Assembly (NCBI GenBank): GCA_048772705.1
Contig: JBLWGC010000082.1
Location: 62,001 to 126,000 of the forward strand
Length of the DNA: 64,000 nt
Source of the DNA: Leidyana gryllorum EB-2025a
Lineage: Eukaryota; Protista; Apicomplexa
Reading direction: 5' to 3'
Part shown: positions 1-64,000 of the stretch, one piece after another
Layout: each line of letters begins with the position of its first letter
Position numbering within the stretch: position 1 is the stretch's first letter
Program-made: the position numbers and the translations under genes
Notes under the pieces: generated by a model
What the model saw: only the letters and a program-made list of their open reading frames with translations
The model's database searches: none
What the model was told of the DNA's origin: nothing

Positions 1-35
1 GGAGCACCGGGACAGAAATGGTCCCGGCGAAGACA

Positions 36-173
36 GACAATGGGAAGTCTGTTGGTCTCGAGCTGAGAATGGGGTCAGTCTGTCAGTCTGGAACTACTGC
101 AAATGGGGTCAGTCTTGAACCGACAATGGGAAGTCTGTCAGTCGGTCTGAAACTACTGCAAATGGGAAGTCTC
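36..173. repeat. Degenerate minisatellite-like repeat
   Basis: Recurring blocks gacaatgggaagtctgt, aatggggtcagtct and aactactgcaaatggg, each present 2-3 times. Confidence 0.6.
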
Positions 174-415
174 TTAGTGTCAAACAGAAGTTTCGGCTGC
201 GGGTTGGCCCGGGGTGAAAGTATGTACTCCAAGCCTGAAGGCTATCAGCCACCCGAACAGGCTTTGTTTGCAACACTTATGTGACAGCACAATTTGATTC
301 AAAAAATGAGGTCAAAAATCGAATGGGATCACACTTGGAGGTAATCTTCGGTACCCACCCCTTTCACAACAAAACTACTCGGATCTGTCACTTTCGAAGG
401 GCAGTTCGACCCACT

Positions 416-2620
416 TCACAACTTCTCGAAGCTCACGGCAAAACCGCCACCCGATGCAACCCACTGAAGAAACTCGGAGCCTTTGGTGACGACCATCTCG
501 CGGATGTCATAGGCATGAGGGTTAGTCCAGTAGTGCGCAGTTGGAGCATCGTAGTAAATTCTGGCCCGGTAGTAGGCGTCTTCCAGGAAGTTGAGACTGA
601 ATCGGGCGAAGCGAGGATTCATTCCATTGACACTGCCCATGTACCAGTTGTCCGAGTACTTGTCGCGTCTGGCAATGGTGACAAAGGAACCGGGCTCAGC
701 TTCTATATACCGAGATTGTTGCCACTCAACGGGAACTTCCTTGATAAAATCGAATCCTCGTCCAATATGGCGAGCATAGTTGTCGGGCGTGTCAGCTGCC
801 ATTTGAAGTGGTGTGTACATTGTGACATAGAGCGCTAATTGGTTGGCAATAGTGGTATTGGCTTTGGCAATACTCGGCTGCGACGGGTCTTCGTTATCCA
901 CCCACGTGAAAATATCCATGTTCATCAGGCCGGGGGTGTAATCCATGGGACCACCGATTTGTCTGGTGAAGGGGAGAATAGTCGTGTGATGGGGGTGATT
1001 GCCGCCAGCAAAGGCGTGATATTCTGTTCCTCGGGCTGACTCTTGAGCGAGCAGGTTGGGGTAAGTACGGGAGAGACCAGTGGGTCTGACGGCCTCGTGG
1101 GCGTTCACAGAAATATTGTACTTTATGGCCTCAGTGACACAGTAGAGATAGTGGTTCACCATGTCCTGACTGTAGTGGTGATGCCCGTAAGGGAGCATAT
1201 TGCCCACATATCCACTCTTCACACTGTTGTAGCCGTGGTCGACCATGAACTGATAGGCGCGGTGGAGGTGACGCTCGTAGTTGCGAGTAGAAGACGAAGT
1301 CTCGTGGTGCATCATCATCTTGATGTTATGGTCCTTGGCATACTGCTGGATCTCTTCTACATCAAAGTCAGGATAAGGCGTCAAGAAGTCAAAGACATAA
1401 TCTTTCATCAGATTCGCCCACTCTTCCCAACCAACGTTCCATCCTTCAACCAACAATGCATCGAATCCGTGTTCAGAGGCGAAATCGATATATCTCTTCA
1501 CGCGGCTTGTCTCCGCGCCATGACGTCCGTGAGGCTTCGCCTTGTCAAAATCGGTAACGCCGAGTTGAACACTGCCATCAAAGTCAGAGGTAAAATCCCA
1601 TCTCTTGTCGTTGGCAATCATCTCGAACCAGACTCCCATATACTTGATGGGTTTGACCCATTCCTCCCACTTGAGGTCGGGGTCAGCGGGCTCGTTGAGA
1701 TTGTAAGTAATACGACTCGCCAGGATATCGGCACCGCTGCGACCGGCGATAATGGTACGCCAGGGGGTCACATTCGGCGCTTGAAGATGAGCTTTGACTC
1801 CGACTGAGTCGGGGGTGAGATGAGACTCGAAGATCATATTCTCATCGTCCAGCCACAGATGCATACAAGAGTAGTTCACCAAGGCCGCCTCGTGGATGTT
1901 GATGTAAATGCCATCGTCCGTCTTCAATTGCAACGCAGTCTGCGTCGATGGAGCGCCTATTGGGGTGGTCGAGGAGTTCTCATCCAGGGCGTCGTCATAC
2001 AGATAACGAATGTACGACATACGAGAGGCCACATAGTTGAACTCTTGGGTATCGTAGTCCCCAGGTATCCACCAAGCGTGGTGGTCTCCCGTCATAGCAA
2101 ATTCTGTGCGTTCTTCCTTGACGTGGTAATAGATCAGATTGGGCTGAGCCGGGAACTCGTAGCGGAACCCGAGACCGTCATCGAAGAGACGGAACCGAAT
2201 GTTCATCTTCCGACTCCGCTCATCATCCTGCACCAGACGAACGAGGAGTTCGTTGTGATGGTCGATGATCGCATCCTCCTCGCCCCAATACGGATACCAG
2301 ACCTCGTCGTGGTCATCGAATGTCGCAAACCCCTCGGCTTCATTCGGCTTGAAGTTGTCATATAAGGAGTCCGTAGGAGCTGCGGGATTGCTGAAGTCTC
2401 TGTCGGCGAAGAGCTCTAATCCCATTCCACTTTTCAGTACTATGGGGTCCTCCCCAAGCCACAGCTCATAAGTTGGACGCCCGGTCTCACTCAATGAGAA
2501 GACCATCCTCATGGCCTCGGAGGGAGAATACATCTCAATCACCGACTCATCATCCCCGTTTTGGGCGTAGCCCAGACCCACCGTGTGGGCCACAAAAAGT
2601 AAAGTTGCAATACGTGTCAT
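416..2620 (-). CDS. Glycoside hydrolase family 97 (SusB-like inverting alpha-glucosidase/glucoamylase), secreted; copy 1
   Basis: 734-aa intronless ORF with N-terminal signal peptide. GH97 motifs RLFDDGLGFRYEFP, WIPGDYDTQE, HEAALVNY, LVEGWNVGW, MMHHETS, KSGYVG, NAHEAVRPTG, QESARGTEY, GGPMDYTPG, PLQMAAD. Confidence 0.95.
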   Translation of the reverse strand: MTRIATLLFVAHTVGLGYAQNGDDESVIEMYSPSEAMRMVFSLSETGRPTYELWLGEDPIVLKSGMGLELFADRDFSNPAAPTDSLYDNFKPNEAEGFATFDDHDEVWYPYWGEEDAIIDHHNELLVRLVQDDERSRKMNIRFRLFDDGLGFRYEFPAQPNLIYYHVKEERTEFAMTGDHHAWWIPGDYDTQEFNYVASRMSYIRYLYDDALDENSSTTPIGAPSTQTALQLKTDDGIYINIHEAALVNYSCMHLWLDDENMIFESHLTPDSVGVKAHLQAPNVTPWRTIIAGRSGADILASRITYNLNEPADPDLKWEEWVKPIKYMGVWFEMIANDKRWDFTSDFDGSVQLGVTDFDKAKPHGRHGAETSRVKRYIDFASEHGFDALLVEGWNVGWEEWANLMKDYVFDFLTPYPDFDVEEIQQYAKDHNIKMMMHHETSSSTRNYERHLHRAYQFMVDHGYNSVKSGYVGNMLPYGHHHYSQDMVNHYLYCVTEAIKYNISVNAHEAVRPTGLSRTYPNLLAQESARGTEYHAFAGGNHPHHTTILPFTRQIGGPMDYTPGLMNMDIFTWVDNEDPSQPSIAKANTTIANQLALYVTMYTPLQMAADTPDNYARHIGRGFDFIKEVPVEWQQSRYIEAEPGSFVTIARRDKYSDNWYMGSVNGMNPRFARFSLNFLEDAYYRARIYYDAPTAHYWTNPHAYDIREMVVTKGSEFLQWVASGGGFAVSFEKL

Positions 2621-2942
2621 ACCCCCCTGAAAATTGGATTTGTGAGAATCGTGGGGATCGCCGGTGTGCGGCGTCTCAGTTGTGACACTCTCAAAGATTG
2701 ATCGTCTATCGACGCGTTCAGCTCAAAAATGAGAAAAGATCTGCTGTTAATTCGGGCTCACTTGACAAAAAACTCAGAGTTATTCAGCACTCAATATGCC
2801 GAGCAGAAAATAACAATTCAAGTAAACGCAGCGTAGAAGTGTCGCCGGGATTCGAAAATAGTGTAGCGAGAGAGAGAGGAAAAAAAGTTGATGATGTCTC
2901 TGACCGACCGATCAATCAGTCAGGCGTGTCTCGCGACTGAGA

Positions 2943-5120
2943 TCAGGCCTTCACCTTGTTGAAGCTGACAGCAAATCCACCGCCTGAAGCCACCCACTGA
3001 AGCAACTCTGAATCCTTGGTGACAACTTGCTCCCGGATGTCATAGGCGTGGGGATTGGTAGCGTAGTGGGCGGTGGGCGTGTCGTAATAAATCTTGGCGT
3101 GGTAATAAAATCCCTCATCGAGGAAATCGAGACTTATTCGGCAGTACCGGGGATCTTCGTTCGCTATGCTTCCGAGATACCAACTGTCCGAATGCTTGTC
3201 GAGTCGAGCGATAGTGAGGTAGGAACCCGGCTCGGCTTCGATATAGACCGACCGTTCCCAGTCCACAGGTACCTCTTTGATAAAATTGAAACCGCGTCCC
3301 ACGTGAGGTTGATAGTTGAAATAAGTGTCGGCAGCCATTTGCAGGGGACTGTACATAGTGACATAGAGGGCCAATTGTTTGGCAATGGTCGACTTGATCT
3401 TTTGCTGGTTGTTGGCCTGGGGGTTGACCCAAGATCCAAGATCGACGTTCATTATCCCAGGTGTATAGTCCATCGGGCCTCCAATCTGACGAGTGAAGGG
3501 GAGAATAGTCAGATGGTGAGGGTGATTGTCAGTGTACTCCTGGCCACGAGCAGACTCTTGAGCAATGAGGTTGGGGTAAGTACGGGACAGACCAGTGGGT
3601 CTGACGGCCTCGTGGGCGTTCACAGAAATATTGTACTTTATTGCCTCTTTGATACAGTAGAGATAGTGGTTCACCATGTCCTGACTGTAGTGGTGGTTGC
3701 CGTGGGGAAGCATATTGCCCACATATCCACTCTTCACACTCTTGTAGCCGTGGTCGACCATGAACTCATAGGCGCGGTGGAGGTGACGCTCGTAGTTGCG
3801 AGTGGAACCGGAGCTTTCGTGGTGCATCATGAGCTCAATGTTCTTCTCCTTTGCATATTGAACCAGTTCCTCCAGCTTGAAGTCAGGGTAAGGCGTAACA
3901 AAGTCGAACACATAATCCTTCCAGTTACCGAACCAGTCTTCCCAGCCTACGTTCCATCCCTCTATAAGCAGAGCGTCGAAGCCGTGTTCGGCAGCAAAGT
4001 CCAAATAGGCAATCACATTCTTGGTCTCCGCACCGTGGTTGTTATGAGGCTCGACATTGTCATATTGGGTGACTCCCAGCTGCACTCCAGCAATATCGAA
4101 CGTGTAATCCCACCGGGAGTGACCAACAATCATCTCCCACCAGACTCCCATAAACTTGATGGGTTTGACCCATTCCTCCCACTTGAGGTCGGGGTCAGCG
4201 GGCTCGTTGAGGTTGTAAGTGATACGACTCGCCAGGATATCGGCACCGCTGCGACCGGCGATAATGGTACGCCAGGGGGTCACATTCGGCGCTTGAAGAT
4301 GAGCTTTGACGCCCACAGCGTCGGGGGTGAGATGAGACTCGAAGATCATATTCTCATCGTCCAGGTCGAGATGCATACAAGAGTAGTTCACCAAGGCCGC
4401 CTCGTGGATGTTGATGTAAATGCCATCGTCAGTTTTCATCTGAAGGGCAGTCTGCACACCCGTCTTGGAGAAAGGGTAAAACGACGCGTTGTCCTCGACA
4501 GCATTATCGTGCAGATAGCGAATATACGACAGGCGAGACGCGGTATACTGCCATTCCTGAGTGTCGTAGTCACCCGGAATCCACCAGGCACGATGGTCTC
4601 CGGTCAGGGCGAACTGAGTGCGTTCTTCCTTGACGTGGTAATAGATCAGATTGGGCTGAGCCGGGAACTCGTAGCGGAACCCGAGACCGTCATCGAAGAG
4701 ACGGAACCGAATGTTCATCTTCCGAGCTCGCTCATCTTTCTGTACCAGCCGAACCAGGAGCTCGTTATGGTAGTCCCGGATCTCTGATTCTTCACCCCAG
4801 TAGGGCTTCCACGTCTCATCGTGCTGCCTCCTCTCAGTCGCCGGGCCGTCAGCCGTATTGTACTCAAAGTTGTCGAACAGCGAGTCAGTTGGAGCGTCAG
4901 AGTTGGCGAAATCGCGGTCTCCAAACAACTCCAATCCCATACCACTCGGCAGAATGACTGGATCTGTACCGAGATCCAACGAATATGTAGGCCTTCCCGT
5001 CTCGCTGATCTCAAAGGTCATCGTCATCGTCCCCGCAGGGGACTGCAGAGTCTCCAGAGCATCGGCAGTCCAGCATTGCCAAACAAAAACTCCTATCAAT
5101 CCACCAGAAAAGCGTCTCAT
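2943..5120 (-). CDS. Glycoside hydrolase family 97 (inverting type), secreted; copy 2
   Basis: Same GH97 motifs (HHESS, KSGYVG, NAHEA, QESARGQEY). Start placed at the ATG of MRRFSGGLIGVFVWQCWTADA (signal peptide), not the non-ATG ORF-track start at 5159. Confidence 0.95.
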   Translation of the reverse strand: MRRFSGGLIGVFVWQCWTADALETLQSPAGTMTMTFEISETGRPTYSLDLGTDPVILPSGMGLELFGDRDFANSDAPTDSLFDNFEYNTADGPATERRQHDETWKPYWGEESEIRDYHNELLVRLVQKDERARKMNIRFRLFDDGLGFRYEFPAQPNLIYYHVKEERTQFALTGDHRAWWIPGDYDTQEWQYTASRLSYIRYLHDNAVEDNASFYPFSKTGVQTALQMKTDDGIYINIHEAALVNYSCMHLDLDDENMIFESHLTPDAVGVKAHLQAPNVTPWRTIIAGRSGADILASRITYNLNEPADPDLKWEEWVKPIKFMGVWWEMIVGHSRWDYTFDIAGVQLGVTQYDNVEPHNNHGAETKNVIAYLDFAAEHGFDALLIEGWNVGWEDWFGNWKDYVFDFVTPYPDFKLEELVQYAKEKNIELMMHHESSGSTRNYERHLHRAYEFMVDHGYKSVKSGYVGNMLPHGNHHYSQDMVNHYLYCIKEAIKYNISVNAHEAVRPTGLSRTYPNLIAQESARGQEYTDNHPHHLTILPFTRQIGGPMDYTPGIMNVDLGSWVNPQANNQQKIKSTIAKQLALYVTMYSPLQMAADTYFNYQPHVGRGFNFIKEVPVDWERSVYIEAEPGSYLTIARLDKHSDSWYLGSIANEDPRYCRISLDFLDEGFYYHAKIYYDTPTAHYATNPHAYDIREQVVTKDSELLQWVASGGGFAVSFNKVKA

Positions 5121-5527
5121 CAGAAATTGCACAAGACCGCTCCGACAGGGGGAGCGCACTGTGTGCGGTGTCTCCAGCTGCTACACGGAGACTGGCATGG
5201 ACAATTCTACCTGCCTTTGTCGCGTTTCCAAAACACGCCGGTAGGGTACCGTAAGAAGTGTTAGATGGTGGAAGAACATAGTCTGGAATCAATTTTCAGT
5301 TAGTTTTGAGGTCAATTGCAGTACATCACAAAAACTTGACTGCTTACAAAGGTTATATGTATAGAGCGCGGACTTTGGAACCAGAACCCTTTCGTTGCCG
5401 CGATTACTCGGTCGATCGATCACTGCATCCCAGTTGATCGCAGTCAAACAATCAGAAGGGCGTATAAAAAACTGATCGAATCAATATCTTGAGCGAAAGC
5501 TCTTAAGCCATTCGGTGTGTGTTAGAG

Positions 5528-7753
5528 TTAGCTTCTCTCAATCTTCTTGAAGCTGGCAGCGAAACCACCACCAGAGGCAGTCCATTGGAGGAACTCAGAT
5601 CCCTTGGTGACCACAACCTCGCGAATGTCATAAGCATGCGGGTTAGTCCAATAGTGGGCACCCGGGAGATCGTAGTAAATTTTGGCCAGGTAGAACTCTC
5701 CCTCGGTCAAGAAATCGAGGTTGAGACGCACGTACCTTGGTTCCAAGGAGTTCACATTGCCCATGAACCAGTTGTCGCTGTTCTTGTCGAGTCTGGCGAT
5801 GGTGACATACGAGCCCGGCTCAGCCTCAAGGTACACCGAGCGCTTCCAGTCCACCGGGACGTCTTTGATGAAGGTGAAGGCACGGTCCACATGAGGCTGG
5901 TAGTTTTCCACGGTGTCAGCGGCCATTTGCAGGGGACTATACATTGTGACATAGAGTCCGAGCTGGTTGGCGATGGTGGAGTTGACTTTGGCTTCGAGGT
6001 CCACGTCGTCCTCGTGACGAGTGCTCGGGTCCTTGTCGATCCACTCGAAAATGTCCATGTTGAACACACCTGGCGTGTAATCCATGGGGCCACCGAGTTG
6101 ACGGGTGAAGGGAAGGATAGTGACATGGTGGGGGTGATTGCCGTTCTCGAAAGCCTGGTACTCCTGGCCACGAGCAGATTCTTGCGCGAGCAGGTTGGGG
6201 TAAGTACGGGAGAGACCAGTGGGTCTGACGGCCTCGTGGGCGTTCACAGAAATATTGTATTTGACGGCCTCCTGGACACAGTAAAGATAGTGGTTCACCA
6301 TGTCCTGACTGTAGTGGTGGTTGCCGTGGGGAAGCATATTGCCCACATATCCACTCTTCACACTCTTGTAGCCGTGTTCGACCATGAACTCATAGGCGCG
6401 GTGGAGGTGACGCTCGTAGTTGCGAGTGGAACCGGAGGTCTCATGGTGCATCATCAACTTGATGCCCAGCTCTTGGGCGAGATCGGTCAGATGTTCCAGC
6501 TTAAAGTCCGGGTACGGCGTGACGAAATCGAACACGTACTCCTTCCAGTTGCCGAACCAATCCTCCCATCCCTCATTCCAGCCTTCGACAAGAAGAGCAT
6601 CGAAGCCGTGCTCGGCAGCGAAGCGGAGGTACTTCTCCACGTTGTCAGTAGTGGCGCCATGAATGTTGTGGGGCGTGAGCTCGGCATAATTAGTTTCGCC
6701 GAGCTTGACACTTTCCACGTCACGAGTGTAATCCCATCTGCGGTGGTCAGTGATCATTTCCCACCAGACTCCCATGTACTTGACAGGCTTGACCCACTCT
6801 TCCCATTTAACTGACGGGTCAGCCGGTTCGTTGAGGTTGTAAGTGATGCGACTGGCGAGGATGTCGGTTGCTTTGCGGCCAGCAATGACGGTTCTCCACG
6901 GGGTTACGTTGGGCGCTTGGAGGTGAGCCTTGACGCCAACGGCATCAGGAGTGAGGTGCGACTCAAAAATCATGTTGGTGTCGTCAACAGTGAGATGCAT
7001 ACAGGAGTAGTTGACAAGAGCGGCCTCGTGAATATTGATGTAGATACCCTCATCGGTCTTCAATTGGAGTGCAGTTTGGACTCCAGTAGGACCGAAGGGG
7101 TATGCTGCGACGTTCTCCTCGAGAGCATCGTAGTACAGGTGACGGATATAAGACATACGGGAAGACTGGTAGTTCCACTCCTGAGTATCGTAGTCACCCG
7201 GGATCCACCAAACATGATGATCTCCGGTCATAGCGAATTGGGTGCGTTCTTCCTTGACGTGGTAATAGATCAGATTGGGCTGAGCCGGGAACTCGTAGCG
7301 GAACCCGAGACCTTCATCAAAGAGTCGGAACCGAATGTTCATCTTCCGACTCCGCTCATCATCCTGCACCAGACGAACGAGGAGTTCGTTGTGATAGTCG
7401 CGAATCTCGTCTTCTTCACCCCAGTAGGGCTTCCACGTCTCATCGTGCTCCCTCCTCTCCGTTGCCGCACCCTCAGCAGTGTTCAAGACAAAGTTGTCGT
7501 AAAGCGAATCACTTGGGGCGTCAGAGTTGGCAAAGTCCCTGTCTCCAAATAGCTCCAAACCCATACCACTGGGCAGAATAACTGGATCCTCTCCCAAAAA
7601 TAGCGAGTAGGTGGGGCGTCCAGTATCCGAGAGATCGAATGTAAGCGTCATCGCCCCCTCTGGAGACGTCAAAGTTAGAGGGAGAGATGTTTGTTGGCCA
7701 TTGGCTGATTGCCACGAGAGAAGCCCGAACACTTGGAGTGAGAACCACTTCAT
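5528..7753 (-). CDS. Glycoside hydrolase family 97 (inverting type), secreted; copy 3
   Basis: 741 aa with signal peptide. LVEGWNEGWEDW, HHETSG, KSGYVG, NAHEA and QESARGQEY are all intact. Confidence 0.95.
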   Translation of the reverse strand: MKWFSLQVFGLLSWQSANGQQTSLPLTLTSPEGAMTLTFDLSDTGRPTYSLFLGEDPVILPSGMGLELFGDRDFANSDAPSDSLYDNFVLNTAEGAATERREHDETWKPYWGEEDEIRDYHNELLVRLVQDDERSRKMNIRFRLFDEGLGFRYEFPAQPNLIYYHVKEERTQFAMTGDHHVWWIPGDYDTQEWNYQSSRMSYIRHLYYDALEENVAAYPFGPTGVQTALQLKTDEGIYINIHEAALVNYSCMHLTVDDTNMIFESHLTPDAVGVKAHLQAPNVTPWRTVIAGRKATDILASRITYNLNEPADPSVKWEEWVKPVKYMGVWWEMITDHRRWDYTRDVESVKLGETNYAELTPHNIHGATTDNVEKYLRFAAEHGFDALLVEGWNEGWEDWFGNWKEYVFDFVTPYPDFKLEHLTDLAQELGIKLMMHHETSGSTRNYERHLHRAYEFMVEHGYKSVKSGYVGNMLPHGNHHYSQDMVNHYLYCVQEAVKYNISVNAHEAVRPTGLSRTYPNLLAQESARGQEYQAFENGNHPHHVTILPFTRQLGGPMDYTPGVFNMDIFEWIDKDPSTRHEDDVDLEAKVNSTIANQLGLYVTMYSPLQMAADTVENYQPHVDRAFTFIKDVPVDWKRSVYLEAEPGSYVTIARLDKNSDNWFMGNVNSLEPRYVRLNLDFLTEGEFYLAKIYYDLPGAHYWTNPHAYDIREVVVTKGSEFLQWTASGGGFAASFKKIERS

Positions 7754-7887
7754 GTTAGTGACTGAGAGCGAGTGATAATATCTATCTTCTTACCAACCTC
7801 GGACAGTCCACAATGTGCGACCCAACCCAAAGTCCCATGGAGACGCACACGGCTGCAAACACTATAAAACTAACACCTAAATAGATT

Positions 7888-7990
7888 ACGACGACGACGA
7901 CGACGACGACAAAAGGGGGGAAGCAGAGAAACAGAAGGAGGGTGGCGAAGTGAGTGAGTGTGAGTGAGTCAGAGGGTCAGAGTGAGAAAG
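7888..7990. repeat. (GAC)n microsatellite followed by a (GAGT)n-like tract
   Basis: acgacgacgacgacgacgac, then gtgagtgagtgtgagtgagt, upstream of GH97 copy 3. Confidence 0.7.
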
Positions 7991-8358
7991 AAAGTACAAC
8001 GTTGGCGGTAGAATGTATGGATCACAAAAGTGCCGTCTCCCGTCAGTGGCAGTGTTCGAGCTGTGGGTATCGGTGTGTTCGTGCATCTCTCTGCGCAATC
8101 GATGACAAGAGAATGGTCTGACAAGTCCATTGGGATTATTGCGGATGTTTGTTGTGTTTTTGTCACGGGTGGTGCCAGAAATCAGACAACGGAACTACAG
8201 AATCTAACTAAAAAGTGTCTCAAGTGAGGGTGGAAAGATGAGATCTCGTTGTGGGCGATTGCAGGAAGCATGGATTGGTCGGTCGACCCGTCGCATGACC
8301 AATCCATGATAGTGATAATGTGCGTTTGGCCCTCGGCGGCGACCGACCAATCAGTCTC

Positions 8359-10485
8359 TCAACAGCCTTTGTGATGGGAATGTCTGACGAGATGACAGAA
8401 GAAGCCTCCGTTTTCGGCCGTGACTATCGTTATGCGGTCTTTGCGGCGCACAGTGGTGGTGTTCTGAGTGTAAGATTCTGGATTGGTGGTATCAGTGAGA
8501 TCTGAATCGCTAAATATTGTGGCAATATAGTCGGAATTCCTGTCCAGGAAGTTGAGTGAGAAATCAACAACGCGGCGTTTTGTCGATGAAATCCCGGCAA
8601 TGAACCAGTCGCCTCGCTTGTTCGGGACTTTTCGAGCAACCGTGACGTACTGACCAATTTCTGCTTCCAAATACAAAGTGCGAGACCAGCGGGTCGGTAG
8701 GGCCTCTATGGTCGCAAGCAGAGGAGTGTGTGCCAATAAATTATCGGGAGTGTCAGCGACGAGCTGATTCGGAGAGTAAAGTACCACCAGGAGCGCGACT
8801 TGTTTGATTAACGATCCAAGTTGAGGGGCAAATGATAGACCATTAAGTCTGACAATGCCACCGCCGTATTCAACGGGTGCACCGATTAAATGGTTCCAGG
8901 GAAGAACAGTCGCGTGTGAATGTTTCGATTGACTATAAGTTGCTGAAAAATCGCCGTTGGTTTGGCCCAGAGTCGCGGAGAACAAATTTGGGTATCTCCT
9001 CGACAGACCTGTTGGCTTCAAGCCCACTTTAAAGGAGATTGCGAGTCTATTTTGGAGAGCTTCCTCAATGAGAGTGCGATAGTGAGCATTGGTGCGTTGG
9101 CTTCCGCGGTAAGCGCCGTTGCCCAGTTGGTGGGCGCCTTGATACTCGATCTTCACCGCCTTGTACTGATTGAGTTCGACGGTGCGCCTCAGCGCTGCGG
9201 ACGCTTTCCGACTGTACTCAGTGATGGCAGTACCAACTTGATAGTGGCGAATGAGTGATATGTTGCGATCCGCGGCGAACGATACAATCTGCTCCTCGTC
9301 AATGTCGGGGTACGGCTGGATAAAGTCGAACAGCACGTTCTTGTCGTCGCTAAGCCGCCAACTCTCCCAGCCTTCATTCCAGCCTTCGAAACTTACGGCG
9401 TCGAACCCGTGACGAGCAGCAAAATCAATATAAGTCATTATTCGCTCAGTGGTGGCTCCATGGCGATGATTGGGAGTCATCTCACCATAATCAGTGACGC
9501 CTATTTCTACCGGATCGTCCGTATAATGCCATGTCTTTTGACCAATCACCATTTCCCACCACACACCAACAGATTTGAGGGGCTGAATCCAAGTGGCATC
9601 GGCCACAACAGACTCTTCATTCAGATTATAGATCATATGACTCGTCAAGATGGCAGCGGGATCTCGCGTTACCATAACACTGCGCCACGGAGTAGTCACA
9701 GGACCGCTCAACACTCCGCTTGTAGTCGCACCGGCGTTGTCACGAGTTAAGTGTGCAGCAAAAGTCTGTGAGGCCGCGTCATATCTCAAATTCATGGAGG
9801 GGAAGATGTCGCCCCCAGCCTCATGAATGTTTATGTAAACCCCGTCTGCGCTCCTCATCGTGATAGGCGTACGTACAACAGAGTCGCTCTTCTCTACTTC
9901 GAGGAGCACAGACGATATAGCACTCAAATCAGACTCTATAAAAGTGTAATCATCCTTGGTGGCCGGAGCCCACCAAGCCCGATGGTCGCCTCGTACTCTG
10001 AATTCAGTCCGCTCGGCCAATATTGGTTCTTCAAACAGTGTCTCCTGCTCTGGAAACTCCATGTTGAAGGCAATGCCAATATCATAGGCTCGTAAATTTA
10101 TCAATACTTGCCGACGGATCGGACGACTTTGAGTGGCCCGGATGGTCAACTGGTTGTAGTGATCTTCAACAACACTCTGCTCACCCCAAACCGGGCGCCA
10201 TTCTTCTCGTGGCATAGAGTAGAACGGAATCATTCCAGACATCACCCAACCGTCGTACAGTGAACTCTCCGGGTACCCGCCTGTCGCTAACTCGAATCCA
10301 ATGCGACTGAATGGTATAACTATCTCAGAACCCAACCTCACTTGATAACTGATCACACCGTCGTCGTCAATCTTCAGAGTACCAGTAACATTCTCGTTCG
10401 GTGAAGGCATATCGTACATCACCGCACCTCTCACCACTGTAAGGCACAACAACAACAGTAATAGCAGATTATGCCCATTATACAT
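8359..10485 (-). CDS. Divergent GH97-family protein with remodelled active site; copy 4
   Basis: 708 aa with Leu-rich signal peptide. GH97 scaffold motifs (RAYDIGIAF, INIHEAG, TPWRSV, VWWEM, EGWNEGW, KPTGLSRRYPN, LEAEIGQYVTVARK) are present, but the catalytic Glu motifs are replaced. Confidence 0.88.
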   Translation of the reverse strand: MYNGHNLLLLLLLCLTVVRGAVMYDMPSPNENVTGTLKIDDDGVISYQVRLGSEIVIPFSRIGFELATGGYPESSLYDGWVMSGMIPFYSMPREEWRPVWGEQSVVEDHYNQLTIRATQSRPIRRQVLINLRAYDIGIAFNMEFPEQETLFEEPILAERTEFRVRGDHRAWWAPATKDDYTFIESDLSAISSVLLEVEKSDSVVRTPITMRSADGVYINIHEAGGDIFPSMNLRYDAASQTFAAHLTRDNAGATTSGVLSGPVTTPWRSVMVTRDPAAILTSHMIYNLNEESVVADATWIQPLKSVGVWWEMVIGQKTWHYTDDPVEIGVTDYGEMTPNHRHGATTERIMTYIDFAARHGFDAVSFEGWNEGWESWRLSDDKNVLFDFIQPYPDIDEEQIVSFAADRNISLIRHYQVGTAITEYSRKASAALRRTVELNQYKAVKIEYQGAHQLGNGAYRGSQRTNAHYRTLIEEALQNRLAISFKVGLKPTGLSRRYPNLFSATLGQTNGDFSATYSQSKHSHATVLPWNHLIGAPVEYGGGIVRLNGLSFAPQLGSLIKQVALLVVLYSPNQLVADTPDNLLAHTPLLATIEALPTRWSRTLYLEAEIGQYVTVARKVPNKRGDWFIAGISSTKRRVVDFSLNFLDRNSDYIATIFSDSDLTDTTNPESYTQNTTTVRRKDRITIVTAENGGFFCHLVRHSHHKGC

Positions 10486-11850
10486 CTTCCAAGTCTAGAG
10501 CAGTTGAGAGAGGTAGGGGCAGATCGACAAAAAAGTCAAACCAACTGTCCACTTGGCAATGGAAGCGCAACACTCAACGTGCCAACCATTCCATTCACCG
10601 AAATGGTGTCCCAACGCGTCACCGCACACAACGTCACTACGGAGACGCGGAGAGCTCAAGAGAGGCCCCACAGAGAAGTAAGACAGAGCACAGAGATATT
10701 TGAGCTATCGAATGTACCCCAACCTTGTCTGCATGTGGACCAATGTTGATGGGTGTACAGTGAGGGTGTGATGACGTGTATGAGTAATCAAATGCGATGC
10801 GTGTTCAACGAACTTGCGGGCGCGCGCCGCGCTTCTGTGTGTGCAGACAGCACACGCAACCCTTGTGTCGCACATTGCGCTTCGAGTTGGCTTGAGAGCA
10901 TCTGGCGTTCTGGTGTTCAGCAGCTCTTGCTCAGTGACTTGAAGAGGAGACACACACACACGCACACACAACTTTGATATTGTAAATGCACACACTACAC
11001 TTGAAATGACAGTGCTCTTGCACGTGGCCCAATTGTTGGTCATTGTCAGGGGGGTTTGACACAATCAATCTATCAACTTGGAGGAAGAGTGTAGGTAATC
11101 GACCGGATGTACTGTTGTTAAATTGTGTGATACGAACGAATGTAATGATATGAATGTCTGTCTCTCTGCCTTTGACGACAGCAGATCTTCTTCCTTCTTC
11201 CCTTTTGGCGGGGTAGATGTGCATGTGTGTGTATGTCGATGGACTAGCTTTGTGGACTCGCGTCTGTTCTTATGACTGCGTTAGTAAGCGGGAAGAGATT
11301 GAGAGGCTCGGCTGTCATCGAGTCTCGCAGTCGTCACACGTGGGAGAGGTTTTGAATGAGAATCAGAAGGAAGTGATCAGGAGGAGTATAGGGTGACATG
11401 CGGCGAACAAACGGCGGCGGCAAGAGGGCTGACCACCGACACCGTTAAGTCAGTGCAACGCACGGCCAACACCGATCCGAAAAGTTGATTCGGATGGAAA
11501 AATGTCATTGTCAGGAGTGTGGGAATAGTAAATTGAGCGGCGAATGAGAAGTAGAAAGAGCAGTGTGAACGGAAGATGAGCATAAGCGGGAATCGCGTAC
11601 GAAAGCCAGAGACAAAAAGGCGACAGAGAATCGCTCTCAGTCCCACAAAGATTCAGTAAGGGGCCGCCAAGCGCTCACAAGATACAACAGGCAGAAAGCG
11701 ATCAGATGTTGTAGTATTGGTACACAAGAGCGTACTATATCAGATTGTTAAGTGTCGATTCGATCGATTATGTATAGAGAAAGAAATAAGAACTCGCGCG
11801 GGATTTGAATGCAAGAAACAAAGAGCGTATGTGTGAGGCGAGTATCCGAG

Positions 11851-11890
11851 GGAGTGAGTGAGTGAATGAATGAGTGAGTGAGTGAGTGAA
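11851..11890. repeat. (GAGT/GAAT)n tetranucleotide microsatellite
   Basis: gagtgagtgagtgaatgaatgagtgagtgagtgagtgaa. Confidence 0.75.
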
Positions 11891-12536
11891 TGTGTCATTT
11901 CACGCTTTAAACTAGCCCTATCCGGGCTCAACACCCCTGGCCGAGAGCGGAGCTTGTGTCATTGTCTTGAGAAATTATAATTGGAAGGAAACCGATGGCG
12001 ACTTCCAGCGCGCATCATTCCGTCCAACTCAAGTATAATCTGATCATCAAGCGTATCAAAATTGGGTTGTGTGTGTTTGGTAAGTGTGTGCAATCGATAG
12101 ATCGGTGGGTGATTTTGTCAGTTTGAGGAGCACGAGAAGCGTCAATTGCATAAATCACGCGGTGAGGGTCCACAGAAGCACCATAAAACGGCGGGCGACA
12201 CACGGAATGCAAAATGTTGTCCCCTCGTTGGCGGGGGTATGCGACTGGCCGGCCATGTAACAGTAGTCGCCCCCCATGAGGTTCACAAGAGCGTGTGAAC
12301 GCTTGAGAGAGGATATCAGAATAGCATATCAACAGCAGCAATATTAAATCGGACAATGGAAGATTTAAAGCAACTGGTATTGAGCTTACTTCGCGGTGAT
12401 GTAAAAATCGAGAACGAAAAACAGTAAGTAGTGGGCCTAATGGGCTCTCCTACGGATGGCAGCTTTGGGGCATCGCGTACTCGGAGAGGAGATTCTGCAA
12501 GAGGAGAGACAATGGAGTGTGAGGGGAGCGAGCGGA

Positions 12537-15002
12537 TTACTTGGTGATTTTAGCTGCGTAGCCGCCACCGGGTGCGATATGGACTCGCGTAACTGAATCG
12601 GACTTGATGACCTGACTGATAGTGTTGTATGCTGTTGGATTGTCAAGGTAGTGCGCGTTTGGGGTGTCATAGTAGGCAGTGGCTTGATAGTATTGTTGGT
12701 TGTCGAGAAACTGGTAGGTTAATTCGAAGTCGTAGCCGTTTGGGCCGGCAATGGCTCCTACATACCAATCGTCTGTTTGCTTGTCTTTGCGGGCAACGAC
12801 GATGTGAGAGCCAGGTTCAGCTTGCAGGTGTAAGGTACGCTCCCAGGCCACAGGTACATCTTTTATGAACTGGAATGCCCGTGATTTGTGTCGCGCGTAG
12901 TTTTCGGGTAAGTCGGCTGCCATTTGCAGTGGACTATAGAGGACAACGTAGAGAGCAAGTTGGTACGCGATAGTGGATCCGTTATGTTGATTGGAAGCGT
13001 GCAGAAGACCAGGAGCGAAGTCTATGGGTCCACCAATACCGTGTGTGAATGGCAATATGGTGGCCTGGCTGGGGTCGGGTCCGCCGTTCGTGCTAGCTGG
13101 TGTAGCGGCCAATAGATGCGGAAAGGTTCGTGACAATCCGGTGGGCTTGAGTGCGTTGTGCACGTTGAGATGAATATTATACGGGATAGCAGCCTTAAGA
13201 GCATACAAATAGTGATCAATCATATACTGTGAGAGTCTGTAGGGCGAGTTTGGACTCATGTTGGGATAGTAGTCAGTCTTGACGACTGACGATCCGTGTT
13301 TGCGCATGAATTGGTATGCTCGGTGTAGTTGGCGTTCGTAGTAGGAGACAGCAGCTGCAGGATGATGTAGCATCAGTTGAACGCCTCGCCGCGCCGCGTG
13401 CTGACTGAGAGCATCGATGTCAAAGTCAGGGTAAGGAGTCGTAAGGTCAAAGATGTCTCCGGCTGCAGGTCCGCTGCGGCCAAAGTTCTCCCATCCGACA
13501 TTCCAACCCTCCGTTAGCACTGCGTCGAAGCCATTCTCGGCTGCAAACTCAATGTACTCCCGAACGCGTTCGGTGGTTGCGCCGTGTCTTCCATGCGGGT
13601 GGACTAACGAGTAATTGGTGGACCCCAAGCGTACAAATTCGTCGGTGTAGTCCCACCGACGTTGACCAATCATCAACTCCCACCAAATGCCCACATACTT
13701 CATAGGCCGAACCCATTCCGTACTTTTAAGCGCACAGGGCTCATTCAATGCGTAGATCAGTCGACTTCCCAGAATCTCGCGAGCATCTCGAGTAATCATA
13801 ACTGTGCGCCATGGAGATTTTCCCCCTTTTCGAACAATCGCCGCTGGCGCGCCAGCAGCAACACTCGTACTTTTTATGGTCCCAGTCGTCGTTGTAGTCG
13901 CGATTGCAGCGCCGCCTGTCCCCACTCGCCCTCCGCTGGGGGTCAAGTGTGCTGCCAAAGTGTAAACGGTGGATTCCAGGTGGCTGGCAGCAGCCGAGGA
14001 GGCGAGATATGTGTTAGAACTCGTCGTCATCGTTGGCCATTGGGTGCTTCTTGGGGCGCCAAGAAGAAGGGTGCTCTTGTGTTCAGTAAAAGAAGAAGCT
14101 TTTTCATCGAGGAATCGATCACTCGAAGCGCGGACGTTCTCGTCGGCGTTGGCGTCGCGGTTGTAGTCCTCTTCGTGGTCGGAGGTGAAGTCTGGTGTAG
14201 CAGTATAGGGGTGGCGCAGTCTCGAGATCTCATCAGTGTCAGAAGTGTAGCTGTCACCACGTATTGCAGCGGCGTGGGACCCACCCGTGGGTGGGACCAC
14301 CCGCAGGTGCATTGCCGGAAAGTTAACCAATGAGGCCTCGTGGATGTTAATGTAGAGACCTCGACTCGTCTTCATTTGAATCGGGGTCTGGACGCGCGCT
14401 ACTGTGGCATCGTCATAATGATAGGGATTCGCTTCTGCTGGCGTCTTCAACCTGATTTCACTTAACGGAGACCCGTGGAACTTCTGATGGACGGCATCAT
14501 AGTCTCCGTTCGTCCACCAACCAAAGTGATCATCGAGAACACGGAACTCCGTCTTCTCGTCAGCTATCCGCGCAGAGTTCTCAAACTCATAACGGAAAGC
14601 CACACCTATGTCGTAGGCTCGGAAACGCAAACCCAGTCTCTCCTCGCTTCCCGCAGCCTCAAGTCGCACATACAACTCATTGTACTCCAAGGATATTCGT
14701 CCAGTCTCTTCTCCCAACACAGAGTCCCATTCATCCTTGGACTTGTCCAATGACGACACCGTCATTGTATCCCATTCCCACAAAGCTGAGCCCTCTGTCA
14801 TCTCAAAGCCCAAAGCACTCGTGCCAATCGCAAGTTCGTCCTCGTACCACACTTCATAACGCAAAACACTATCAGCAAACAGCCCGATTACACCCGTGAT
14901 CGATCCATCCACCGACTTAACTTCGACACGCGATCGCCAAGCCTCATCAGAGCCGAAAGCGATAGCAGTGTACACCAAGCCCCACACGCATACCCAACGC
15001 AT
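12537..15002 (-). CDS. Divergent GH97-family protein with low-complexity insertions and remodelled active site; copy 5
   Basis: 821 aa with signal peptide. FRAYDIGVAFRYEF, INIHEASLVN, SPWRTV, KYVGIWWE, TEGWNVGWE, TTPYPDFD, GGPIDFAPG, PLQMAADLPENY. Catalytic Glu motifs are replaced. Confidence 0.9.
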   Translation of the reverse strand: MRWVCVWGLVYTAIAFGSDEAWRSRVEVKSVDGSITGVIGLFADSVLRYEVWYEDELAIGTSALGFEMTEGSALWEWDTMTVSSLDKSKDEWDSVLGEETGRISLEYNELYVRLEAAGSEERLGLRFRAYDIGVAFRYEFENSARIADEKTEFRVLDDHFGWWTNGDYDAVHQKFHGSPLSEIRLKTPAEANPYHYDDATVARVQTPIQMKTSRGLYINIHEASLVNFPAMHLRVVPPTGGSHAAAIRGDSYTSDTDEISRLRHPYTATPDFTSDHEEDYNRDANADENVRASSDRFLDEKASSFTEHKSTLLLGAPRSTQWPTMTTSSNTYLASSAAASHLESTVYTLAAHLTPSGGRVGTGGAAIATTTTTGTIKSTSVAAGAPAAIVRKGGKSPWRTVMITRDAREILGSRLIYALNEPCALKSTEWVRPMKYVGIWWELMIGQRRWDYTDEFVRLGSTNYSLVHPHGRHGATTERVREYIEFAAENGFDAVLTEGWNVGWENFGRSGPAAGDIFDLTTPYPDFDIDALSQHAARRGVQLMLHHPAAAVSYYERQLHRAYQFMRKHGSSVVKTDYYPNMSPNSPYRLSQYMIDHYLYALKAAIPYNIHLNVHNALKPTGLSRTFPHLLAATPASTNGGPDPSQATILPFTHGIGGPIDFAPGLLHASNQHNGSTIAYQLALYVVLYSPLQMAADLPENYARHKSRAFQFIKDVPVAWERTLHLQAEPGSHIVVARKDKQTDDWYVGAIAGPNGYDFELTYQFLDNQQYYQATAYYDTPNAHYLDNPTAYNTISQVIKSDSVTRVHIAPGGGYAAKITK

Positions 15003-15307
15003 ATTGAATTAAACAAGCGAATAAAATACTCTCCTTCTTAGGTTATAACTGATGTCCCGTCTCAGTAGCCCCAACTAAAAACCCACCCCCACCCCCACCT
15101 GCAATCGTAAATTGGACAGAAGATACCATCTCTGCCCCAACTGGCAGCGGAAACTCACAGTGAGGGAGAAGCAGCAGGAGAGTCGCTGACAACACAGGGG
15201 GCGTCTCGGCCGCTCATATTTTCGCAGACACCTGACGAAAGGTGTCGTTCTGTAACGTGACAAAGAGAGGGGTGCGCGACGCGCGCGCACCAAAATCAAC
15301 TTTAGAG

Positions 15308-16015
15308 ATGGCTTTCGCACGTCTCCTGCCAATACGCACAGAGCTCGATGGGACGGGAGAGACAAGTGGGTCCTGCGAGATCCTGCAGCTAGTTAGAGAC
15401 ACCAACACCCTGGAAGACGAACTGGAGATCTACCACTGGGCAAAGAAGCACTCCAACCATGTCTTGTTGTCCTATAGCTTACCGGAACGACTCATCCGAA
15501 CTCTCCAGGATCGCGGTATGAAGATCGCAGTGGCTGAGAGTTGCACAGGCGGATTGCTGTCGGAGCGTTTAGTCGATATACCCGGCGCCGCCAATGTGTA
15601 CGAGGCCGGTTTCGTCACATACAGCTGTGCGGCCAAACACGAACTGCTGGGCGTCGATCAACACATCCTCGACCAACAGGGCCCATACTGTGCCGACGTG
15701 GCGTATGGGATGAGTAATGGCGCGCTCCATCGATTGGGTGCAGACATAGCGATAGGAATCACGGGTGTTTCCGGGCCTGACAGTTCAGAAGACAAGCCTC
15801 CAGGCTTTGTTCTCATAGGCATAGCTCATAAGGGGGGGGCAACGAGAGTAGCCGAGTATCAATGGAGCAATCAGAGTGGTGGCCACTCTGAGGCGCGAGG
15901 CTGGAATCGAGCAATGACAGTTTGGGTCGCAAAGCTCCTGTGTCTGGTGGTTGTGGAGTGCCCAGATCGGATCGAAGCCATTGTGGAGGCCACCGATGGG
16001 AAGGTGATCCTCTGA
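15308..16015 (+). CDS. CinA C-terminal domain protein / nicotinamide mononucleotide deamidase (PncC-like)
   Basis: IAVAESCTGGLL, GFVTYSCAAKHELLGV and AIGITGVSGP..KPPGFVLIG match the CinA/PncC pattern, with the catalytic Ser and Lys retained. ATG at 15308; intronless. Confidence 0.88.
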   Translation: MAFARLLPIRTELDGTGETSGSCEILQLVRDTNTLEDELEIYHWAKKHSNHVLLSYSLPERLIRTLQDRGMKIAVAESCTGGLLSERLVDIPGAANVYEAGFVTYSCAAKHELLGVDQHILDQQGPYCADVAYGMSNGALHRLGADIAIGITGVSGPDSSEDKPPGFVLIGIAHKGGATRVAEYQWSNQSGGHSEARGWNRAMTVWVAKLLCLVVVECPDRIEAIVEATDGKVIL

Positions 16016-16201
16016 CACTACAGCTCTCTACCTCCACTGTTGTTGCACATTTTTCTCTTCTGTGACTCCTCACTGTGACACGTCACCCGAAACGTCCCCA
16101 CTGTCGTCACACCGCCCTGATTCCCTCAGGTAGCGGGGGGTGTCAAGCAATGTAATGAGCGCACGATGACTCTGGGCTAAATCTTTTTGCGATTTTAAAG
16201 A

Positions 16202-19200
16202 ATGACTGGTGTTCTCCTGCCCCCAATCAGGACCCTTCTGGGGTTCTTGGAGGAACAAAGCGAGTCTCATGACCTTCAAGTCTTTGCTCTCCGAAACCTC
16301 AATGAAGTTGCCCACCAAGCCTGGTTCGAGATTGCCGAGAAACTGCCCGCTTTGTGAGCGACACAATGTGTCACACTTCCTTTCATCCACAATTCAGAGA
16401 ACTGAGTCTTGAGAATGGTCAAGTCAAACCGGGGTGCGCTGCTCTCACAGCCTTATTACTCTCGCAAACTCATTACCATTTGGAACAATACGGACACGCT
16501 ATGCGATATGCCCTCCGAGCGAACGAGGAGTTCCTGCGTCTTTTTGATGCCTTCTACAAGACCTCATCACCCAATACCACCAACCCACATATCAAACAAT
16601 TCGTTGACATTATTGTCGGTAAGCCGCCAAGACATCCCACTGCCTCTCACCAATCACTCTGCAGGCAAAGTCTTGGAACGTTTCATAGAGAACAGTGTGT
16701 CCGAGACCATAGACGAGCAACAAGAAGCTGTCCAGACTTTCGTCTGGCGTGTGATCGATTTGCCCCCAGTCGCGACCACCCAATGGCCCGCGATCCCTAT
16801 TGCGGCTCTCAAACCCTTGTTAGGTGTCACTCTGGATGCCTGTACTATAGATTTGACCGAAAGAGTCTTGAGATGGAGTCTGGGGACCGGATCTTTCGAG
16901 TTGGTGCGCTACGTCGTCGTTAACAATACCCTCCTGATATCCACCAAACACATACGGACTCAGGTCTTCAAGTTGGTGGCGGATCTCTACAAAGAGCAAT
17001 TCCAGCCCCTCTGTGTCTTCGCATCACCAAGTCCGGACACACAAGCGCCAGAAATCAGCGAGAGTCTCTATCAAGAGCTGCCCACTTACATTGAGGTCCT
17101 CGCCACCCTGGAGGATGTCGAGTCTGTGGCAACCATCCTGAGAGCGCTAATTGGCGTCTCGGTGGAGCGAAATAAGGTACGCTCGCAAACCAAAGACAAC
17201 GAGATTTCTCGCTGCAGGAAACCCCGTATCTCATGGCGTTGCAACTGGCATTCGACATCACAGGTCTAGGTGAGTCGCAATTGCCGCCCCTCCGCCTTTC
17301 TACTCTTCTTGCTCCCGACAGGCAACCAGTCGTTCCTCAATGATCTCAAGGGACATCACTGTTTGGTGGCGGCTGAAAGCCCTGAAGCCAAGTTGGAGAT
17401 GGGTGAACATACCGGAAAGGTGGAGGAGCCTGGTGAGGTGAAAAAGGTGGACGAGCCATCGGCTCCTGTTGCAGAGAAAGTGAGTGATCCCGAAAACGGT
17501 CAAATCTTGTGCCAGTTGAGAGCACTCAACCGCGTGTTGATGGGCAACTACGAGTATTCTATCACCCTCAAGTTTGCTCACCTCCGCAACGGCACCGATA
17601 AGGAACTTCTGGAACACATCAAGGTGAGTCAATTCAAACATTCGGGACGCAGACGGAACACTGAAATTGCTGTCTTTCCTTCTATCAGACCGGCCTCGAC
17701 AATAAACACTATGTGCTACACACGTCTCTCATCGTCGCACACGGTCTGATGCTTCGCGGCACCACCCACGACGGCTTCCTTCGGAAGAACCTGGAGTGGT
17801 TTGGCCGCTCGTTGTGTTGGGGCAAGTTCACAGCTACCGCGTCTCTGGGTGTTGTCCATCAGGTAAGAGGCTGTTTTCGCACTACCAAGCTCAACTCTTA
17901 ACCCATCGCCAGACACACACTGAAAAATCGTTCCGTGTGCTGAGCACATATCTGCCAGGCTGTACAGGTTCCTCGTCTGGGGGAGGCAGTAGCTCATCAT
18001 CGACATTCTCTGATGGCGGATCCTTGTACGCTATGGGTTTGATCCATGCGAATCGAGGCGACCCCAATGTTATTAGCTATCTGTTGGGTCAATTGAGTAT
18101 TGGAAGTGGCGTTGTTGGCGGTCAAATGGAGGGCCAAACTGCTGCAGGTAGTTCCACTGTGAATGAAATCAGTCAACACGGCGCCTCATTGGGTCTTGGA
18201 CTGGTTGCAATGGGGACACATGCCCTGCCGTTGTACGAGGCTCTGAAGAGCGTACTGTTAATGGACTCTGCGGTTTCGGGAGAAGCAGCTGCTCTCGGCA
18301 TTGGTCTGATAATGATGGGATCTGGTCGGGATGAAGTTATAGATGAGCTGTATCAATATGCAAAAGACACACGACACGAAAAGATCGTCCGCGCGTGTGC
18401 TCTGGCCATCGCGTTTGTTTGTTATGGCCGAGAGGAGTATACTGCCGAAGTGGTTCAGAAGCTTTTGGATTCTTCAGACCCGTTGATCCGTTATGGCGGT
18501 TGCTTTGCCCTGGGTCTGTCGTGGTGTGGCTCCGGTCGTGAGGCCACTCTTCGCCATCTCTTGCACCTGGCTGTATCAGATGCGTCTAATGACGTTCGTC
18601 GGGCAGCAATTCTGGCCATTTCGTACGTCGTCTGTAACCTTCCGGGGCAGACGCCACGAGTTCTCAAACTCTTGACGGACAGTTTCAATTTCCACGTTCG
18701 ATTTGCGGCCGCTCTTGCGATTGGTATAAGTTGCGCTGGAACCGCTTCCAAGGAGGCGCTGGCAGCCTTGGTGCCGGCGACTCGCGACGCTACTGACGTT
18801 GTGCGACAAGCGGCGTATATCGGGCTGGGATTGGTACTGATGGAGTGTTCCGACCAGAAGATGGAGGAAATGAGTAAAAGGGAGAAGGAAAGAGAGGCTG
18901 CAAGCCCGCTATCGACCGCGGCAACCACCAAATCAGCCACTGAGAAGAAGGAGCACACCACAGAGCGGTCACGAAAGAACGCAAAGAGCGCAGCTGAGAA
19001 CGAATTACCACTATATCCCACTCCGACCCAAGTTCGTGAGCACTTTGTTGGAGTCGCAACGGACAGGCGGGAAGATGTGATGGCCCGTGTCGGAGCTTTG
19101 ATTGGACTCGGGCTTTTGGACGCCGGTGGACGGAATGTGACAACAAGTTTCTACTCGGCCCGAGGTGTTCTGCGGAAAGAGGCTGTTGCCGGTTTCTGTT

Positions 19201-19927
19201 TGTTCAGTCAATACTGGAATTGGTACCCTCTGATGCTGAGTGTGTCGCTGGCAATGCGTCCCACTGCTCTGATCGGATTGACTGGAAATCTAAAGGCTCC
19301 CGAGAGCTTCTCTCTCTTCTGCGATGCTCCTCTCTCACACTTCACCTATCCCGAGCCTTTCCAGCCCAAGAAGAAGGAGGCGCCCACTCACTCCATCATT
19401 GCTCTCTTGTCAGCCGCCCAGAGACGCACCGGTGCTGAAGTTGTCAACGCGCAACTCGAGAAGAAGAAAGAGGCCGAGACCCCAGCGGAGGAGCCCAGCA
19501 GTGTCGAGATCATCGAGACGCCCTATCATCGTAAGTTGGCACTCGTGCGACTCTGCTGCAAGTTGCTGTTCCTACTGCAGATATCATGAATATGTGTCGG
19601 TACACAACCGACTCTGCACCCAAAGTAAAGTTACCGGCGAACAGCCGCTACGAGCCGGTCTTCCCCGATCGCATCCGTCAAGATGGCATCATGATGTTGC
19701 GCGACACTCGGTGAGCTTCCAAACGGTGACGCCTTTTGCTTATCAACTTTTCCCTTCGCAGTCCGAATGAGCCCGAGACCTATCTGGAACCCGCCGAATC
19801 CGGAGCCGAGAAGCCGCCTGCTGCCACCACCGCCACTGTGGAGCAGTCAGCAGCCGCAGCTGGCGGGACATCAGCGGCAGGCGGAGCGGAAGAAGCTTCC
19901 GTACCTGAACCTTTCGATTTGGATTAG
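16202..19927 (+). CDS. RPN2: 26S proteasome regulatory subunit RPN2/PSMD1 (multi-exon)
   Basis: N-terminus LQVFALRNLNEVAHQAWFEI; WGKFTATASLGVVH; PC repeats (QHGASLGLGLVAMGT, SDASNDVRRAA, GLLDAGGRNVT, QYWNWYPL). First intron 16354-16397 is GT-AG. Confidence 0.93.
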
Positions 19928-20122
19928 TGGCTCAGAAGATCACCCAATTCTTTTCTTTCCCTTCACCACTTGATAAATCGTAACGTATTCAACAAGCGAC
20001 ACCCACTCAAATGATGTGTGCCAATCCCGTTGTCTCTCTCTCTCTATGTGTGTGTGTGTGTGGATGGGCTCGTCAGTTTGGCAGACGGCCTGCCGACTGG
20101 CCACTCTGCCTCTCCCCGTCAT

Positions 20123-21421
20123 TCAGTTGTAATTAAGTGTCTGGTTTTTGCAGCGGAGTGCAGATTTTAGCCCTTCGGCAAACTCTGATCTACCACCAGT
20201 ATGGTACGTGCACCACAAATCGCAGTCACACTCAGCAATGGAAGAGGTCTCTCTCTTGCACGCTGTTACTCGCCAACCCTCTGCACCGGCTGGTAAAAAG
20301 CATTCGTTATGTGTCACGTTCACTTCACCCTCCAAAAGAAGGCCTATCATAGCATCTTCATTAACAAATCGTCTCTTGTCCAATCTCCGCCTTTTCAAGA
20401 TCCTTTCGGCAGCCAAGCGATTGAATAATTGTGCTGGCCCAGATGCGTAGTCGGGGAAGGTGTATAAATCCGGCAGCTCTGGCTCAGCATTCTTCGAGGA
20501 CGCATCGTGTATCACCAACATGTTGTGCCACTTGTGCCCAATCCACATCGGCTCAGTCGACGCGTTCCCAACACTATCCAACAAATTCAGAACAGTCGGC
20601 CAATTGACGGCTACGTCACTGTCTTGTTTCATCACCCACTGCACATTCTCCGGACACTCATACACAAACCATTCTAGTAACGACAACGTCTTCATCGGAA
20701 GATCATCATAAGAGTCCACATAGTCCCCCAGTACCAAATCCCGTGTCTTGTTAGACTCCTTATAGATAATGGCCGCTGGTGTACGGGTGTGGCCCAGCGG
20801 GAAAACCGCTTTCACTTTCCCCGCAGTCATCATCTCAACAAACCGCCGAGCAGCATTTCGCACAATTGACCTACCCGGTATTGTCAAAATCCCCGTCACC
20901 ACCTTCACCCCTTCCCCACAAACCACTGATGCATCCGGAATCTGAATCAATTGTGGGATGAAAGGCGATATATCAGCACGGCCCTCCCTCTCAATCCAGC
21001 TCTCCTTTGCTGTGACGGTAATTGCCCGAGCTTCTGAGACACCATCCGTCCCATTACTCTCCTCAACTCCCGTCACCACATCAAGGACTTCTGGCGGTCG
21101 GGCAGGAAGCAGTGCGTTGGGAGCACCAGACTCGCCGAGCAAGCCACTACTTTTCCGCTTCGAGTCAGAAAGATCTGTAAAGTTGGCCTTGATCGGATGC
21201 TCGGCCTCAGTAATTGCAAGGTCGGAGCGTTTCAACGCGTCAGTAGCTGCATCAGGTTTTGCTAACCCACGGAGCCCAGCAACGCTAAGGCCAGCAGTAT
21301 CAGCCAGGTGAATTGCTTCTTTGAAGATCTCATTTATGGGGCGTACAAAATGGGACACTAGACATATAACCAGAATGCCGAGTAGGAACAACAGGCAAAC
21401 ACGACGGGGGTGTATGGGCAT
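20123..21421 (-). CDS. GT31 beta-1,3-glycosyltransferase (galactosyltransferase family), type II membrane protein
   Basis: N-terminal TM helix plus stem. DYVDSYDDLPMKT, VMKQDSDV (DxD motif), FPDYASGP, EDAMIG. Confidence 0.88.
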   Translation of the reverse strand: MPIHPRRVCLLFLLGILVICLVSHFVRPINEIFKEAIHLADTAGLSVAGLRGLAKPDAATDALKRSDLAITEAEHPIKANFTDLSDSKRKSSGLLGESGAPNALLPARPPEVLDVVTGVEESNGTDGVSEARAITVTAKESWIEREGRADISPFIPQLIQIPDASVVCGEGVKVVTGILTIPGRSIVRNAARRFVEMMTAGKVKAVFPLGHTRTPAAIIYKESNKTRDLVLGDYVDSYDDLPMKTLSLLEWFVYECPENVQWVMKQDSDVAVNWPTVLNLLDSVGNASTEPMWIGHKWHNMLVIHDASSKNAEPELPDLYTFPDYASGPAQLFNRLAAERILKRRRLDKRRFVNEDAMIGLLLEGEVNVTHNECFLPAGAEGWRVTACKRETSSIAECDCDLWCTYHTGGRSEFAEGLKSALRCKNQTLNYN

Positions 21422-21501
21422 CTTGCTATGGTTGGTTAATCAATCCGTTTGGGCCATCAAAGGTCGTGACACACGCGTGTGTGCAATATCGTCAGACACT
21501 T

Positions 21502-22173
21502 TCAATCCGCTTTTTCATTAACAGTGCGCACACGGTCGAAGGGGACGAATAACAGACCGATGGTACCGAGGAGATGACCAAAAAGCCCGAACGGTACCGA
21601 GGCAACTGGATAGGGCTGCAGAAAAGTCGCTTGCTATGTCTCTATCGGCTTTAATCATACCTTCCAAGGGCTTTTAGAATCAGTTAGCAGTTGTAGTAGA
21701 GGTATCTGGAAGGCGATAACTGAGCTTAGCAGTGGCAGTAGTAAGATATTGCGCGATCCAGTGTCCATCAAAGCCCTGTCCGACGAGTGTTGAAGCTACT
21801 GGGGGCAAACTCACTTCCAAACGGTGGGGCCATATACGGGTGTGAAGAAAAGAGCAACGCTGAGAACGTTCTGGGCTTCAATGGGTGCGGCTCCAAAGAC
21901 GAATTGGGCGGCATATATAGTGGCAAAGGTACTGAGTATGGCAGTAGCGAGTGAGACGGTTGTTCGAAGAACACTCAGGAGAGTTTCTCTATTGCGGTAA
22001 ACATGGCCCCATTTGAAGAAGCACTGGGCACAGGTGTTGAGAAGGGCAGCTTTCCAGAGGAAGCGGGGGACATCGGAAAGGTATGCTCGAGTACAGACGG
22101 CGATTGAGACTAGCCATCCGGCCGATATGACCAAATCTGTTACTATCCACAGCTTAGTGAAGGTTTGGCCCAT
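21502..22173 (-). CDS. PIG-F/GPI11-like GPI biosynthesis membrane protein (3 exons)
   Basis: Hydrophobic protein with a VFGAAP motif. After two short GT-AG introns it reads TDSKSPWKPYPVASVPFGLFGHLLG, resembling the PIG-F LDWDRPWQxWP..G..G motif. An alternative upstream ATG lies at 22224. Confidence 0.6.
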
Positions 22174-22231
22174 CAAAGGTTGCCTCCTGGGCAGCGCCTG
22201 CCCCTTTGGCCGGTATCGGAACATCAAAAAA

Positions 22232-24820
22232 ATGGTTGCAAGAAAGGTGGGGGCGAAGCGGCAAATCGAACCCCATCAACGCTCCAATACATTGAAGAGA
22301 GACCGCAACAAGAAGGAACTGGAGGATATCCGAAATAGAATCAAGCTGGAGCTGCCGCGTCAAGGCGAGCAATGGAACCCAAAAAAGGACATGGCTCCAT
22401 CGTCTTCTCAGGAAGGCGACCAGCAGCACCTTCTGACGGAGTATGAATTTAGTGACCTTCCGATTTCTGAGAAGTCGTTGAATTGTCTCCGGAAGAGTGG
22501 TCATACACATCTGACGAAGATACAGAAGGCCACAATTCCTCATATATTGGCAGAACGGGATGTTCTTGGCGAAGCGCCCACTGGCAGTGGCAAAACTCTG
22601 GCCTTTGTTGTGCCGGTGATAGAACTGTTGTGGCGGGAGCGTTGGTCATCGGACGACGGCGTTGGAGCGCTGATTCTCGCCCCAACACGGGAGCTGAGTC
22701 AGCAGATATTCGACGTCGTGGCTAAATTCGATCAACATGATTTCGGCGCAATGGTTTGCTATGGAGGAAAGAATATGAGAAAAGAGCAGCAACTCATCCG
22801 GAACGGGAGTATAATGATAGGCACTCCCGGACGAATCCGTGAGCATCTCGAGTCCACTGCCGGACTTATGGTCGAAAACCTCAAGATCGTTGTTCTTGAC
22901 GAAGCGGACAAGTTGGTCGAGTTGGGATTCCTTCCCGATTTTGAGGCTATCCTCGACGCTCTCCCCCCGATTGAGTCCCGACAGAATCTCATGTTCTCTG
23001 CTACGCTGCCGGCGAGTGTCCGACGCCTCGCCCGCACCTTTTGTCGTCAAGATGAGACCGAATATATTTCCGTCTGCAGTGACGGAGCGGCTCAGACGCC
23101 CAAACAGCTCAAACAGTCGTACTGTTTCGTCAAACTCCAGGACAAATTGGATGTCCTCTTCTCTTTCCTCTGCAAAAACTTCCGCATGAAGATCATCGTG
23201 TTCGTCTCCACCGCTAAACAGTGCAGATTCATCTATGAGACATTCAAGACCTTCAAGACGGGCGCGCGACTCCTCGAAGCACACGGCGGGCAGGATATGT
23301 CCAAGCGGATCGCCAACTATGACGAATTCCACAAGAGAAAGACTGCTATCACTCTGATCTCGACTGATCTCGTTGGAAGAGGGGTCGACTTCCCGAATGT
23401 CGATTGGGTCGTACAGTTGGATGCACCACCTGACGTTGAGAGTTATGTCCACAGAATTGGGCGAACTGCTCGAGGGACCCAAGCTGTCGGCCACAGTGTC
23501 CTCTTTCTGCTTCCCTCCGAAGCCGAGTTTGTGAAGCGGCTCAAGGAACGTCATATTGAGATCAATCAGGTCAAAATCAAGCCCAATGCGGCCTTCTCAG
23601 TCTCAGGACGGCTTGGAGCCCTTTGTGCCAGAGAGTAAGTCAATGGTACTCTTCTTAAGCTCTTTCACCACTTTCGATCCTCAGACATGACATCCGCCAT
23701 CTGGGAGTCAGAGCCTTCCAAACCTATGTCAAGTCACTCACACTCATAGCCGATAAGAGGGTGGTGCAGTTGTCCAAGATTTTGGAGGACGCCGACGCTT
23801 TTGCGCAGAGCTTCGGTTTGCCCGATACCCCTTCGCTCGACTTTCTGCCGGAGAAGCTGACCAAAGGTCTCAGTAATGGCAAAAAGTCAGAATCTGTCGC
23901 CGTCGCGGAGACAGAGGGAAGTGAAGGAGACGAAGAGGGCCCACTGGGCGGCGTTGTTGCGGACAGACAGTCGAAAGCTATGAAGAATATGTCGAAACTC
24001 GACAGACTTAAGGAAAAGATCGCCGCAAGGGGAGCCCTCGACAAGAACGTGATGGACGATGAAGAGGATCTCAAGACGTCTCTGTCACGTCGCGAGCGGC
24101 AACAATTGAAGATTATGCAGATGAGAGCGAAGAAAAAACAGCAGTTGGCTGCTCCCAGGGAAGGGGGAGTTACAGTGACTGTGTCGGAACCCGGTCTGGA
24201 AGACCCCGACCTCTTAGTGCAGAACGAAGAGGGTGGAACAGATAAGGTCGAGATCCAACCTGAGGGCGACTGGCGAGACAACGAAGCAGTCCGAAAAGCT
24301 CTGAAGAAACAACGTTTGGTGATCCGTGCCGACGGTACGGCGAAACTGAAGGGAGCAGCGAAACGTAAGTGGCAAAGCGGTGCAGTGCTGTGACTAATAA
24401 CTGTCCGTAGTGGTGCCAACCCAGCACGTGTTTTTTGACTCGGATGACGAGGCGCTGGACGCCAGCACGTTCGCTGGCGTGGTGGCGAGTATGCGCGAAT
24501 CGAAAGGGGACGACCGTAGCAGCAGCAGCAGCAGTGACGATGAATTTGCAGGCCTTAGCCAGCGTGAACGGTTCATCCGGAAGGCCCAGAAGAGGGCAGA
24601 AGAGAGCAAAAGAGCAATCAAAGAAAAGGAACGAGAGGAGAAGCGTCAGCGACGGAAGGACGCGGCATCAAAACGTGCGCGGCCAGAAGTCTCTGAGGCG
24701 GAGGACTCGAGCGATGAGCCCATTACTAAAAGGCCTCGAGGATCTGCACCCGAGAGGTTAGAAACCATCGCTGAGCTCGAAGCAGCAGCTCTGGCCAAAC
24801 TTCAGCAGCAGGCTTGTTAG
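22232..24820 (+). CDS. DDX10: DEAD-box RNA helicase DDX10/DBP4 (multi-exon)
   Basis: Q motif, APTGSGKTLAF, WSSDDGVGALILAPTRELS, DEAD, SAT, RGVDFPNVDWVVQLDAP, HRIGRTAR, and a charged C-terminal tail. Confidence 0.88.
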
Positions 24821-25079
24821 GATAGATTGTCTAACATCTGCTTTCTTTCGTTATTCATTACCTCTCGAACCTTCGTTACTTCTGCCCGCAATCTGCAGTC
24901 TACTTCCTGTTGTCCTTGGGCATACATTGCGCGCGACTTGTGGGTCTGGGCAGCAATACAAAGTCTGCTAGCGGATGCGTCATCGCTTGTGTATATAAGT
25001 AAAGTCGTCAATAGCTTGGCGATGGAAACGGAATAAGGCAATGGGCACAAACAAACATGCACGCACAGTGAGGGTTTAT

Positions 25080-26153
25080 TTATGCGGAAGGTAGAGGGGA
25101 TGTTTTCCATTGACAAAGGGCCACAAACGGGTCGGGAGCTGAGAGGCACAATTCCTGTGAAGGAGCTGGTGGCCTACCACCACCACCTTGCCATTCGCCG
25201 GGGATACGAAGGATTAGAAGGGCCGAATGGAGATGTAAACGATAGGTTGCTTTTGTGGCAGCGACCCAGGCCTGGGGGAAGGGGGGAGCGGTGTGGGATT
25301 CTTTGCGAGGGACACCATATGCCAGATCCCCCAGTATAGGGTGCCCAATAGCTGCGCTTGTGATTCGGAGTTGGTGCCGTCTACCCGTGAGGGGATGGTA
25401 ACGCACGTGTGTGACAGGGACGGGTGGATAGTCTGGGTGGGGACTGACATGGCCATAGGCCAAGATAGATAGATGGGTTGTGCAGCGTTTGGCTTTTGGG
25501 TCATTCGACACGTCCATGTGAAAGCCAAGTGTATTGATGATGCCAGTCTCGATTTCCAAGGTATAAGGGTCTGGGGCGGGCGATACTTTGACAGGGAACT
25601 CAGTAAAGCTGGCCACCAGCGTCGAGGGATGTAGATGTCCCAAAAGAACGGCAGCATACTCTTTGCGCACGGTGCGATTCATAAACTGTTTTCCAGCGTA
25701 GGCGCAGGCCCGGCGATCTTTGGCCAAGAGCAGAACCCCAGAAGTGGCATAGTCTGAGTGGTGCGTGACCGGCAATAGAGTTTAGCGTTTACCTAATTGG
25801 TGACAGAAGCGAATTTTGTTATCGGAGCTTGGACGCGTGGCAGTTATCCATTCAGCAACCGTGAGCTCGTTGGGGAAGTTTGCTTGATCTCCACATCTGC
25901 GGTCGATCGCCAAGTCAAACGGTTTATTAATCGCGACGAAGCGAGAGTCTTCGTAGAGCAGTTGGAGGGTACAGTGGAGGAAAGTGGGGAAGCGGTTGAG
26001 GAAGTCCACATCGTCAGCCTCGGTTTGTGTGGCCGGATTGCGATTGAATATGAGCTGGTCGAGTCTGAAAGTGAGAGCCTGAGAGGAAAGGATTTCGGAG
26101 GGTGGTGGTGGAAAGGCCTGAAGCAAGGCGGTGGCAGCGTCAGCTAGTTCCAT
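25080..26153 (-). CDS. RluA-family pseudouridine synthase (RPUSD1-like), 2 exons
   Basis: LLYEDSRFVAINKP; HQL|DYATSG spanning a roughly 39-nt intron; TGRRHQLR; GHPILGDLAYG; LHLHS. Confidence 0.88.
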
Positions 26154-26249
26154 TTAAGAAAATCTTTTGCAGTCCCCAGATTGATATAGAAACCAGTATG
26201 AAGTTCTGAGGATTGGTTGACTCTCACTGGATATAAGAAGTTTCGGCCG

Positions 26250-26843
26250 ATGACTAACGAGCCTCTGGTAGACGATGTGAGAAGGAATGCGACTACAATT
26301 GACCTGCGAGACTGGCCTGGACATCTGCCCCTACCCTCAAGTTTTGTAGCGGCTGCCGTGTCTTCGACGACTACTAGTCCGACCAGTTACAACAAACAGC
26401 AGGATGAGTCAACGGACGTTGGACAAACTTTTACCTGGACTGCTCCGTCGCTATATAGCAGCGGCGGGTCACCTGCTGTCTCACACTCGCGTCGTCAACC
26501 AGGTCCCTCGCTGATTGGCAGCGTACCACAAGACAGAATACAAACTTGGCGAGTGGAAGATTACTCGCCCATACCCATTTTCATTCTGACTCTCGCGGCA
26601 ATATTGGTTTGTGCGCTCGGAAATATAGTGTGGCCGGTGAACCCTCTTGTTGCTTCCGCGGCTAGTGCCACCGTGGTTCTCGAAGCGCCACTCTTCGAGC
26701 CTGTCGCTCACACTGCCATCAGCAGAGCCCCCTCCCCTTCCATCACAGACAGTGGGAGAGTTTATCCCCCCTCCCTCGGTATCACAGTTCTGCTTATTGG
26801 AGCTCTGCTTCTCCTACTCCCCCGATCGAAACCTGCTTCATAG
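26250..26843 (+). CDS. Hypothetical membrane protein with two hydrophobic segments
   Basis: About 197-aa ORF, S/T-rich. Hydrophobic segments IPIFILTLAAILVCALG and LGITVLLIGALLLLLP. No recognisable family. Confidence 0.5.
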   Translation: MTNEPLVDDVRRNATTIDLRDWPGHLPLPSSFVAAAVSSTTTSPTSYNKQQDESTDVGQTFTWTAPSLYSSGGSPAVSHSRRQPGPSLIGSVPQDRIQTWRVEDYSPIPIFILTLAAILVCALGNIVWPVNPLVASAASATVVLEAPLFEPVAHTAISRAPSPSITDSGRVYPPSLGITVLLIGALLLLLPRSKPAS

Positions 26844-26956
26844 CCTGATTTTTCCGTGTGGCTTTCTTCGTCGCCTCTGCTGCTGCTGCTGCATGTTGGT
26901 ACCCGATGGATGATTTGGCTTACTCCCTCCATTGGTTCTCAACTAACTACTAACTA

Positions 26957-28652
26957 TTACCTACACTTCCGCGTTACCGCCCTCCGACCCCGTCTCGTCC
27001 ACATTCCAAGTCGCTCCCAAGGGCATCTCAATATCGATCGTGAAGTCGTAGTTGATCGTCGGTACAACAGAAGACACCATCTTCAACAAGACAAACAACG
27101 CCAAGTCATGCCTGCAATATCGCCAAACTTCCAATCAGACGCTTTCAATTTGGACATGTCGCCAACATTCACCAAACAAGGGGCCACAATCCATATATCA
27201 AAGGCACGCTGAAATCAACCCATATTTGCCTGAGTCCCTCAGATTGACGACTCAAGCGAGGTCAAGTCAACCAGACGAACCGTCAAACGTAGTTTCTGGC
27301 CAGATTTGGGTGTATATCATATGGTGTGCTCTGATGATGCCAGTCTTCTGCATCCCTTCTTATAAATGTTTGCAGTCGAGATCAAACACTGTCCAAGGGC
27401 TCAATCCTGGTGTCTCAACTCCGCAAGAGTCGTCAGATCTCTTCATCCAATAAAGCCGGAACATTCCCCAATCTGGTTTCACACACCACACACGCCATAC
27501 ACGCAACGAGACACGGACGCCCATTTACCCACCTGGGTTGCATTCCTGATTTTAGCCAGTTCTGCGCCACAGCACGCATTACCGAGGCGTGTCTGAAGCC
27601 GGTTGATTGGGGTTTACAGTGATAAACTCACTTGCAAGGATGAACCGACACAGTGGGTACCCCGGTGAACGGGTGTGGATCAACAGTTACAGTTTTCAAT
27701 AGATAGTCTGTGTGAATGTCTTCGAAGACAGCTTCAGCTCTCAGCGGGACGCCACTCTGTTGACACTTGAGTGACGAAGAAGTGCTCATCATGAGTTTCT
27801 CACCTCGTCATAACCGAAGAGCCACAGTCTAGGTGATTGATAATACTTGTCGTAGGTAATGCTGAGATCATAGCTGCGTGTTGGAACGAGCGGTCCCGCT
27901 CGTTTGCCGCGTTCACGGCGACTACTGGAGGATTCGGGAGGTTGACCAACTAGGGTGAAGTCGTCTTCCACGACGGCACTTTTGAGAGGGGGGTTGGGTG
28001 GCAGGGCTCCAAGCGTGAGTTGACTATTGCCTCTGCTAAGAATGTCTGCGAGGCGGCGATGGGGTTGATCTTGAAGGCTAACAGCAACTTCTACAAAGTC
28101 GTCTCCGCCATCAGCTGGAGTTTCAGAGGTGTTCTCAGCCTCTGGGAGGGGAGCACTCTCGTCCCCTTCGTCATCCGATTCATCATCGGCAGAGCTTTCA
28201 CTAGATTCAATATCATGTTGTACAGCGACTTCTGAGCCATCTGCAGTTCGAACTCGGCACTCGCGGCGCTTGGCGCTCGCGGTTCTGCTGGACATACGAG
28301 CATTGCTAGGAGGTGGGGCGGACGGTTGGGGGCCAGGTACGAGCCAGCCTTCGGCTGTCATTTGGGCTTGTTTGCAGAAGGACTTATCCCAGTCGACGAC
28401 ACGATGTCGACATGGGATGTTTCGGGTGAGAAGGTACTGTTTAGTGCTGGGCAGCCAGAAAACTTGATGTTTACGGTTGGAGCACCCTTGCCATTGCCAC
28501 GTAGGGCATTGGAATACGAGCTGATCTCCGGCTTCGACAAACTCACCAGGGGTCAGAACACCCTTAGTGACAAACTGACTCTCCGTAGGTACTCTCCCCA
28601 GCCATCCAACTACGTTCCGGAACTGGTCGGCTAAACGGTGCGCTCGGTTCAT
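26957..28652 (-). CDS. ATG3: Autophagy E2-like enzyme ATG3 (multi-exon)
   Basis: [56 protein letters not shown], catalytic SVHPC, last exon [20 protein letters not shown]. Confidence 0.93.
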
Positions 28653-28705
28653 AACGACACACTTTTTATTTCATTTGATTCTTCTTCAAGGCCACGCGGA
28701 CGACT

Positions 28706-30347
28706 ATGACAGACATCCGGTTCCCTTTCCATCAGTTCCCGCCCCTCAAGCACGTCATTGCGTACGGATCATCTTTTCTACCACCCACCAAAGCTGCTCG
28801 AGTTCTGCCCTCTTTGCCCGACTTTATCCTGGTCATTGATGAGGCCCGACACACGCCTGCTTCGTGGCACTTGGAGAACCGTACACGCAACCCCCAACAC
28901 TACCCGGTTGTAGTTCGCAAGGCCCTGGGGCCCACTCAGCTCTCTTATCTCCAAGCGATGGCTCCTGCTGCCTATTTCTCGCCTCTAGCCGTTATGGGCT
29001 TCCCCACCGATCACGGAGACGTCACCAAAGTGAGGCTGTTATATTCATCCCAGTCACACCCCCACCCGGCAGATGACCAAATATATGGTCACCACTCAAT
29101 CCGCAATGGAACGAGACTTGGAGGAGTGGAACGATTTCTATTTCGCTGGTCGTCTTCAGAAGCCCGTGAGTCAGTCTCTCCTCCGCGTCTCCACCAAACC
29201 CATTTTTCCCTCCCATTCGCAGTCTCTGGTGATTACACCCGAAGGCAATGGACGGATCGAGGGCGAAGGCACGAATTTCGCTCATGAAGCTCACGATCGT
29301 CTTGGGGAACTGGTCAACTTGAATGCGCTAAATGCCGTAAGGACCCGACCACCGGTTTTGTTCACCATCAAACTCTCCAGTTGCGACTGTCCCTTTTCTT
29401 CTCGGGGCCGAATCTCTCTTTTCGCGATCTCCTCCGGACGACTGCGAGTCTGTCTTATCTCGGTGACTCGAGATGTCGAATTGTTGACGAGGGCATCCGG
29501 GCCCGGGGCGGGGTGAACCATCATCTGCTCTCCTTCTTGCACCTCTACGCTCCTCAAATTCCACGGCTCCGTGACACTTGGACTCTGAGACTGGAGGAAG
29601 GCGACGACGACATTCTGAAGGGACGCTATGTTCCGGAACAATACGGTCGTCGGGTTCCGTCACTGCCCAGCCCCGATGCCCCTCCCGATGCCCTAAAATT
29701 CGATCTCGCCTTCAAAGACCCTAATGACGAGAAACTGATACTCGACCTCTTGGCCCAGACTGCTGGGCCGCTTCGCGACGTAAGTGTCCACTGTCTTTCA
29801 TCATCTCTCGCCGTTGCTCTGCAGCATATGAGACGTACCTATGCTCAACGTCTCTTGAACGAACCAAGAGCTCTCGTGCCTCCCCGAGTTGTGCAGGAGG
29901 CTCTCAAAGAGCTGAATTCGAGACAACTACTTTTGGAACAGTCATTCTCAAGTGAAGCGCACTGCTCACTATTCCATCGACTACCACAAGCGTTACAGAA
30001 CCGCGCCGGCAGTAAGTGTGTTTACGGTGTAAGTATAGATTGGATTGGTGGAATTGTAGATGCATCTGCGCGCGCGCGTCTGAACCGGGTTTTCAACCCA
30101 TTCTACATGCTGGACTCCGCCCGTGATCGCGAAATTCTCGGAGGACCTCTTCCATGGGAGAGCACCTGTGTCGAGACGGGTCTCAAGGTGAGAGCATGGG
30201 AGTGTGTCGGTGGCAACATTTATTTCGAACCAGCGCCTTATTGGCCGCAGCTCGCGCAGAGCGTGTGTCAAGGGTTTGATCATGGCGGGCCCCACTAGAG
30301 CAGGCCTGTATTCGTTCCAGAAGTACTGTGGTCATCTCACTGGATGA
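28706..30347 (+). CDS. TAM41: Mitochondrial phosphatidate cytidylyltransferase TAM41/Mmp37 (multi-exon)
   Basis: IAYGS, DFILVI, WHLEN..RNPQHY, DLEEWNDFYFAGRLQKPV, LSYLGDSR, and C-terminal SSRRACVKGLIMAG. Confidence 0.88.
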
Positions 30348-30348
30348 A

Positions 30349-32233
30349 CTAATATATTTTTCGGGGTGCTAAAGAGATTTTCAACACTTGGATCTGCTGC
30401 TTGATCCTTTCAATCTCATCGTGATGACTCTCAGCCATTGCCACCAGCTCTTGGATGGCACTCTGTTTTGGCCCTGAACTCAATGGTGACGCTGCAGGAC
30501 CGCTCTTCTCCCGCTGCTCTGTAGCAGGTAGTGGGTCGGTCAGTTGTGGGGTACTCAAACCCGCCAATGCAGTCTTCAATCGCTCCTTTATAGCCGGCAG
30601 CTGGCTGGAGAGACTATTTTGGGGACTACTTATATGTCGACTCAATCGATCGTACTCTTGCTCCACTTGGGACTGAATTCACATTGTATGTGTGTGTGTT
30701 CTTGTTCAATGGGTGCCACACTTACGATTTCTGTATCATCGGCTTCGAAATTCTGTGCGCGTACAGCCAACTCGTCCAGTGCTCCGATCAGTCGTATCAG
30801 TCTGTGTGTCATGTGCACTTGCCGTTCCCGGATGACCTCCAGCTACAAAGGAATCATCAAGTTCGATGGCGCAGGGGTGTCTCGCTTTTTGCTTACCCGT
30901 GATAATGCCTTGGCCTGGAACTCGTCGTGCGCCTTCTTTTGGCGCTCCTGTAGCTCGTTCAAGGAGCTGGCGAAATGCTGAAAGAAGACTGATTGCTCTT
31001 GAACCCGTCCCTGAAGCCCAGCGAAGCCATGCAGGGCGACAGTGTAATAACTGGAGGCGAAACGGATTTGATAATGGGACGGGCCCAGCGAGCGATCAGG
31101 CGGCCTTACTGTGTACGTGGTTCGGGACAACTCTTCTTTTCCCTCATCAGCTTTTGCATCGCAACCGGGCCGAATGCTGTGGTTTGTTCATCGCATAACT
31201 GTTGCATTCGTGCAGCCACGTCCGCCGTAGGCGCTCTTGAGAAGGCGAAGCATATCATCTCAGGGTCTTTGGTCCGATTGACCAAATCATTTATTCTTCC
31301 GACGATGTGCACAACCAATTGGAACGTCCGCAGATTGGGGTTCCCGATTCGGGGGAGCAGCAGTCTTAAAATCTCGGGTAGACCACTGGGGTCTACTCCG
31401 TGGGACATCAACTGTTGTTTAAATAGGTCCAGCTGTTGCGACGGAGTGAGGGTCTTCAATTCAACTCCAAAGGGTGTTGTGACGGCAGGGACAACGCCCT
31501 GTTGCTGAAGGTACCCTCCAGACATACCTTCTGAAGGACGCAGGAGCATGAAAAGCGTCAGCAAATTTCGTCAAGCTTACGAAGTCCAGAACCGAGTTGA
31601 CCTCCTTGCATTCCATACATAGGATTTGTATTAAAGGGAGCTGTAAAGAGAGAGTTGGAGAACATCAACTTAGACACCCTGTTGAGTACCTGTTGGCTGA
31701 GCATTGCCGCCCATCATTCCGTTTCCGTACATCCCTCCATACGTTGGGCCATTGCCGCCACTCATCCCTGAACCACCGAAACCTCCTGAGCCGAAACCAG
31801 TGTTTCCCCCTCCTTGCGCTGTTGCATTGGCAACGGGGGGCCCTCCCACAGTGCCAAATAGACGTCCAGGAGTTGTAGCCATCTGTTGTTGTTGTTGTTG
31901 CTGTTGCTGCTGCTGCTGTTGCTGCTGCTGCTGCAACTGGTTGCCAAACATATTGTTGGCGCCGGCGGCCATACCGGCACCCGGCTGAGCGTTGGTAGAA
32001 CCGAATAGTGACGGTTGTGTGATGCCGGTGGTATTGTTAGTGGCACCAAAGAGAGAGTTGGTCGGAGCCGCGGGAGCTGTAGAGCCAAAGAGGCCCCCCA
32101 TCGGTTTATTCATGGTGGAGCCAAAGAGGCCGCCTGTGAGAGGATTAGCAGCGAGTCCTGGACTGCTGCTGAGCTTACCGGAGGCAGCATTCTGCTGCGT
32201 GTTGCCGAAAATACTCCCAGTTGTACCTTGCAT
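30349..32233 (-). CDS. NUP54: FG nucleoporin, Nup54/Nup57-like (multi-exon)
   Basis: N-terminal GGLFG/SLFG repeats and poly-Q. VALHGFAGLQGRVQEQ resembles the Nup54 GFxxLxxRxxxQ motif, followed by coiled-coil segments. Confidence 0.7.
31883..31936 (-). repeat. Coding CAG/CAA microsatellite (poly-Q)
   Basis: (tgt/tgc)n on the + strand encoding about 17 Gln in the nucleoporin. Confidence 0.9.
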
Positions 32234-32328
32234 GGCCAGCAAGTGTGCGGGAGTATATATTTTGGCCGTGTGGCTACACACCTAAGATGAAGGACGAGTG
32301 AGAAGTGAATATTTGCGGGGTATTTGGG

Positions 32329-32711
32329 ATGCAACAATCGGCCTGGCTGGCTGGGGTTTTTCTGTGGGGACTTGCGCTCGCCCAAGACAGTAAGTGACCC
32401 CTTCTCTCACAACGACCCGACTCCCATCTACAAACTCTGTCTCAGACGGTAGCGACGTGGACTCGAATGCAGATCCAGTTCCCGACACCGAAGAGTATGA
32501 CAACACTGTATGGGTAGCGATCGCATACGGAGCCGTGGGCCTGTGGGTATTGCTGGTCATCGGCGTGTTGATCATGTACTTTCGAAGTAATCGGCATGGA
32601 AAGACTGTTCGGGCAACTGGACATGAGTCAACGTTCGTTGTACCTGCCTCTGTCGAGGACCCGTTCGAAGGATGGGATGCTGAGCGCAGCCCAAGAGCTA
32701 ATCGCAGATAG
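32329..32711 (+). CDS. Small type I membrane protein (2 exons)
   Basis: MQQSAWLAGVFLWGLALAQD signal peptide, GTAAGT..CTCAG intron, acidic ectodomain, TM VWVAIAYGAVGLWVLLVIGVLIMYF, cytosolic tail. Confidence 0.7.
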
Positions 32712-32736
32712 TGCTCTTTTATAGATTTCTTTCTCT

Positions 32737-35143
32737 ATGAGTGATTTCACGCGGCGAACCCCACATGAACGACAACCTCACCCCGTGAGACAATCGCCCT
32801 TGGCGCCTCCTCCTGCAGCGGAACGGCCTTATTCAGGCGCGCCCTCATATGAACGTCGGGCAACTGAACGTAGGTGAGGCCCGCCCCTACATTGGGACTG
32901 TACCTTGGAAATGAAGTCATCCCACCATAGGAATAATGATCCCCGTATTCGAGCCATACAGGCTCAGCTCGGCGAAATGAAGCTGACTCCCGAGGAAGCT
33001 CGAGCCCGTCTGGGCTTCATACAGAAGATCATGCCAAGCTGTACTGTCAATGAGATTCAGGATTGCCTACGCAGCAACGACTTCCATGTCAAGAAAACTG
33101 TTGAAGCTCTATGTGATCGCCTCACTGTTATGGCGGCCAATGTAAGTCGCCCTGCCTTCCCATGTAACGCTTCTGCGCGGCAGATGGAACAAAGCAAGAT
33201 GATGGTCGCTCAATCTGTCGCCTTCATGCAACAAAGCCAAATGCTCAGACCCCCACAAACACCCGGACAACTGGCTGGAGCGATACCCGGCTCCTTCTGG
33301 ATGAAACTCCAACAACAGCCAGCTGAACCGCCACAGGGACTCAGCGGTCAGGAATTGGAAGCGCACGGCCTATTCGCCGACGTCGAAGCTCCCGCGGCCG
33401 CCAAGGCGGCAGAAGACCTCAGACCTGCTAACTTTGTATCCAAGTACCCAGATCAAGTCATCAGACCCTCAGGAAAGAAAAAGGCACTCTTGATAGGAAT
33501 CAATTACCACGGAAGCAAACGTGAACTCAATGGTTGCTGTGACGACGTTGACCGGATGAAGCGACTAATCTCGCGAGTTTACGGCTTCCTGGATCAACCC
33601 GAATGCATGACAATACTCACCGATCGCCCTGGCGGCAATCCAACTCTGCTGCCGACTAAGAGAAATGTCATCATGGTAAGCCAGCACACGCGTGTGTGGA
33701 AGGGAGCGCTGTGTTACAAGACCACCAATGCAGGCGATGAAGTGGTTAGTCGACGACGCTCAAAAGGGCGACGTCTTGTTCTTTCACTTCTCTGGACATG
33801 GCGGCCAGAAACGAAACTTGACTGTGAGTGGCTTGGGTCATACCAGTATGCTCTTGTATGTCAGGGGACCGAGATTGATGGTTTTGATGAAACCATCATG
33901 CCCCTGGATTACAAGAAGAATGGCCACATAACCGATGATATGATTCATGATCTGATGGTGAAGCCGCTGAAAAATGGCGTCAAGCTGATCTGTGTCATGG
34001 ATTGTTGCCACTCGGGTTCGGGAATGGATCTCCCTTTCTACTGGGAAGATGAGCAATGGAAGAAAGAGCCGTTCCCAAAGTACAGTGAAGGCGACGTGCA
34101 GCTATTCTCGTCTTGTCAGGATTCAGAGACGGCAGCCGATTTGATGATACCCAGTTGGGGCGCGGGTAGGTACTATGAGAGATGGCGTTCTGACAATGTC
34201 TGGCAATCTCAGGTGGAGCAGTCACATTGGCGTTAGTTACAGCGCTGTCCCAGAAACCTTTTGACTGGACATATCGAGGTTTGATGAATCAAGTGAATGT
34301 ATTTCTATCGGAACGAAGGTTTAGTCAACAGCCTCAATTATCTTCTACGCAGAAGTTCAACCTCGACAGGAAATTCAGGTACAGTTGCCGTCACTCTGCT
34401 TTATTCTGTTTGATGTTTGGGTGTCTGGTGTCTGTCGCTTGTTGTAATATTGTGTCAGTTGGTCTGAAATCAATGTTGGTCCCTATGTTGCTTCTCTCTC
34501 TCTGGAGAAGACCTCCACCAGATCGCGTTTGGCTTCTGTGATACTTTATTTGTTGTGGCTGGTGGCATGGATACGGTATGGTTGCTATCATGTGTTGATG
34601 GCCCTCTTGCCTGTTCCTATTCGTCGATGGTGGTGGATGAGGTATAACACGAGTGCCAAGGCGCAGCGACGTGTGTTCTGGTTGGCACCGTTCCGCCCTA
34701 TCTCTGCTACTCAGAGCATCGTGTTGGACTGCGGTGGGCGTTCCAGATCGCCTGAGTCTCGACCTCGACCTCGCCCCCGGCCTCGTACGGCTCCCCCAAG
34801 TGCAGGAAGGGGGGAGTGGCCGCCGATTGTAGTGTCTCCTCAATTATCATCTGGTTCCGGTTCCTCGTCTGGTGCTGTTGTGCTTAGTCCCGCGATCACT
34901 CGTCACATCAATTCTCCGCCCTCGCAGTGTCTTGGAGATTACGGCGAACCAGAATCCAATGATTGGGAGGGAGAAACGCAGGAACAACCGCAGAGTACCG
35001 GCGCCGCCCGCAATGAACGCACAGGTTGGAGCCCCAGCGGGACGGGCGAGAGGAAGCGGCGGCAAAGAAGAGGACGCCCGCTCACGCCGAGAAAGATTGT
35101 TCGCTCAAGTACGTCAAGGTCTGATAGGCGGGCGGTGATTTAG
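32737..35143 (+). CDS. Type I metacaspase with CUE/UBA-like N-terminal domain and putative hydrophobic C-terminal extension (multi-exon)
   Basis: [24 protein letters not shown] (catalytic His), [24 protein letters not shown] (catalytic Cys), [18 protein letters not shown]. The 5' and 3' exons were inferred from GT-AG sites. Confidence 0.85.
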
Positions 35144-35168
35144 TGCTTTTTGTCTGCCTTTTTATACG

Positions 35169-36998
35169 ATGTTGTGGCGTCTGGGTTGGGTATTGCCTTT
35201 GGCCGGCGCGGCTCGATTCAAGCAAACGGTAGATGTACGTCGTCCTGGTTTGATCCGTCGCGACTTTGAAGTTTCTCGATTGGAGTCTTCGGAAGTTCTT
35301 CGCTTCGCGACGCCTTTTGTTTGTTCTCACCAACCGTTGGACCACACAGATAAGAAGCCTGACCCGTTGAGAAGGCAAATAAGATTGGAATATAGTCAGG
35401 AAGCTAAAGACGCCGCAATCCGCCAGGGCCTGTATGCCGGGGAGGACCTTTGCTTGGACATTTCAGAAGTGGCCGAAGATGGCATCTACGGGCCACACTC
35501 CTTCGGCGACATCATCAGACCCACGCAACCTGTCCTGAGCGGTCCCCGAGACCAACAAAGAGTGTGGTTCAACTGGTGCGATGTCGTCTTTGCTGACCCG
35601 ACGCACAACTTTGAAGCCTTCACCACATATCGTTTCCGAGGCTCGAGTCAACGAGGCCCGTGAGTGCTTAATCTTCAGTGTGTGTGGCGTTTGGACACGC
35701 GTCTCATCGGCAGAGAGAGGCCAACAGGGGTGCCGCTGATCAATGCTGGGGAAGACTACTGGAAAGCCAACAATGAAACCACTGTGGTGTTGCCGCTTGA
35801 TATGCGGAGGCTAATCGGTGAGAAGCTTGGGGAAGCCGCACACTACACACACACACACACCCTTAGGTTCCAATGACGGAGACAGTTTGGCCTACGAGTT
35901 GACTGATGAGGACGCGCTAGCGATGTTGGCTGGCTGCAAGTCTGTGTCAATGAGACATCATGAGGCCATTCCGTCGTATCAATATGTGGAGCGTGAATAT
36001 TATGTGCCAGCCTGGACATCGAAAGTGCGGGTGACGGAGAGTTACTCGTTAATCAATAGTACGTCTGAATGCCGTTGTCATCGTTCGTATGTCACCCTCC
36101 AGAGGCGGCTAAGCTCTACGAAGAGTATCACGGATCTGAAGTCCACAATATGATGGGTCGTGCTGTCGGCACCAGACGCCGCCATGACATTGATGGCCGG
36201 GGGACGCCATTGATGTGGACTCTAAATGCTGAATTCCCGCCGGGCACTCGCGAGATCGAGTATTAGTAAGTCGTACATCCGTCGCTAAGTCTTAAGTCTC
36301 CGACACCACAGTGACGAGATTGGCAATATCTCAACCTCAGCTGTTGTTCATCTGGTGAGACGAAACATCATCCTCGCCACCCTCTTTACACTCACTCCAG
36401 GCGGATGGCAAAATCGGAGTTGAACTAGAGCCGCGGTATCCCCTTTTAGGGGGATGGAAGGCTCGGTGGCAAGTCCGGTACCACACCCCGGCCGCTCCAA
36501 TGATAAAGGAGCGAGAAGACGGCTTCAAGCAACTCGAGATTGTGAACAGTCCTTCGGTTCGGATGGTGAGACCCACCCACCCGCTTAGGCGGTCAATTAG
36601 TGTGATTTGTAGGCGTGGGCCTGGAAGCATACTGTACGAGTGATCCTCCCTCCAGGGAGCCACTTTGAAAAGGTTGACCATGGGGCTCTGAAGCTACTGA
36701 AACAGGACATCACATACGAGCGTCAGTGGTTCGACATCCTTCCTACACGTCCCGTGGTGACTATGGAGTTTGGTCCTTCACCACTTTTGAATCTGATGCA
36801 CTCGGAGCTTAAGGTACTGAACTCTGCTGGACAATCACGTCTACTTTACAGGTTGTGTATGCGCCCCGCTTAATCGTGCAATGCATATTGCATCTCACAT
36901 GGGTGGTGACGATTGTTGGGATTGGGTTGATGAGCTTCTGGGCCCCTCTTGTACGGCGTATGGGGTACACATTTGCTGTGAAAGACAAAGGGGAATGA
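35169..36998 (+). CDS. OST1: Oligosaccharyltransferase subunit ribophorin I / OST1 (multi-exon)
   Basis: Signal peptide; VEREYYVPAW..VTESY; DEIGNISTS; EPRYPLLGGWK; C-terminal TM and a KDKGE dilysine-type tail. Confidence 0.85.
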
Positions 36999-37178
36999 AG
37001 GCCTAGCTTGCGCACACATTTAGTGTTCCACCAATGGAAAAAAGAGATCCAAAAAAGCCGTAATAGACGCTCTGCCCAGTCGGAAAAGCAATTCTGATGG
37101 CAAAGTCGTATTCCAGGAGCATTTTTCCCGTAGGGAAGAGCTGAAATTTTTTTTCACCCATCAGGTGCTGATACGAGT

Positions 37179-38429
37179 ATGGCCGTCCTCCGTGCATCAA
37201 GGAATGAGTCTGGAGTCAAGACCTCCAAGAGCAGTCTGTTGAGTGGCGTTCTGGCTGCCACCAGCAGTTCAGCTTTCTCTGCTTCCAGTACTTCGGCCTT
37301 CGATTTGGGATCCTCGTCTGAGAGCCATACCGCGTTGTCCACCAGTGTCACTTCTGAAAGCTCCATGGTCTACGGCAGACACCGCCGACCCGTCACTGCT
37401 TATGCCAATGCGCCCAAACCCGCCATCCCCGAGGTGCCCATCAGTGGAATCAAATCGGAGATGACTCAGAAAATTAAGGACGTTCAGGGTGCCACCATCA
37501 CCAAGAATGCACTCGAGGCACTTGGCGGAGTTCTCGAGACCATCTGCCCGGAGCAACAGACCGCTGCTCCTGTTTTCACCACTTTACAACTACAAGTTCC
37601 TGTTGAGCAACCCGCTCTCCAGGTTCCTGTAGAGCAGACCGCTGTTCAGATCCAGGTCCCTGTCGAAGAAACTACTCCTGCCCAAGTCCAGGCCCCTGTC
37701 CAGGTCCAGGCCCCTGTCCAGGTCCAGGGCACTGTCCAGGTCCAAGGCGCTGTCCAAGTCCAGGCCCCTGTCCAGGTCCAGACTCCCGTCCAGGTCCAGG
37801 CCCCTGTCCAGGTCCAGACTCCCGTCCAGGTCCAGGCCCCTGTCCAGGTCCAGACTCCCGTCCAGGTCCACCAGGCCATGCAAGTCACTTCTGCTCCTGT
37901 GCAGTTCACTGCTCCCGTGCAATTCACCGCACCCGTGCAGTTCACCGCCGCACCAGTGGAAGTTGTTCACTATCAGGTGGCAACCCCCGTGGAGGTGTCC
38001 TACTACCAGGCCCCTACTACTGTGGAAGTGCCCGTTGAGATTCCCCCTCTTCAGGTGACCCTCCAACAGGTCCCAACCCAACAACAATTCGTGATGGGCG
38101 CTATCCCCACTGCTTATGCCAGGTCCACCATGTGCGAGACCCTCCGTAACTTGTTGGAGGCCGCCAAACTCGCCAACACTATGGAAATGAACAAAGTCAC
38201 CAAAGCCTGGCATAACCTCATTGAGAAGTTCCCCGAGCAGATGGGTGCTCTCTTGATGAGCAACGAGTTTGCCAATACCGGAGACCTGAGAGTCTTCTTG
38301 AAAGACCACAAGACCATTGTCGACGAGGCCACCGAGAAAATCCTTGACGGCAAGTTCGTCGCTGCTGATGTGGACGCTGCCCGCCTCCACAAATTCACCC
38401 AGCACTTGCAGGCTGTCATGTCTGCTTGA
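37179..38429 (+). CDS. V/Q/P-rich repetitive protein, alveolin/articulin-like cortical cytoskeleton candidate
   Basis: 416-aa ORF with strong C-ending codon bias. QVPVE, (VQVQAP/TP)n and VEVPVE repeats, with a helical C-terminus. Confidence 0.65.
   Translation: MAVLRASRNESGVKTSKSSLLSGVLAATSSSAFSASSTSAFDLGSSSESHTALSTSVTSESSMVYGRHRRPVTAYANAPKPAIPEVPISGIKSEMTQKIKDVQGATITKNALEALGGVLETICPEQQTAAPVFTTLQLQVPVEQPALQVPVEQTAVQIQVPVEETTPAQVQAPVQVQAPVQVQGTVQVQGAVQVQAPVQVQTPVQVQAPVQVQTPVQVQAPVQVQTPVQVHQAMQVTSAPVQFTAPVQFTAPVQFTAAPVEVVHYQVATPVEVSYYQAPTTVEVPVEIPPLQVTLQQVPTQQQFVMGAIPTAYARSTMCETLRNLLEAAKLANTMEMNKVTKAWHNLIEKFPEQMGALLMSNEFANTGDLRVFLKDHKTIVDEATEKILDGKFVAADVDAARLHKFTQHLQAVMSA
37683..37870 (+). repeat. 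Coding 18-bp tandem repeat (about 10 units)
   Basis: gtccaggtccaggcccct / gtccaggtccagactccc units encoding VQVQAP / VQVQTP. Confidence 0.9.
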
Positions 38430-39489
38430 GTGCAACACAGTTCAAACAGGAGGTAGTTGATAGTTAGTTGTATGTTTCTGCATGGGGAAGTGATACAAAT
38501 TCAAAACTAATCTGTAACTAAAACCTCCCATTCTGAAGTGCAGATCGAAACTGTCCGCCCCTCTCCGTCCGGTCCACCGCCACACACTTGCCATCTATAG
38601 CCGAGCTGGCCGTCATGTGTCCAATACAACCGAACTCCACGAATCTGAGTGAAGTGCAGTGGTAGGGATAGCAGTCAGTCAGGAGGCCCCCAGAAAGCAC
38701 CAGGCAACCATCTGCCCTTCTCTGGTAGAATACTCGCAGGGAGACAGACAACCACACACGTGTGCTAGAGAAGTCTTTTCACCGACCTGGAACTAGACGT
38801 CTGCATTTCGCCACACCTTACAAGGGAGCTGGCAGATGTAGGGTCCACTCAACGACGCCATCTGGGAAGACTGCTGCCTCGCTGACCACAAGCCTTTCGG
38901 TTCAAGGACCAGATTATATTTCACACAATCAGAGATGACTCTGGAATACTAAGTCAGCATGCAAGCTTGCGCTCGAGAATTGGTCGGATACCTGGGGCAT
39001 GTCCATCTCTCACAGTCGCACATCGCCGAGCGGCAAGTGGGCGTGGACTTGGCTGCTCTTCGCTCAATTGCTCGAGCCCAAGTTGGAATGGTGACTTCGT
39101 ATTGAGAATCAGAGCGGGAAACTGAGTGCAACAGAGGCGTTAAGACCTTCCACAACCTTTCGCACACTCAAGTTTTGAGAGGGCAACGCAGACATGCTGG
39201 TTCTCTTACTTGGGACGCGGTCGACCAATCAACGCACAAAATTCCTCCGCTTTACCTACCTGGAGCTGATCCAACAATACGATCAGGCGGACGGGCGGCA
39301 CTTGAGACATGTTGTCATAACGCTCAGATGAGAGCATTGCAAAGCATCGGGAATGCTTACAGCGCTCACCCTTCTGGTGTAATAGCGGGGTGGAGCGGAA
39401 AGGGACGGATGGAACTAAGGTTCAGAATTTGCGTCTTAGTGATTGCTGTAGGGTGAGGTGAGTGAAGCGGATTTCCGCGAAGAAAGACT

Positions 39490-40931
39490 ATCAAAGACGA
39501 AAGTAGCATTAATTTAATAATGGTATCTGAGTTGACGTAAATAGGAGTAGATCGGAAATTTTGGGATTGAGATCCCACTTTGATCTCTCTCAAGATTTCC
39601 GAAGGTCTGTCGTGATCCGCTGGCCTAATCCGAGGATACTGCTCAGCCTGGCAGTATTCTCTTCAAGAAGATACTAACACAGTGGGATCGCGACAAAGTG
39701 ATTGGTGCTGCTCCACTCGATTAAGATGGACTTTGTTTCAAATCATATTTCATGCTGAGGGAAGAAGAGCGAGTAGCGGCCCTATCCACTTCAAGGAAGG
39801 AATAAGGACTTTTGTGCGCCAAGCGCAATATTCTATTTTTTTTCCCGGGCAAGGGGCGATTGTCGGGATTTTTGTAAGTTGGAACCGCTTTTTTTCGGGC
39901 ACGAACCGCTCTCCACGGTCGTGGTCCCTTTTGGTTGTTTTTTCGTTCCAGCGGTGGTCTGTCCTAGTCGCAGTCGACAGACCACCTCTTCGGCTGGTGG
40001 CAGTAACTTCTGGGTGGGAACCAGAGCCAGGCATGGAGTAGCGACTCAGAACTCTTCCCATCTTCAATTCTGAGTCGCTCTCCTACCGTCTTCATCTGTC
40101 GGTTCCTTTTGACTGACTAAGCCCGGCTCTCAACTGGAGGATATCGAGAGAGATTGGTGACGATTTTGGGCGAACTCACCTTCATTTTGGGAGAGTGTCT
40201 CAGGGCAATCCGTGATGATCCACTCTTGAGGTTGGGGTTCTTGTGGGTCCAGGGACGGTGGCATCGCTGCACTGCGCGTCGGATCCTACGACGCGTGCAT
40301 TTGGATACCGGAGGGTCCCCCACTGCTGCTGAGGAACCAAAGGACAGAGCAGTGAGGGAGGTACGGTACCTCTCAGTTGTGTTGGCGGCGATCGCTAGCC
40401 ACCGTCCCAACTTCTTCGCCTGGTTGGGACCGAAGGCGTAATTTATTGGTAGTTTTGTGTTCAGTCCCGGCATATCGTAGAATCCACGAACCCGGATGAC
40501 TGGGCCGTGATGGAGCGACACATTGTACCCCATGAGTTCGACGGGGCCAAATATAGTCGGCTCCAACGAGACATCAGTTGATCCAAGCAACCACAAGAGA
40601 AGGAACACGGGGATGGCTACTGCCAAACGGAAATGATTCATCCCCCCCTGAGGCGCCAGTGGATAAATGAGCCCACGAGCGACCTCGCGTGCGCCGACGC
40701 ACATGCGTAGTCAGTCGATTCGCGTCTTCAGAGTGTTGATGTCTTTGCCACAGTGTACCAACTCAGTCAATTCGATCTCCTCTTCCCATCCGCAATCGCA
40801 TCAGATCAATTGTCGATTGACACGTGTAATGTCATTCGGAAGCGTAAAGGTTTCAGGCGATGTGTAAATGTACACTGTTGCCGGCAGTGTCCTCAAAATA
40901 GAATACCAACTCCCAAACCACGCGGTACCAC
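39490..40931 (+). repeat. Direct segmental duplication A, copy 1 (about 1.44 kb)
   Basis: Matches 41690-43131 at offset 2200. Only two substitutions noticed, near 40855 and 40873. Confidence 0.95.
40117..40641 (-). CDS. Orphan ORF with signal-peptide-like N-terminus (duplication A, copy 1)
   Basis: MNHFRLAVAIPVFLLLWLLGS start; possible GTGAGT..CCAG intron near the 3' end; no family recognised. Confidence 0.4.
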   Translation of the reverse strand: MNHFRLAVAIPVFLLLWLLGSTDVSLEPTIFGPVELMGYNVSLHHGPVIRVRGFYDMPGLNTKLPINYAFGPNQAKKLGRWLAIAANTTERYRTSLTALSFGSSAAVGDPPVSKCTRRRIRRAVQRCHRPWTHKNPNLKSGSSRIALRHSPKMKVSSPKIVTNLSRYPPVESRA

Positions 40932-41689
40932 TCTTCAAGTCATCAGAGTCACCGCCACGCGTCTCCACTGTCCGCAAAACCCACATTCGAAGTGTGAACA
41001 GAATTGACTGGGCGATAATGAGATAATCCGCTCAGCGATACACACTTGTTGACAACATGGCTAGTGGAGTTTTCAATACTCACTGGCGCACACTGTTTAG
41101 TTTGCTGACGCCGTTTCCTGGGCAGTTGGCTCAACCGAATATTTATGATCGGGCAATCCCATAGATTTACGATGACGGTGTCTTAACAATCCCGTTCTAG
41201 TCGCCTGCAAACCGGACAATATTGTGGTGGAGTGATGTACCATATGGAAATAAACCCCACTTTTGTGCCTTCATATGTATTGTTTTGCATGTGCTATTAA
41301 CATAAATCGGCTCACACCGCGACACCGGTTTTACGAACACACGTGTGTGCTCGGCACGAACAGATCTAATACGACCTCAGGTTAAGCAGTGGCGTGGAAC
41401 GGATTGAGGAACAAGGTGGATGAATCTACTGAAGATGATCTGGATGCTTTGGTAGAGTTGGAGGACGATTTGTAAGACCAGCAGCCAATGTTACCGGTCA
41501 CGAATTATGGAGCCTAGTGGGACGGAGCCACTGAAAGCACATTGGTTTCAACTTTGGTAGAAAATCATACATCTAAGTGGGTGTGCCTTGAAAGTGGAAT
41601 TTTGGCGCGCTCAATCACAGCTTACTCAACACTCACAGATTTGAGTATGGGCCTGGGGCTGGAGACAGTCACTTCTCAGCCTGCGGACA

Positions 41690-43131
41690 ATCAAAGACGA
41701 AAGTAGCATTAATTTAATAATGGTATCTGAGTTGACGTAAATAGGAGTAGATCGGAAATTTTGGGATTGAGATCCCACTTTGATCTCTCTCAAGATTTCC
41801 GAAGGTCTGTCGTGATCCGCTGGCCTAATCCGAGGATACTGCTCAGCCTGGCAGTATTCTCTTCAAGAAGATACTAACACAGTGGGATCGCGACAAAGTG
41901 ATTGGTGCTGCTCCACTCGATTAAGATGGACTTTGTTTCAAATCATATTTCATGCTGAGGGAAGAAGAGCGAGTAGCGGCCCTATCCACTTCAAGGAAGG
42001 AATAAGGACTTTTGTGCGCCAAGCGCAATATTCTATTTTTTTTCCCGGGCAAGGGGCGATTGTCGGGATTTTTGTAAGTTGGAACCGCTTTTTTTCGGGC
42101 ACGAACCGCTCTCCACGGTCGTGGTCCCTTTTGGTTGTTTTTTCGTTCCAGCGGTGGTCTGTCCTAGTCGCAGTCGACAGACCACCTCTTCGGCTGGTGG
42201 CAGTAACTTCTGGGTGGGAACCAGAGCCAGGCATGGAGTAGCGACTCAGAACTCTTCCCATCTTCAATTCTGAGTCGCTCTCCTACCGTCTTCATCTGTC
42301 GGTTCCTTTTGACTGACTAAGCCCGGCTCTCAACTGGAGGATATCGAGAGAGATTGGTGACGATTTTGGGCGAACTCACCTTCATTTTGGGAGAGTGTCT
42401 CAGGGCAATCCGTGATGATCCACTCTTGAGGTTGGGGTTCTTGTGGGTCCAGGGACGGTGGCATCGCTGCACTGCGCGTCGGATCCTACGACGCGTGCAT
42501 TTGGATACCGGAGGGTCCCCCACTGCTGCTGAGGAACCAAAGGACAGAGCAGTGAGGGAGGTACGGTACCTCTCAGTTGTGTTGGCGGCGATCGCTAGCC
42601 ACCGTCCCAACTTCTTCGCCTGGTTGGGACCGAAGGCGTAATTTATTGGTAGTTTTGTGTTCAGTCCCGGCATATCGTAGAATCCACGAACCCGGATGAC
42701 TGGGCCGTGATGGAGCGACACATTGTACCCCATGAGTTCGACGGGGCCAAATATAGTCGGCTCCAACGAGACATCAGTTGATCCAAGCAACCACAAGAGA
42801 AGGAACACGGGGATGGCTACTGCCAAACGGAAATGATTCATCCCCCCCTGAGGCGCCAGTGGATAAATGAGCCCACGAGCGACCTCGCGTGCGCCGACGC
42901 ACATGCGTAGTCAGTCGATTCGCGTCTTCAGAGTGTTGATGTCTTTGCCACAGTGTACCAACTCAGTCAATTCGATCTCCTCTTCCCATCCGCAATCGCA
43001 TCAGATCAATTGTCGATTGACACGTGTAATGTCATTCGGAAGCGTAAAGGTTTCTGGCGATGTGTAAATGTATACTGTTGCCGGCAGTGTCCTCAAAATA
43101 GAATACCAACTCCCAAACCACGCGGTACCAC
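41690..43131 (+). repeat. Direct segmental duplication A, copy 2
   Basis: Near-identical to 39490-40931. Confidence 0.95.
42317..42841 (-). CDS. Orphan ORF with signal-peptide-like N-terminus (duplication A, copy 2)
   Basis: Translation identical to 40117-40641. Confidence 0.4.
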   Translation of the reverse strand: MNHFRLAVAIPVFLLLWLLGSTDVSLEPTIFGPVELMGYNVSLHHGPVIRVRGFYDMPGLNTKLPINYAFGPNQAKKLGRWLAIAANTTERYRTSLTALSFGSSAAVGDPPVSKCTRRRIRRAVQRCHRPWTHKNPNLKSGSSRIALRHSPKMKVSSPKIVTNLSRYPPVESRA

Positions 43132-43839
43132 CGACTGATTGGGGCGGCACTCCTCTACTCATCAGAGTCACCGTCACGCGTCTCTATCGTCCACAGTCAA
43201 TTCTGTTCGCACTCGAAATGTCCGTTTTGCGGACGGTAATGAGATAATCCCCTTAGCGAAGTGATCAACGAGGGAGTGTGTCTGCACGGAGACGACATAT
43301 CGTCGTCGCCCATATTGGTATACTCTTCTTTGCTTTGAATCCCACGCCGTCCGCAATGAGAAAAGTGGTGGTGCTTCCAGATTGGAACAGCAGTGAGGGT
43401 GTACATTCTTGTGCTCAATAAACTAAATATTTTCGGGTTGGATACAGCACAAACGATTACTGGTAGTTTCCGTGAATTGTCTTCCGATAAGATCCAGGGG
43501 AGATTGCCAATGATCGATCTATCCGCTCGAGGAGGGTGTCTACGTTCGTGCCCTTCAGCCATTAGCTGAAGATATTTGATCTTGCTGTCCTTTCATGGTG
43601 AGGAGCAACAATGATTCAAGGCCGGAGCGAAATACGTTAGTGAAGAGCTGTGGGTTACACTCTCAACCAGCAAGTGACTTGTCTCAAACTCCATGTGCCA
43701 CATAGTCCTATAGCTGTTAGATACTCACCGCTGGCACACGAGAGGTTGCAACAACATATTTGCTCATTGCCGGATGCGAAAGGGTGTTAAGAGCCGCCGT
43801 TAATTAAGAACGAATGATGTTCGTGTGATACCGGCTGAA

Positions 43840-44988
43840 GAGTTTTCTTTTGAACGGGTGGAATTTTTGAGCCTTGGAGGTACGTCCAAAATACAGCTAG
43901 GAGAGAACTAGCTGTACGACTCGAGAATTCCCAATCTGGCCGTCAAGAGTCTCATCAACCACTCGAATGATTGGAAAATCGTTGTGAGTCGTTCTAGGAC
44001 TCGAAAATGATGTGGCAGGGAGCAGACCGTGGACAGGGGTTCGACCAGTTATTTGCTGATCACGATTCTGCCTGCGGTTAACTTCCTTTTTACATTACAG
44101 AGATCTGAAGTCGGATTTTTCAGCGGTCCAACCTGTATTTACTCGAAACCTCCACATAGGTTTCGAGTGGGCTGTGGTTAAAGCAGCATCGACATAGGAA
44201 GAAAGCGGACCTAAAATTTATCCTCGTCCCTGCTGCCGTCAAATGTTGTGGTTTCACGACAGGGGGGTTGATATCGAGGATGCGGTGGTGAAAGTCTCCG
44301 AGATGGTTGATAGATTCTTCCCTCTTCATCAGTTTTGACTTCTCGGAAGACGGTCGAAGTGTCATACAGCTCCGACTTTGAGGACCGTCACATTCACCAC
44401 CGGGGCGTGGATCACGATTATCCCGGAGAAAGTATCTGCTGCCACGCCAGAGTTGTTGAACTTTCTCCGGTCACCCTCATTTCTTGTCCGTTTTGGACCA
44501 CGATTTCTCGTACGCCCCGCTTGGTTGGCGGAGGATCTTGGACGACGTTTTGGGGAGGGCGGTGGGGTACTGCTCGGCCCTGCTGGAGGTTGACGGGGCT
44601 CTTCAGAGTCTGCGCGTGGAGCTGTAGAGGCGCGCAAGCTCCAGAGGAGGCCAGCCAGCCGCCAGACGAGGGCCACTGCCATCACAACCAGCCCTACAAG
44701 TGTCGTCACCTCTGAGTTTCCGATCTTGAACACCATGTCCATGGTGTTTCGGCTGCCTGCAAGATCCCAAGTCCACGACATCGTCATGTTGTTGAAAATG
44801 GTGTCTTCAAAGGACGATGTCGCCCCGTTTGATGTGTTTGTCGCAGTGGACGTCACGATGGGGCACCAAGCATCCACGAAGTAAAGGAATCCAACGGTCC
44901 AAAACAAGTACTTCATTGTGCACTGCAGATAAGAAATGAGCGCTTTGATAATGTTACATGCAACAACTGAAGTGAAGCATGATCCATT
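43840..44988 (+). repeat. Direct segmental duplication B, copy 1 (about 1.15 kb)
   Basis: Matches 45544-46693 at offset 1704/1705, with one 1-nt indel and a few substitutions. Confidence 0.95.
44362..44916 (-). CDS. Orphan type I membrane glycoprotein candidate (duplication B, copy 1)
   Basis: Signal peptide MKYLFWTVGFLYFVDA, short T/S-rich ectodomain with NTS/NMT sequons, TM LVGLVVMAVALVW..LLW, and a basic Pro/Arg tail. Confidence 0.6.
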   Translation of the reverse strand: MKYLFWTVGFLYFVDAWCPIVTSTATNTSNGATSSFEDTIFNNMTMSWTWDLAGSRNTMDMVFKIGNSEVTTLVGLVVMAVALVWRLAGLLWSLRASTAPRADSEEPRQPPAGPSSTPPPSPKRRPRSSANQAGRTRNRGPKRTRNEGDRRKFNNSGVAADTFSGIIVIHAPVVNVTVLKVGAV

Positions 44989-45125
44989 AGTCCAGATTTG
45001 TTGTCAGAGTGGCCAGTTCGGACACCAAACTCCATGGGTAATGATTGTAAGCGCGTCATCAGATGCACTCAAAATCTACCAGTCGGTGAGTGTGACTCCA
45101 GATTCGTTCTGGCGGATAGTCGCAC

Positions 45126-45224
45126 TTTGCCTGTCAGAACCAGTTCACAGAATATGCCTTGGTTTCCATTAGTAGTTTGCCTGTCAAAACCACTCCACAG
45201 AATATGCCGTGGTTTCCATTAGTA
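45126..45224 (+). repeat. 50-bp tandem repeat, 2 units
   Basis: tttgcctgtca.aacca.t.cacagaatatgcc.tggtttccattagta occurs twice. Confidence 0.85.
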
Positions 45225-45543
45225 ATGCTGGGTACTCAGACCAACAATGGCAAGGGCGACGGACCACAGGTGGTAAAGATTGGCCCACTCAAATCTGTTC
45301 TTGCGGCATTGAAGATCTGAATTATCTTTCAGATCCCTTGTGTCCGAGCGCACACACCGAGACACACAGAACGCAAACGCCATTAAAACATGGAAGACCC
45401 CACCCAGTTCGAGGGATCCTTGTGCAGCGTCTTCCATCACATAGTACACTGTTATCTACGAAGAGCACCCAGTTCCACAAACTTGTCAACCCGGCCTAAT
45501 AAAAACAAAGTGATGTTGCACGGTTCCCCTTCATACGAGGCTG

Positions 45544-46693
45544 GAGTTTTCTTTTGAACGGGTGGAATTTTTGAGCCTTGGAGGTACGTCCAAAATACAG
45601 CTAGGAGAGAACTAGCTGTACGACTCTGAGAATTCCCAATCTGGCCGTCAAGAGTCTCATCAACCACTCGAATGATTGGAAAATCGTTGTGAGTCGTTCT
45701 GGGACTCGAAAATGATGTGGCAGGGAGCAGACCGTGGACAGGGGTTCGACCAGTTATTTGCTGATCACGATTCTGCCTGCGGTTAACTTCCTTTTTACAT
45801 TACAGAGATCTGAAGTCGGATTTTTCAGCGGTCCAACCTGTATTTACTCGAAACCTCCACATAGGTTTCGAGTGGGCTGTGGTTAAAGCAGCATCGACAT
45901 AGGAAGAAAGCGGACCTAAAATTTATCCTCGTCCCTGCTGCCGTCAAATGTTGTGGTTTCACGACAGGGGGGTTGATATCGAGGATGCGGTGGTGAAAGT
46001 CTCCAAGATGGTTGATAGATTCTTCCCTCTTCATCAGTTTTGACTTCTCGGAAGACGGTCGAAGTGTCATACAGCTCCGACTTTGAGGACCGTCACATTC
46101 ACCACCGGGGCGTGGATCACGATTATCCCGGAGAAAGTATCTGCTGCCACGCCAGAGTTGTTGAACTTTCTCCGGTCACCCTCATTTCTTGTCCGTTTTG
46201 GACCACGATTTCTCGTACGCCCCGCTTGGTTGGCGGAGGATCTTGGACGACGTTTTGGGGAGGGCGGTGGGGTACTGCTCGGCCCTGCTGGAGGTTGACG
46301 GGGCTCTTCAGAGTCTGCGCGTGGAGCTGTAGAGGCGCGCAAGCTCCAGAGGAGGCCAGCCAGCCGCCAGACGAGGGCCACTGCCATCACAACCAGCCCT
46401 ACAAGTGTCGTCACCTCTGAGTTTCCGATCTTGAACACCATGTCCATGGTGTTTCGGCTGCCTGCAAGATCCCAAGTCCACGACATCGTCATGTTGTTGA
46501 AAATGGAGTCTTCAAAGGACGATGTCGCCCCGTTTGATGTGTTTGTCGCAGTGGACGTCACGATGGGGCACCAAGCATCCACGAAGTAAAGGAATCCAAC
46601 GGTCCAAAACAAGTACTTCATTGTGCACTGCAGATAAGAAATGAGCGCTTTGATAATGTTACATGCAACAACTGAAGTGAAGCATGATCCATT
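45544..46693 (+). repeat. Direct segmental duplication B, copy 2
   Basis: Near-identical to 43840-44988. Confidence 0.95.
46067..46621 (-). CDS. Orphan type I membrane glycoprotein candidate (duplication B, copy 2)
   Basis: Same 184-aa protein with a single T>S change (EDTIF vs EDSIF). Confidence 0.6.
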   Translation of the reverse strand: MKYLFWTVGFLYFVDAWCPIVTSTATNTSNGATSSFEDSIFNNMTMSWTWDLAGSRNTMDMVFKIGNSEVTTLVGLVVMAVALVWRLAGLLWSLRASTAPRADSEEPRQPPAGPSSTPPPSPKRRPRSSANQAGRTRNRGPKRTRNEGDRRKFNNSGVAADTFSGIIVIHAPVVNVTVLKVGAV

Positions 46694-47088
46694 CGTCCAT
46701 ATTAGCGTTGCTGAGGTGGGCTCCTTCGCCAGCGCTACGATCAATATTTGCCCAATGTTGCACCGGCCTTAGTATGGAGTTCACTTGTAGGTAGTAATTG
46801 GATCCTCAGCGCGGCTGATGATGTCAGTTCCAATCTGACCGTATACAATCGAATCGTAGCTTTTCATGGGTTAGCGTCCAACTGCCGTCGCAGGTGAGGG
46901 ACAGGGGAAAACGGGATGGCAAATCAATGATAATGACGTCCTGCGGTCGTGAAAACGAAGAAGCTCGCGTATATTGAAGGCTTAAACCGATCTTCAAACA
47001 ATGAACCCGAAGTGTAAATGCAGTGAAATGAATTGTCGACGACAGATGGAGTGATCACTACTCAACCCCAGAAAACAGCGTTTGAGTG

Positions 47089-49220
47089 TCACATATTTGG
47101 ATGTGAGGCTGGGGGGTCGCCAGTGGCGGTTTGGTCGCTCGTGTCGGTTGGATAATAACTTTTAGAGAGCTCCCTGACTGTGTGTCGGTCACTGTCAACC
47201 GGCCCGAAGTGTAGATTAGAGCTCGATATCAAAGCCGTTATTTCGCAATCCACCGCAAACACTTTCATACTGTAGGATGTGCAGTCAAAGCGACGGCTAA
47301 GAGTGCGTCTATCCTTCCTGATCACTCGAGGGAGGGTCACCCGATGGACTGATGATCATTTGGAGGGGGCGCGAATGGTCGTATTGCCGACTGACTCTGA
47401 AAAAGGTCAGCGATTCAATGATGGTTTGAGCCTGAAGGGAAGTTTGATTACTTCATTGGAATTTGGCACCACCCCCAACTGAGGGGAGTATGAATATAGC
47501 GAAGTGTTGCAGCGCGTGCATGAGAAGGCTTTTGTTGTCTGTACAAAGTGGGATCACTTTGGCGCTTTTTTGGCAGATGGGTGTATATCTATCTCTCCCC
47601 TTCTCTATCTCTAATAAGCCAATGATGTTTTTGATGAGTCGGAGGGTATAACAGCTATGGATGAGTCCATCTCGTCTGGACCAATGGTGAGATTGGCCAG
47701 GTCCAGTCTCGAACAAACGGACCCTCGGCGGGGGACTTGTTGTTTTCGAATGGAGGTCACATGGAGTTCCCAACTGCAGGCTTCATAAAAGTCCTCCGTG
47801 CGCTGGCTTTCCTCATTGTAGGGAGTGGCGACGAGTGACTGACGGCTGGCCGGGTCGTACACAGCTGTTGTGTACACAGCCACAGAGTCGTCGACAGTGG
47901 TGACTGACATGGCCGCTGAGATTCTCGTCAGGGGGGGCGGCGAGGGCTCTTCCCACGGCTGAACGAGATGGGGGTTCGTCGAGGCCAGGGTAACGACGTC
48001 GATTGTCTATGTGAGGGACGGGATGTGTGTGATGTGGCGACGGACTCACCTGTATAAGTGGTACCGGAGCTGAGCAACCGAATCTGGGCTGGCAGGCGAC
48101 GTAGAGGAGACCGTTGGTGACGGTTGCCTCGCCTGTATATCCAGGTTCCCACCAGACGTCATTTATGATGCAATCGTAACCCATAAGTTGTTGAGATGCT
48201 GAGGGGCGCGTGAGTGTTTCCAGCGGATATGGAGACTCACTTAAGGATTTGAGGGGAGCTTCAAGTCGTCGCTTATCCCACAGAGTCACTACCGCATTTT
48301 GGCGATCCAAGGTCTGCAAAAGTAATCCACATCTTTGCCGTGGGAGCGATAGTGTGAAGACGACTTACACAAATGAGCTCAGGGTGTAAGAATGGGTCTG
48401 AGATAATCTTTGTTGGCCGTAAGTGTGTGGCGGTCCAGGATTCCGATTGCTTTGGTTGAGACGCTCGAATGTCGATCAGTGTCAATCGGTCATTGTCACT
48501 CCGTGTTGCTACTATTTGATGACTATTGATAAACTTGGCGTAAGTGTGGTTGAGATTGGTGGGACATTGCTGTAACACAGTACAGCACGCTGGCATCGAC
48601 GAGCCCCGCTGAGGCACCATCACAACTTCCCGCGAGTTTGAATACTGCTGAGTATTCGATTGTCTCCGGGCCGAGGAACCGAAAAGTCGAGCGAGAAAGC
48701 CTCTCGGCTCTCCACTCTCCGCTTGCAGAGTATTGTTGAGTCTCTCAACGGGGTATATACACAATTGACCGTTCTTTTGACAGGTCAGAATGGACTCTGG
48801 CTTGTACTCTGACCATTCAGCGTGCAAGAAACTCCAGGCTGGCCTCTTGGAACTCGGCACCGGGGCACTTGAGGGGGGAGGAACCACATACGAAATAACA
48901 TTTCCGTCTCTCCAAATGGTCAGCGCCTCGCCGGCCACCAGCAGCGTGTCTTGATAACGATGCACCTTCGTAGCGGCAAATTGCACCGTGGCGGGGGGGA
49001 AGCGCGTTGGGATAGAATATAACGGTGTGATAGACACCTCGCCGCGGCCCTCATCGTCCGGACTGATGAGTTTCGAAGCCTCAACTTGAACTACATCGAT
49101 AGGAGTCTCGGATTGGAGACTGAGAGAAACAGTCGCGAGCCGAAACTTGTTCGGATTGGAGAGAGCCGGAGTGCTCAATTGATAAATGGGCAACGCTGTC
49201 TGCTGAGAGACCGTCTGCAT
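47089..49220 (-). CDS. Divergent WD40 protein, DCAF7/WDR68/AN11-like (multi-exon; 3' end uncertain)
   Basis: PIYQLS..KFRLATVS, FPPATVQF, DTLLVAGEALTIW, FLHAEWSEYKPESILT and INDVWWEP follow the DCAF7 motif order (FRLA, YPxTK, DLLATSGDYLRIW, LTSFDWN..P, VNGIAWAP). Confidence 0.5.
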
Positions 49221-49316
49221 CTCTCTCTTTCTCGAGTTTTTTCTCCCCACACTGAAGAATAGTCAGTTAGTTGAATCAATCAACTTGGCTTATTGAGGTT
49301 GGACACATAAAACACA

Positions 49317-52300
49317 CTAACACTCACAACTCCATCTATTGCTCTTCCCTTTATCCTCAAAGAATGCGCGGACATTTTCGGTACACTGTTTGCTTCGCCG
49401 GTCACATTGCCACACATTGGACTCGAATTGATGATGCTTCCGAGCTGACCCAGGGACAGCCAATGCACTTTGTATGGGCTTCTCGTTGTTGTTCCCACGA
49501 GCCGTCACGGGCTGCGAACGACTCTGGGGAGCGTTGTTATTACGACGACGTCGAGCCTTGGACGACGACGATGCCCCACGCTCAATCACCTTCGCCTCTG
49601 CTGCTGCACTCTTCTCGATCGCTGCAGCTACTGCTGCCGCCAACGGAGACGGCCTAATGGTATATGATGTGGTGCCACTCGCGGGATGCACCGTAGTGGT
49701 ACTAACAAAGGGGTCGGCTTTTGCAACGGCAGCATCAGCCCCGACGAGCGCGGTGCTTTGTTTGCCACCGGCACTCGCACTCGCACTCGCAGTCAGCGCG
49801 TTGGCAGTTGCGGCGGGCACCACAGCAGACGCAGAAGCTGCGACAGCCGAAGATTGTACCCACTGATGGGTCGCAGTACCGCCCGTCGTCGTAGATGAAA
49901 CCACCACCGGCGCTGCGACTTTCAGACGACCTAATTCCGCGGGCGACGATTGCACATAGGGAGAGGAGAAAACGGCTCCCGGATATTCCTGGTGACTGAC
50001 AGAGACCGTGCCAGGCGAGGGAGGAGGCGGTGGCAGGGCCAGGAGTGGTGCGGGTGGTAGAGGGGCTGGAGCGGTACCTGTCGGAGTGCCGGGTGACGGG
50101 GGAACAGTCGATGGCGTCGGCGGTGCAGGCAAGGCCAGCAGAGGGGGCGGCGGCGAGGTCGACGAGACATGTTGAGAAGCAGATGCTGCTGCTGGAGTCG
50201 GGGATGGGAGAGGTGTAGACACCGATGTCTGGGAATGTGATTGCCAGTGCGATTGCAGCGGCACCGAGGTCGATTGCAGCGGAACCGAGGTCGATTGCAG
50301 CGGAACCGAGGTCGATTGCAGCGGCACCGAGGTCGATGAGACTGGCAAAGGGGGAGCAGGGAGGGCCAGGAGAGGCCGCGGCCCGACCATTCCACCTCCC
50401 ACTGCGTGCGAAGACGAGGAAGTTGTGTAAGACGAGGACGCCGACGAAGTAGATGAGGACGAGGACTCTTCTGTTTCTTCTTCTTCGTCTCTGAGAGCGT
50501 GTTGGTTGTTCACGTATGGTACCGCTGGGGGTTGCTGATGGCTCATGGTCGGCGTCAAAAAGGTCACCATCGGAGCGATGGTCGTCGTCTTCACACTCGG
50601 TACCGGCTGTGAAGACTGGGTGAACGTGTGAAGGGGTGGAGGAGGAGATGCTACAATCCGTCGAGGGGGCAGCTCTGTCTGGGCGGCGTATTGCGTGTGT
50701 GCAGCCAGTGTTTGCGGTTGCGGTTGGGGTTGTGGCGGTAGTGGCAGCGGTTGTGATTGTGATTGTGCCCATGAAAGCTGGTGAGGGGGCATTGGTGGCG
50801 GTGGCGGTGATGGCGAAGGGATATGAGGCCTGAATGACACGTTGAAAGCATCGCTTCCAACTTGGGACCACCATCCTCCCTCAACTCCCCCAGGGGTGCT
50901 TCCAATCCAATGACTAGAGACCGGACCATTGAGGTCTCGGGAGCTATCAGCGGGGGTCGATGTCCACTCACTACCAGTCGAGCAATCGTTGGTTGTCCGA
51001 ATATCGGGGCCATTGTTCCACATTGCCTGGCCTGTTGAGAACTCCCGTTGGAGAACGCTCTCGTTAGCAGCCGGTGTCGCTGGTGGAACCCAACTGGACT
51101 GCGGATAGCTCGTCGTTGACGGTTGGGGTGCCACCACCGAGGCACTCCAGCCCTCCTCAAAGGTCGTCTGCGTGGTGCTGGCGGGAGCTGGAGCTGGTGA
51201 AGGCGATGGAGAGGGGGACAGAGTTGAAGAAGTCATCCAACTGTCAGTATACGATTGTGGCTGGGGAGCCGGCGGCGGTGATATCGACTGGTGCAGTTGT
51301 AATTGAGGCTGACTTTGATGAATCTGCGTTTGGCTTTGCTGCGATGTGGGATAAAAGTTGTAGTTGATACTCGAAGTAGGCGCGATGGCGGGAGCCATGG
51401 GGACCGGATTGCCCACGGGAACAGTGTAACTCGTGGGGGGCGGGAGTTCGTCTATAGTGGGAGGTCGCTGCAGCGACTGCGGTTCCCAATAGGAGATATT
51501 TTGCCATTGTTGGTCTTCGACATAGTGAACCTTGATGGGATGAATGATTGGCTCGTTCTCCTGCTGATCGTTTTCATCCATTTCGACGACTGCCGACGCC
51601 GCGGCGAGTCCGTAGGAAGGCGGGGGGCAGCTGGCGTTGTATGAGGAGTGCTCCAAGTGGAGTCCAGCAGCGGCAGAGTATGACGTCGCCCCTGGCTCGA
51701 CGGGCATCATGGCGTCCGAATCTCGCATCTCCATTTGAGTGGGATAAGTCATTGAGTTTGACGTTGAGATGGGAACGGAGAGGGGGATCGAATGATGGTC
51801 ACTCTCTCTGGTCTCCACTGTAGCGTAAGTGGTGGAAATGGGCACCGAGACGGGGACAGAGTGATAGTAGTAAGAGTCAGTCTCTTTCCCCTCACCACCA
51901 GCCTCATGAGTCATCGGGCCCGATGACGAGATTGGCATCGAGACAGTGACGGAATGGTCATTATCTTTGAGGTCCATCATTGGGTAGGAGAGGGCGCCTC
52001 CAGCGTAAGTGGGGATGGGTAAGGGCGATGGGTGTTCTGGTACTGAAGCCACTTGAGCCACTTCAAATTCTTCCTCGGTGTCTTCCGTGGTGGTTTCAAA
52101 GTCTGTTGCCTCCTCGCTCTCCTCGCCAACGGGCTCTGCCGTCTCCTGGTGTCCGATATTATCATCCACTTGAGACAAAATGACATCCTGAACTTGAGCG
52201 ACGTCGTGTGAGAAGTGACGCGCAGCCTCATTCTGCTGCCAGGTTTGATGAGAAGGATGAGTCACATTAGGCATTGGCTTGGGATCGGTGGTGTCATCAA

Positions 52301-55300
52301 TTGGAGGCAGGGCTGTGGCCTCAGCCATGGCATGTTCATCTTCTTGTGCTTGCTGGGCTTCGAGAGTTATCTCCAAGGCAGCAGGATTGATTATCTGCAT
52401 CTGACTCACTGTAGCCACCGGATTGATACTCTGCTGACGTTCGTGCGACGCCGACATCACGTGAGCGGAGGTCTCGGGGAAGTGGGGTCCAGTGCTTCGT
52501 TCTGACTCCAACCCGATAACCACTGCGATGAGATTCTCCACTCCTTGCCCACTCTCGTCGCCTTCCGTCTCGTGCCCTCTTCTGTCCTCCGCGGGCGGCT
52601 GTTGTTGGTGGTGGTGGGGGTGGGGGTGTTGTTGTAACTGGTGGTGTCTCTCGTCCTCCAATCGACTGTCGTCATGGCGGTGGTGATCTCGAGCGTCCTC
52701 GTCGTCCTCCTCCATCATGTCCTCTCGGTCTTGATCACCATGTCTGTCGTAATGCAGGTGGTGTTGCAGCTGTGCGTGATAGGCTGCCATGGACTCGGAG
52801 GTATAGGCCGAGGAGTCTGCCAGATTCTCGTCTGTGGCGGGTGGCATATCGCTGAGTGCATTCTCAACCTTATATCGGGAGACAGTGTGAGGATACTGAT
52901 GTTCTGTATCGACGTGGTGATCATCGTCATCGATCTCCTCGTCGGTGGTCTCCCGAGGCGTCAAGCCCGGTACCTTGGCACGTAGAATACTGAGGATTTG
53001 TAACCCGGTCAACTGTTGTTCACTCTCTTTGTTACGAGGCAGCTTGGACGTATCGACCTCTTCATAACTTTCCGCTTCTGGGGGTCCCGAGAAGCTTCGA
53101 TCTTCATCGGGCGGCGAGTAAGCAATGTCTCGGCCTTCGCTTTCCGTTGCAGTGTCTTCATATTGCGGGCCGCTTGCGGTGCCGTGGTACCCTTCAGTGG
53201 AAACGATACCGTCCACCACCACTGTCTGTGGACTCGAAGGAGACACGATGACGGTAGTCTCCTCCGGGTACATCTGTAACTCATTCATACTACCAGCAGG
53301 AGCCAAGGATTCGCTCACATATTCAGAGCTCGTCATCCGCCGATCGTCCTCCTCCAACCCCGTCGTATTACCAGTACCCATCATATCATCCTCATTGAGC
53401 TCTTCTACTATTATGTCCGTCACAGGAGACACAACTGACGACACCTCTTCGTCATCTACTCCGTCTTCTTCTACCACTGCCTCCGGGATATTGGCTTCGG
53501 CAACATGCTCAGCGCTCCGTGTGGGAGACGTCAACGACTCGGTCACCGCCAATGCTGACGACGTCGACTGTGTCAAATCAGGGGGACGCGGGGTGCCTTC
53601 ATCCATACTAGGCTGGTCGGGCGATGATGTCGCCGCGTCACGAATTGTGGGCAGTGGTGAAGAATATTCCAACGATGACGACTCGCTCACAGCGTTCCGC
53701 GGAAGGACTTTCGCAGTGCGCCCGGACGGCATCGGAGACAAACTTGCTCCCGTTACTGATGCGGTCTCCACTAAGGAAGGGATTGGATTCGCTGGACGCG
53801 GAGACGCTTCCTCCAAGGGTCTCATGCTCTCAAAATCATCCACTGAACGCGAAGAAGACGATGAGGACTCCTCAGTCCCTTCTCTATCATCTGGCGAAGC
53901 AACAGTTTCCTCCACCATCTGTCCAGTAGTTTCCACCGCACCTCCCGCCGGCGGTGCCGTCTCCTCGACACTGCGAGGAGGAGCACTCGCTGTTTCCCGC
54001 TCCCTCGTCTCTTCCGGCGCTGCTACCACCTCCTCCGAACCCTTCTCCACAACCTCTTCCACCAAAACTCTCGCCGATTCTTCTGCCTTCTCCGGAGTCC
54101 TCACAGACTCAACGGCGTCTACGGGTGCTCTCGCAGACTCTACAGCTTCACTGCGACTGTCTCCAGAACCCGTCACTTCCGCCATCATCTCTATCATTGC
54201 CTTTCTGTCATTCGAACCCTCAACACCATCACCATCGCTCTCTTCTCCATCTTCAAGAACTCTTTCCGCGCTACTTTTCTTACGCTCCTCGGCCGTCTCC
54301 ACGGCCGTCTCCGCGGCCGTCTCCGCGGCCAAACCCGCAGTGACCTCTGTGGCTTCGATCAGCTCCGCGGCCTTTTCCTCGACGGGCTCTGTCTGACCTT
54401 CTTGTGTTGTTGGCGTGGCGTCCACCACAGTCGGTGCCATGTCTTCTGAGATACCGGATTCGGGGGTGACTTGAGGTCTCTCCTCAGCAGCCGCTGGTGG
54501 AGATTCCGCCTTTGTCGCGCTCACATCGGCCTGTGGGGGCGCTTCTGCTGACTCTTCTTGTTGCACGACAGGCGTCTCCGCTTCAGCCGCCACTGGAGTC
54601 GGCGCAGGGAGTTCAGCCGAACTTTGCTCCGAACTTTGCTCCGAACTTTGCTGCTCAACAACCTTCTTTTCAGCCTCAGGCGGACTCGGAAGAGACTCTT
54701 CACTGCCGTGTGGGAGTGTTTCGATTGCAGTTTGGCCTTCGACTTCTTTGTGTGCGAGGTGGTCGTCGTGTGGCGGTGATGTGATTGGCGTCTCGTGTGT
54801 CGGCGGTACGTCGACTTTTTTCTCCGAGGGTTCGGGTTTGGGTGACTTTTCAGTGGCATTGAGAGTCGTCTCTTTCACAGTGGAGGCGGGCTGAACAAGT
54901 TTGGGCTCCTCATCGAGAGGGGGGGCGGCGCCGAGGGGCTCTGCAATAACTGGAGTTTCCTCAACGGCAGGTGTGACGAGTGTGGCGGGGGGGGTGTCCC
55001 CCTCGGCGGACACAGGGGATCCTTCTCGCGCTGGTGAGTCTTCGGTGGTGGTGCCAGACGGGGTCGGGGGAGTTTCGTCCAGTGGGGGAGGGATTTGATG
55101 AGTGTCTTCGCCAACCATGGGCGTGGCGCGGCTTTTGTCCTCGGTAAGGGATTTTTGGTCCTCTTGTTCTTTATCAACTGGGCCGACTTCAATGTTTGGT
55201 GGAGCTATCCTATCATCATCATCTTGGGGTTCAAGTTCGTGGTCCGATATTTTGGGTGGGGGGCCACTGGGTACCGAGCGATGTACGGGTGTGGATAAGT

Positions 55301-55526
55301 CATCTGCATCCGCCGTATTGGTAGCAAGTGGTACAGCTTTATGAGGTGGTCCGCCTTTCTTGGGAAACTTGGCCATAGCCTTGAGCGGAAGTTTGCCTCC
55401 AGGCGCTTTCATGGGGCTTTTGATCAGAGCCTTTCCCTTCATAAGGGGCACACCCCCCTTGAGGGGTGGCCCCTTGCGCATAGCGAGTTTCTTGGCCGGA
55501 ACGGCAGCAGTAGATATGGTCTCCAT
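49317..55526 (-). CDS. 2069-aa low-complexity acidic / Pro-Ser-Thr-rich protein of unknown function
   Basis: Uninterrupted 6.2-kb ORF. K/G/P-rich N-terminus, E/P/T-rich middle, His/Gln patches, LLALPxPP x3 and PLQSTSV x3. The extreme C-terminus may be spliced. Confidence 0.85.
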   Translation of the reverse strand: METISTAAVPAKKLAMRKGPPLKGGVPLMKGKALIKSPMKAPGGKLPLKAMAKFPKKGGPPHKAVPLATNTADADDLSTPVHRSVPSGPPPKISDHELEPQDDDDRIAPPNIEVGPVDKEQEDQKSLTEDKSRATPMVGEDTHQIPPPLDETPPTPSGTTTEDSPAREGSPVSAEGDTPPATLVTPAVEETPVIAEPLGAAPPLDEEPKLVQPASTVKETTLNATEKSPKPEPSEKKVDVPPTHETPITSPPHDDHLAHKEVEGQTAIETLPHGSEESLPSPPEAEKKVVEQQSSEQSSEQSSAELPAPTPVAAEAETPVVQQEESAEAPPQADVSATKAESPPAAAEERPQVTPESGISEDMAPTVVDATPTTQEGQTEPVEEKAAELIEATEVTAGLAAETAAETAVETAEERKKSSAERVLEDGEESDGDGVEGSNDRKAMIEMMAEVTGSGDSRSEAVESARAPVDAVESVRTPEKAEESARVLVEEVVEKGSEEVVAAPEETRERETASAPPRSVEETAPPAGGAVETTGQMVEETVASPDDREGTEESSSSSSRSVDDFESMRPLEEASPRPANPIPSLVETASVTGASLSPMPSGRTAKVLPRNAVSESSSLEYSSPLPTIRDAATSSPDQPSMDEGTPRPPDLTQSTSSALAVTESLTSPTRSAEHVAEANIPEAVVEEDGVDDEEVSSVVSPVTDIIVEELNEDDMMGTGNTTGLEEDDRRMTSSEYVSESLAPAGSMNELQMYPEETTVIVSPSSPQTVVVDGIVSTEGYHGTASGPQYEDTATESEGRDIAYSPPDEDRSFSGPPEAESYEEVDTSKLPRNKESEQQLTGLQILSILRAKVPGLTPRETTDEEIDDDDHHVDTEHQYPHTVSRYKVENALSDMPPATDENLADSSAYTSESMAAYHAQLQHHLHYDRHGDQDREDMMEEDDEDARDHHRHDDSRLEDERHHQLQQHPHPHHHQQQPPAEDRRGHETEGDESGQGVENLIAVVIGLESERSTGPHFPETSAHVMSASHERQQSINPVATVSQMQIINPAALEITLEAQQAQEDEHAMAEATALPPIDDTTDPKPMPNVTHPSHQTWQQNEAARHFSHDVAQVQDVILSQVDDNIGHQETAEPVGEESEEATDFETTTEDTEEEFEVAQVASVPEHPSPLPIPTYAGGALSYPMMDLKDNDHSVTVSMPISSSGPMTHEAGGEGKETDSYYYHSVPVSVPISTTYATVETRESDHHSIPLSVPISTSNSMTYPTQMEMRDSDAMMPVEPGATSYSAAAGLHLEHSSYNASCPPPSYGLAAASAVVEMDENDQQENEPIIHPIKVHYVEDQQWQNISYWEPQSLQRPPTIDELPPPTSYTVPVGNPVPMAPAIAPTSSINYNFYPTSQQSQTQIHQSQPQLQLHQSISPPPAPQPQSYTDSWMTSSTLSPSPSPSPAPAPASTTQTTFEEGWSASVVAPQPSTTSYPQSSWVPPATPAANESVLQREFSTGQAMWNNGPDIRTTNDCSTGSEWTSTPADSSRDLNGPVSSHWIGSTPGGVEGGWWSQVGSDAFNVSFRPHIPSPSPPPPPMPPHQLSWAQSQSQPLPLPPQPQPQPQTLAAHTQYAAQTELPPRRIVASPPPPLHTFTQSSQPVPSVKTTTIAPMVTFLTPTMSHQQPPAVPYVNNQHALRDEEEETEESSSSSTSSASSSYTTSSSSHAVGGGMVGPRPLLALPAPPLPVSSTSVPLQSTSVPLQSTSVPLQSTSVPLQSHWQSHSQTSVSTPLPSPTPAAASASQHVSSTSPPPPLLALPAPPTPSTVPPSPGTPTGTAPAPLPPAPLLALPPPPPSPGTVSVSHQEYPGAVFSSPYVQSSPAELGRLKVAAPVVVSSTTTGGTATHQWVQSSAVAASASAVVPAATANALTASASASAGGKQSTALVGADAAVAKADPFVSTTTVHPASGTTSYTIRPSPLAAAVAAAIEKSAAAEAKVIERGASSSSKARRRRNNNAPQSRSQPVTARGNNNEKPIQSALAVPGSARKHHQFESNVWQCDRRSKQCTENVRAFFEDKGKSNRWSCEC

Positions 55527-55719
55527 TTAACGAAAAAGTGGCCTACGAACTCATCCGACCTTTGGGGTTTTTTGGCCTTTTAGTATCAAGGCCGATCTGA
55601 GGGGAATGAGTCTGTGTTCAGCCAGTTAGAATTGCTTGAGGTGTTGGGTATCGCAGTCGAGCTCCTCCTCGCACACAGACATGCCGTGTTTTTGGTAAAG
55701 AACATTAGTGAGAATTGAA

Positions 55720-57382
55720 ATGCCTCCACGAGCGACAGCGAACCGCCGAAGCCGAGGTGCAGCAGTGGCTGGTGGGCGCGGGGGGCGCCGTCCCCGCCGA
55801 CCTCAGTATGTCAAGGTGGAAGAGGAAGTCCGCGAAACGCGCACCTCTGATGCCGAGACGGCTGATCACACGCCGACCACTCGCCCCACGACTCCATCAG
55901 CCCCTGTCGACGACATAGAGTTGATCGCAGTGGAGACCGTCAGTGGCATACGATACTACGCAGCCCCTGAAGGATCGTCCCGGAAAGCCACTGCTTCTCG
56001 GCCGTCAACAGCCGCTACCGCTCAAACTCAAAACCAGCGCCGATCTGATCGTGACGAGCTCGTCGCCATAACTCTGCCACAGCCAGGGACTGGATGCCAG
56101 CGACTCGAGATTGGACCTGATGCAGTCAATGTGCTCGCTTGTTCTCAATTCCTCTCTGCCGAAGAGGCACCCGTTCTACGAGAGGAACTTCTAGCCAAAT
56201 TGGACTGGAAGTCTCACGAAATCGTGTACAAAGGCCGCCCAGGAGTTGAACCGCGTCAAACATGCTGTTTTACTCGTATTCTCACCATCAACAACAACAA
56301 CAACGACGACACTTCCACCACCACGTCCGACCTTATCGACTATCAGTACTCTGGACATTCTCATCTGGGCCAACCTGTAAGCACTCCAGTTGTTCCCACC
56401 GTAAAAATCACGCCCAGATGCCCGACTTCCTGGCACCACTGATCGATAAGGTTGAGGAACTACTCGCCGCCAATGGAACCATCCCCGCTACTAAACACTT
56501 CAACTATATTCTTTGCAGCCATTATCGAAATGGACGTGATTATGTTGGGTGGCACTCGGATGATGCCACCGTTCTAGAGGGACCTTCTGCTATGGGTATG
56601 ACAACGTAACTCCACGTCTCCCCTTCTTCTTGGTACATTTCCTCATATCTGGCACCCTTCTGATCGATTCACTGTCATAATTTGTTCGGATGCCATGGGA
56701 AGCGATCCCATCTCTGGTTCCGCAGTTGTGTGGTGCTTCTGTGGTGGTTCTGTGTGCCCGCGTGTGTGTGTGCCCGCGTGTGTGTGTCTCCGTGTGTGTG
56801 TCTGTGTCTCCGTGTGTGTGTCTGTGCCCGCGTGTGTGTGTCTGTGTCCCTCGACCTGCGTGGCACCCATCGATAACTCTCTCTGTTTCTCTCTCTACTG
56901 GCACTCTGCCTCTGTGTCTCCCCCTACGCTGTGTTTCTCTCCCTACTGGCACTCTGCCTCTGTGTCTCCCTCCCCCTAGGCTCTGGGTCTCTCTCTTTGC
57001 ACGTGTCAGTTTGGGTCCCTCTCTGTCGACGCGGTATGTTAATTTGTTGGTTGCAGTTACATTGGGAGCACAACGTGACATTCTGATGCGGACGCGAAAG
57101 CTAACAGGTGCTTTGGCGACTCGTGTGGACCCAGCTGTGAACGAAGAGCGTAAGGAGTGCGATGGGTGTGTTTGTTTAACTAAATTTGTGGGTGCAGATA
57201 CCCGGCTTGGGGGTCGGGGTGTGCGTATTTCAGCTGGCGATGGGGACCTTATAGTGATGGATCGGCTGTCGCAATTGTTGTATAGGCATTGTATGCCCCG
57301 GCGCCGTCCTTTGAGCGAGCCCCGACTCTTAATCATACTTCACCGAATAGTCCCTGCAGCGCCAGCAGCAACCTCAGCTTAG
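55720..57382 (+). CDS. AlkB-family 2OG-Fe(II) dioxygenase (ALKBH2/3-like), multi-exon
   Basis: LDW..EPRQ, YQYSG, FNYILCSHYRNGRDYVGWHSDD (HxD), VTLGAQR, GDLIVM..QLLYRHCMP (distal His). Confidence 0.85.
56740..57000 (+). repeat. Intronic (GT)n/(CT)n compound repeat
   Basis: cgtgtgtgtgt(c/g) units plus a duplicated ctactggcactctgcctctgtgtctccc, inside the roughly 460-nt intron 56596-57056. Confidence 0.85.
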
Positions 57383-57411
57383 CCCGTTTTTTCGTCTTTG
57401 TGCAGAGGAGG

Positions 57412-60400
57412 ATGGCAACGCCCTCCCTGCACGCCATTACCAACGCACTTTTGCAGCCGCACAAGATTCGTAATGTATGCGTCATAGCTCACGTTGACCA
57501 CGGTAGGCGCCGCCGCTCTCCAATGCGCCTATGAGCTTCTGCCAGGAAAAACCTCACTTTGTGACCACCTGATTGCGAGCAATGGGTATCTCAGCAAACG
57601 CAGCGCCGGGACTGCGCGTTTCATGGACGCCCGGGAGGACGAGCAGAACCGTATGATTACCATCAAGTCCTCGGCCATACCGCTGGTGCATAAGAAGGGG
57701 TCGGAGGAGTATTTGGTGAATCTCGTTGACTCCCCGGGCCACATAGACTTCTCCGTGGAGGTCTCTGCAGCGGCGCGGCTCTGCGACGGTGCCCTTTTGG
57801 TAGTGGACGTGCTGGAGGGATTCCAGAGTCAGTCTCGAATGGTGATGCGTCAAGCCTGGAAGGAGGGTTTGGCGCTCATTCTGGTGCTGTCTAAGATGGA
57901 CCGGTTGGTCACAGAGGCGCGCCTATCGCCCACCGAGATTTACCGTCACGTTCGCGATTTGCTCGAAAATGTCAACGCGTATCTGCATCAGTGCGTCTCT
58001 GATACTATGAGCACTGATGACGTCGATGAGATTGATGAAGTGGTCCAGGCCAAATCGTTCTCCCCTGACAAAGGCAATGTGATATTCGCCTCCGCTGTGC
58101 ACGGATGGGCCTTCACAATGGCACACTTTGCCGATGCGCTCGCGTCCAGAATCGCAGCCTCCAACGAGAAAAATGGGGCACCCGTAAAGGACGTCCCCGG
58201 TTTGGCCAAGAAACTGCAGAAAGCATTCTGGGGAGACTATTATCTCGACCTCAAAACCGGACAGGTACTCTCTGCCAAGAAAATGCGAGAACACTCCTCC
58301 AACAAAACCTCCTCCTCCTCCTCCTCCTCCTCCAAGTCAAACATTGCGTGTCAATACGTATTCCAACCCTTAGTCGAGGTGAGACACTCTCTTTCTCCCC
58401 CTCTCATCCGTCGTCCCCCTTCAGATCTATTCCATTGTTGACAAATCTCCCGATGTGGCAATGGTCCGACGAGTTTTGACCCGTCTCGGTGGTGTTCCCG
58501 AGAGTGAATTAAGTGACCGAAACATTGAGTATATGATCAAAAAGGAGACGGCTCTCCCGGGCCTGATGATGGCCGCCTGGACTCCCTGCGCCCGAAACTG
58601 TTTGGATTGTATCGTCGACCACGTCCCGAGTCCTATTGCCGCGTTGCCACACAGAGTCGCACAGTTCGGTGGCTCAAATGCACTCGAAACTATTGAGAAG
58701 AGTCAAGTCATATATATCGCCAAATCTATGAGCGCCGATCTCAAAGCCCTCCGCCTAACCGGAGACAAACTCCACGGCAGGGAGAACCTCACGGATTTTG
58801 TCGGCTTTGGCCGAGTCTTCAGCGGTAACCTCGCCAAAGGCGACTACCTATGTGTATGTGATCACTCACACGAGGAGGGAGCGGCCGCCGATACTGAGAC
58901 TGAGCGAGACGGAGAGCGAGACGGAGACGGAGAGCGAGACGGAGACGGAGAGCGAGAGGGAGACGGAGACGGAGACAGAGACACTGTGCCGCCCCGGCCC
59001 GCCAGCAAACGTATCATTGTCAGGCAACTCTTTGTGCCTGCGGGAATGGATCTTCTCCCGGTCAATGAGGTCGGGACGGGCGCTATCGTCGCTTTGGGCT
59101 TCTCGTTCCCTGGAGACAAGGAGGAGGAGCGCTCCACTGACGAAACAGCAGCAGCGGCAGCCGTCCGAGAGACGGATACAAAGTCTCTCTTTGAGCGGTC
59201 CGTTCAATCAACAGCAGACTGGCTGCTGCATCTGCGGACGCAGCACAAAAGTGTCTCATTCGAGCTCTCCGGCGGCGGCTCGAAGGATACAGAGCTCGTT
59301 GGGTTCAATCCGGTCGACCGATGTGTCACTCTGAGCAGTGATGCGTCTCTGAACCCATTCGACTCTGTTTATCGGAGACACACCGCTGGGATGCTAAGGT
59401 TCGGAGTGTCTCCCCAACAACTCTCGGACTGGCCCGCTTTCATGCGGGGATTGGCCTTACTGTACAGAGCCGATCCAGCCGTGCATGTGGACATTCTCGA
59501 GAGCGGAGAGTTTATTCTGTGTTGTCAAGGCCAAGTTCACGCCGAGAGAGCAGTTCAAGACTTGAATCAGTTGTACTGCCCCGAGATCAAACTCAAAGTA
59601 ACCCCACCGTTGATAGCCCTCCGCGAAACGATACTGGACCCCCCGCCCAATCTCAAGTTGTCTGCTGCCACTTTGGCACTCGCGTTCCCGCCCTGGGCTT
59701 CACCGGGAGGTCAACCAGCACCGTCTCCGACGGCTGGTGGAGCTCTACCGGTGCCAAGTGACTCGGCTGCCGTCGGCTCTCTGGTGGGTGTGGGGCGCAG
59801 TGGGAATATGGCGGTCAAGGTCACAGCTCGTCCAATGCCGCATGCTGCGATCAAGTGGATGGACGCTGCTGTCGAACCGCTTTTCGCTGCATTCCATGAC
59901 CATCGGATCATAACGTCCTGTTTCCAATGGCTGCAGAGCTCTGCTGCTGCCCCGTCTACTGCTACTGGCGCGAGTGCTGGCGTTGGCACTGATGCGACCA
60001 CCAAAACCCCCACAATCTCCGAGATTCAAGATGCGGCCAAAGCCAAGTTGCATCCGCTGTTAGAAGAATCGCTGACGTCTTCAACAACAACCAAAGGGCA
60101 CTCCTCTTTCTCTGCCGCCGACTGCTCTCTCTCCTCAATATGTGTCGCTGGAGACTCGCGTACCGTTTTGTACATTGACCAGTCGGTTGAGGTGAACAGT
60201 CTCAGTCAAGCGGCAATGACTGCTATTGTGAGTGGGTTCCAGAGTGCCAGTCGAGTGGGACCGTTCTGTGATGAGGCCGTACGCGGCGTTGTGTTCATTG
60301 TGACCTCTGTCTCGACAGCCGCGAATCCAAAAGAGCCCCACACGAGCCCATCCGACTTGTTGACCACCACCACGGCGCCGGCCGGCAAAGGCAGCACCAC

Positions 60401-61094
60401 GCAGGATGACGAGGACATTGAAGCTCGCAGTTACTGCAGCTCCTCTGTGTATACAACGGCCAATCTGGGAGTTCTGATCGGTTGTACCCGATCAGCGTGT
60501 CGATCAGCCATGGAGATCCGTGGAGCTCCACGAATATTCGAGCTGATGCTCAATCTGGAATTGGTTTGCGATGAGTCCTCTCTGGGAAAAATCCACGGAC
60601 TCCTCGCCCAGAAAAGAGCTCAGGTCCTCCAGGAGGATATGGACGAGAGGACTCTCGAGTTCCGACTCATCGCCAAGATACCCAGTACCGAGACCTGGGA
60701 CCTCGCTGCTGAGCTCAGGAGACGCTCAAGCGGGAAGGCGAGTGTCACCTTCAGTGTTGAGGGTTGGGAGCTCAACCTGCAGGACCCATTCCCAGAGGCA
60801 ATCATCACAGAAGAGGTGAGAACGCCACACAAGGTGGACTCTTCTCTTCATCATTCTGTTTGTCAACCTTAGGAGGAGGAAGAGGATGGGACCAATCTCG
60901 GTGTGACTGCCACTCAGAATGTGCCGAGGACTCTCATCTTAGCCGTTCGGAAACGAAAGGTAATTGCGACTTTGTTTATCGGCTGTAATCTTTTATGCCT
61001 ATCTGCTGGGCTGCTGCTATAGGGTCTCGCTACTGGTGAGAAAATCATGACTGAGGGAGCCGACAAGCAGAGGACGTTGGGAAGATCAAAGTAA
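57412..61094 (+). CDS. EFL1: Elongation factor-like GTPase EFL1/RIA1 (multi-exon)
   Basis: IRNVCVIAHVDHG|KTSL, ARFMDAREDEQNRMITIKSS, NLVDSPGHIDFSVEVSAAARLCDG, LLYRADP, GPFCDEAVRG, WELNLQDPF, C-terminal KQRTL. Confidence 0.92.
58893..58982 (+). repeat. Coding hexamer repeat (GAGACG/GAGAGC) giving a D-G-E-R insertion in EFL1
   Basis: ERDGERDGDGERDGDGEREGDGDGDRD. Confidence 0.85.
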
Positions 61095-61253
61095 ACAACG
61101 CTTCCAATTAGAGGTGGCGAACTTCTCTCCGCCTCCTCCTTTCATCAACCCGCTTACCTCCTTGAGAGAAAGTCCGGCTCATCTTTCTGCGTGCGTCAGG
61201 AATGTGGAATGTGTGTGGGGGTGTGGGGTCGCTGAGAGAGAGAGAGACTCGTC

Positions 61254-64000
61254 TCAAACCGCTTCAACGCCGGTGGGCGGAGACTCCTCCTCCAAAACGG
61301 GCAAATCCAACTCCACAACCACTTCACCCTGTTCCATGTCTCCTTCGGTAGTCACTGCGGCATCTTCAACAACCATTGGATGGTGATGATGATGTTCGTT
61401 AGAGTCAACAACCTCGGGCTCGGGCTCTGGAACCGCTGATTGGTGGTGCTGCGACTCAGCCATCTCCTGTTGATGCTGCTGCTCTTCCTCCAGCTGCTGT
61501 TGATGCTGGTGGTGGTGATCACTCTCATCGTGCATCTCGGGGTGGTGCTGGAGTTGCTCAGAGTGACTGAACGTCGGCGACCCCCCGAGTTCGTCTCCCG
61601 CCTCAGCTCGAACTTGCTCAATATCAGCCGGCGAGCCCAGTTGCTCTGAGGGCGGCGGTGAGGCAGTCTCGTCGTCAAACATAACGCAGCGCACGGAAGT
61701 GCGATGCAGTGCATCCAGATGGGCCGCCACAGACCGAGCGAAGGGTGAAACCATACCCAAATGTGTATTATACCCTCCTTCCATGACTGAGACTGCACAT
61801 CCGACATTATTCAAGAAATGTTGCTGAAATAGAAAAGAGTCTGCTCACCTATGCGCCCTCGGCAAAGTATATTGGCTGCGATGATAAGCTGTCGCGTTAA
61901 CCACATAAAGTCGTGTTCAGAAGCCTTTTGGAAACCGGACCCCATCCCATCGTATGCGTGCCCGTCAAAACCGGCCGACAGCAAGATCAAGTCTGGAAGG
62001 CACTTTTATATGGGAAAGAGAACGTAGGACTCGGTGGGCTCACCAGGCTTGAACTCCAGCAGGGCAGGGATGATTTGATCTGAAAACGCTTGACGAAACT
62101 CACTAACTTGCTGATCCATGGATATAGGACAGTTCAGAATCACCGGATTGTCTTCCCTGCAAGCTGCTCCAGTGGCTGGATAGAATTCACCATCGAACCC
62201 TGTGTGTGTGGAAAGAGACACGTTTTGACAATCGATCGATCGATCTTTGACACTCACCATGTACTGAAGCAAACATAACGTTTTCTGCATCGTGTTCATC
62301 CCGCCAGATCTTCCATCGATCATATTCAATGACTGATTGCATATTCAGCTCGAAAGGAGCCGATGCTTTTAACTGCGAAGGGCGGCGGGTGTATATGTGA
62401 GAGTTTGCTCCCCCCCCGAGGCGGCTCACCTTGATGGTGGCTTTGGTACGGCCCAGATTGCGGACAATCTGTTCCGTACCATTGCCGTGATGGACGTCAA
62501 AGTCCACAATGGCTATGCGGTTGATGCCGAAAGGCGCATAGTGGTATCGTGCATAGGCTGCCCCTATGGCTACGTTGTTCAGAAGGCAGAAACCAAGAGA
62601 GCCCAGTCTGTTTAGAGTGTGTGTAAATGGCGGATGGGGGAGCGTTTGGGCGCTTACGATGTATCAGATGCCAGGACGTCGCCCCCGGTTTCCGGAGAGC
62701 TGACGCCTGGATGAGCTGCCCCCGCAGTGCCAACATGGTGACCTGGTGGTCTTATAACGCAGAAGGCATTACGTACACGGCCTTCACATACTGCCCGGAT
62801 GGCTTCTAGCACTGTGCCCGCGGCCGCTGCGGCCGCGATGAAAGTCTGTGGTGTCACCCCGGTATCATCATCTATTTTGACTGGTGTGAAGGGCGTGGCA
62901 GGAGTAGCCTGAAGAAGGGCCTGTTCAGCCTCTTGACACTTCCGCTTTATATATTGAATGTAGCCTGGGTCATGTACCCGGAGTATATCGGCTAGACAGG
63001 CAGGTGGTGAGATATACTGCCAGGAACAAGTCTCAAATCGTGGCAATCTAAGAATCCCGCTTGTGGGGTTGAGGAGGACGTGGAGCCTTGAGGGGTTCTC
63101 TGGGTACACAGCAGCCCACTCGGCGGGCTTTCCTGCGTCGTGTGGTTCAGGTAGGTTCAGGTGCAATTCGCAATCAGGATGAGTGAACACTCCTGTAAGA
63201 GCTGCAGGTGCTTCCATAGCAGACTGAAAGGTCGTGTCATCCACACTATAAGCATCTCCGTCATCGATGGCTCGCCGGAACGTCTCCAAGAACTCCGGCC
63301 CGAACCCTACGGACTCCGAGTACCCCGCCAGCACCTGTGGACAACAAAGAACAACAGCGGTCAACCCGTCAACCCGTCGCCGCTGCTTACCTCGAACTCA
63401 TCAGTTGAAAAGTCAGGCGCTTGTTTCACGATCGCGAACAGGACTTTCCAGGCGCCCCATTTGACGCACTCTCGTATGACAGAGACGACGAGGTCGGGAG
63501 ATAAATTCTGACGTCGCAAACGCTCAAAGACGGCGAGAACTGTACTCGGCTCGCGAGACATTACTCCAGCGACAATAACGGGGTCTCCGTTGATCGTCCG
63601 TGCTGAGGCATCGGCACCCGCCAGAAGCAGAAGCTTCACCAATGTCGTCGCGCCTAATTGGGTGAGACGCCAAAGCACCGTCGCGCCTGCAAAGTGGGCA
63701 GAGTAACTGCGAGTGGCGGCCGGAGACCGAACCGATCCTTACCAAAGTAGTCCGAGACTTCGAGGTCGACCTCGTCGAGGGAGTGTTCTGAGAGCGTGAG
63801 TGGTTCGCCGTTGTAGTTCAAGCTGAGCATAACAGATTCGGCTTTGGCCAAAACCTGTGACACTGTGGGGTCGAGGGCGCTTTCGCGGTCTCGGAGTAAA
63901 GAGAGGTTCTTTCTTAACTTGGGCCGGAGAATCAGGGCGTAGACTACTGCCACTCGTTCCTCCACCTCGGGGGACACACACACAGACTTGAGCGGGAGGT
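61254..64000 (-). CDS. Class II-type histone deacetylase with N-terminal ankyrin-like repeat (multi-exon; 5' end outside window)
   Basis: PENPSRL, NAFCVIRPPGHH, GFCLLNNVAIGA, DFDVHHGNGT, FYPATG, SAGFDGH, EGGY; upstream VKLLLLAGADASARTINGD; acidic His/Gln tail. Confidence 0.9.

What the first reader, a model, noticed from the sequence alone, without database searches (positions are those of the whole stretch)
416..15002. Five-gene tandem array of secreted bacterial-type GH97 (SusB-like) glycosidases in a eukaryotic chromosome
Seen: five co-oriented, intronless GH97 ORFs, each with a different signal peptide, physically contiguous with spliced eukaryotic genes (RPN2 etc.). Established: GH97 (Bacteroides SusB) is predominantly a bacterial, especially Bacteroidetes, family. 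Inference: a horizontally acquired gene was expanded into a secreted alpha-glucan-scavenging system, plausibly in a gut-dwelling protist. Deep divergence of copies 4 and 5 implies long residence rather than contamination.
Basis: partly seen in the sequence, partly recalled or inferred. Interest (0 to 1): 0.85.

Follow-up and report, generated by a model that had tools for sequence, protein, structure and literature searches.

The report
Bacterial GH97 gene family in a gregarine
An insect-gut parasite related to the malaria agent carries five neighbouring copies (plus a sixth elsewhere) of a starch-sugar-cutting enzyme gene taken long ago from Bacteroidota gut-type bacteria; three copies still look like working enzymes, and three have lost every catalytic residue yet are still conserved (one is seen transcribed in close relatives).

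Summary
Five co-oriented, full-length GH97 genes lie at exactly the stated coordinates on a 292-kb contig of a 15.5-Mb eugregarine genome. They are flanked by eukaryotic genes whose introns I saw spliced out in cDNA contigs of close relatives.

In trees, all five plus a sixth copy on another contig form one clade nested inside SusB-type Bacteroidota enzymes. This fits one old transfer followed by duplication. Contamination is excluded:
- GC3 and codon use are host-like.
- Copy 5 is transcribed in relatives, with two GT..AG introns at its 3' end.
- dN/dS among copies 1-3 is 0.11-0.16.

- The array is not uniformly intronless, because copy 5 has 3' introns.
- It is not five glucosidases. Copies 1-3 keep every SusB catalytic and calcium-binding glutamate and show patchy gene conversion. 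Copies 4 and 5 (and copy 6) have lost E439, E508, E526 and E532, which 301 of 309 bacterial homologues keep. They still keep the fold and sugar-contact residues, and their divergence patterns fit purifying selection. They are probably non-catalytic glycan binders, or else mechanistically new.

Other first readers of this scan noted parts of this on the same DNA. I found no paper on GH97 in apicomplexans.

The parts
416..2620 (-). GH97 copy 1 (734 aa), SusB-type, all catalytic and Ca residues kept
   Evidence: Pfam, three domains. phmmer alignment to SusB chains at 832 bits; I estimate about 57% identity by eye, in line with the 56-58% of the best bacterial hits. E194, E439, E508, E526 and E532 all present.
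2943..5120 (-). GH97 copy 2 (725 aa from the first ATG; the ORF runs up to 5159)
   Evidence: The motif is HHES in place of HHET; the glutamate is kept.
5528..7753 (-). GH97 copy 3 (741 aa), catalytic set intact
   Evidence: It is 73-77% identical to copies 1 and 2. Tracts of 91-98% nucleotide identity stand against a 60-70% background.
8359..10485 (-). GH97 copy 4 (708 aa), fold intact, catalytic and Ca glutamates lost
   Evidence: E194 to D, E439 to Q, H507/E508 to K/V, E526 to T, no E532, and G469 to E. AF2 model pLDDT 89.7; TM 0.91/0.95 to GH97 structure 8wg1.
12541..15002 (-). GH97 copy 5, exon 1 (820 codons plus 2 bases); catalytic and Ca glutamates lost; two low-complexity inserts (about 63 and 67 alignment columns) in the N-domain
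   Evidence: E194 to H, E439 lost (HHP), E508 to N, E526 to T, no E532, G469 to D. cDNA contigs of relatives cover 12541-15071.
12495..12540 (-). Copy 5, intron 1 (46 nt, GT..AG). It starts at the last base of the last sense codon and removes the stop at 12537-12539.
   Evidence: Skip seen in contigs of runs X1 and X2; sequence.
12390..12494 (-). Copy 5, exon 2. It adds 18 codons and then TAG at 12437-12439; the rest is 3' UTR. It has no differences from the contigs of either relative.
   Evidence: table 8 (0 other letters in 105 in X1 and X2); junction read by eye.
12040..12389 (-). Copy 5, intron 2 (350 nt, GT..AG) in the 3' UTR
   Evidence: Skip seen in one X2 contig only, with a 36-nt side; GT..AG confirmed. 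Weaker than intron 1.
16409..19589 (+). RPN2 proteasome subunit gene; the flanking eukaryotic gene with confirmed short introns
   Evidence: Pfam PC_rep, RPN2_C and RPN2_N. GT..AG skips at 16354-16397, 16618-16663, 17175-17215, 17480-17515, 17622-17686 and 17860-17909 in cDNA contigs.

Best explanation
An ancestor of this eugregarine (an insect-gut apicomplexan) took up one SusB-type GH97 alpha-glucosidase gene from a Bacteroidota bacterium. The gene became a eukaryotic gene: it gained a eukaryotic-looking signal peptide and host codon use, and at least copy 5 gained spliceosomal introns at its 3' end. It then multiplied by tandem duplication into the five-gene array; a sixth copy moved to another contig.

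The family split into two lineages. Copies 1-3 keep the complete calcium-dependent inverting machinery. They are kept partly alike by gene conversion. They most likely enter the secretory pathway and release glucose from malto- and isomalto-oligosaccharides or dextrins in the host gut lumen, or in a digestive compartment of the parasite (inferred, not shown).

Copies 4, 5 and 6 lost the base glutamates, the acid glutamate and the calcium site once, in their common ancestor. They keep the GH97 fold and the sugar-contacting residues W331, E391 and K467. Their divergence patterns fit purifying selection, and copy 5 is transcribed in relatives. I therefore read them as secreted non-catalytic glycan-binding proteins (pseudoenzymes). 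That last step is inference.
For: Domains and coordinates.

Host identity: the best named hits of the DDX10-like gene are Blabericola migrator at 53%, Gregarina sp. Poly at 56% and G. niphandrodes at 47%.

Donor: the best database hits to copy 1 are Bacteroidota GH97 at 56-58% identity, and one of them sits in a Sus-type locus. In careful LG+C20 trees the six copies form one clade, with support 99/97 and 97/95. That clade sits inside a 100/100 clade of named Bacteroidota. In the AU test, the tree that holds the six together is 32.8 lnL better than the free quick tree, p 0.86.

Integration: the contig is 292 kb with even GC. GH97 GC3 is 0.53-0.66 against 0.50-0.65 for host genes and 0.86 for a bacterial SusB. 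The flanks are eukaryotic. cDNA contigs of two related organisms, at 93-97% nucleotide identity, cover copy 5 with GT..AG introns removed.

Selection: dN/dS among copies 1-3 is 0.11-0.16. Of 40 listed differences between copy 5 and its relative, 31 fall at third codon positions and none at second positions (my count, table 3).

Active sites: read against Gloster 2008 (PMC2670981).

Fold of copy 4.
Against: A single origin rests on joining long branches. When copy 5, or copies 4 and 6, are left out, the remaining long branch still sits next to copies 1-3, but support falls to 78 and 54. The first quick tree separated the two groups.

Transcription and splicing were seen only for copy 5, and only in relatives, not in this strain.

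Signal peptides are judged by a heuristic only. No enzymatic, binding or localisation data exist. Whether other gregarines carry GH97 could not be tested.
Confidence: 0.75

Rival explanations
1. There were two or more acquisitions. Copies 1-3 and copies 4-6 came from different Bacteroidota donors, or arrived together on one transferred fragment that already carried two GH97 paralogues.
For: The quick 40-row tree placed copies 4-6 outside the crown group that holds copies 1-3. With one long branch removed, support for joining the groups drops to 54-78. Bacteroidota genomes often hold several GH97 genes (Naumoff 2005, PMC1249566).
Against: The careful trees join all six with support 97-99. The AU test prefers the joined tree. 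No bacterial sequence among 1.84 billion representatives shares the loss pattern of copies 4-6 or scores closer than ordinary SusB-type enzymes. The genes lie in tandem in one orientation.
Confidence: 0.15
2. Copies 4 and 5 (and copy 6) are still hydrolases or transglycosidases with a rewired, calcium-independent mechanism. For example, they might use the Asp (copy 5) or Glu (copy 4) that now sits at the retaining-nucleophile position, G469 of SusB.
For: Copy 5 reads KTDY and copy 4 reads KIEY where retaining GH97 enzymes have (K/M)(I/V)DF. The sugar-contact residues are kept. The genes appear to be under purifying selection.
Against: E526 and E532 are kept by the retaining enzymes too, and by 301 of 309 homologues, but are gone in these copies. 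Copy 6 has Gly at the nucleophile position. The former acid loop is the only low-confidence stretch inside the copy 4 domains.
Confidence: 0.15
3. The array is bacterial contamination or an assembly chimera.
For: High similarity to Bacteroidota genes and uninterrupted coding bodies. The same pattern was judged to be contamination for the Anopheles GH97 fragments (PMC1249566).
Against: Identity to any bacterium is only 56-58%. Codon use and GC3 are host-like. Signal peptides look eukaryotic. Copy 5 cDNA is spliced at GT..AG sites in two related organisms. Eukaryotic genes lie on both sides on a 292-kb contig. No SusC or SusD neighbours were found.
Confidence: 0.02
4. GH97 was inherited vertically in a broad eukaryotic clade and is not a transfer.
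For: GH97 transcripts are reported from some anaerobic gut fungi (10.1101/487215), so eukaryotic GH97 genes exist.
Against: All named close hits and all Atlas clusters are Bacteroidota. The clade is nested within them. No eukaryotic source appeared among the listed hits.
Confidence: 0.03

Closest known systems
SusB / BtGH97a of Bacteroides thetaiotaomicron (inverting, Ca-dependent alpha-glucosidase; PDB 2JKA, 2D73, 2ZQ0)
   Same: Copies 1-3 have the same three-domain architecture and align at 832 bits (about 57% identity by my estimate). They keep E194, E439 (HHET), K(T/S)GY, E508 (HE), E526 and E532.
   Different: The genes are eukaryotic, with eukaryotic-type signal peptides in place of a bacterial or lipoprotein leader. 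They are not part of a SusC/D locus. They form a tandem family shaped by gene conversion. Copies 4-6 lack the whole catalytic and calcium set.
Flavobacterium johnsoniae GH97 glucodextranase (PDB 8WG0-8WG2)
   Same: It is the best sequence match (462 bits) and the best structural match (TM 0.91/0.95) of copy 4.
   Different: The bacterial enzyme keeps all the catalytic glutamates. Copy 4 has Q, V and T at, and no residue aligned to, the corresponding positions.
BtGH97b / BT1871, retaining alpha-galactosidase (PDB 3A24, 5E1Q)
   Same: Copy 5 has Asp, and copy 4 has Glu, at the position of the retaining nucleophile.
   Different: Sequence scores are low (about 100 bits) and TM is 0.77. There is no HG motif in copies 4 and 5, and no E526 or E532. 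In trees these copies sit in the SusB-type clade, not the retaining one.
Bacterial glycosidase genes acquired by gut eukaryotes (for example anaerobic gut fungi, preprint 10.1101/487215)
   Same: Carbohydrate-active enzyme genes passed from gut bacteria to a gut-dwelling eukaryote and were then expanded.
   Different: Here the host lineage is an apicomplexan and the family is GH97. Half of the family has become catalytically void yet is retained.

Membership tests
GH97 (Pfam PF14508 + PF10566 + PF14509) | Three-domain architecture above the curated thresholds | tested here: met
   All five window copies and the sixth copy match all three domains nearly end to end.
GH97 (Pfam PF14508 + PF10566 + PF14509) | GH97 fold: beta-sandwich, (beta/alpha)8 barrel and C-terminal beta domain | tested here: met
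   Tested for copy 4 only. AF2 pLDDT is 89.7 and pTM 0.90. Foldseek TM is 0.90-0.95 to 8WG1, 9BS5 and 2JKA.
GH97 (Pfam PF14508 + PF10566 + PF14509) | Calcium ligands E194, E508, E526 and E532. Gloster 2008 calls E526 and E532 absolutely conserved. | tested here: not met
   Met in copies 1-3. Not met in copies 4, 5 and 6, which have D/H/D, V/N/G, T/T/T and none/none/A at these positions. 301 of 309 bacterial rows keep both E526 and E532.
GH97 inverting subfamily (SusB-like) | Motifs HHET, K(T/S)GY and HE | tested here: met
   Copies 1-3 have HHET or HHES, KSGY and AHE. Copies 4 and 5 do not: HYQ and HHP; KIEY and KTDY; KV and HN.
GH97 retaining subfamily (BtGH97b-like) | (K/M)(I/V)DF nucleophile motif, HG, and a conserved acid/base equivalent to E532 | tested here: not met
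   Copy 5 has the Asp, but within KTDY, with HN and no E532. Copy 4 has Glu. Copy 6 has HG but Gly at the nucleophile site. The trees place all of them in the SusB-type clade.
GH97 alpha-glucosidase activity | Hydrolysis of alpha-glucosidic bonds, dependent on calcium | not testable with these tools
   Needs recombinant protein and assays.
Gene of bacterial origin fixed in a eukaryote (horizontal transfer) | Nested inside a bacterial clade in a tree | tested here: met
   the clade sits inside a 100/100 Bacteroidota clade. The donor order is unresolved.
Gene of bacterial origin fixed in a eukaryote (horizontal transfer) | Physically part of the host chromosome and processed as a host gene | tested here: met
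   A 292-kb contig with eukaryotic genes on both sides, host-like GC3, and spliced copy 5 cDNA in relatives. Long-read continuity was not testable.
Gene of bacterial origin fixed in a eukaryote (horizontal transfer) | Absent from related eukaryotes outside the recipient lineage | tested here: inconclusive
   No eukaryotic source appears among the 120 best hits of copies 1 and 4 or among the ten best profile hits whose clusters I looked up. Only the top of each list is visible, and the near relatives' records are withheld.
Bacteroidota Sus-like polysaccharide utilisation locus | SusC/SusD pair next to the glycosidases | tested here: not met
   The neighbours are GH32, a PncC/CinA-domain gene, RPN2 and a phosducin-like gene. 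The bacterial hit P0001 does sit in such a locus.
Secreted protein | Cleavable N-terminal signal peptide | tested here: inconclusive
   A hydrophobic core and (-3,-1) small residues are present in all six, with no other TM-like segment. This is a heuristic only; no dedicated predictor or proteomics was available.

The most novel reading that the evidence does not exclude
Copies 4, 5 and 6 are the first GH97 pseudoenzymes. They would be a selected, secreted family that keeps the sugar pocket but not the chemistry, and that the parasite uses to bind alpha-glucans or host or gut glycans (lectin- or adhesin-like). Less likely, they use a calcium-independent mechanism not yet seen in GH97.
Probability: 0.4. 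Interest if true: 0.65.

Novelty: new variant of a known kind. Interest (0 to 1): 0.55.

Why it matters
Gregarines are the least known large branch of the Apicomplexa, and how they feed in the host gut is poorly understood. A six-member GH97 family of bacterial origin is the largest alpha-glucosidase-type family I found in this 15.5-Mb genome; by comparison there are two GH31 loci and one weak GH13 match. This suggests the parasite digests dietary starch products with borrowed bacterial tools.

The split into an active lineage and a catalytically void lineage, both retained, is a clean natural case of a transferred enzyme gene turning into a pseudoenzyme. It can be tested directly with recombinant proteins.

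It also shows how to tell true transfer from the gut-bacterial contamination that explained earlier 'eukaryotic' GH97 fragments.

Tried and rejected
1. An 86-row mixture-model tree did not finish in 450 s. A careful 40-row search was also unfinished after 576 s. I used 26- and 29-row careful trees instead. Rows left out: near-duplicates, fragments, fused proteins, and most distant or retaining representatives.
2. The quick 40-row tree split the family into two places. The AU test showed that its search had missed a better joined tree.
3. P0366 lies on a 2601-nt contig, the same length as the copy 5 cDNA contig. I suspected it was a gregarine orthologue, but it keeps HHET, HE and E532, so it is not a copy-5 orthologue. 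I did not establish its origin.
4. A metagenome scan with copy 4 returned only contigs encoding GH97 at 38% identity or less, which I take to be bacterial. Many come from human-gut samples; these are microbial contigs, not human DNA, and I did not use them further.
5. The retaining-subfamily reading of copies 4 and 5 was rejected (see the membership test).
6. The Sus-locus reading was rejected.
7. I looked for decayed GH97 pieces between the genes and found none.
8. Rfam found nothing in 1-20000.
9. The neighbouring GH32 is not shown to be bacterial. Its nearest Atlas clusters and solved structures are mostly fungal invertases and inulinases, at weak scores.
10. The spliced copy 5 model was not joined or sent to any search tool. 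I read only the junction, by eye.
Full report
**What is there**

The window is G000:C82:62001-126000, part of a 291,966-bp contig in a 15.5-Mb assembly of 237 contigs. Five long ORFs lie on the minus strand:
- copy 1: 416-2620
- copy 2: 2943-5159
- copy 3: 5528-7753
- copy 4: 8359-10485
- copy 5: 12537-15002

Each ORF matches the three GH97 Pfam domains (GH97_N, Glyco_hydro_97, GH97_C) almost end to end, with E-values from 1e-22 to 1e-90. The gaps between the ORFs are 322, 368, 605 and 2051 bp. No decayed GH97 pieces lie between them.

A whole-genome scan finds one more full-length copy on contig C220, which I call copy 6. Just downstream of copy 1, on the same strand and 333 bases outside the window, is a GH32 gene (L004:7575-9668). 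A PncC/CinA-domain gene at 15242-16015 lies head to head with copy 5.

**The host**

The neighbouring genes are eukaryotic: RPN2, a GT31 galactosyltransferase, a DDX10/DBP4-type helicase, Atg3, a metacaspase and an EF2-like GTPase. The best named hits of the helicase are Blabericola migrator (53%), Gregarina sp. Poly (56%), Gregarina niphandrodes (47%) and Porospora. The first two were isolated from cockroaches (PMC8051059). The genome is therefore that of a eugregarine, a gut parasite of insects. This agrees with earlier notes of this scan.

**It is not contamination**

- GC is even along the window.
- The GH97 genes have GC3 of 0.53-0.66, and their codon usage correlates with host genes at r = 0.45-0.76. 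The host genes themselves have GC3 of 0.50-0.65. A bacterial SusB gene has GC3 of 0.86.
- The best bacterial hits to copy 1 are only 56-58% identical.
- I laid contigs of four public runs, from two coded organisms, on 12001-18000. They match at about 93% (organism A) and 95-97% (organism B).
- These contigs lack six RPN2 introns with GT..AG ends, each 36-65 nt long. They are therefore cDNA of close relatives, whatever the run labels say.
- One 2601-nt contig covers copy 5 from 15000 down to 12390. Another reaches 15071, which is 69 nt upstream of the ATG.
- The copy 5 transcript removes 12495-12540 (46 nt, seen in two runs). One contig also removes 12040-12389 (350 nt). Both are GT..AG on the minus strand.
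- The first intron starts at the last base of the last sense codon and removes the stop codon. The spliced message adds 18 codons and ends at TAG 12437-12439. I read this junction by eye. The joined model was not sent to any search tool.

So copy 5 is processed as a eukaryotic gene, and the word 'intronless' does not hold for it. The coding bodies of all five align to bacterial enzymes without interruption.

**Origin**

All named close hits are Bacteroidota: Barnesiella, Coprobacter, Parabacteroides, Dysgonomonas, Flavobacterium, Pedobacter, Algoriphagus, Puia and others. One of the best hits lies in a classical Sus-type locus with SusC, SusD, SusE and SusG-like genes.

I ran an exhaustive profile search with copies 4, 5 and 6 against 1.84 billion representatives. 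It found nothing closer than ordinary SusB-type enzymes.

Phylogeny:
- A quick 40-row tree placed copies 1-3 inside the SusB-type crown group and copies 4-6 just outside it.
- The AU test then found that a tree holding all six together is 32.8 log-likelihood units better (p-AU 0.86).
- Careful LG+C20 trees recover the six as one clade. Support is 99/97 with 26 rows and 97/95 with 29 rows that include named species.
- This clade is nested in a fully supported Bacteroidota clade. The donor order is not resolved.
- Inside the clade there are two lineages: copies 1-3 (100/99), and copy 5 with copies 4 and 6 (99/95).
- Removing one long branch at a time keeps the topology but weakens the support to 78 and 54.

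One transfer is therefore favoured but not proven. The tandem arrangement is independent support for it.

**Age and dynamics**

Copies 1-3 are 73-77% identical in protein. Copies 4 and 6 are 62% identical. The two lineages are 35-44% identical to each other.

Among copies 1-3, dS is 1.3-1.7 and dN/dS is 0.11-0.16. Tracts of 91-98% nucleotide identity occur at codons of about 126-175, at 251-300 (copies 1 and 2 only) and at 451-500. The background is 60-70%. This is the pattern expected from gene conversion.

For copies 4 and 6, pN is 0.23 against a saturated pS of 0.76.

Of the 40 listed differences between copy 5 and its counterpart in organism A, 31 fall at third codon positions, 9 at first positions and none at second positions (my count, table 3). 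This indicates purifying selection. The low-complexity insert of copy 5 varies by indels between relatives.

**Active sites**

Gloster et al. 2008 (PMC2670981) define the following:
- the calcium ligands are E194, E508, E526 and E532;
- the base is E439, in the motif HHET;
- the acid is E532;
- inverting enzymes carry K(T/S)GY and HE;
- retaining enzymes carry (K/M)(I/V)DF and HG;
- E526 and E532 are conserved in every member.

Copies 1-3 keep all of these.

Copies 4, 5 and 6 compare as follows:

| SusB position | Copy 4 | Copy 5 | Copy 6 |
|---|---|---|---|
| E194 | D | H | D |
| E439 | Q | lost (HHP) | Q |
| E508 | V | N | G |
| E526 | T | T | T |
| E532 | none aligned | none aligned | A |

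All three share the derived pattern [S/A]-A-T ... T-N in the former acid loop. This points to one loss in their common ancestor. In my sample, 301 of 309 full-length bacterial GH97 rows keep both E526 and E532, including the retaining ones.

The three copies keep W331, E391 and K467, which contact the sugar. Copies 5 and 6 also keep H507.

At the retaining-nucleophile position (G469), copy 5 has Asp, copy 4 has Glu and copy 6 has Gly. This is not the retaining constellation.

The AF2 model of copy 4 is confident (pLDDT 89.7, pTM 0.90). It superposes on GH97 structures with TM 0.90-0.95. The only weak stretch inside the domains is residues 511-520, the former acid and calcium loop.

**Targeting**

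All six N-termini differ, and all look like signal peptides. There is no other TM-like segment and no hydrophobic tail. This rests on a heuristic only.

**Reading**

I conclude the following.
- A SusB-type gene entered a gregarine ancestor from a Bacteroidota bacterium, became a host gene and expanded in tandem.
- Copies 1-3 are most likely secreted calcium-dependent alpha-glucosidases acting on starch-derived oligosaccharides in the insect gut or in a digestive compartment.
- Copies 4-6 cannot use either known GH97 mechanism but are maintained. They are most likely non-catalytic glycan binders.

What is shown: domain content, phylogenetic position, host-like composition, transcription and splicing of copy 5 in relatives, divergence patterns that fit purifying selection, and the residue losses.

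What is inferred: secretion, substrates and the binding role.

**Comparison with the literature**

Naumoff 2005 found no genuine eukaryotic GH97 and explained the Anopheles fragments as contamination. GH97 transcripts are listed for some anaerobic gut fungi. Searches for GH97 together with Apicomplexa, and for gregarines together with glycoside hydrolases and gene transfer, returned no paper. Searching gregarines with alpha-glucosidase returned four papers; judged by their titles and abstracts, none is about a gregarine enzyme.

Transfer of a carbohydrate-active enzyme gene into a gut eukaryote is a known kind of event. The lineage, the family and the retained catalytically void branch are new.

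Other first readers of this scan noted parts of the same locus: the rewired active site, the GH32 neighbour, the gene conversion and copy 6.

Noticed in passing
window:12390-12494 (minus strand): Exon 2 of copy 5 is mostly 3' UTR. It shows 0 differences in 105 nt against cDNA contigs of both related organisms, while the coding exon beside it differs at about 3-7% of sites. It is unusually conserved; it may be a regulatory or RNA element. Rfam found nothing there.
   Followed up: partly
L004:7575-9668 (= G000:C82:59575-61668, minus strand, 333 nt before the window): A 697-aa GH32 (invertase/inulinase-type) gene lies directly downstream of GH97 copy 1 on the same strand. Together they make a six-gene glycosidase row. 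Its nearest Atlas clusters and solved structures are mostly fungal invertases at weak scores, so a bacterial origin is not shown.
   Followed up: partly
window:15242-16015 (+): A PncC/CinA-domain (NMN deamidase-type) ORF lies head to head with copy 5. A cDNA contig of a relative covers 15305-15866 at only about 85% identity, with unaligned ends on both sides.
   Followed up: partly
L003:6749-8923 (G000:C220, minus strand): A sixth GH97 copy sits on another contig. It is 62% identical to copy 4 and shows the same loss of catalytic and calcium glutamates. The neighbouring ORFs have no Pfam match.
   Followed up: partly
window:13850-14300 (copy 5): The low-complexity inserts in the N-domain of copy 5 differ by indels between relatives; for example, 66 nt are replaced by 78 nt at 14056-14121.
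   Followed up: no
window:17265-17324: One RPN2 skip in a cDNA contig has CT..GC ends and six extra letters. It is either an alignment artefact or a divergent intron/exon boundary in the relative.
   Followed up: no
window:49317-55526 (-): A 2069-aa ORF with no Pfam match, in a stretch of raised GC (0.55-0.59) and strong AT skew.
   Followed up: no

Follow-up and report, generated by a model that had tools for sequence, protein, structure and literature searches.

GH97 is a textbook family in which two glycosidase mechanisms occur side by side, and the locus described here raises the question of what such a protein does once its catalytic glutamates have been replaced. The window analysed is a 64,000-nucleotide stretch of contig JBLWGC010000082.1 from Leidyana gryllorum, a eugregarine in which an inverting alpha-glucosidase gene of the SusB type, descended from Bacteroidota, has been amplified in tandem. 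The window holds a single tandem array of GH97 genes, all on the minus strand. Copies 1 to 3 (416-2620, 2943-5159 and 5528-7753) are canonical SusB-like GH97s which, per Pfam, alignment and tree, have all catalytic residues. Copy 4 (8359..10485, 708 aa) and copy 5 (12537..15002, 821 aa) are paralogues without the catalytic glutamates. The original prediction offered two explanations for this pair: either they are pseudoenzymes that bind glycans or partner the active copies, or they perform a new chemistry around a carboxylate gained at the position of the retaining nucleophile. The evidence below favours the first and leaves the second weak.

Both reading frames are full length with a conserved scaffold, as had been claimed. 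Each carries the GH97_N, Glyco_hydro_97 (beta/alpha)8 and GH97_C architecture, with Pfam scores of 150.1, 167 and 84.6 bits, respectively, in copy 4 and 161.1, 227.4 and 85.1 bits in copy 5, all above the curated cut-offs (25.3, 32.5 and 25 bits). For the catalytic domain, copies 1-3 score about 300 bits and copies 4 and 5 only 167 and 227 bits, while the score of GH97_C is undiminished (80-86.5 bits in copies 1-3). When identity to the consensus is compared instead, the C domain is kept only slightly better than the barrel; domain-specific erosion was rejected, the barrel showing a slight excess only. Copy 4 begins with a hydrophobic leader, and signal-peptide-like leaders are found in all five copies of the array; copies 4 and 5 are predicted to be secreted. 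The AF2 model of copy 4 is confident (pLDDT 90.1, pTM 0.91), and Foldseek matches it to 8WG0 (TM 0.92-0.95, rmsd 1.9 A) and to SusB (TM 0.91), with a weaker match to the retaining BtGH97b type (TM 0.77, 20% identity). The copy 5 model has a pLDDT of 83.1 overall and above 90 in the core. It contains two insertions predicted to be disordered, a low-complexity one at residues 244-342 (13977..14273; pLDDT below 50) and a second, short one at residues 360-382 (13857..13925).

The changes to the active site were then read after aligning the copies to 234 bacterial homologues with MAFFT, using SusB residue numbering throughout. Glu194, Glu439, Gly469, Glu508, Glu526 and Glu532 are invariant in 234/234 of these homologues and in copies 1-3. 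In copy 4, position 194 is Asp, the general base Glu439 is replaced by Gln416 (HHE to HYQ; 9238..9240), Glu508 by Val487 (AHEA to FKVG; 9025..9027), and the N/Q-E526-SARG-T-E532-Y segment, which supplies Ca2+ ligands and the general acid, by the loop ATLGQTNGD (8950..8976). Position 526 is thereby Thr, and position 532 is Gly or Asp, since Asp512 of copy 4 falls at 532 or 533 depending on the alignment; model confidence is low at residues 514-516, directly after this loop. In copy 5, position 194 is His, Glu439 is replaced by Pro548 (HHE to HHP; 13359..13361), Glu508 by Asn616 (AHEA to VHNA; 13155..13157), and the Glu526...Glu532 loop by ATPASTNGG (13080..13106), which is 6-7 residues shorter, with Thr at 526 and Gly or a gap at 532. 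These motif changes are exactly those that the original prediction had listed by manual alignment.

The prediction counted two such paralogues, and there are in fact three. The third, copy 6, is a 724-codon gene on another contig (G000:C220, L005:1159-3333, minus strand), unlinked to the tandem array and with no Pfam family in the adjoining ORFs. It shares 63% identity with copy 4 and is equally stripped, with Asp, Gly, Thr and Ala at 194, 508, 526 and 532, but it keeps Gly469. All five active-site glutamates are replaced in each of copies 4, 5 and 6, and Gly530 and Arg552, which retaining GH97s conserve as well, are likewise gone; E526T, G530T and R552H are common to the three. As a set, the motifs of inverting GH97s are absent, with HYQV/HHPA/HHQV (copies 4/5/6) at the HHET site, KV/HN/HG at the HE site and KIEY/KTDY/KVGY at the K(T/S)GY site. 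The residues of the Ca2+ site (Glu194, Glu526, Glu532 and, in the inverting type, Glu508) are all replaced. Out of 95 bacterial-invariant columns, ten are changed in all three copies, and five of those ten are the five glutamates, a concentration of loss in the active site (hypergeometric p = 4e-6). The AT-xxx-TN signature that had been noticed in copies 4 and 5 is genuinely shared-derived, found in 0/234 bacterial homologues, and 6/11 of the unique shared-derived residues of the trio lie within SusB residues 508-552, near the former catalytic centre (p = 2e-5). By alignment, then, the essential catalytic residues are lost in all three copies: with the five glutamates, Gly530 and Arg552 replaced, the Ca2+ site, base and acid are absent. 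In SusB itself, E439A lowers activity 250,000-fold and E508A leaves no measurable activity, and Glu526 and Glu532 were reported to be absolutely conserved across all GH97s, retaining ones included (PMC2670981).

The stripped copies form a single lineage. In the tree, copies 1-3 are sister to a clade of copy 5 with copies 4 and 6 (supports 92 and 97), and the whole group is nested among SusB-like Bacteroidota enzymes. Branches are long (2.2 substitutions per site for the copy 4/6 stem and 1.4-2.3 for copy 5), and the clade of copy 4/6 with copy 5 unites long branches: copy 5 without copies 4 and 6 still groups with copies 1-3 (support 94), while the placement of copies 4 and 6 is not resolved in a tree lacking copy 5. 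The known enzymes nearest to the trio are the inverting, Ca2+-dependent SusB/BtGH97a and FjGH97A (2JKA, 2ZQ0, 8WG0), which share the same three-domain fold (TM 0.91-0.95 and rmsd about 2 A for the copy 4 model) and are 32-37% identical to copy 4 and 43-49% identical to copy 5. We also considered whether the degenerate state was inherited from bacteria, and rejected this: among the 150 best representatives there are only scattered, unrelated degenerate sequences (P0277, P0291, P0293, P0303 and P0319), 29-36% identical to the trio. Searches with copies 4 and 5 of a 5.8-billion-protein word-indexed library, with a profile of copies 4, 5 and 6 of a 1.84-billion representative library, and with copy 4 of metagenome contigs retrieved canonical bacterial GH97s only, and no orthologues of copies 4 and 5 in the first of these. 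Over the library searches, the best bacterial matches reached at most 38% identity to copy 4, and at most 49% to copy 5 over half its length.

On balance, copies 4, 5 and 6 are probably secreted, inactive pseudo-glycosidases, most likely lectin-like sugar binders or sensors or partners of copies 1-3. One duplicate lineage of the acquired SusB-type gene lost its Ca2+/glutamate centre, and the stripped lineage then divided into copy 5 and the copy 4/6 pair. Because the Ca2+ ligands, general acid and general base are all missing, none of the three is expected to hydrolyse glycosides. Their pocket most likely still binds sugar, given that all three retain Trp331, Glu391 and Lys467 and that the remodelled loop is itself conserved; copies 5 and 6 also retain His507. 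In SusB, Trp331, Glu391 and Lys467 contact O3 and O4 of the sugar in the -1 subsite (PMC2670981), although three retained contacts could also be structural. The proteins would then bind or sense glycans in the host gut in the manner of lectins, or else serve the active copies as non-catalytic partners.

A version of the partner role in which the dead copies bind no glycan at all, and pair with copies 1-3 through the conserved N- and C-terminal (oligomerisation) domains of GH97 to modulate their activity, stability or localisation, seems unlikely to us. The undiminished GH97_C score beside a reduced catalytic-domain score is consistent with it, as are the same-strand array and the leaders throughout. 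On the other hand, the C domain is barely better kept than the barrel in identity to the consensus, copy 6 lies outside the array, and the derived residues cluster in the pocket, which points to constraint on the pocket and not on interfaces alone.

The claim of a rewired enzyme turns on position 469. The codons had been correctly placed: copy 4 has GAG for Glu447 at 9145..9147 and copy 5 has GAC for Asp577 at 13272..13274, where copies 1-3 have GGA. The correspondence with the retaining nucleophile also held up, in that the Asp of 17 retaining-type representatives (K-I/V-D-F/Y, HG) aligns to the Gly469 column, in agreement with the report that the retaining nucleophile Asp stands where inverting enzymes have this Gly (Gloster et al. 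2008, PMC2670981). Against the (K/M)(I/V)DF motif, KTDY of copy 5 has the Asp, KIEY of copy 4 has Glu and KVGY of copy 6 has neither. An Asp follows shortly beyond the TNG motif in copies 4 (Asp512) and 5 (Asp643), and copy 6 has no acid in the loop.

From these residues one could propose that copy 4, copy 5 or both are active, Ca2+-free glycosidases or transglycosidases, with Glu447/Asp577 as nucleophile or base and Asp512/Asp643 as acid/base, a reading that we consider quite improbable. The carboxylate does lie in exactly the retaining-nucleophile column, which is the sole column with convergent acid gain between the copy 5 and copy 4/6 lineages, and P0277, an independent degenerate GH97, likewise combines HN with Asp at 469. 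The remodelled loop is conserved over the deep split between copy 5 and copies 4 and 6, purifying selection is evident, and the pairing of the beta4 carboxylate with the Asp after TNG in copies 4 and 5, neither being present in copy 6, might represent a catalytic pair, whether residual or new. However, copy 6, close to copy 4 and equally constrained, has Gly469 and no loop acid, and the family-wide Glu526 and Glu532 are lost together with Glu194, Gly530 and Arg552 (PMC2670981). The acid is Glu in copy 4 and Asp in copy 5, and either can arise from Gly by a single second-position G-to-A transition. One overlapping column against 0.24 expected is not significant genome-blind, and the degenerate sequences P0291, P0293 and P0303 have no acid at 469.

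The comparison with BtGH97b/BT1871 and other retaining GH97 alpha-galactosidases (3A24, 5E1Q) leads the same way. Similar to copies 4 and 5, these enzymes have a beta4 carboxylate two residues past the Lys, and as in the trio they lack Glu508 and the HHET base; their HG is found in copy 6 only. Yet they keep Glu194, Glu526, Glu532 and the Ca2+, together with Asp391 and Trp437, whereas the trio has lost those glutamates and has the inverting-like Glu391 and His437; the set of acid/base Glu532, Ca2+ ligands, HG and Asp391/Trp437 is found in none of the three copies. The trio also falls outside the BtGH97b clade and within the SusB clade, sharing the -1 subsite residues of the SusB type while differing from it in the five glutamates, Gly530, Arg552 and, in copies 4 and 5, Gly469. 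The subfamilies are told apart by only four columns, of which the trio resembles the retaining type in 469 and 508 at most, so that wide convergence on the retaining subfamily was rejected. R511K was also rejected as a retaining hallmark, given that inverting representatives, too, most often have Lys at 511. That copies 4 and 5 are working metal-free enzymes rebuilt from an inverting, Ca2+-dependent scaffold, with copy 6 as the sole truly dead member, appears very doubtful. The residue at 469 is probably not a nucleophile; it is best understood as an easily gained substitution, specific to each lineage, in a pocket stripped of five carboxylates, and it may compensate charge beside Lys467.

The GH97 fold has nevertheless been under purifying selection since catalytic loss, and the prediction of selection over decay is borne out. 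Copies 4 and 6, both already without the catalytic set, are separated by a dN of 0.274 and a saturated dS. Of the 95 bacterial-invariant columns, copy 4 retains 65%, copy 5 82% and copy 6 70%, and retention is graded, dropping steadily with conservation in the family. A related sample (run X1, a single study whose RNA nature is judged from splicing) yielded copy 5 contigs at 96-97% identity. One of these has two GT..AG joints on the gene's own strand. The first is a 46-nt intron (12495..12540; GTAA...polypyrimidine...CAG in the genome) whose removal takes out the genomic stop codon, so that spliced copy 5 gains 18 residues and ends at TAG, 12437-12439; the second is a 350-nt intron in the 3' untranslated region (12040..12389; GTAAG...CAG). 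Indels of 3 and 12 nt between copy 5 and the X1 contig, both in the second, shorter insert, are in frame. At least copy 5 has a spliced transcript in a near relative, if X1 is RNA as its splicing suggests. For copy 4, 29/40 listed differences from a similar X1 sequence are at codon position 3 (p = 5e-7), although at only 84% identity these contigs may represent a paralogue and not the orthologue. That the genes are recently inactivated, functionless relics drifting towards pseudogenes is hardly credible and largely refuted already: loss of the entire catalytic apparatus, the very long branches and the disordered low-complexity inserts of copy 5 would fit it, but the frames of 708, 724 and 821 codons (copies 4, 6 and 5) are intact although their amino-acid sequences differ from those of the active copies by 55-65%, dN between copies 4 and 6 is far below dS, conservation is graded, and the relative shows third-position bias, in-frame indels and a spliced transcript.

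The pseudo-glycosidase reading has parallels elsewhere, as glycosidase folds that lost their catalytic carboxylates are known to have been selected for a binding or partner role. To our knowledge, no GH97 has been shown to bind glycans or partner other proteins in this way. The precedents named in PMC2670981 are the GH18 chitinase-like lectins and the GH13 proteins rBAT and 4F2hc; they offer an analogy for the trio from unrelated families. Within GH97, six "outliers" with KXG(Y/F), HD/HE and Gln194 were proposed by Gloster et al. (2008; PMC2670981) to be inactive or to use another apparatus. Those sequences are bacterial, group in the tree with the retaining half and have both Glu526 and Glu532, whereas the trio is eukaryotic, derived from the inverting type and has lost both.

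In the literature searched, no paper connects GH97 to gregarines or to pseudoenzymes. What is new here, as read from alignment and tree, is the third stripped paralogue and a single degenerate clade sister to copies 1-3; new as well is that the stripped GH97 copies have not decayed. The Ca2+/Glu526/Glu532 core, reported as absolutely conserved, has been lost in three eukaryotic paralogues that selection still maintains. With active and dead copies adjoining in one array, the locus offers a clean natural system for post-catalytic uses of a glycosidase fold, and one that could reveal how a gut parasite uses an acquired bacterial carbohydrate gene. If the beta4 carboxylate were catalytic, GH97 would have switched from an inverting to a retaining style a second time, independently, and here within a eukaryote that had acquired the gene horizontally. 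Should alpha-glucans still bind in the pocket, the trio would provide the first lectin-like proteins derived from GH97.

The window holds five GH97 copies in a head-to-tail array on its minus strand, each a large ORF with three GH97 Pfam domains: c1 (416-2620), c2 (2943-5159), c3 (5528-7753), c4 (8359-10485), and c5 (12537-15002). GH97_N, Glyco_hydro_97, and GH97_C were matched well over cut-offs in all five ORFs; the catalytic domain scores about 300 bits in c1-c3, 227 in c5, and 167 in c4, while the C-terminal domain scores similarly throughout (80-86 bits). Searching the whole genome turned up a sixth copy, c6, on another contig (G000:C220, L005:1159-3333, minus strand), which is unlinked to the array, has a likewise low catalytic-domain score, and is adjoined by ORFs in which no Pfam families were found. 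Elsewhere, the genes of the window are eukaryotic: proteasome RPN2, a DEAD-box helicase, a metacaspase, and a galactosyltransferase. Because the helicase's best named relatives are those of Gregarina sp. (56%), Blabericola migrator (53%), and G. niphandrodes (47%), the host is, by sequence affinity, a eugregarine.

The six gregarine copies were aligned with 234 bacterial homologues retrieved by protein searches, with SusB numbering checked against the 2D73 chain. Glu194, Glu439, Glu508, Glu526, Glu532, and Gly469 are invariant in all 234 homologues and in c1-c3. At positions 194, 439, 508, 526, 532, and 469, respectively, c4 has Asp, Gln, Val, Thr, Gly or Asp (one gap decides), and Glu; c5 has His, Pro, Asn, Thr, Gly or a gap, and Asp; and c6 has Asp, Gln, Gly, Thr, Ala or a gap, and Gly. 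The altered active-site motifs listed for c4 and c5 in the original prediction match the sequence and the alignment exactly. Its claim of a rewired pair holds for c4 and c5 but not in the count of two, as c6 is a third such copy: it is 63% identical to c4 and lacks the same glutamates, with Gly469 and the HG motif kept.

In GH97 enzymes, Glu194, Glu508, Glu526, and Glu532 bind Ca2+, Glu439 is the base (E439A lowers activity 250,000-fold), Glu532 is the acid, and E508A leaves no measurable activity; Glu526 and Glu532 are absolutely conserved across all GH97s, and the Gly469 position reads K(T/S)GY in inverting members and (K/M)(I/V)DF, with Asp as nucleophile, in retaining ones (Gloster et al. 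2008, PMC2670981). An alignment of 150 family representatives reproduced this pattern, and the 17 retaining-type sequences with Asp in the Gly469 column keep Glu194, Glu526, and Glu532. By sequence and fold, c4, c5, and c6 belong to GH97, and they lack the catalytic hallmarks that define the inverting subfamily as well as those that define the retaining one. They lie beyond even the six outliers of Gloster et al., which keep Glu526 and Glu532, as both are lost here.

What remains of the pocket is one-sided. Trp331, Glu391, and Lys467, the SusB contacts to O3 and O4 of the -1 sugar (PMC2670981), are kept in all three copies, and His507 in c5 and c6; the part of the pocket toward O2, O6, and the anomeric carbon (Ca2+, Glu439, Glu508, Glu532) is dismantled. 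Hydrophobic N-terminal leaders are present in all three. These proteins would be secreted pseudo-glycosidases, most probably sugar-binding given the residues retained; alternatively, they may serve as non-catalytic partners of the active copies c1-c3. The pseudoenzyme alternative raised originally is well supported as to non-catalytic, selected status, and its choice between a lectin-like and a partner role stays at the level of inference. Precedents are the GH18 chitinase-like lectins and GH13 rBAT/4F2hc (named in PMC2670981).

A new chemistry built on the carboxylate at position 469, as also proposed, is less likely. The carboxylate is real and placed in the nucleophile column: the codons are GAG at 9145-9147 in c4 and GAC at 13272-13274 in c5, as predicted, against GGA in c1-c3 and GGC in c6. 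An Asp lies shortly after the TNG motif of the remodelled loop in c4 and c5, not in c6, and the public GH97 protein P0277 has independently combined HN with Asp at 469, like c5. Against this, c6, which is nearest to c4 and equally constrained, keeps Gly469, so two independent carboxylate gains are the most parsimonious history. The residue is Glu in c4 and Asp in c5, and a single second-position G-to-A transition suffices for Gly to Asp or Glu. In 443 columns where bacteria are almost never acidic, c5 gained 7 acids and c4/c6 15; the overlap is one column (469) versus 0.24 expected, which is notable if the column is pre-specified and not significant after the fact. Moreover, the acid/base and Ca2+ ligands kept by every retaining GH97 are missing. 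Confidence in the c4 model is lowest in the loop that follows TNG (residues 514-516, pLDDT <50).

These genes are not decaying, in line with the selection proposed originally. Between c4 and c6, dN is 0.274 and synonymous sites are saturated, leaving the NG86 estimate undefined; only 47% of identical-residue codons use the same codon. As the catalytic set is absent from both, its loss is older than their split. Bacterial-consensus residues are retained in 82% (c5), 70% (c6), and 65% (c4) of invariant columns and about 13-19% of variable ones, declining smoothly with falling family conservation, a pattern that reads as the signature of a constrained fold. Ten of 95 invariant columns are altered in all three copies, and the five glutamates make up half of them (p = 4e-6); Gly530 and Arg552, which retaining enzymes also conserve, are among the other five. 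The predicted full length and conserved scaffold are borne out by the three Pfam domains and by confident AlphaFold2 models: c4 (pLDDT 90.1, pTM 0.91) superposes on F. johnsoniae GH97 (8WG0) with TM 0.92-0.95, on SusB with 0.91, and on retaining BT1871 with only 0.77, and c5 (pLDDT 83.1, core >90) carries disordered inserts at residues 244-342 and at 360-382.

X1, a public sequencing run from a related sample, has contigs spanning 12390-13439 that are 96-97% identical to c5. Against the insert region of c5, indels measure 3 and 12 nt and so stay in frame. One X1 contig skips 12495-12540 (46 nt, with a polypyrimidine tract) and 12040-12389 (350 nt, in the 3' UTR), both of which, on the minus strand, begin GTAA(G) and end CAG. 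Since these GT..AG segments are introns on c5's strand, X1 contains RNA, and the related organism transcribes and splices c5, on the evidence of one run whose RNA nature we infer from splicing. The genomic stop codon of c5 lies inside the 46-nt intron and is removed by splicing; translation of exon 2, by reference, gives 18 further residues and then a TAG. Plain ORF calling would thus give a wrong C-terminus for c5. The c4-c5 spacer (10486-12536) is unusually long at 2 kb and contains low-complexity stretches, some CA-rich and some short tandem ones, but no ORF that convinces; an X1 contig covers 11035-11516 (about 92% identical, indels of 1-3 nt, reading frame not kept), so this segment may be transcribed as UTR. 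X1 contigs matching c4 (9363-10398) are only about 84-87% identical, and the third codon position accounts for 29 of 40 listed differences (p = 5e-7), i.e., this is a coding-constrained gene, possibly a paralogue instead of the c4 orthologue. Set against the 96-97% of the c5 counterpart, this could mean that the c4-type gene of the sample is another paralogue, or that one lineage had its c4 converted or replaced.

A maximum-likelihood tree (LG+C20, quick search, rooted on retaining-type sequences) places the six copies in a single clade (support 92) deep within SusB-like Bacteroidota enzymes, which splits into (c1,c2,c3) (support 99) and (c5,(c4,c6)) (support 97). The c4/c6 stem measures 2.2 substitutions per site; without c4/c6, c5 joins c1-c3 (support 94), and without c5, c4/c6 float within the crown group, so their join with c5 rests partly on long branches. 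Shared-derived residues lend the grouping independent support: A525, T526, T530, H552, L510, and K511 are common to c4, c5, and c6 and occur in none of the 234 bacterial sequences, and Arg at position 294, likewise missing from the 234, is shared by all six gregarine copies. The single clade and the residues shared by all six copies point to one horizontal acquisition, with duplication afterwards. Among the bacterial sequences of the tree, P0161, from a short bacterial-looking contig, lies nearest. Six of 11 residues unique to the degenerate copies fall inside SusB 508-552 (p = 2e-5), and maintenance of the remodelled loop since the deep split of c5 from c4/c6 (36% overall identity) argues for constraint on the pocket's new state.

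No orthologues of the degenerate copies were found in two large protein libraries or metagenome contigs; unrelated degenerate GH97s without parts of the Glu/Ca2+ center are few and scattered in public data (P0277, P0291, P0293, P0303, and P0319). In the literature library searched, no paper joining GH97 with gregarines or with pseudoenzymes was found. With active and degenerate GH97 copies together, this gregarine offers a clean natural system.
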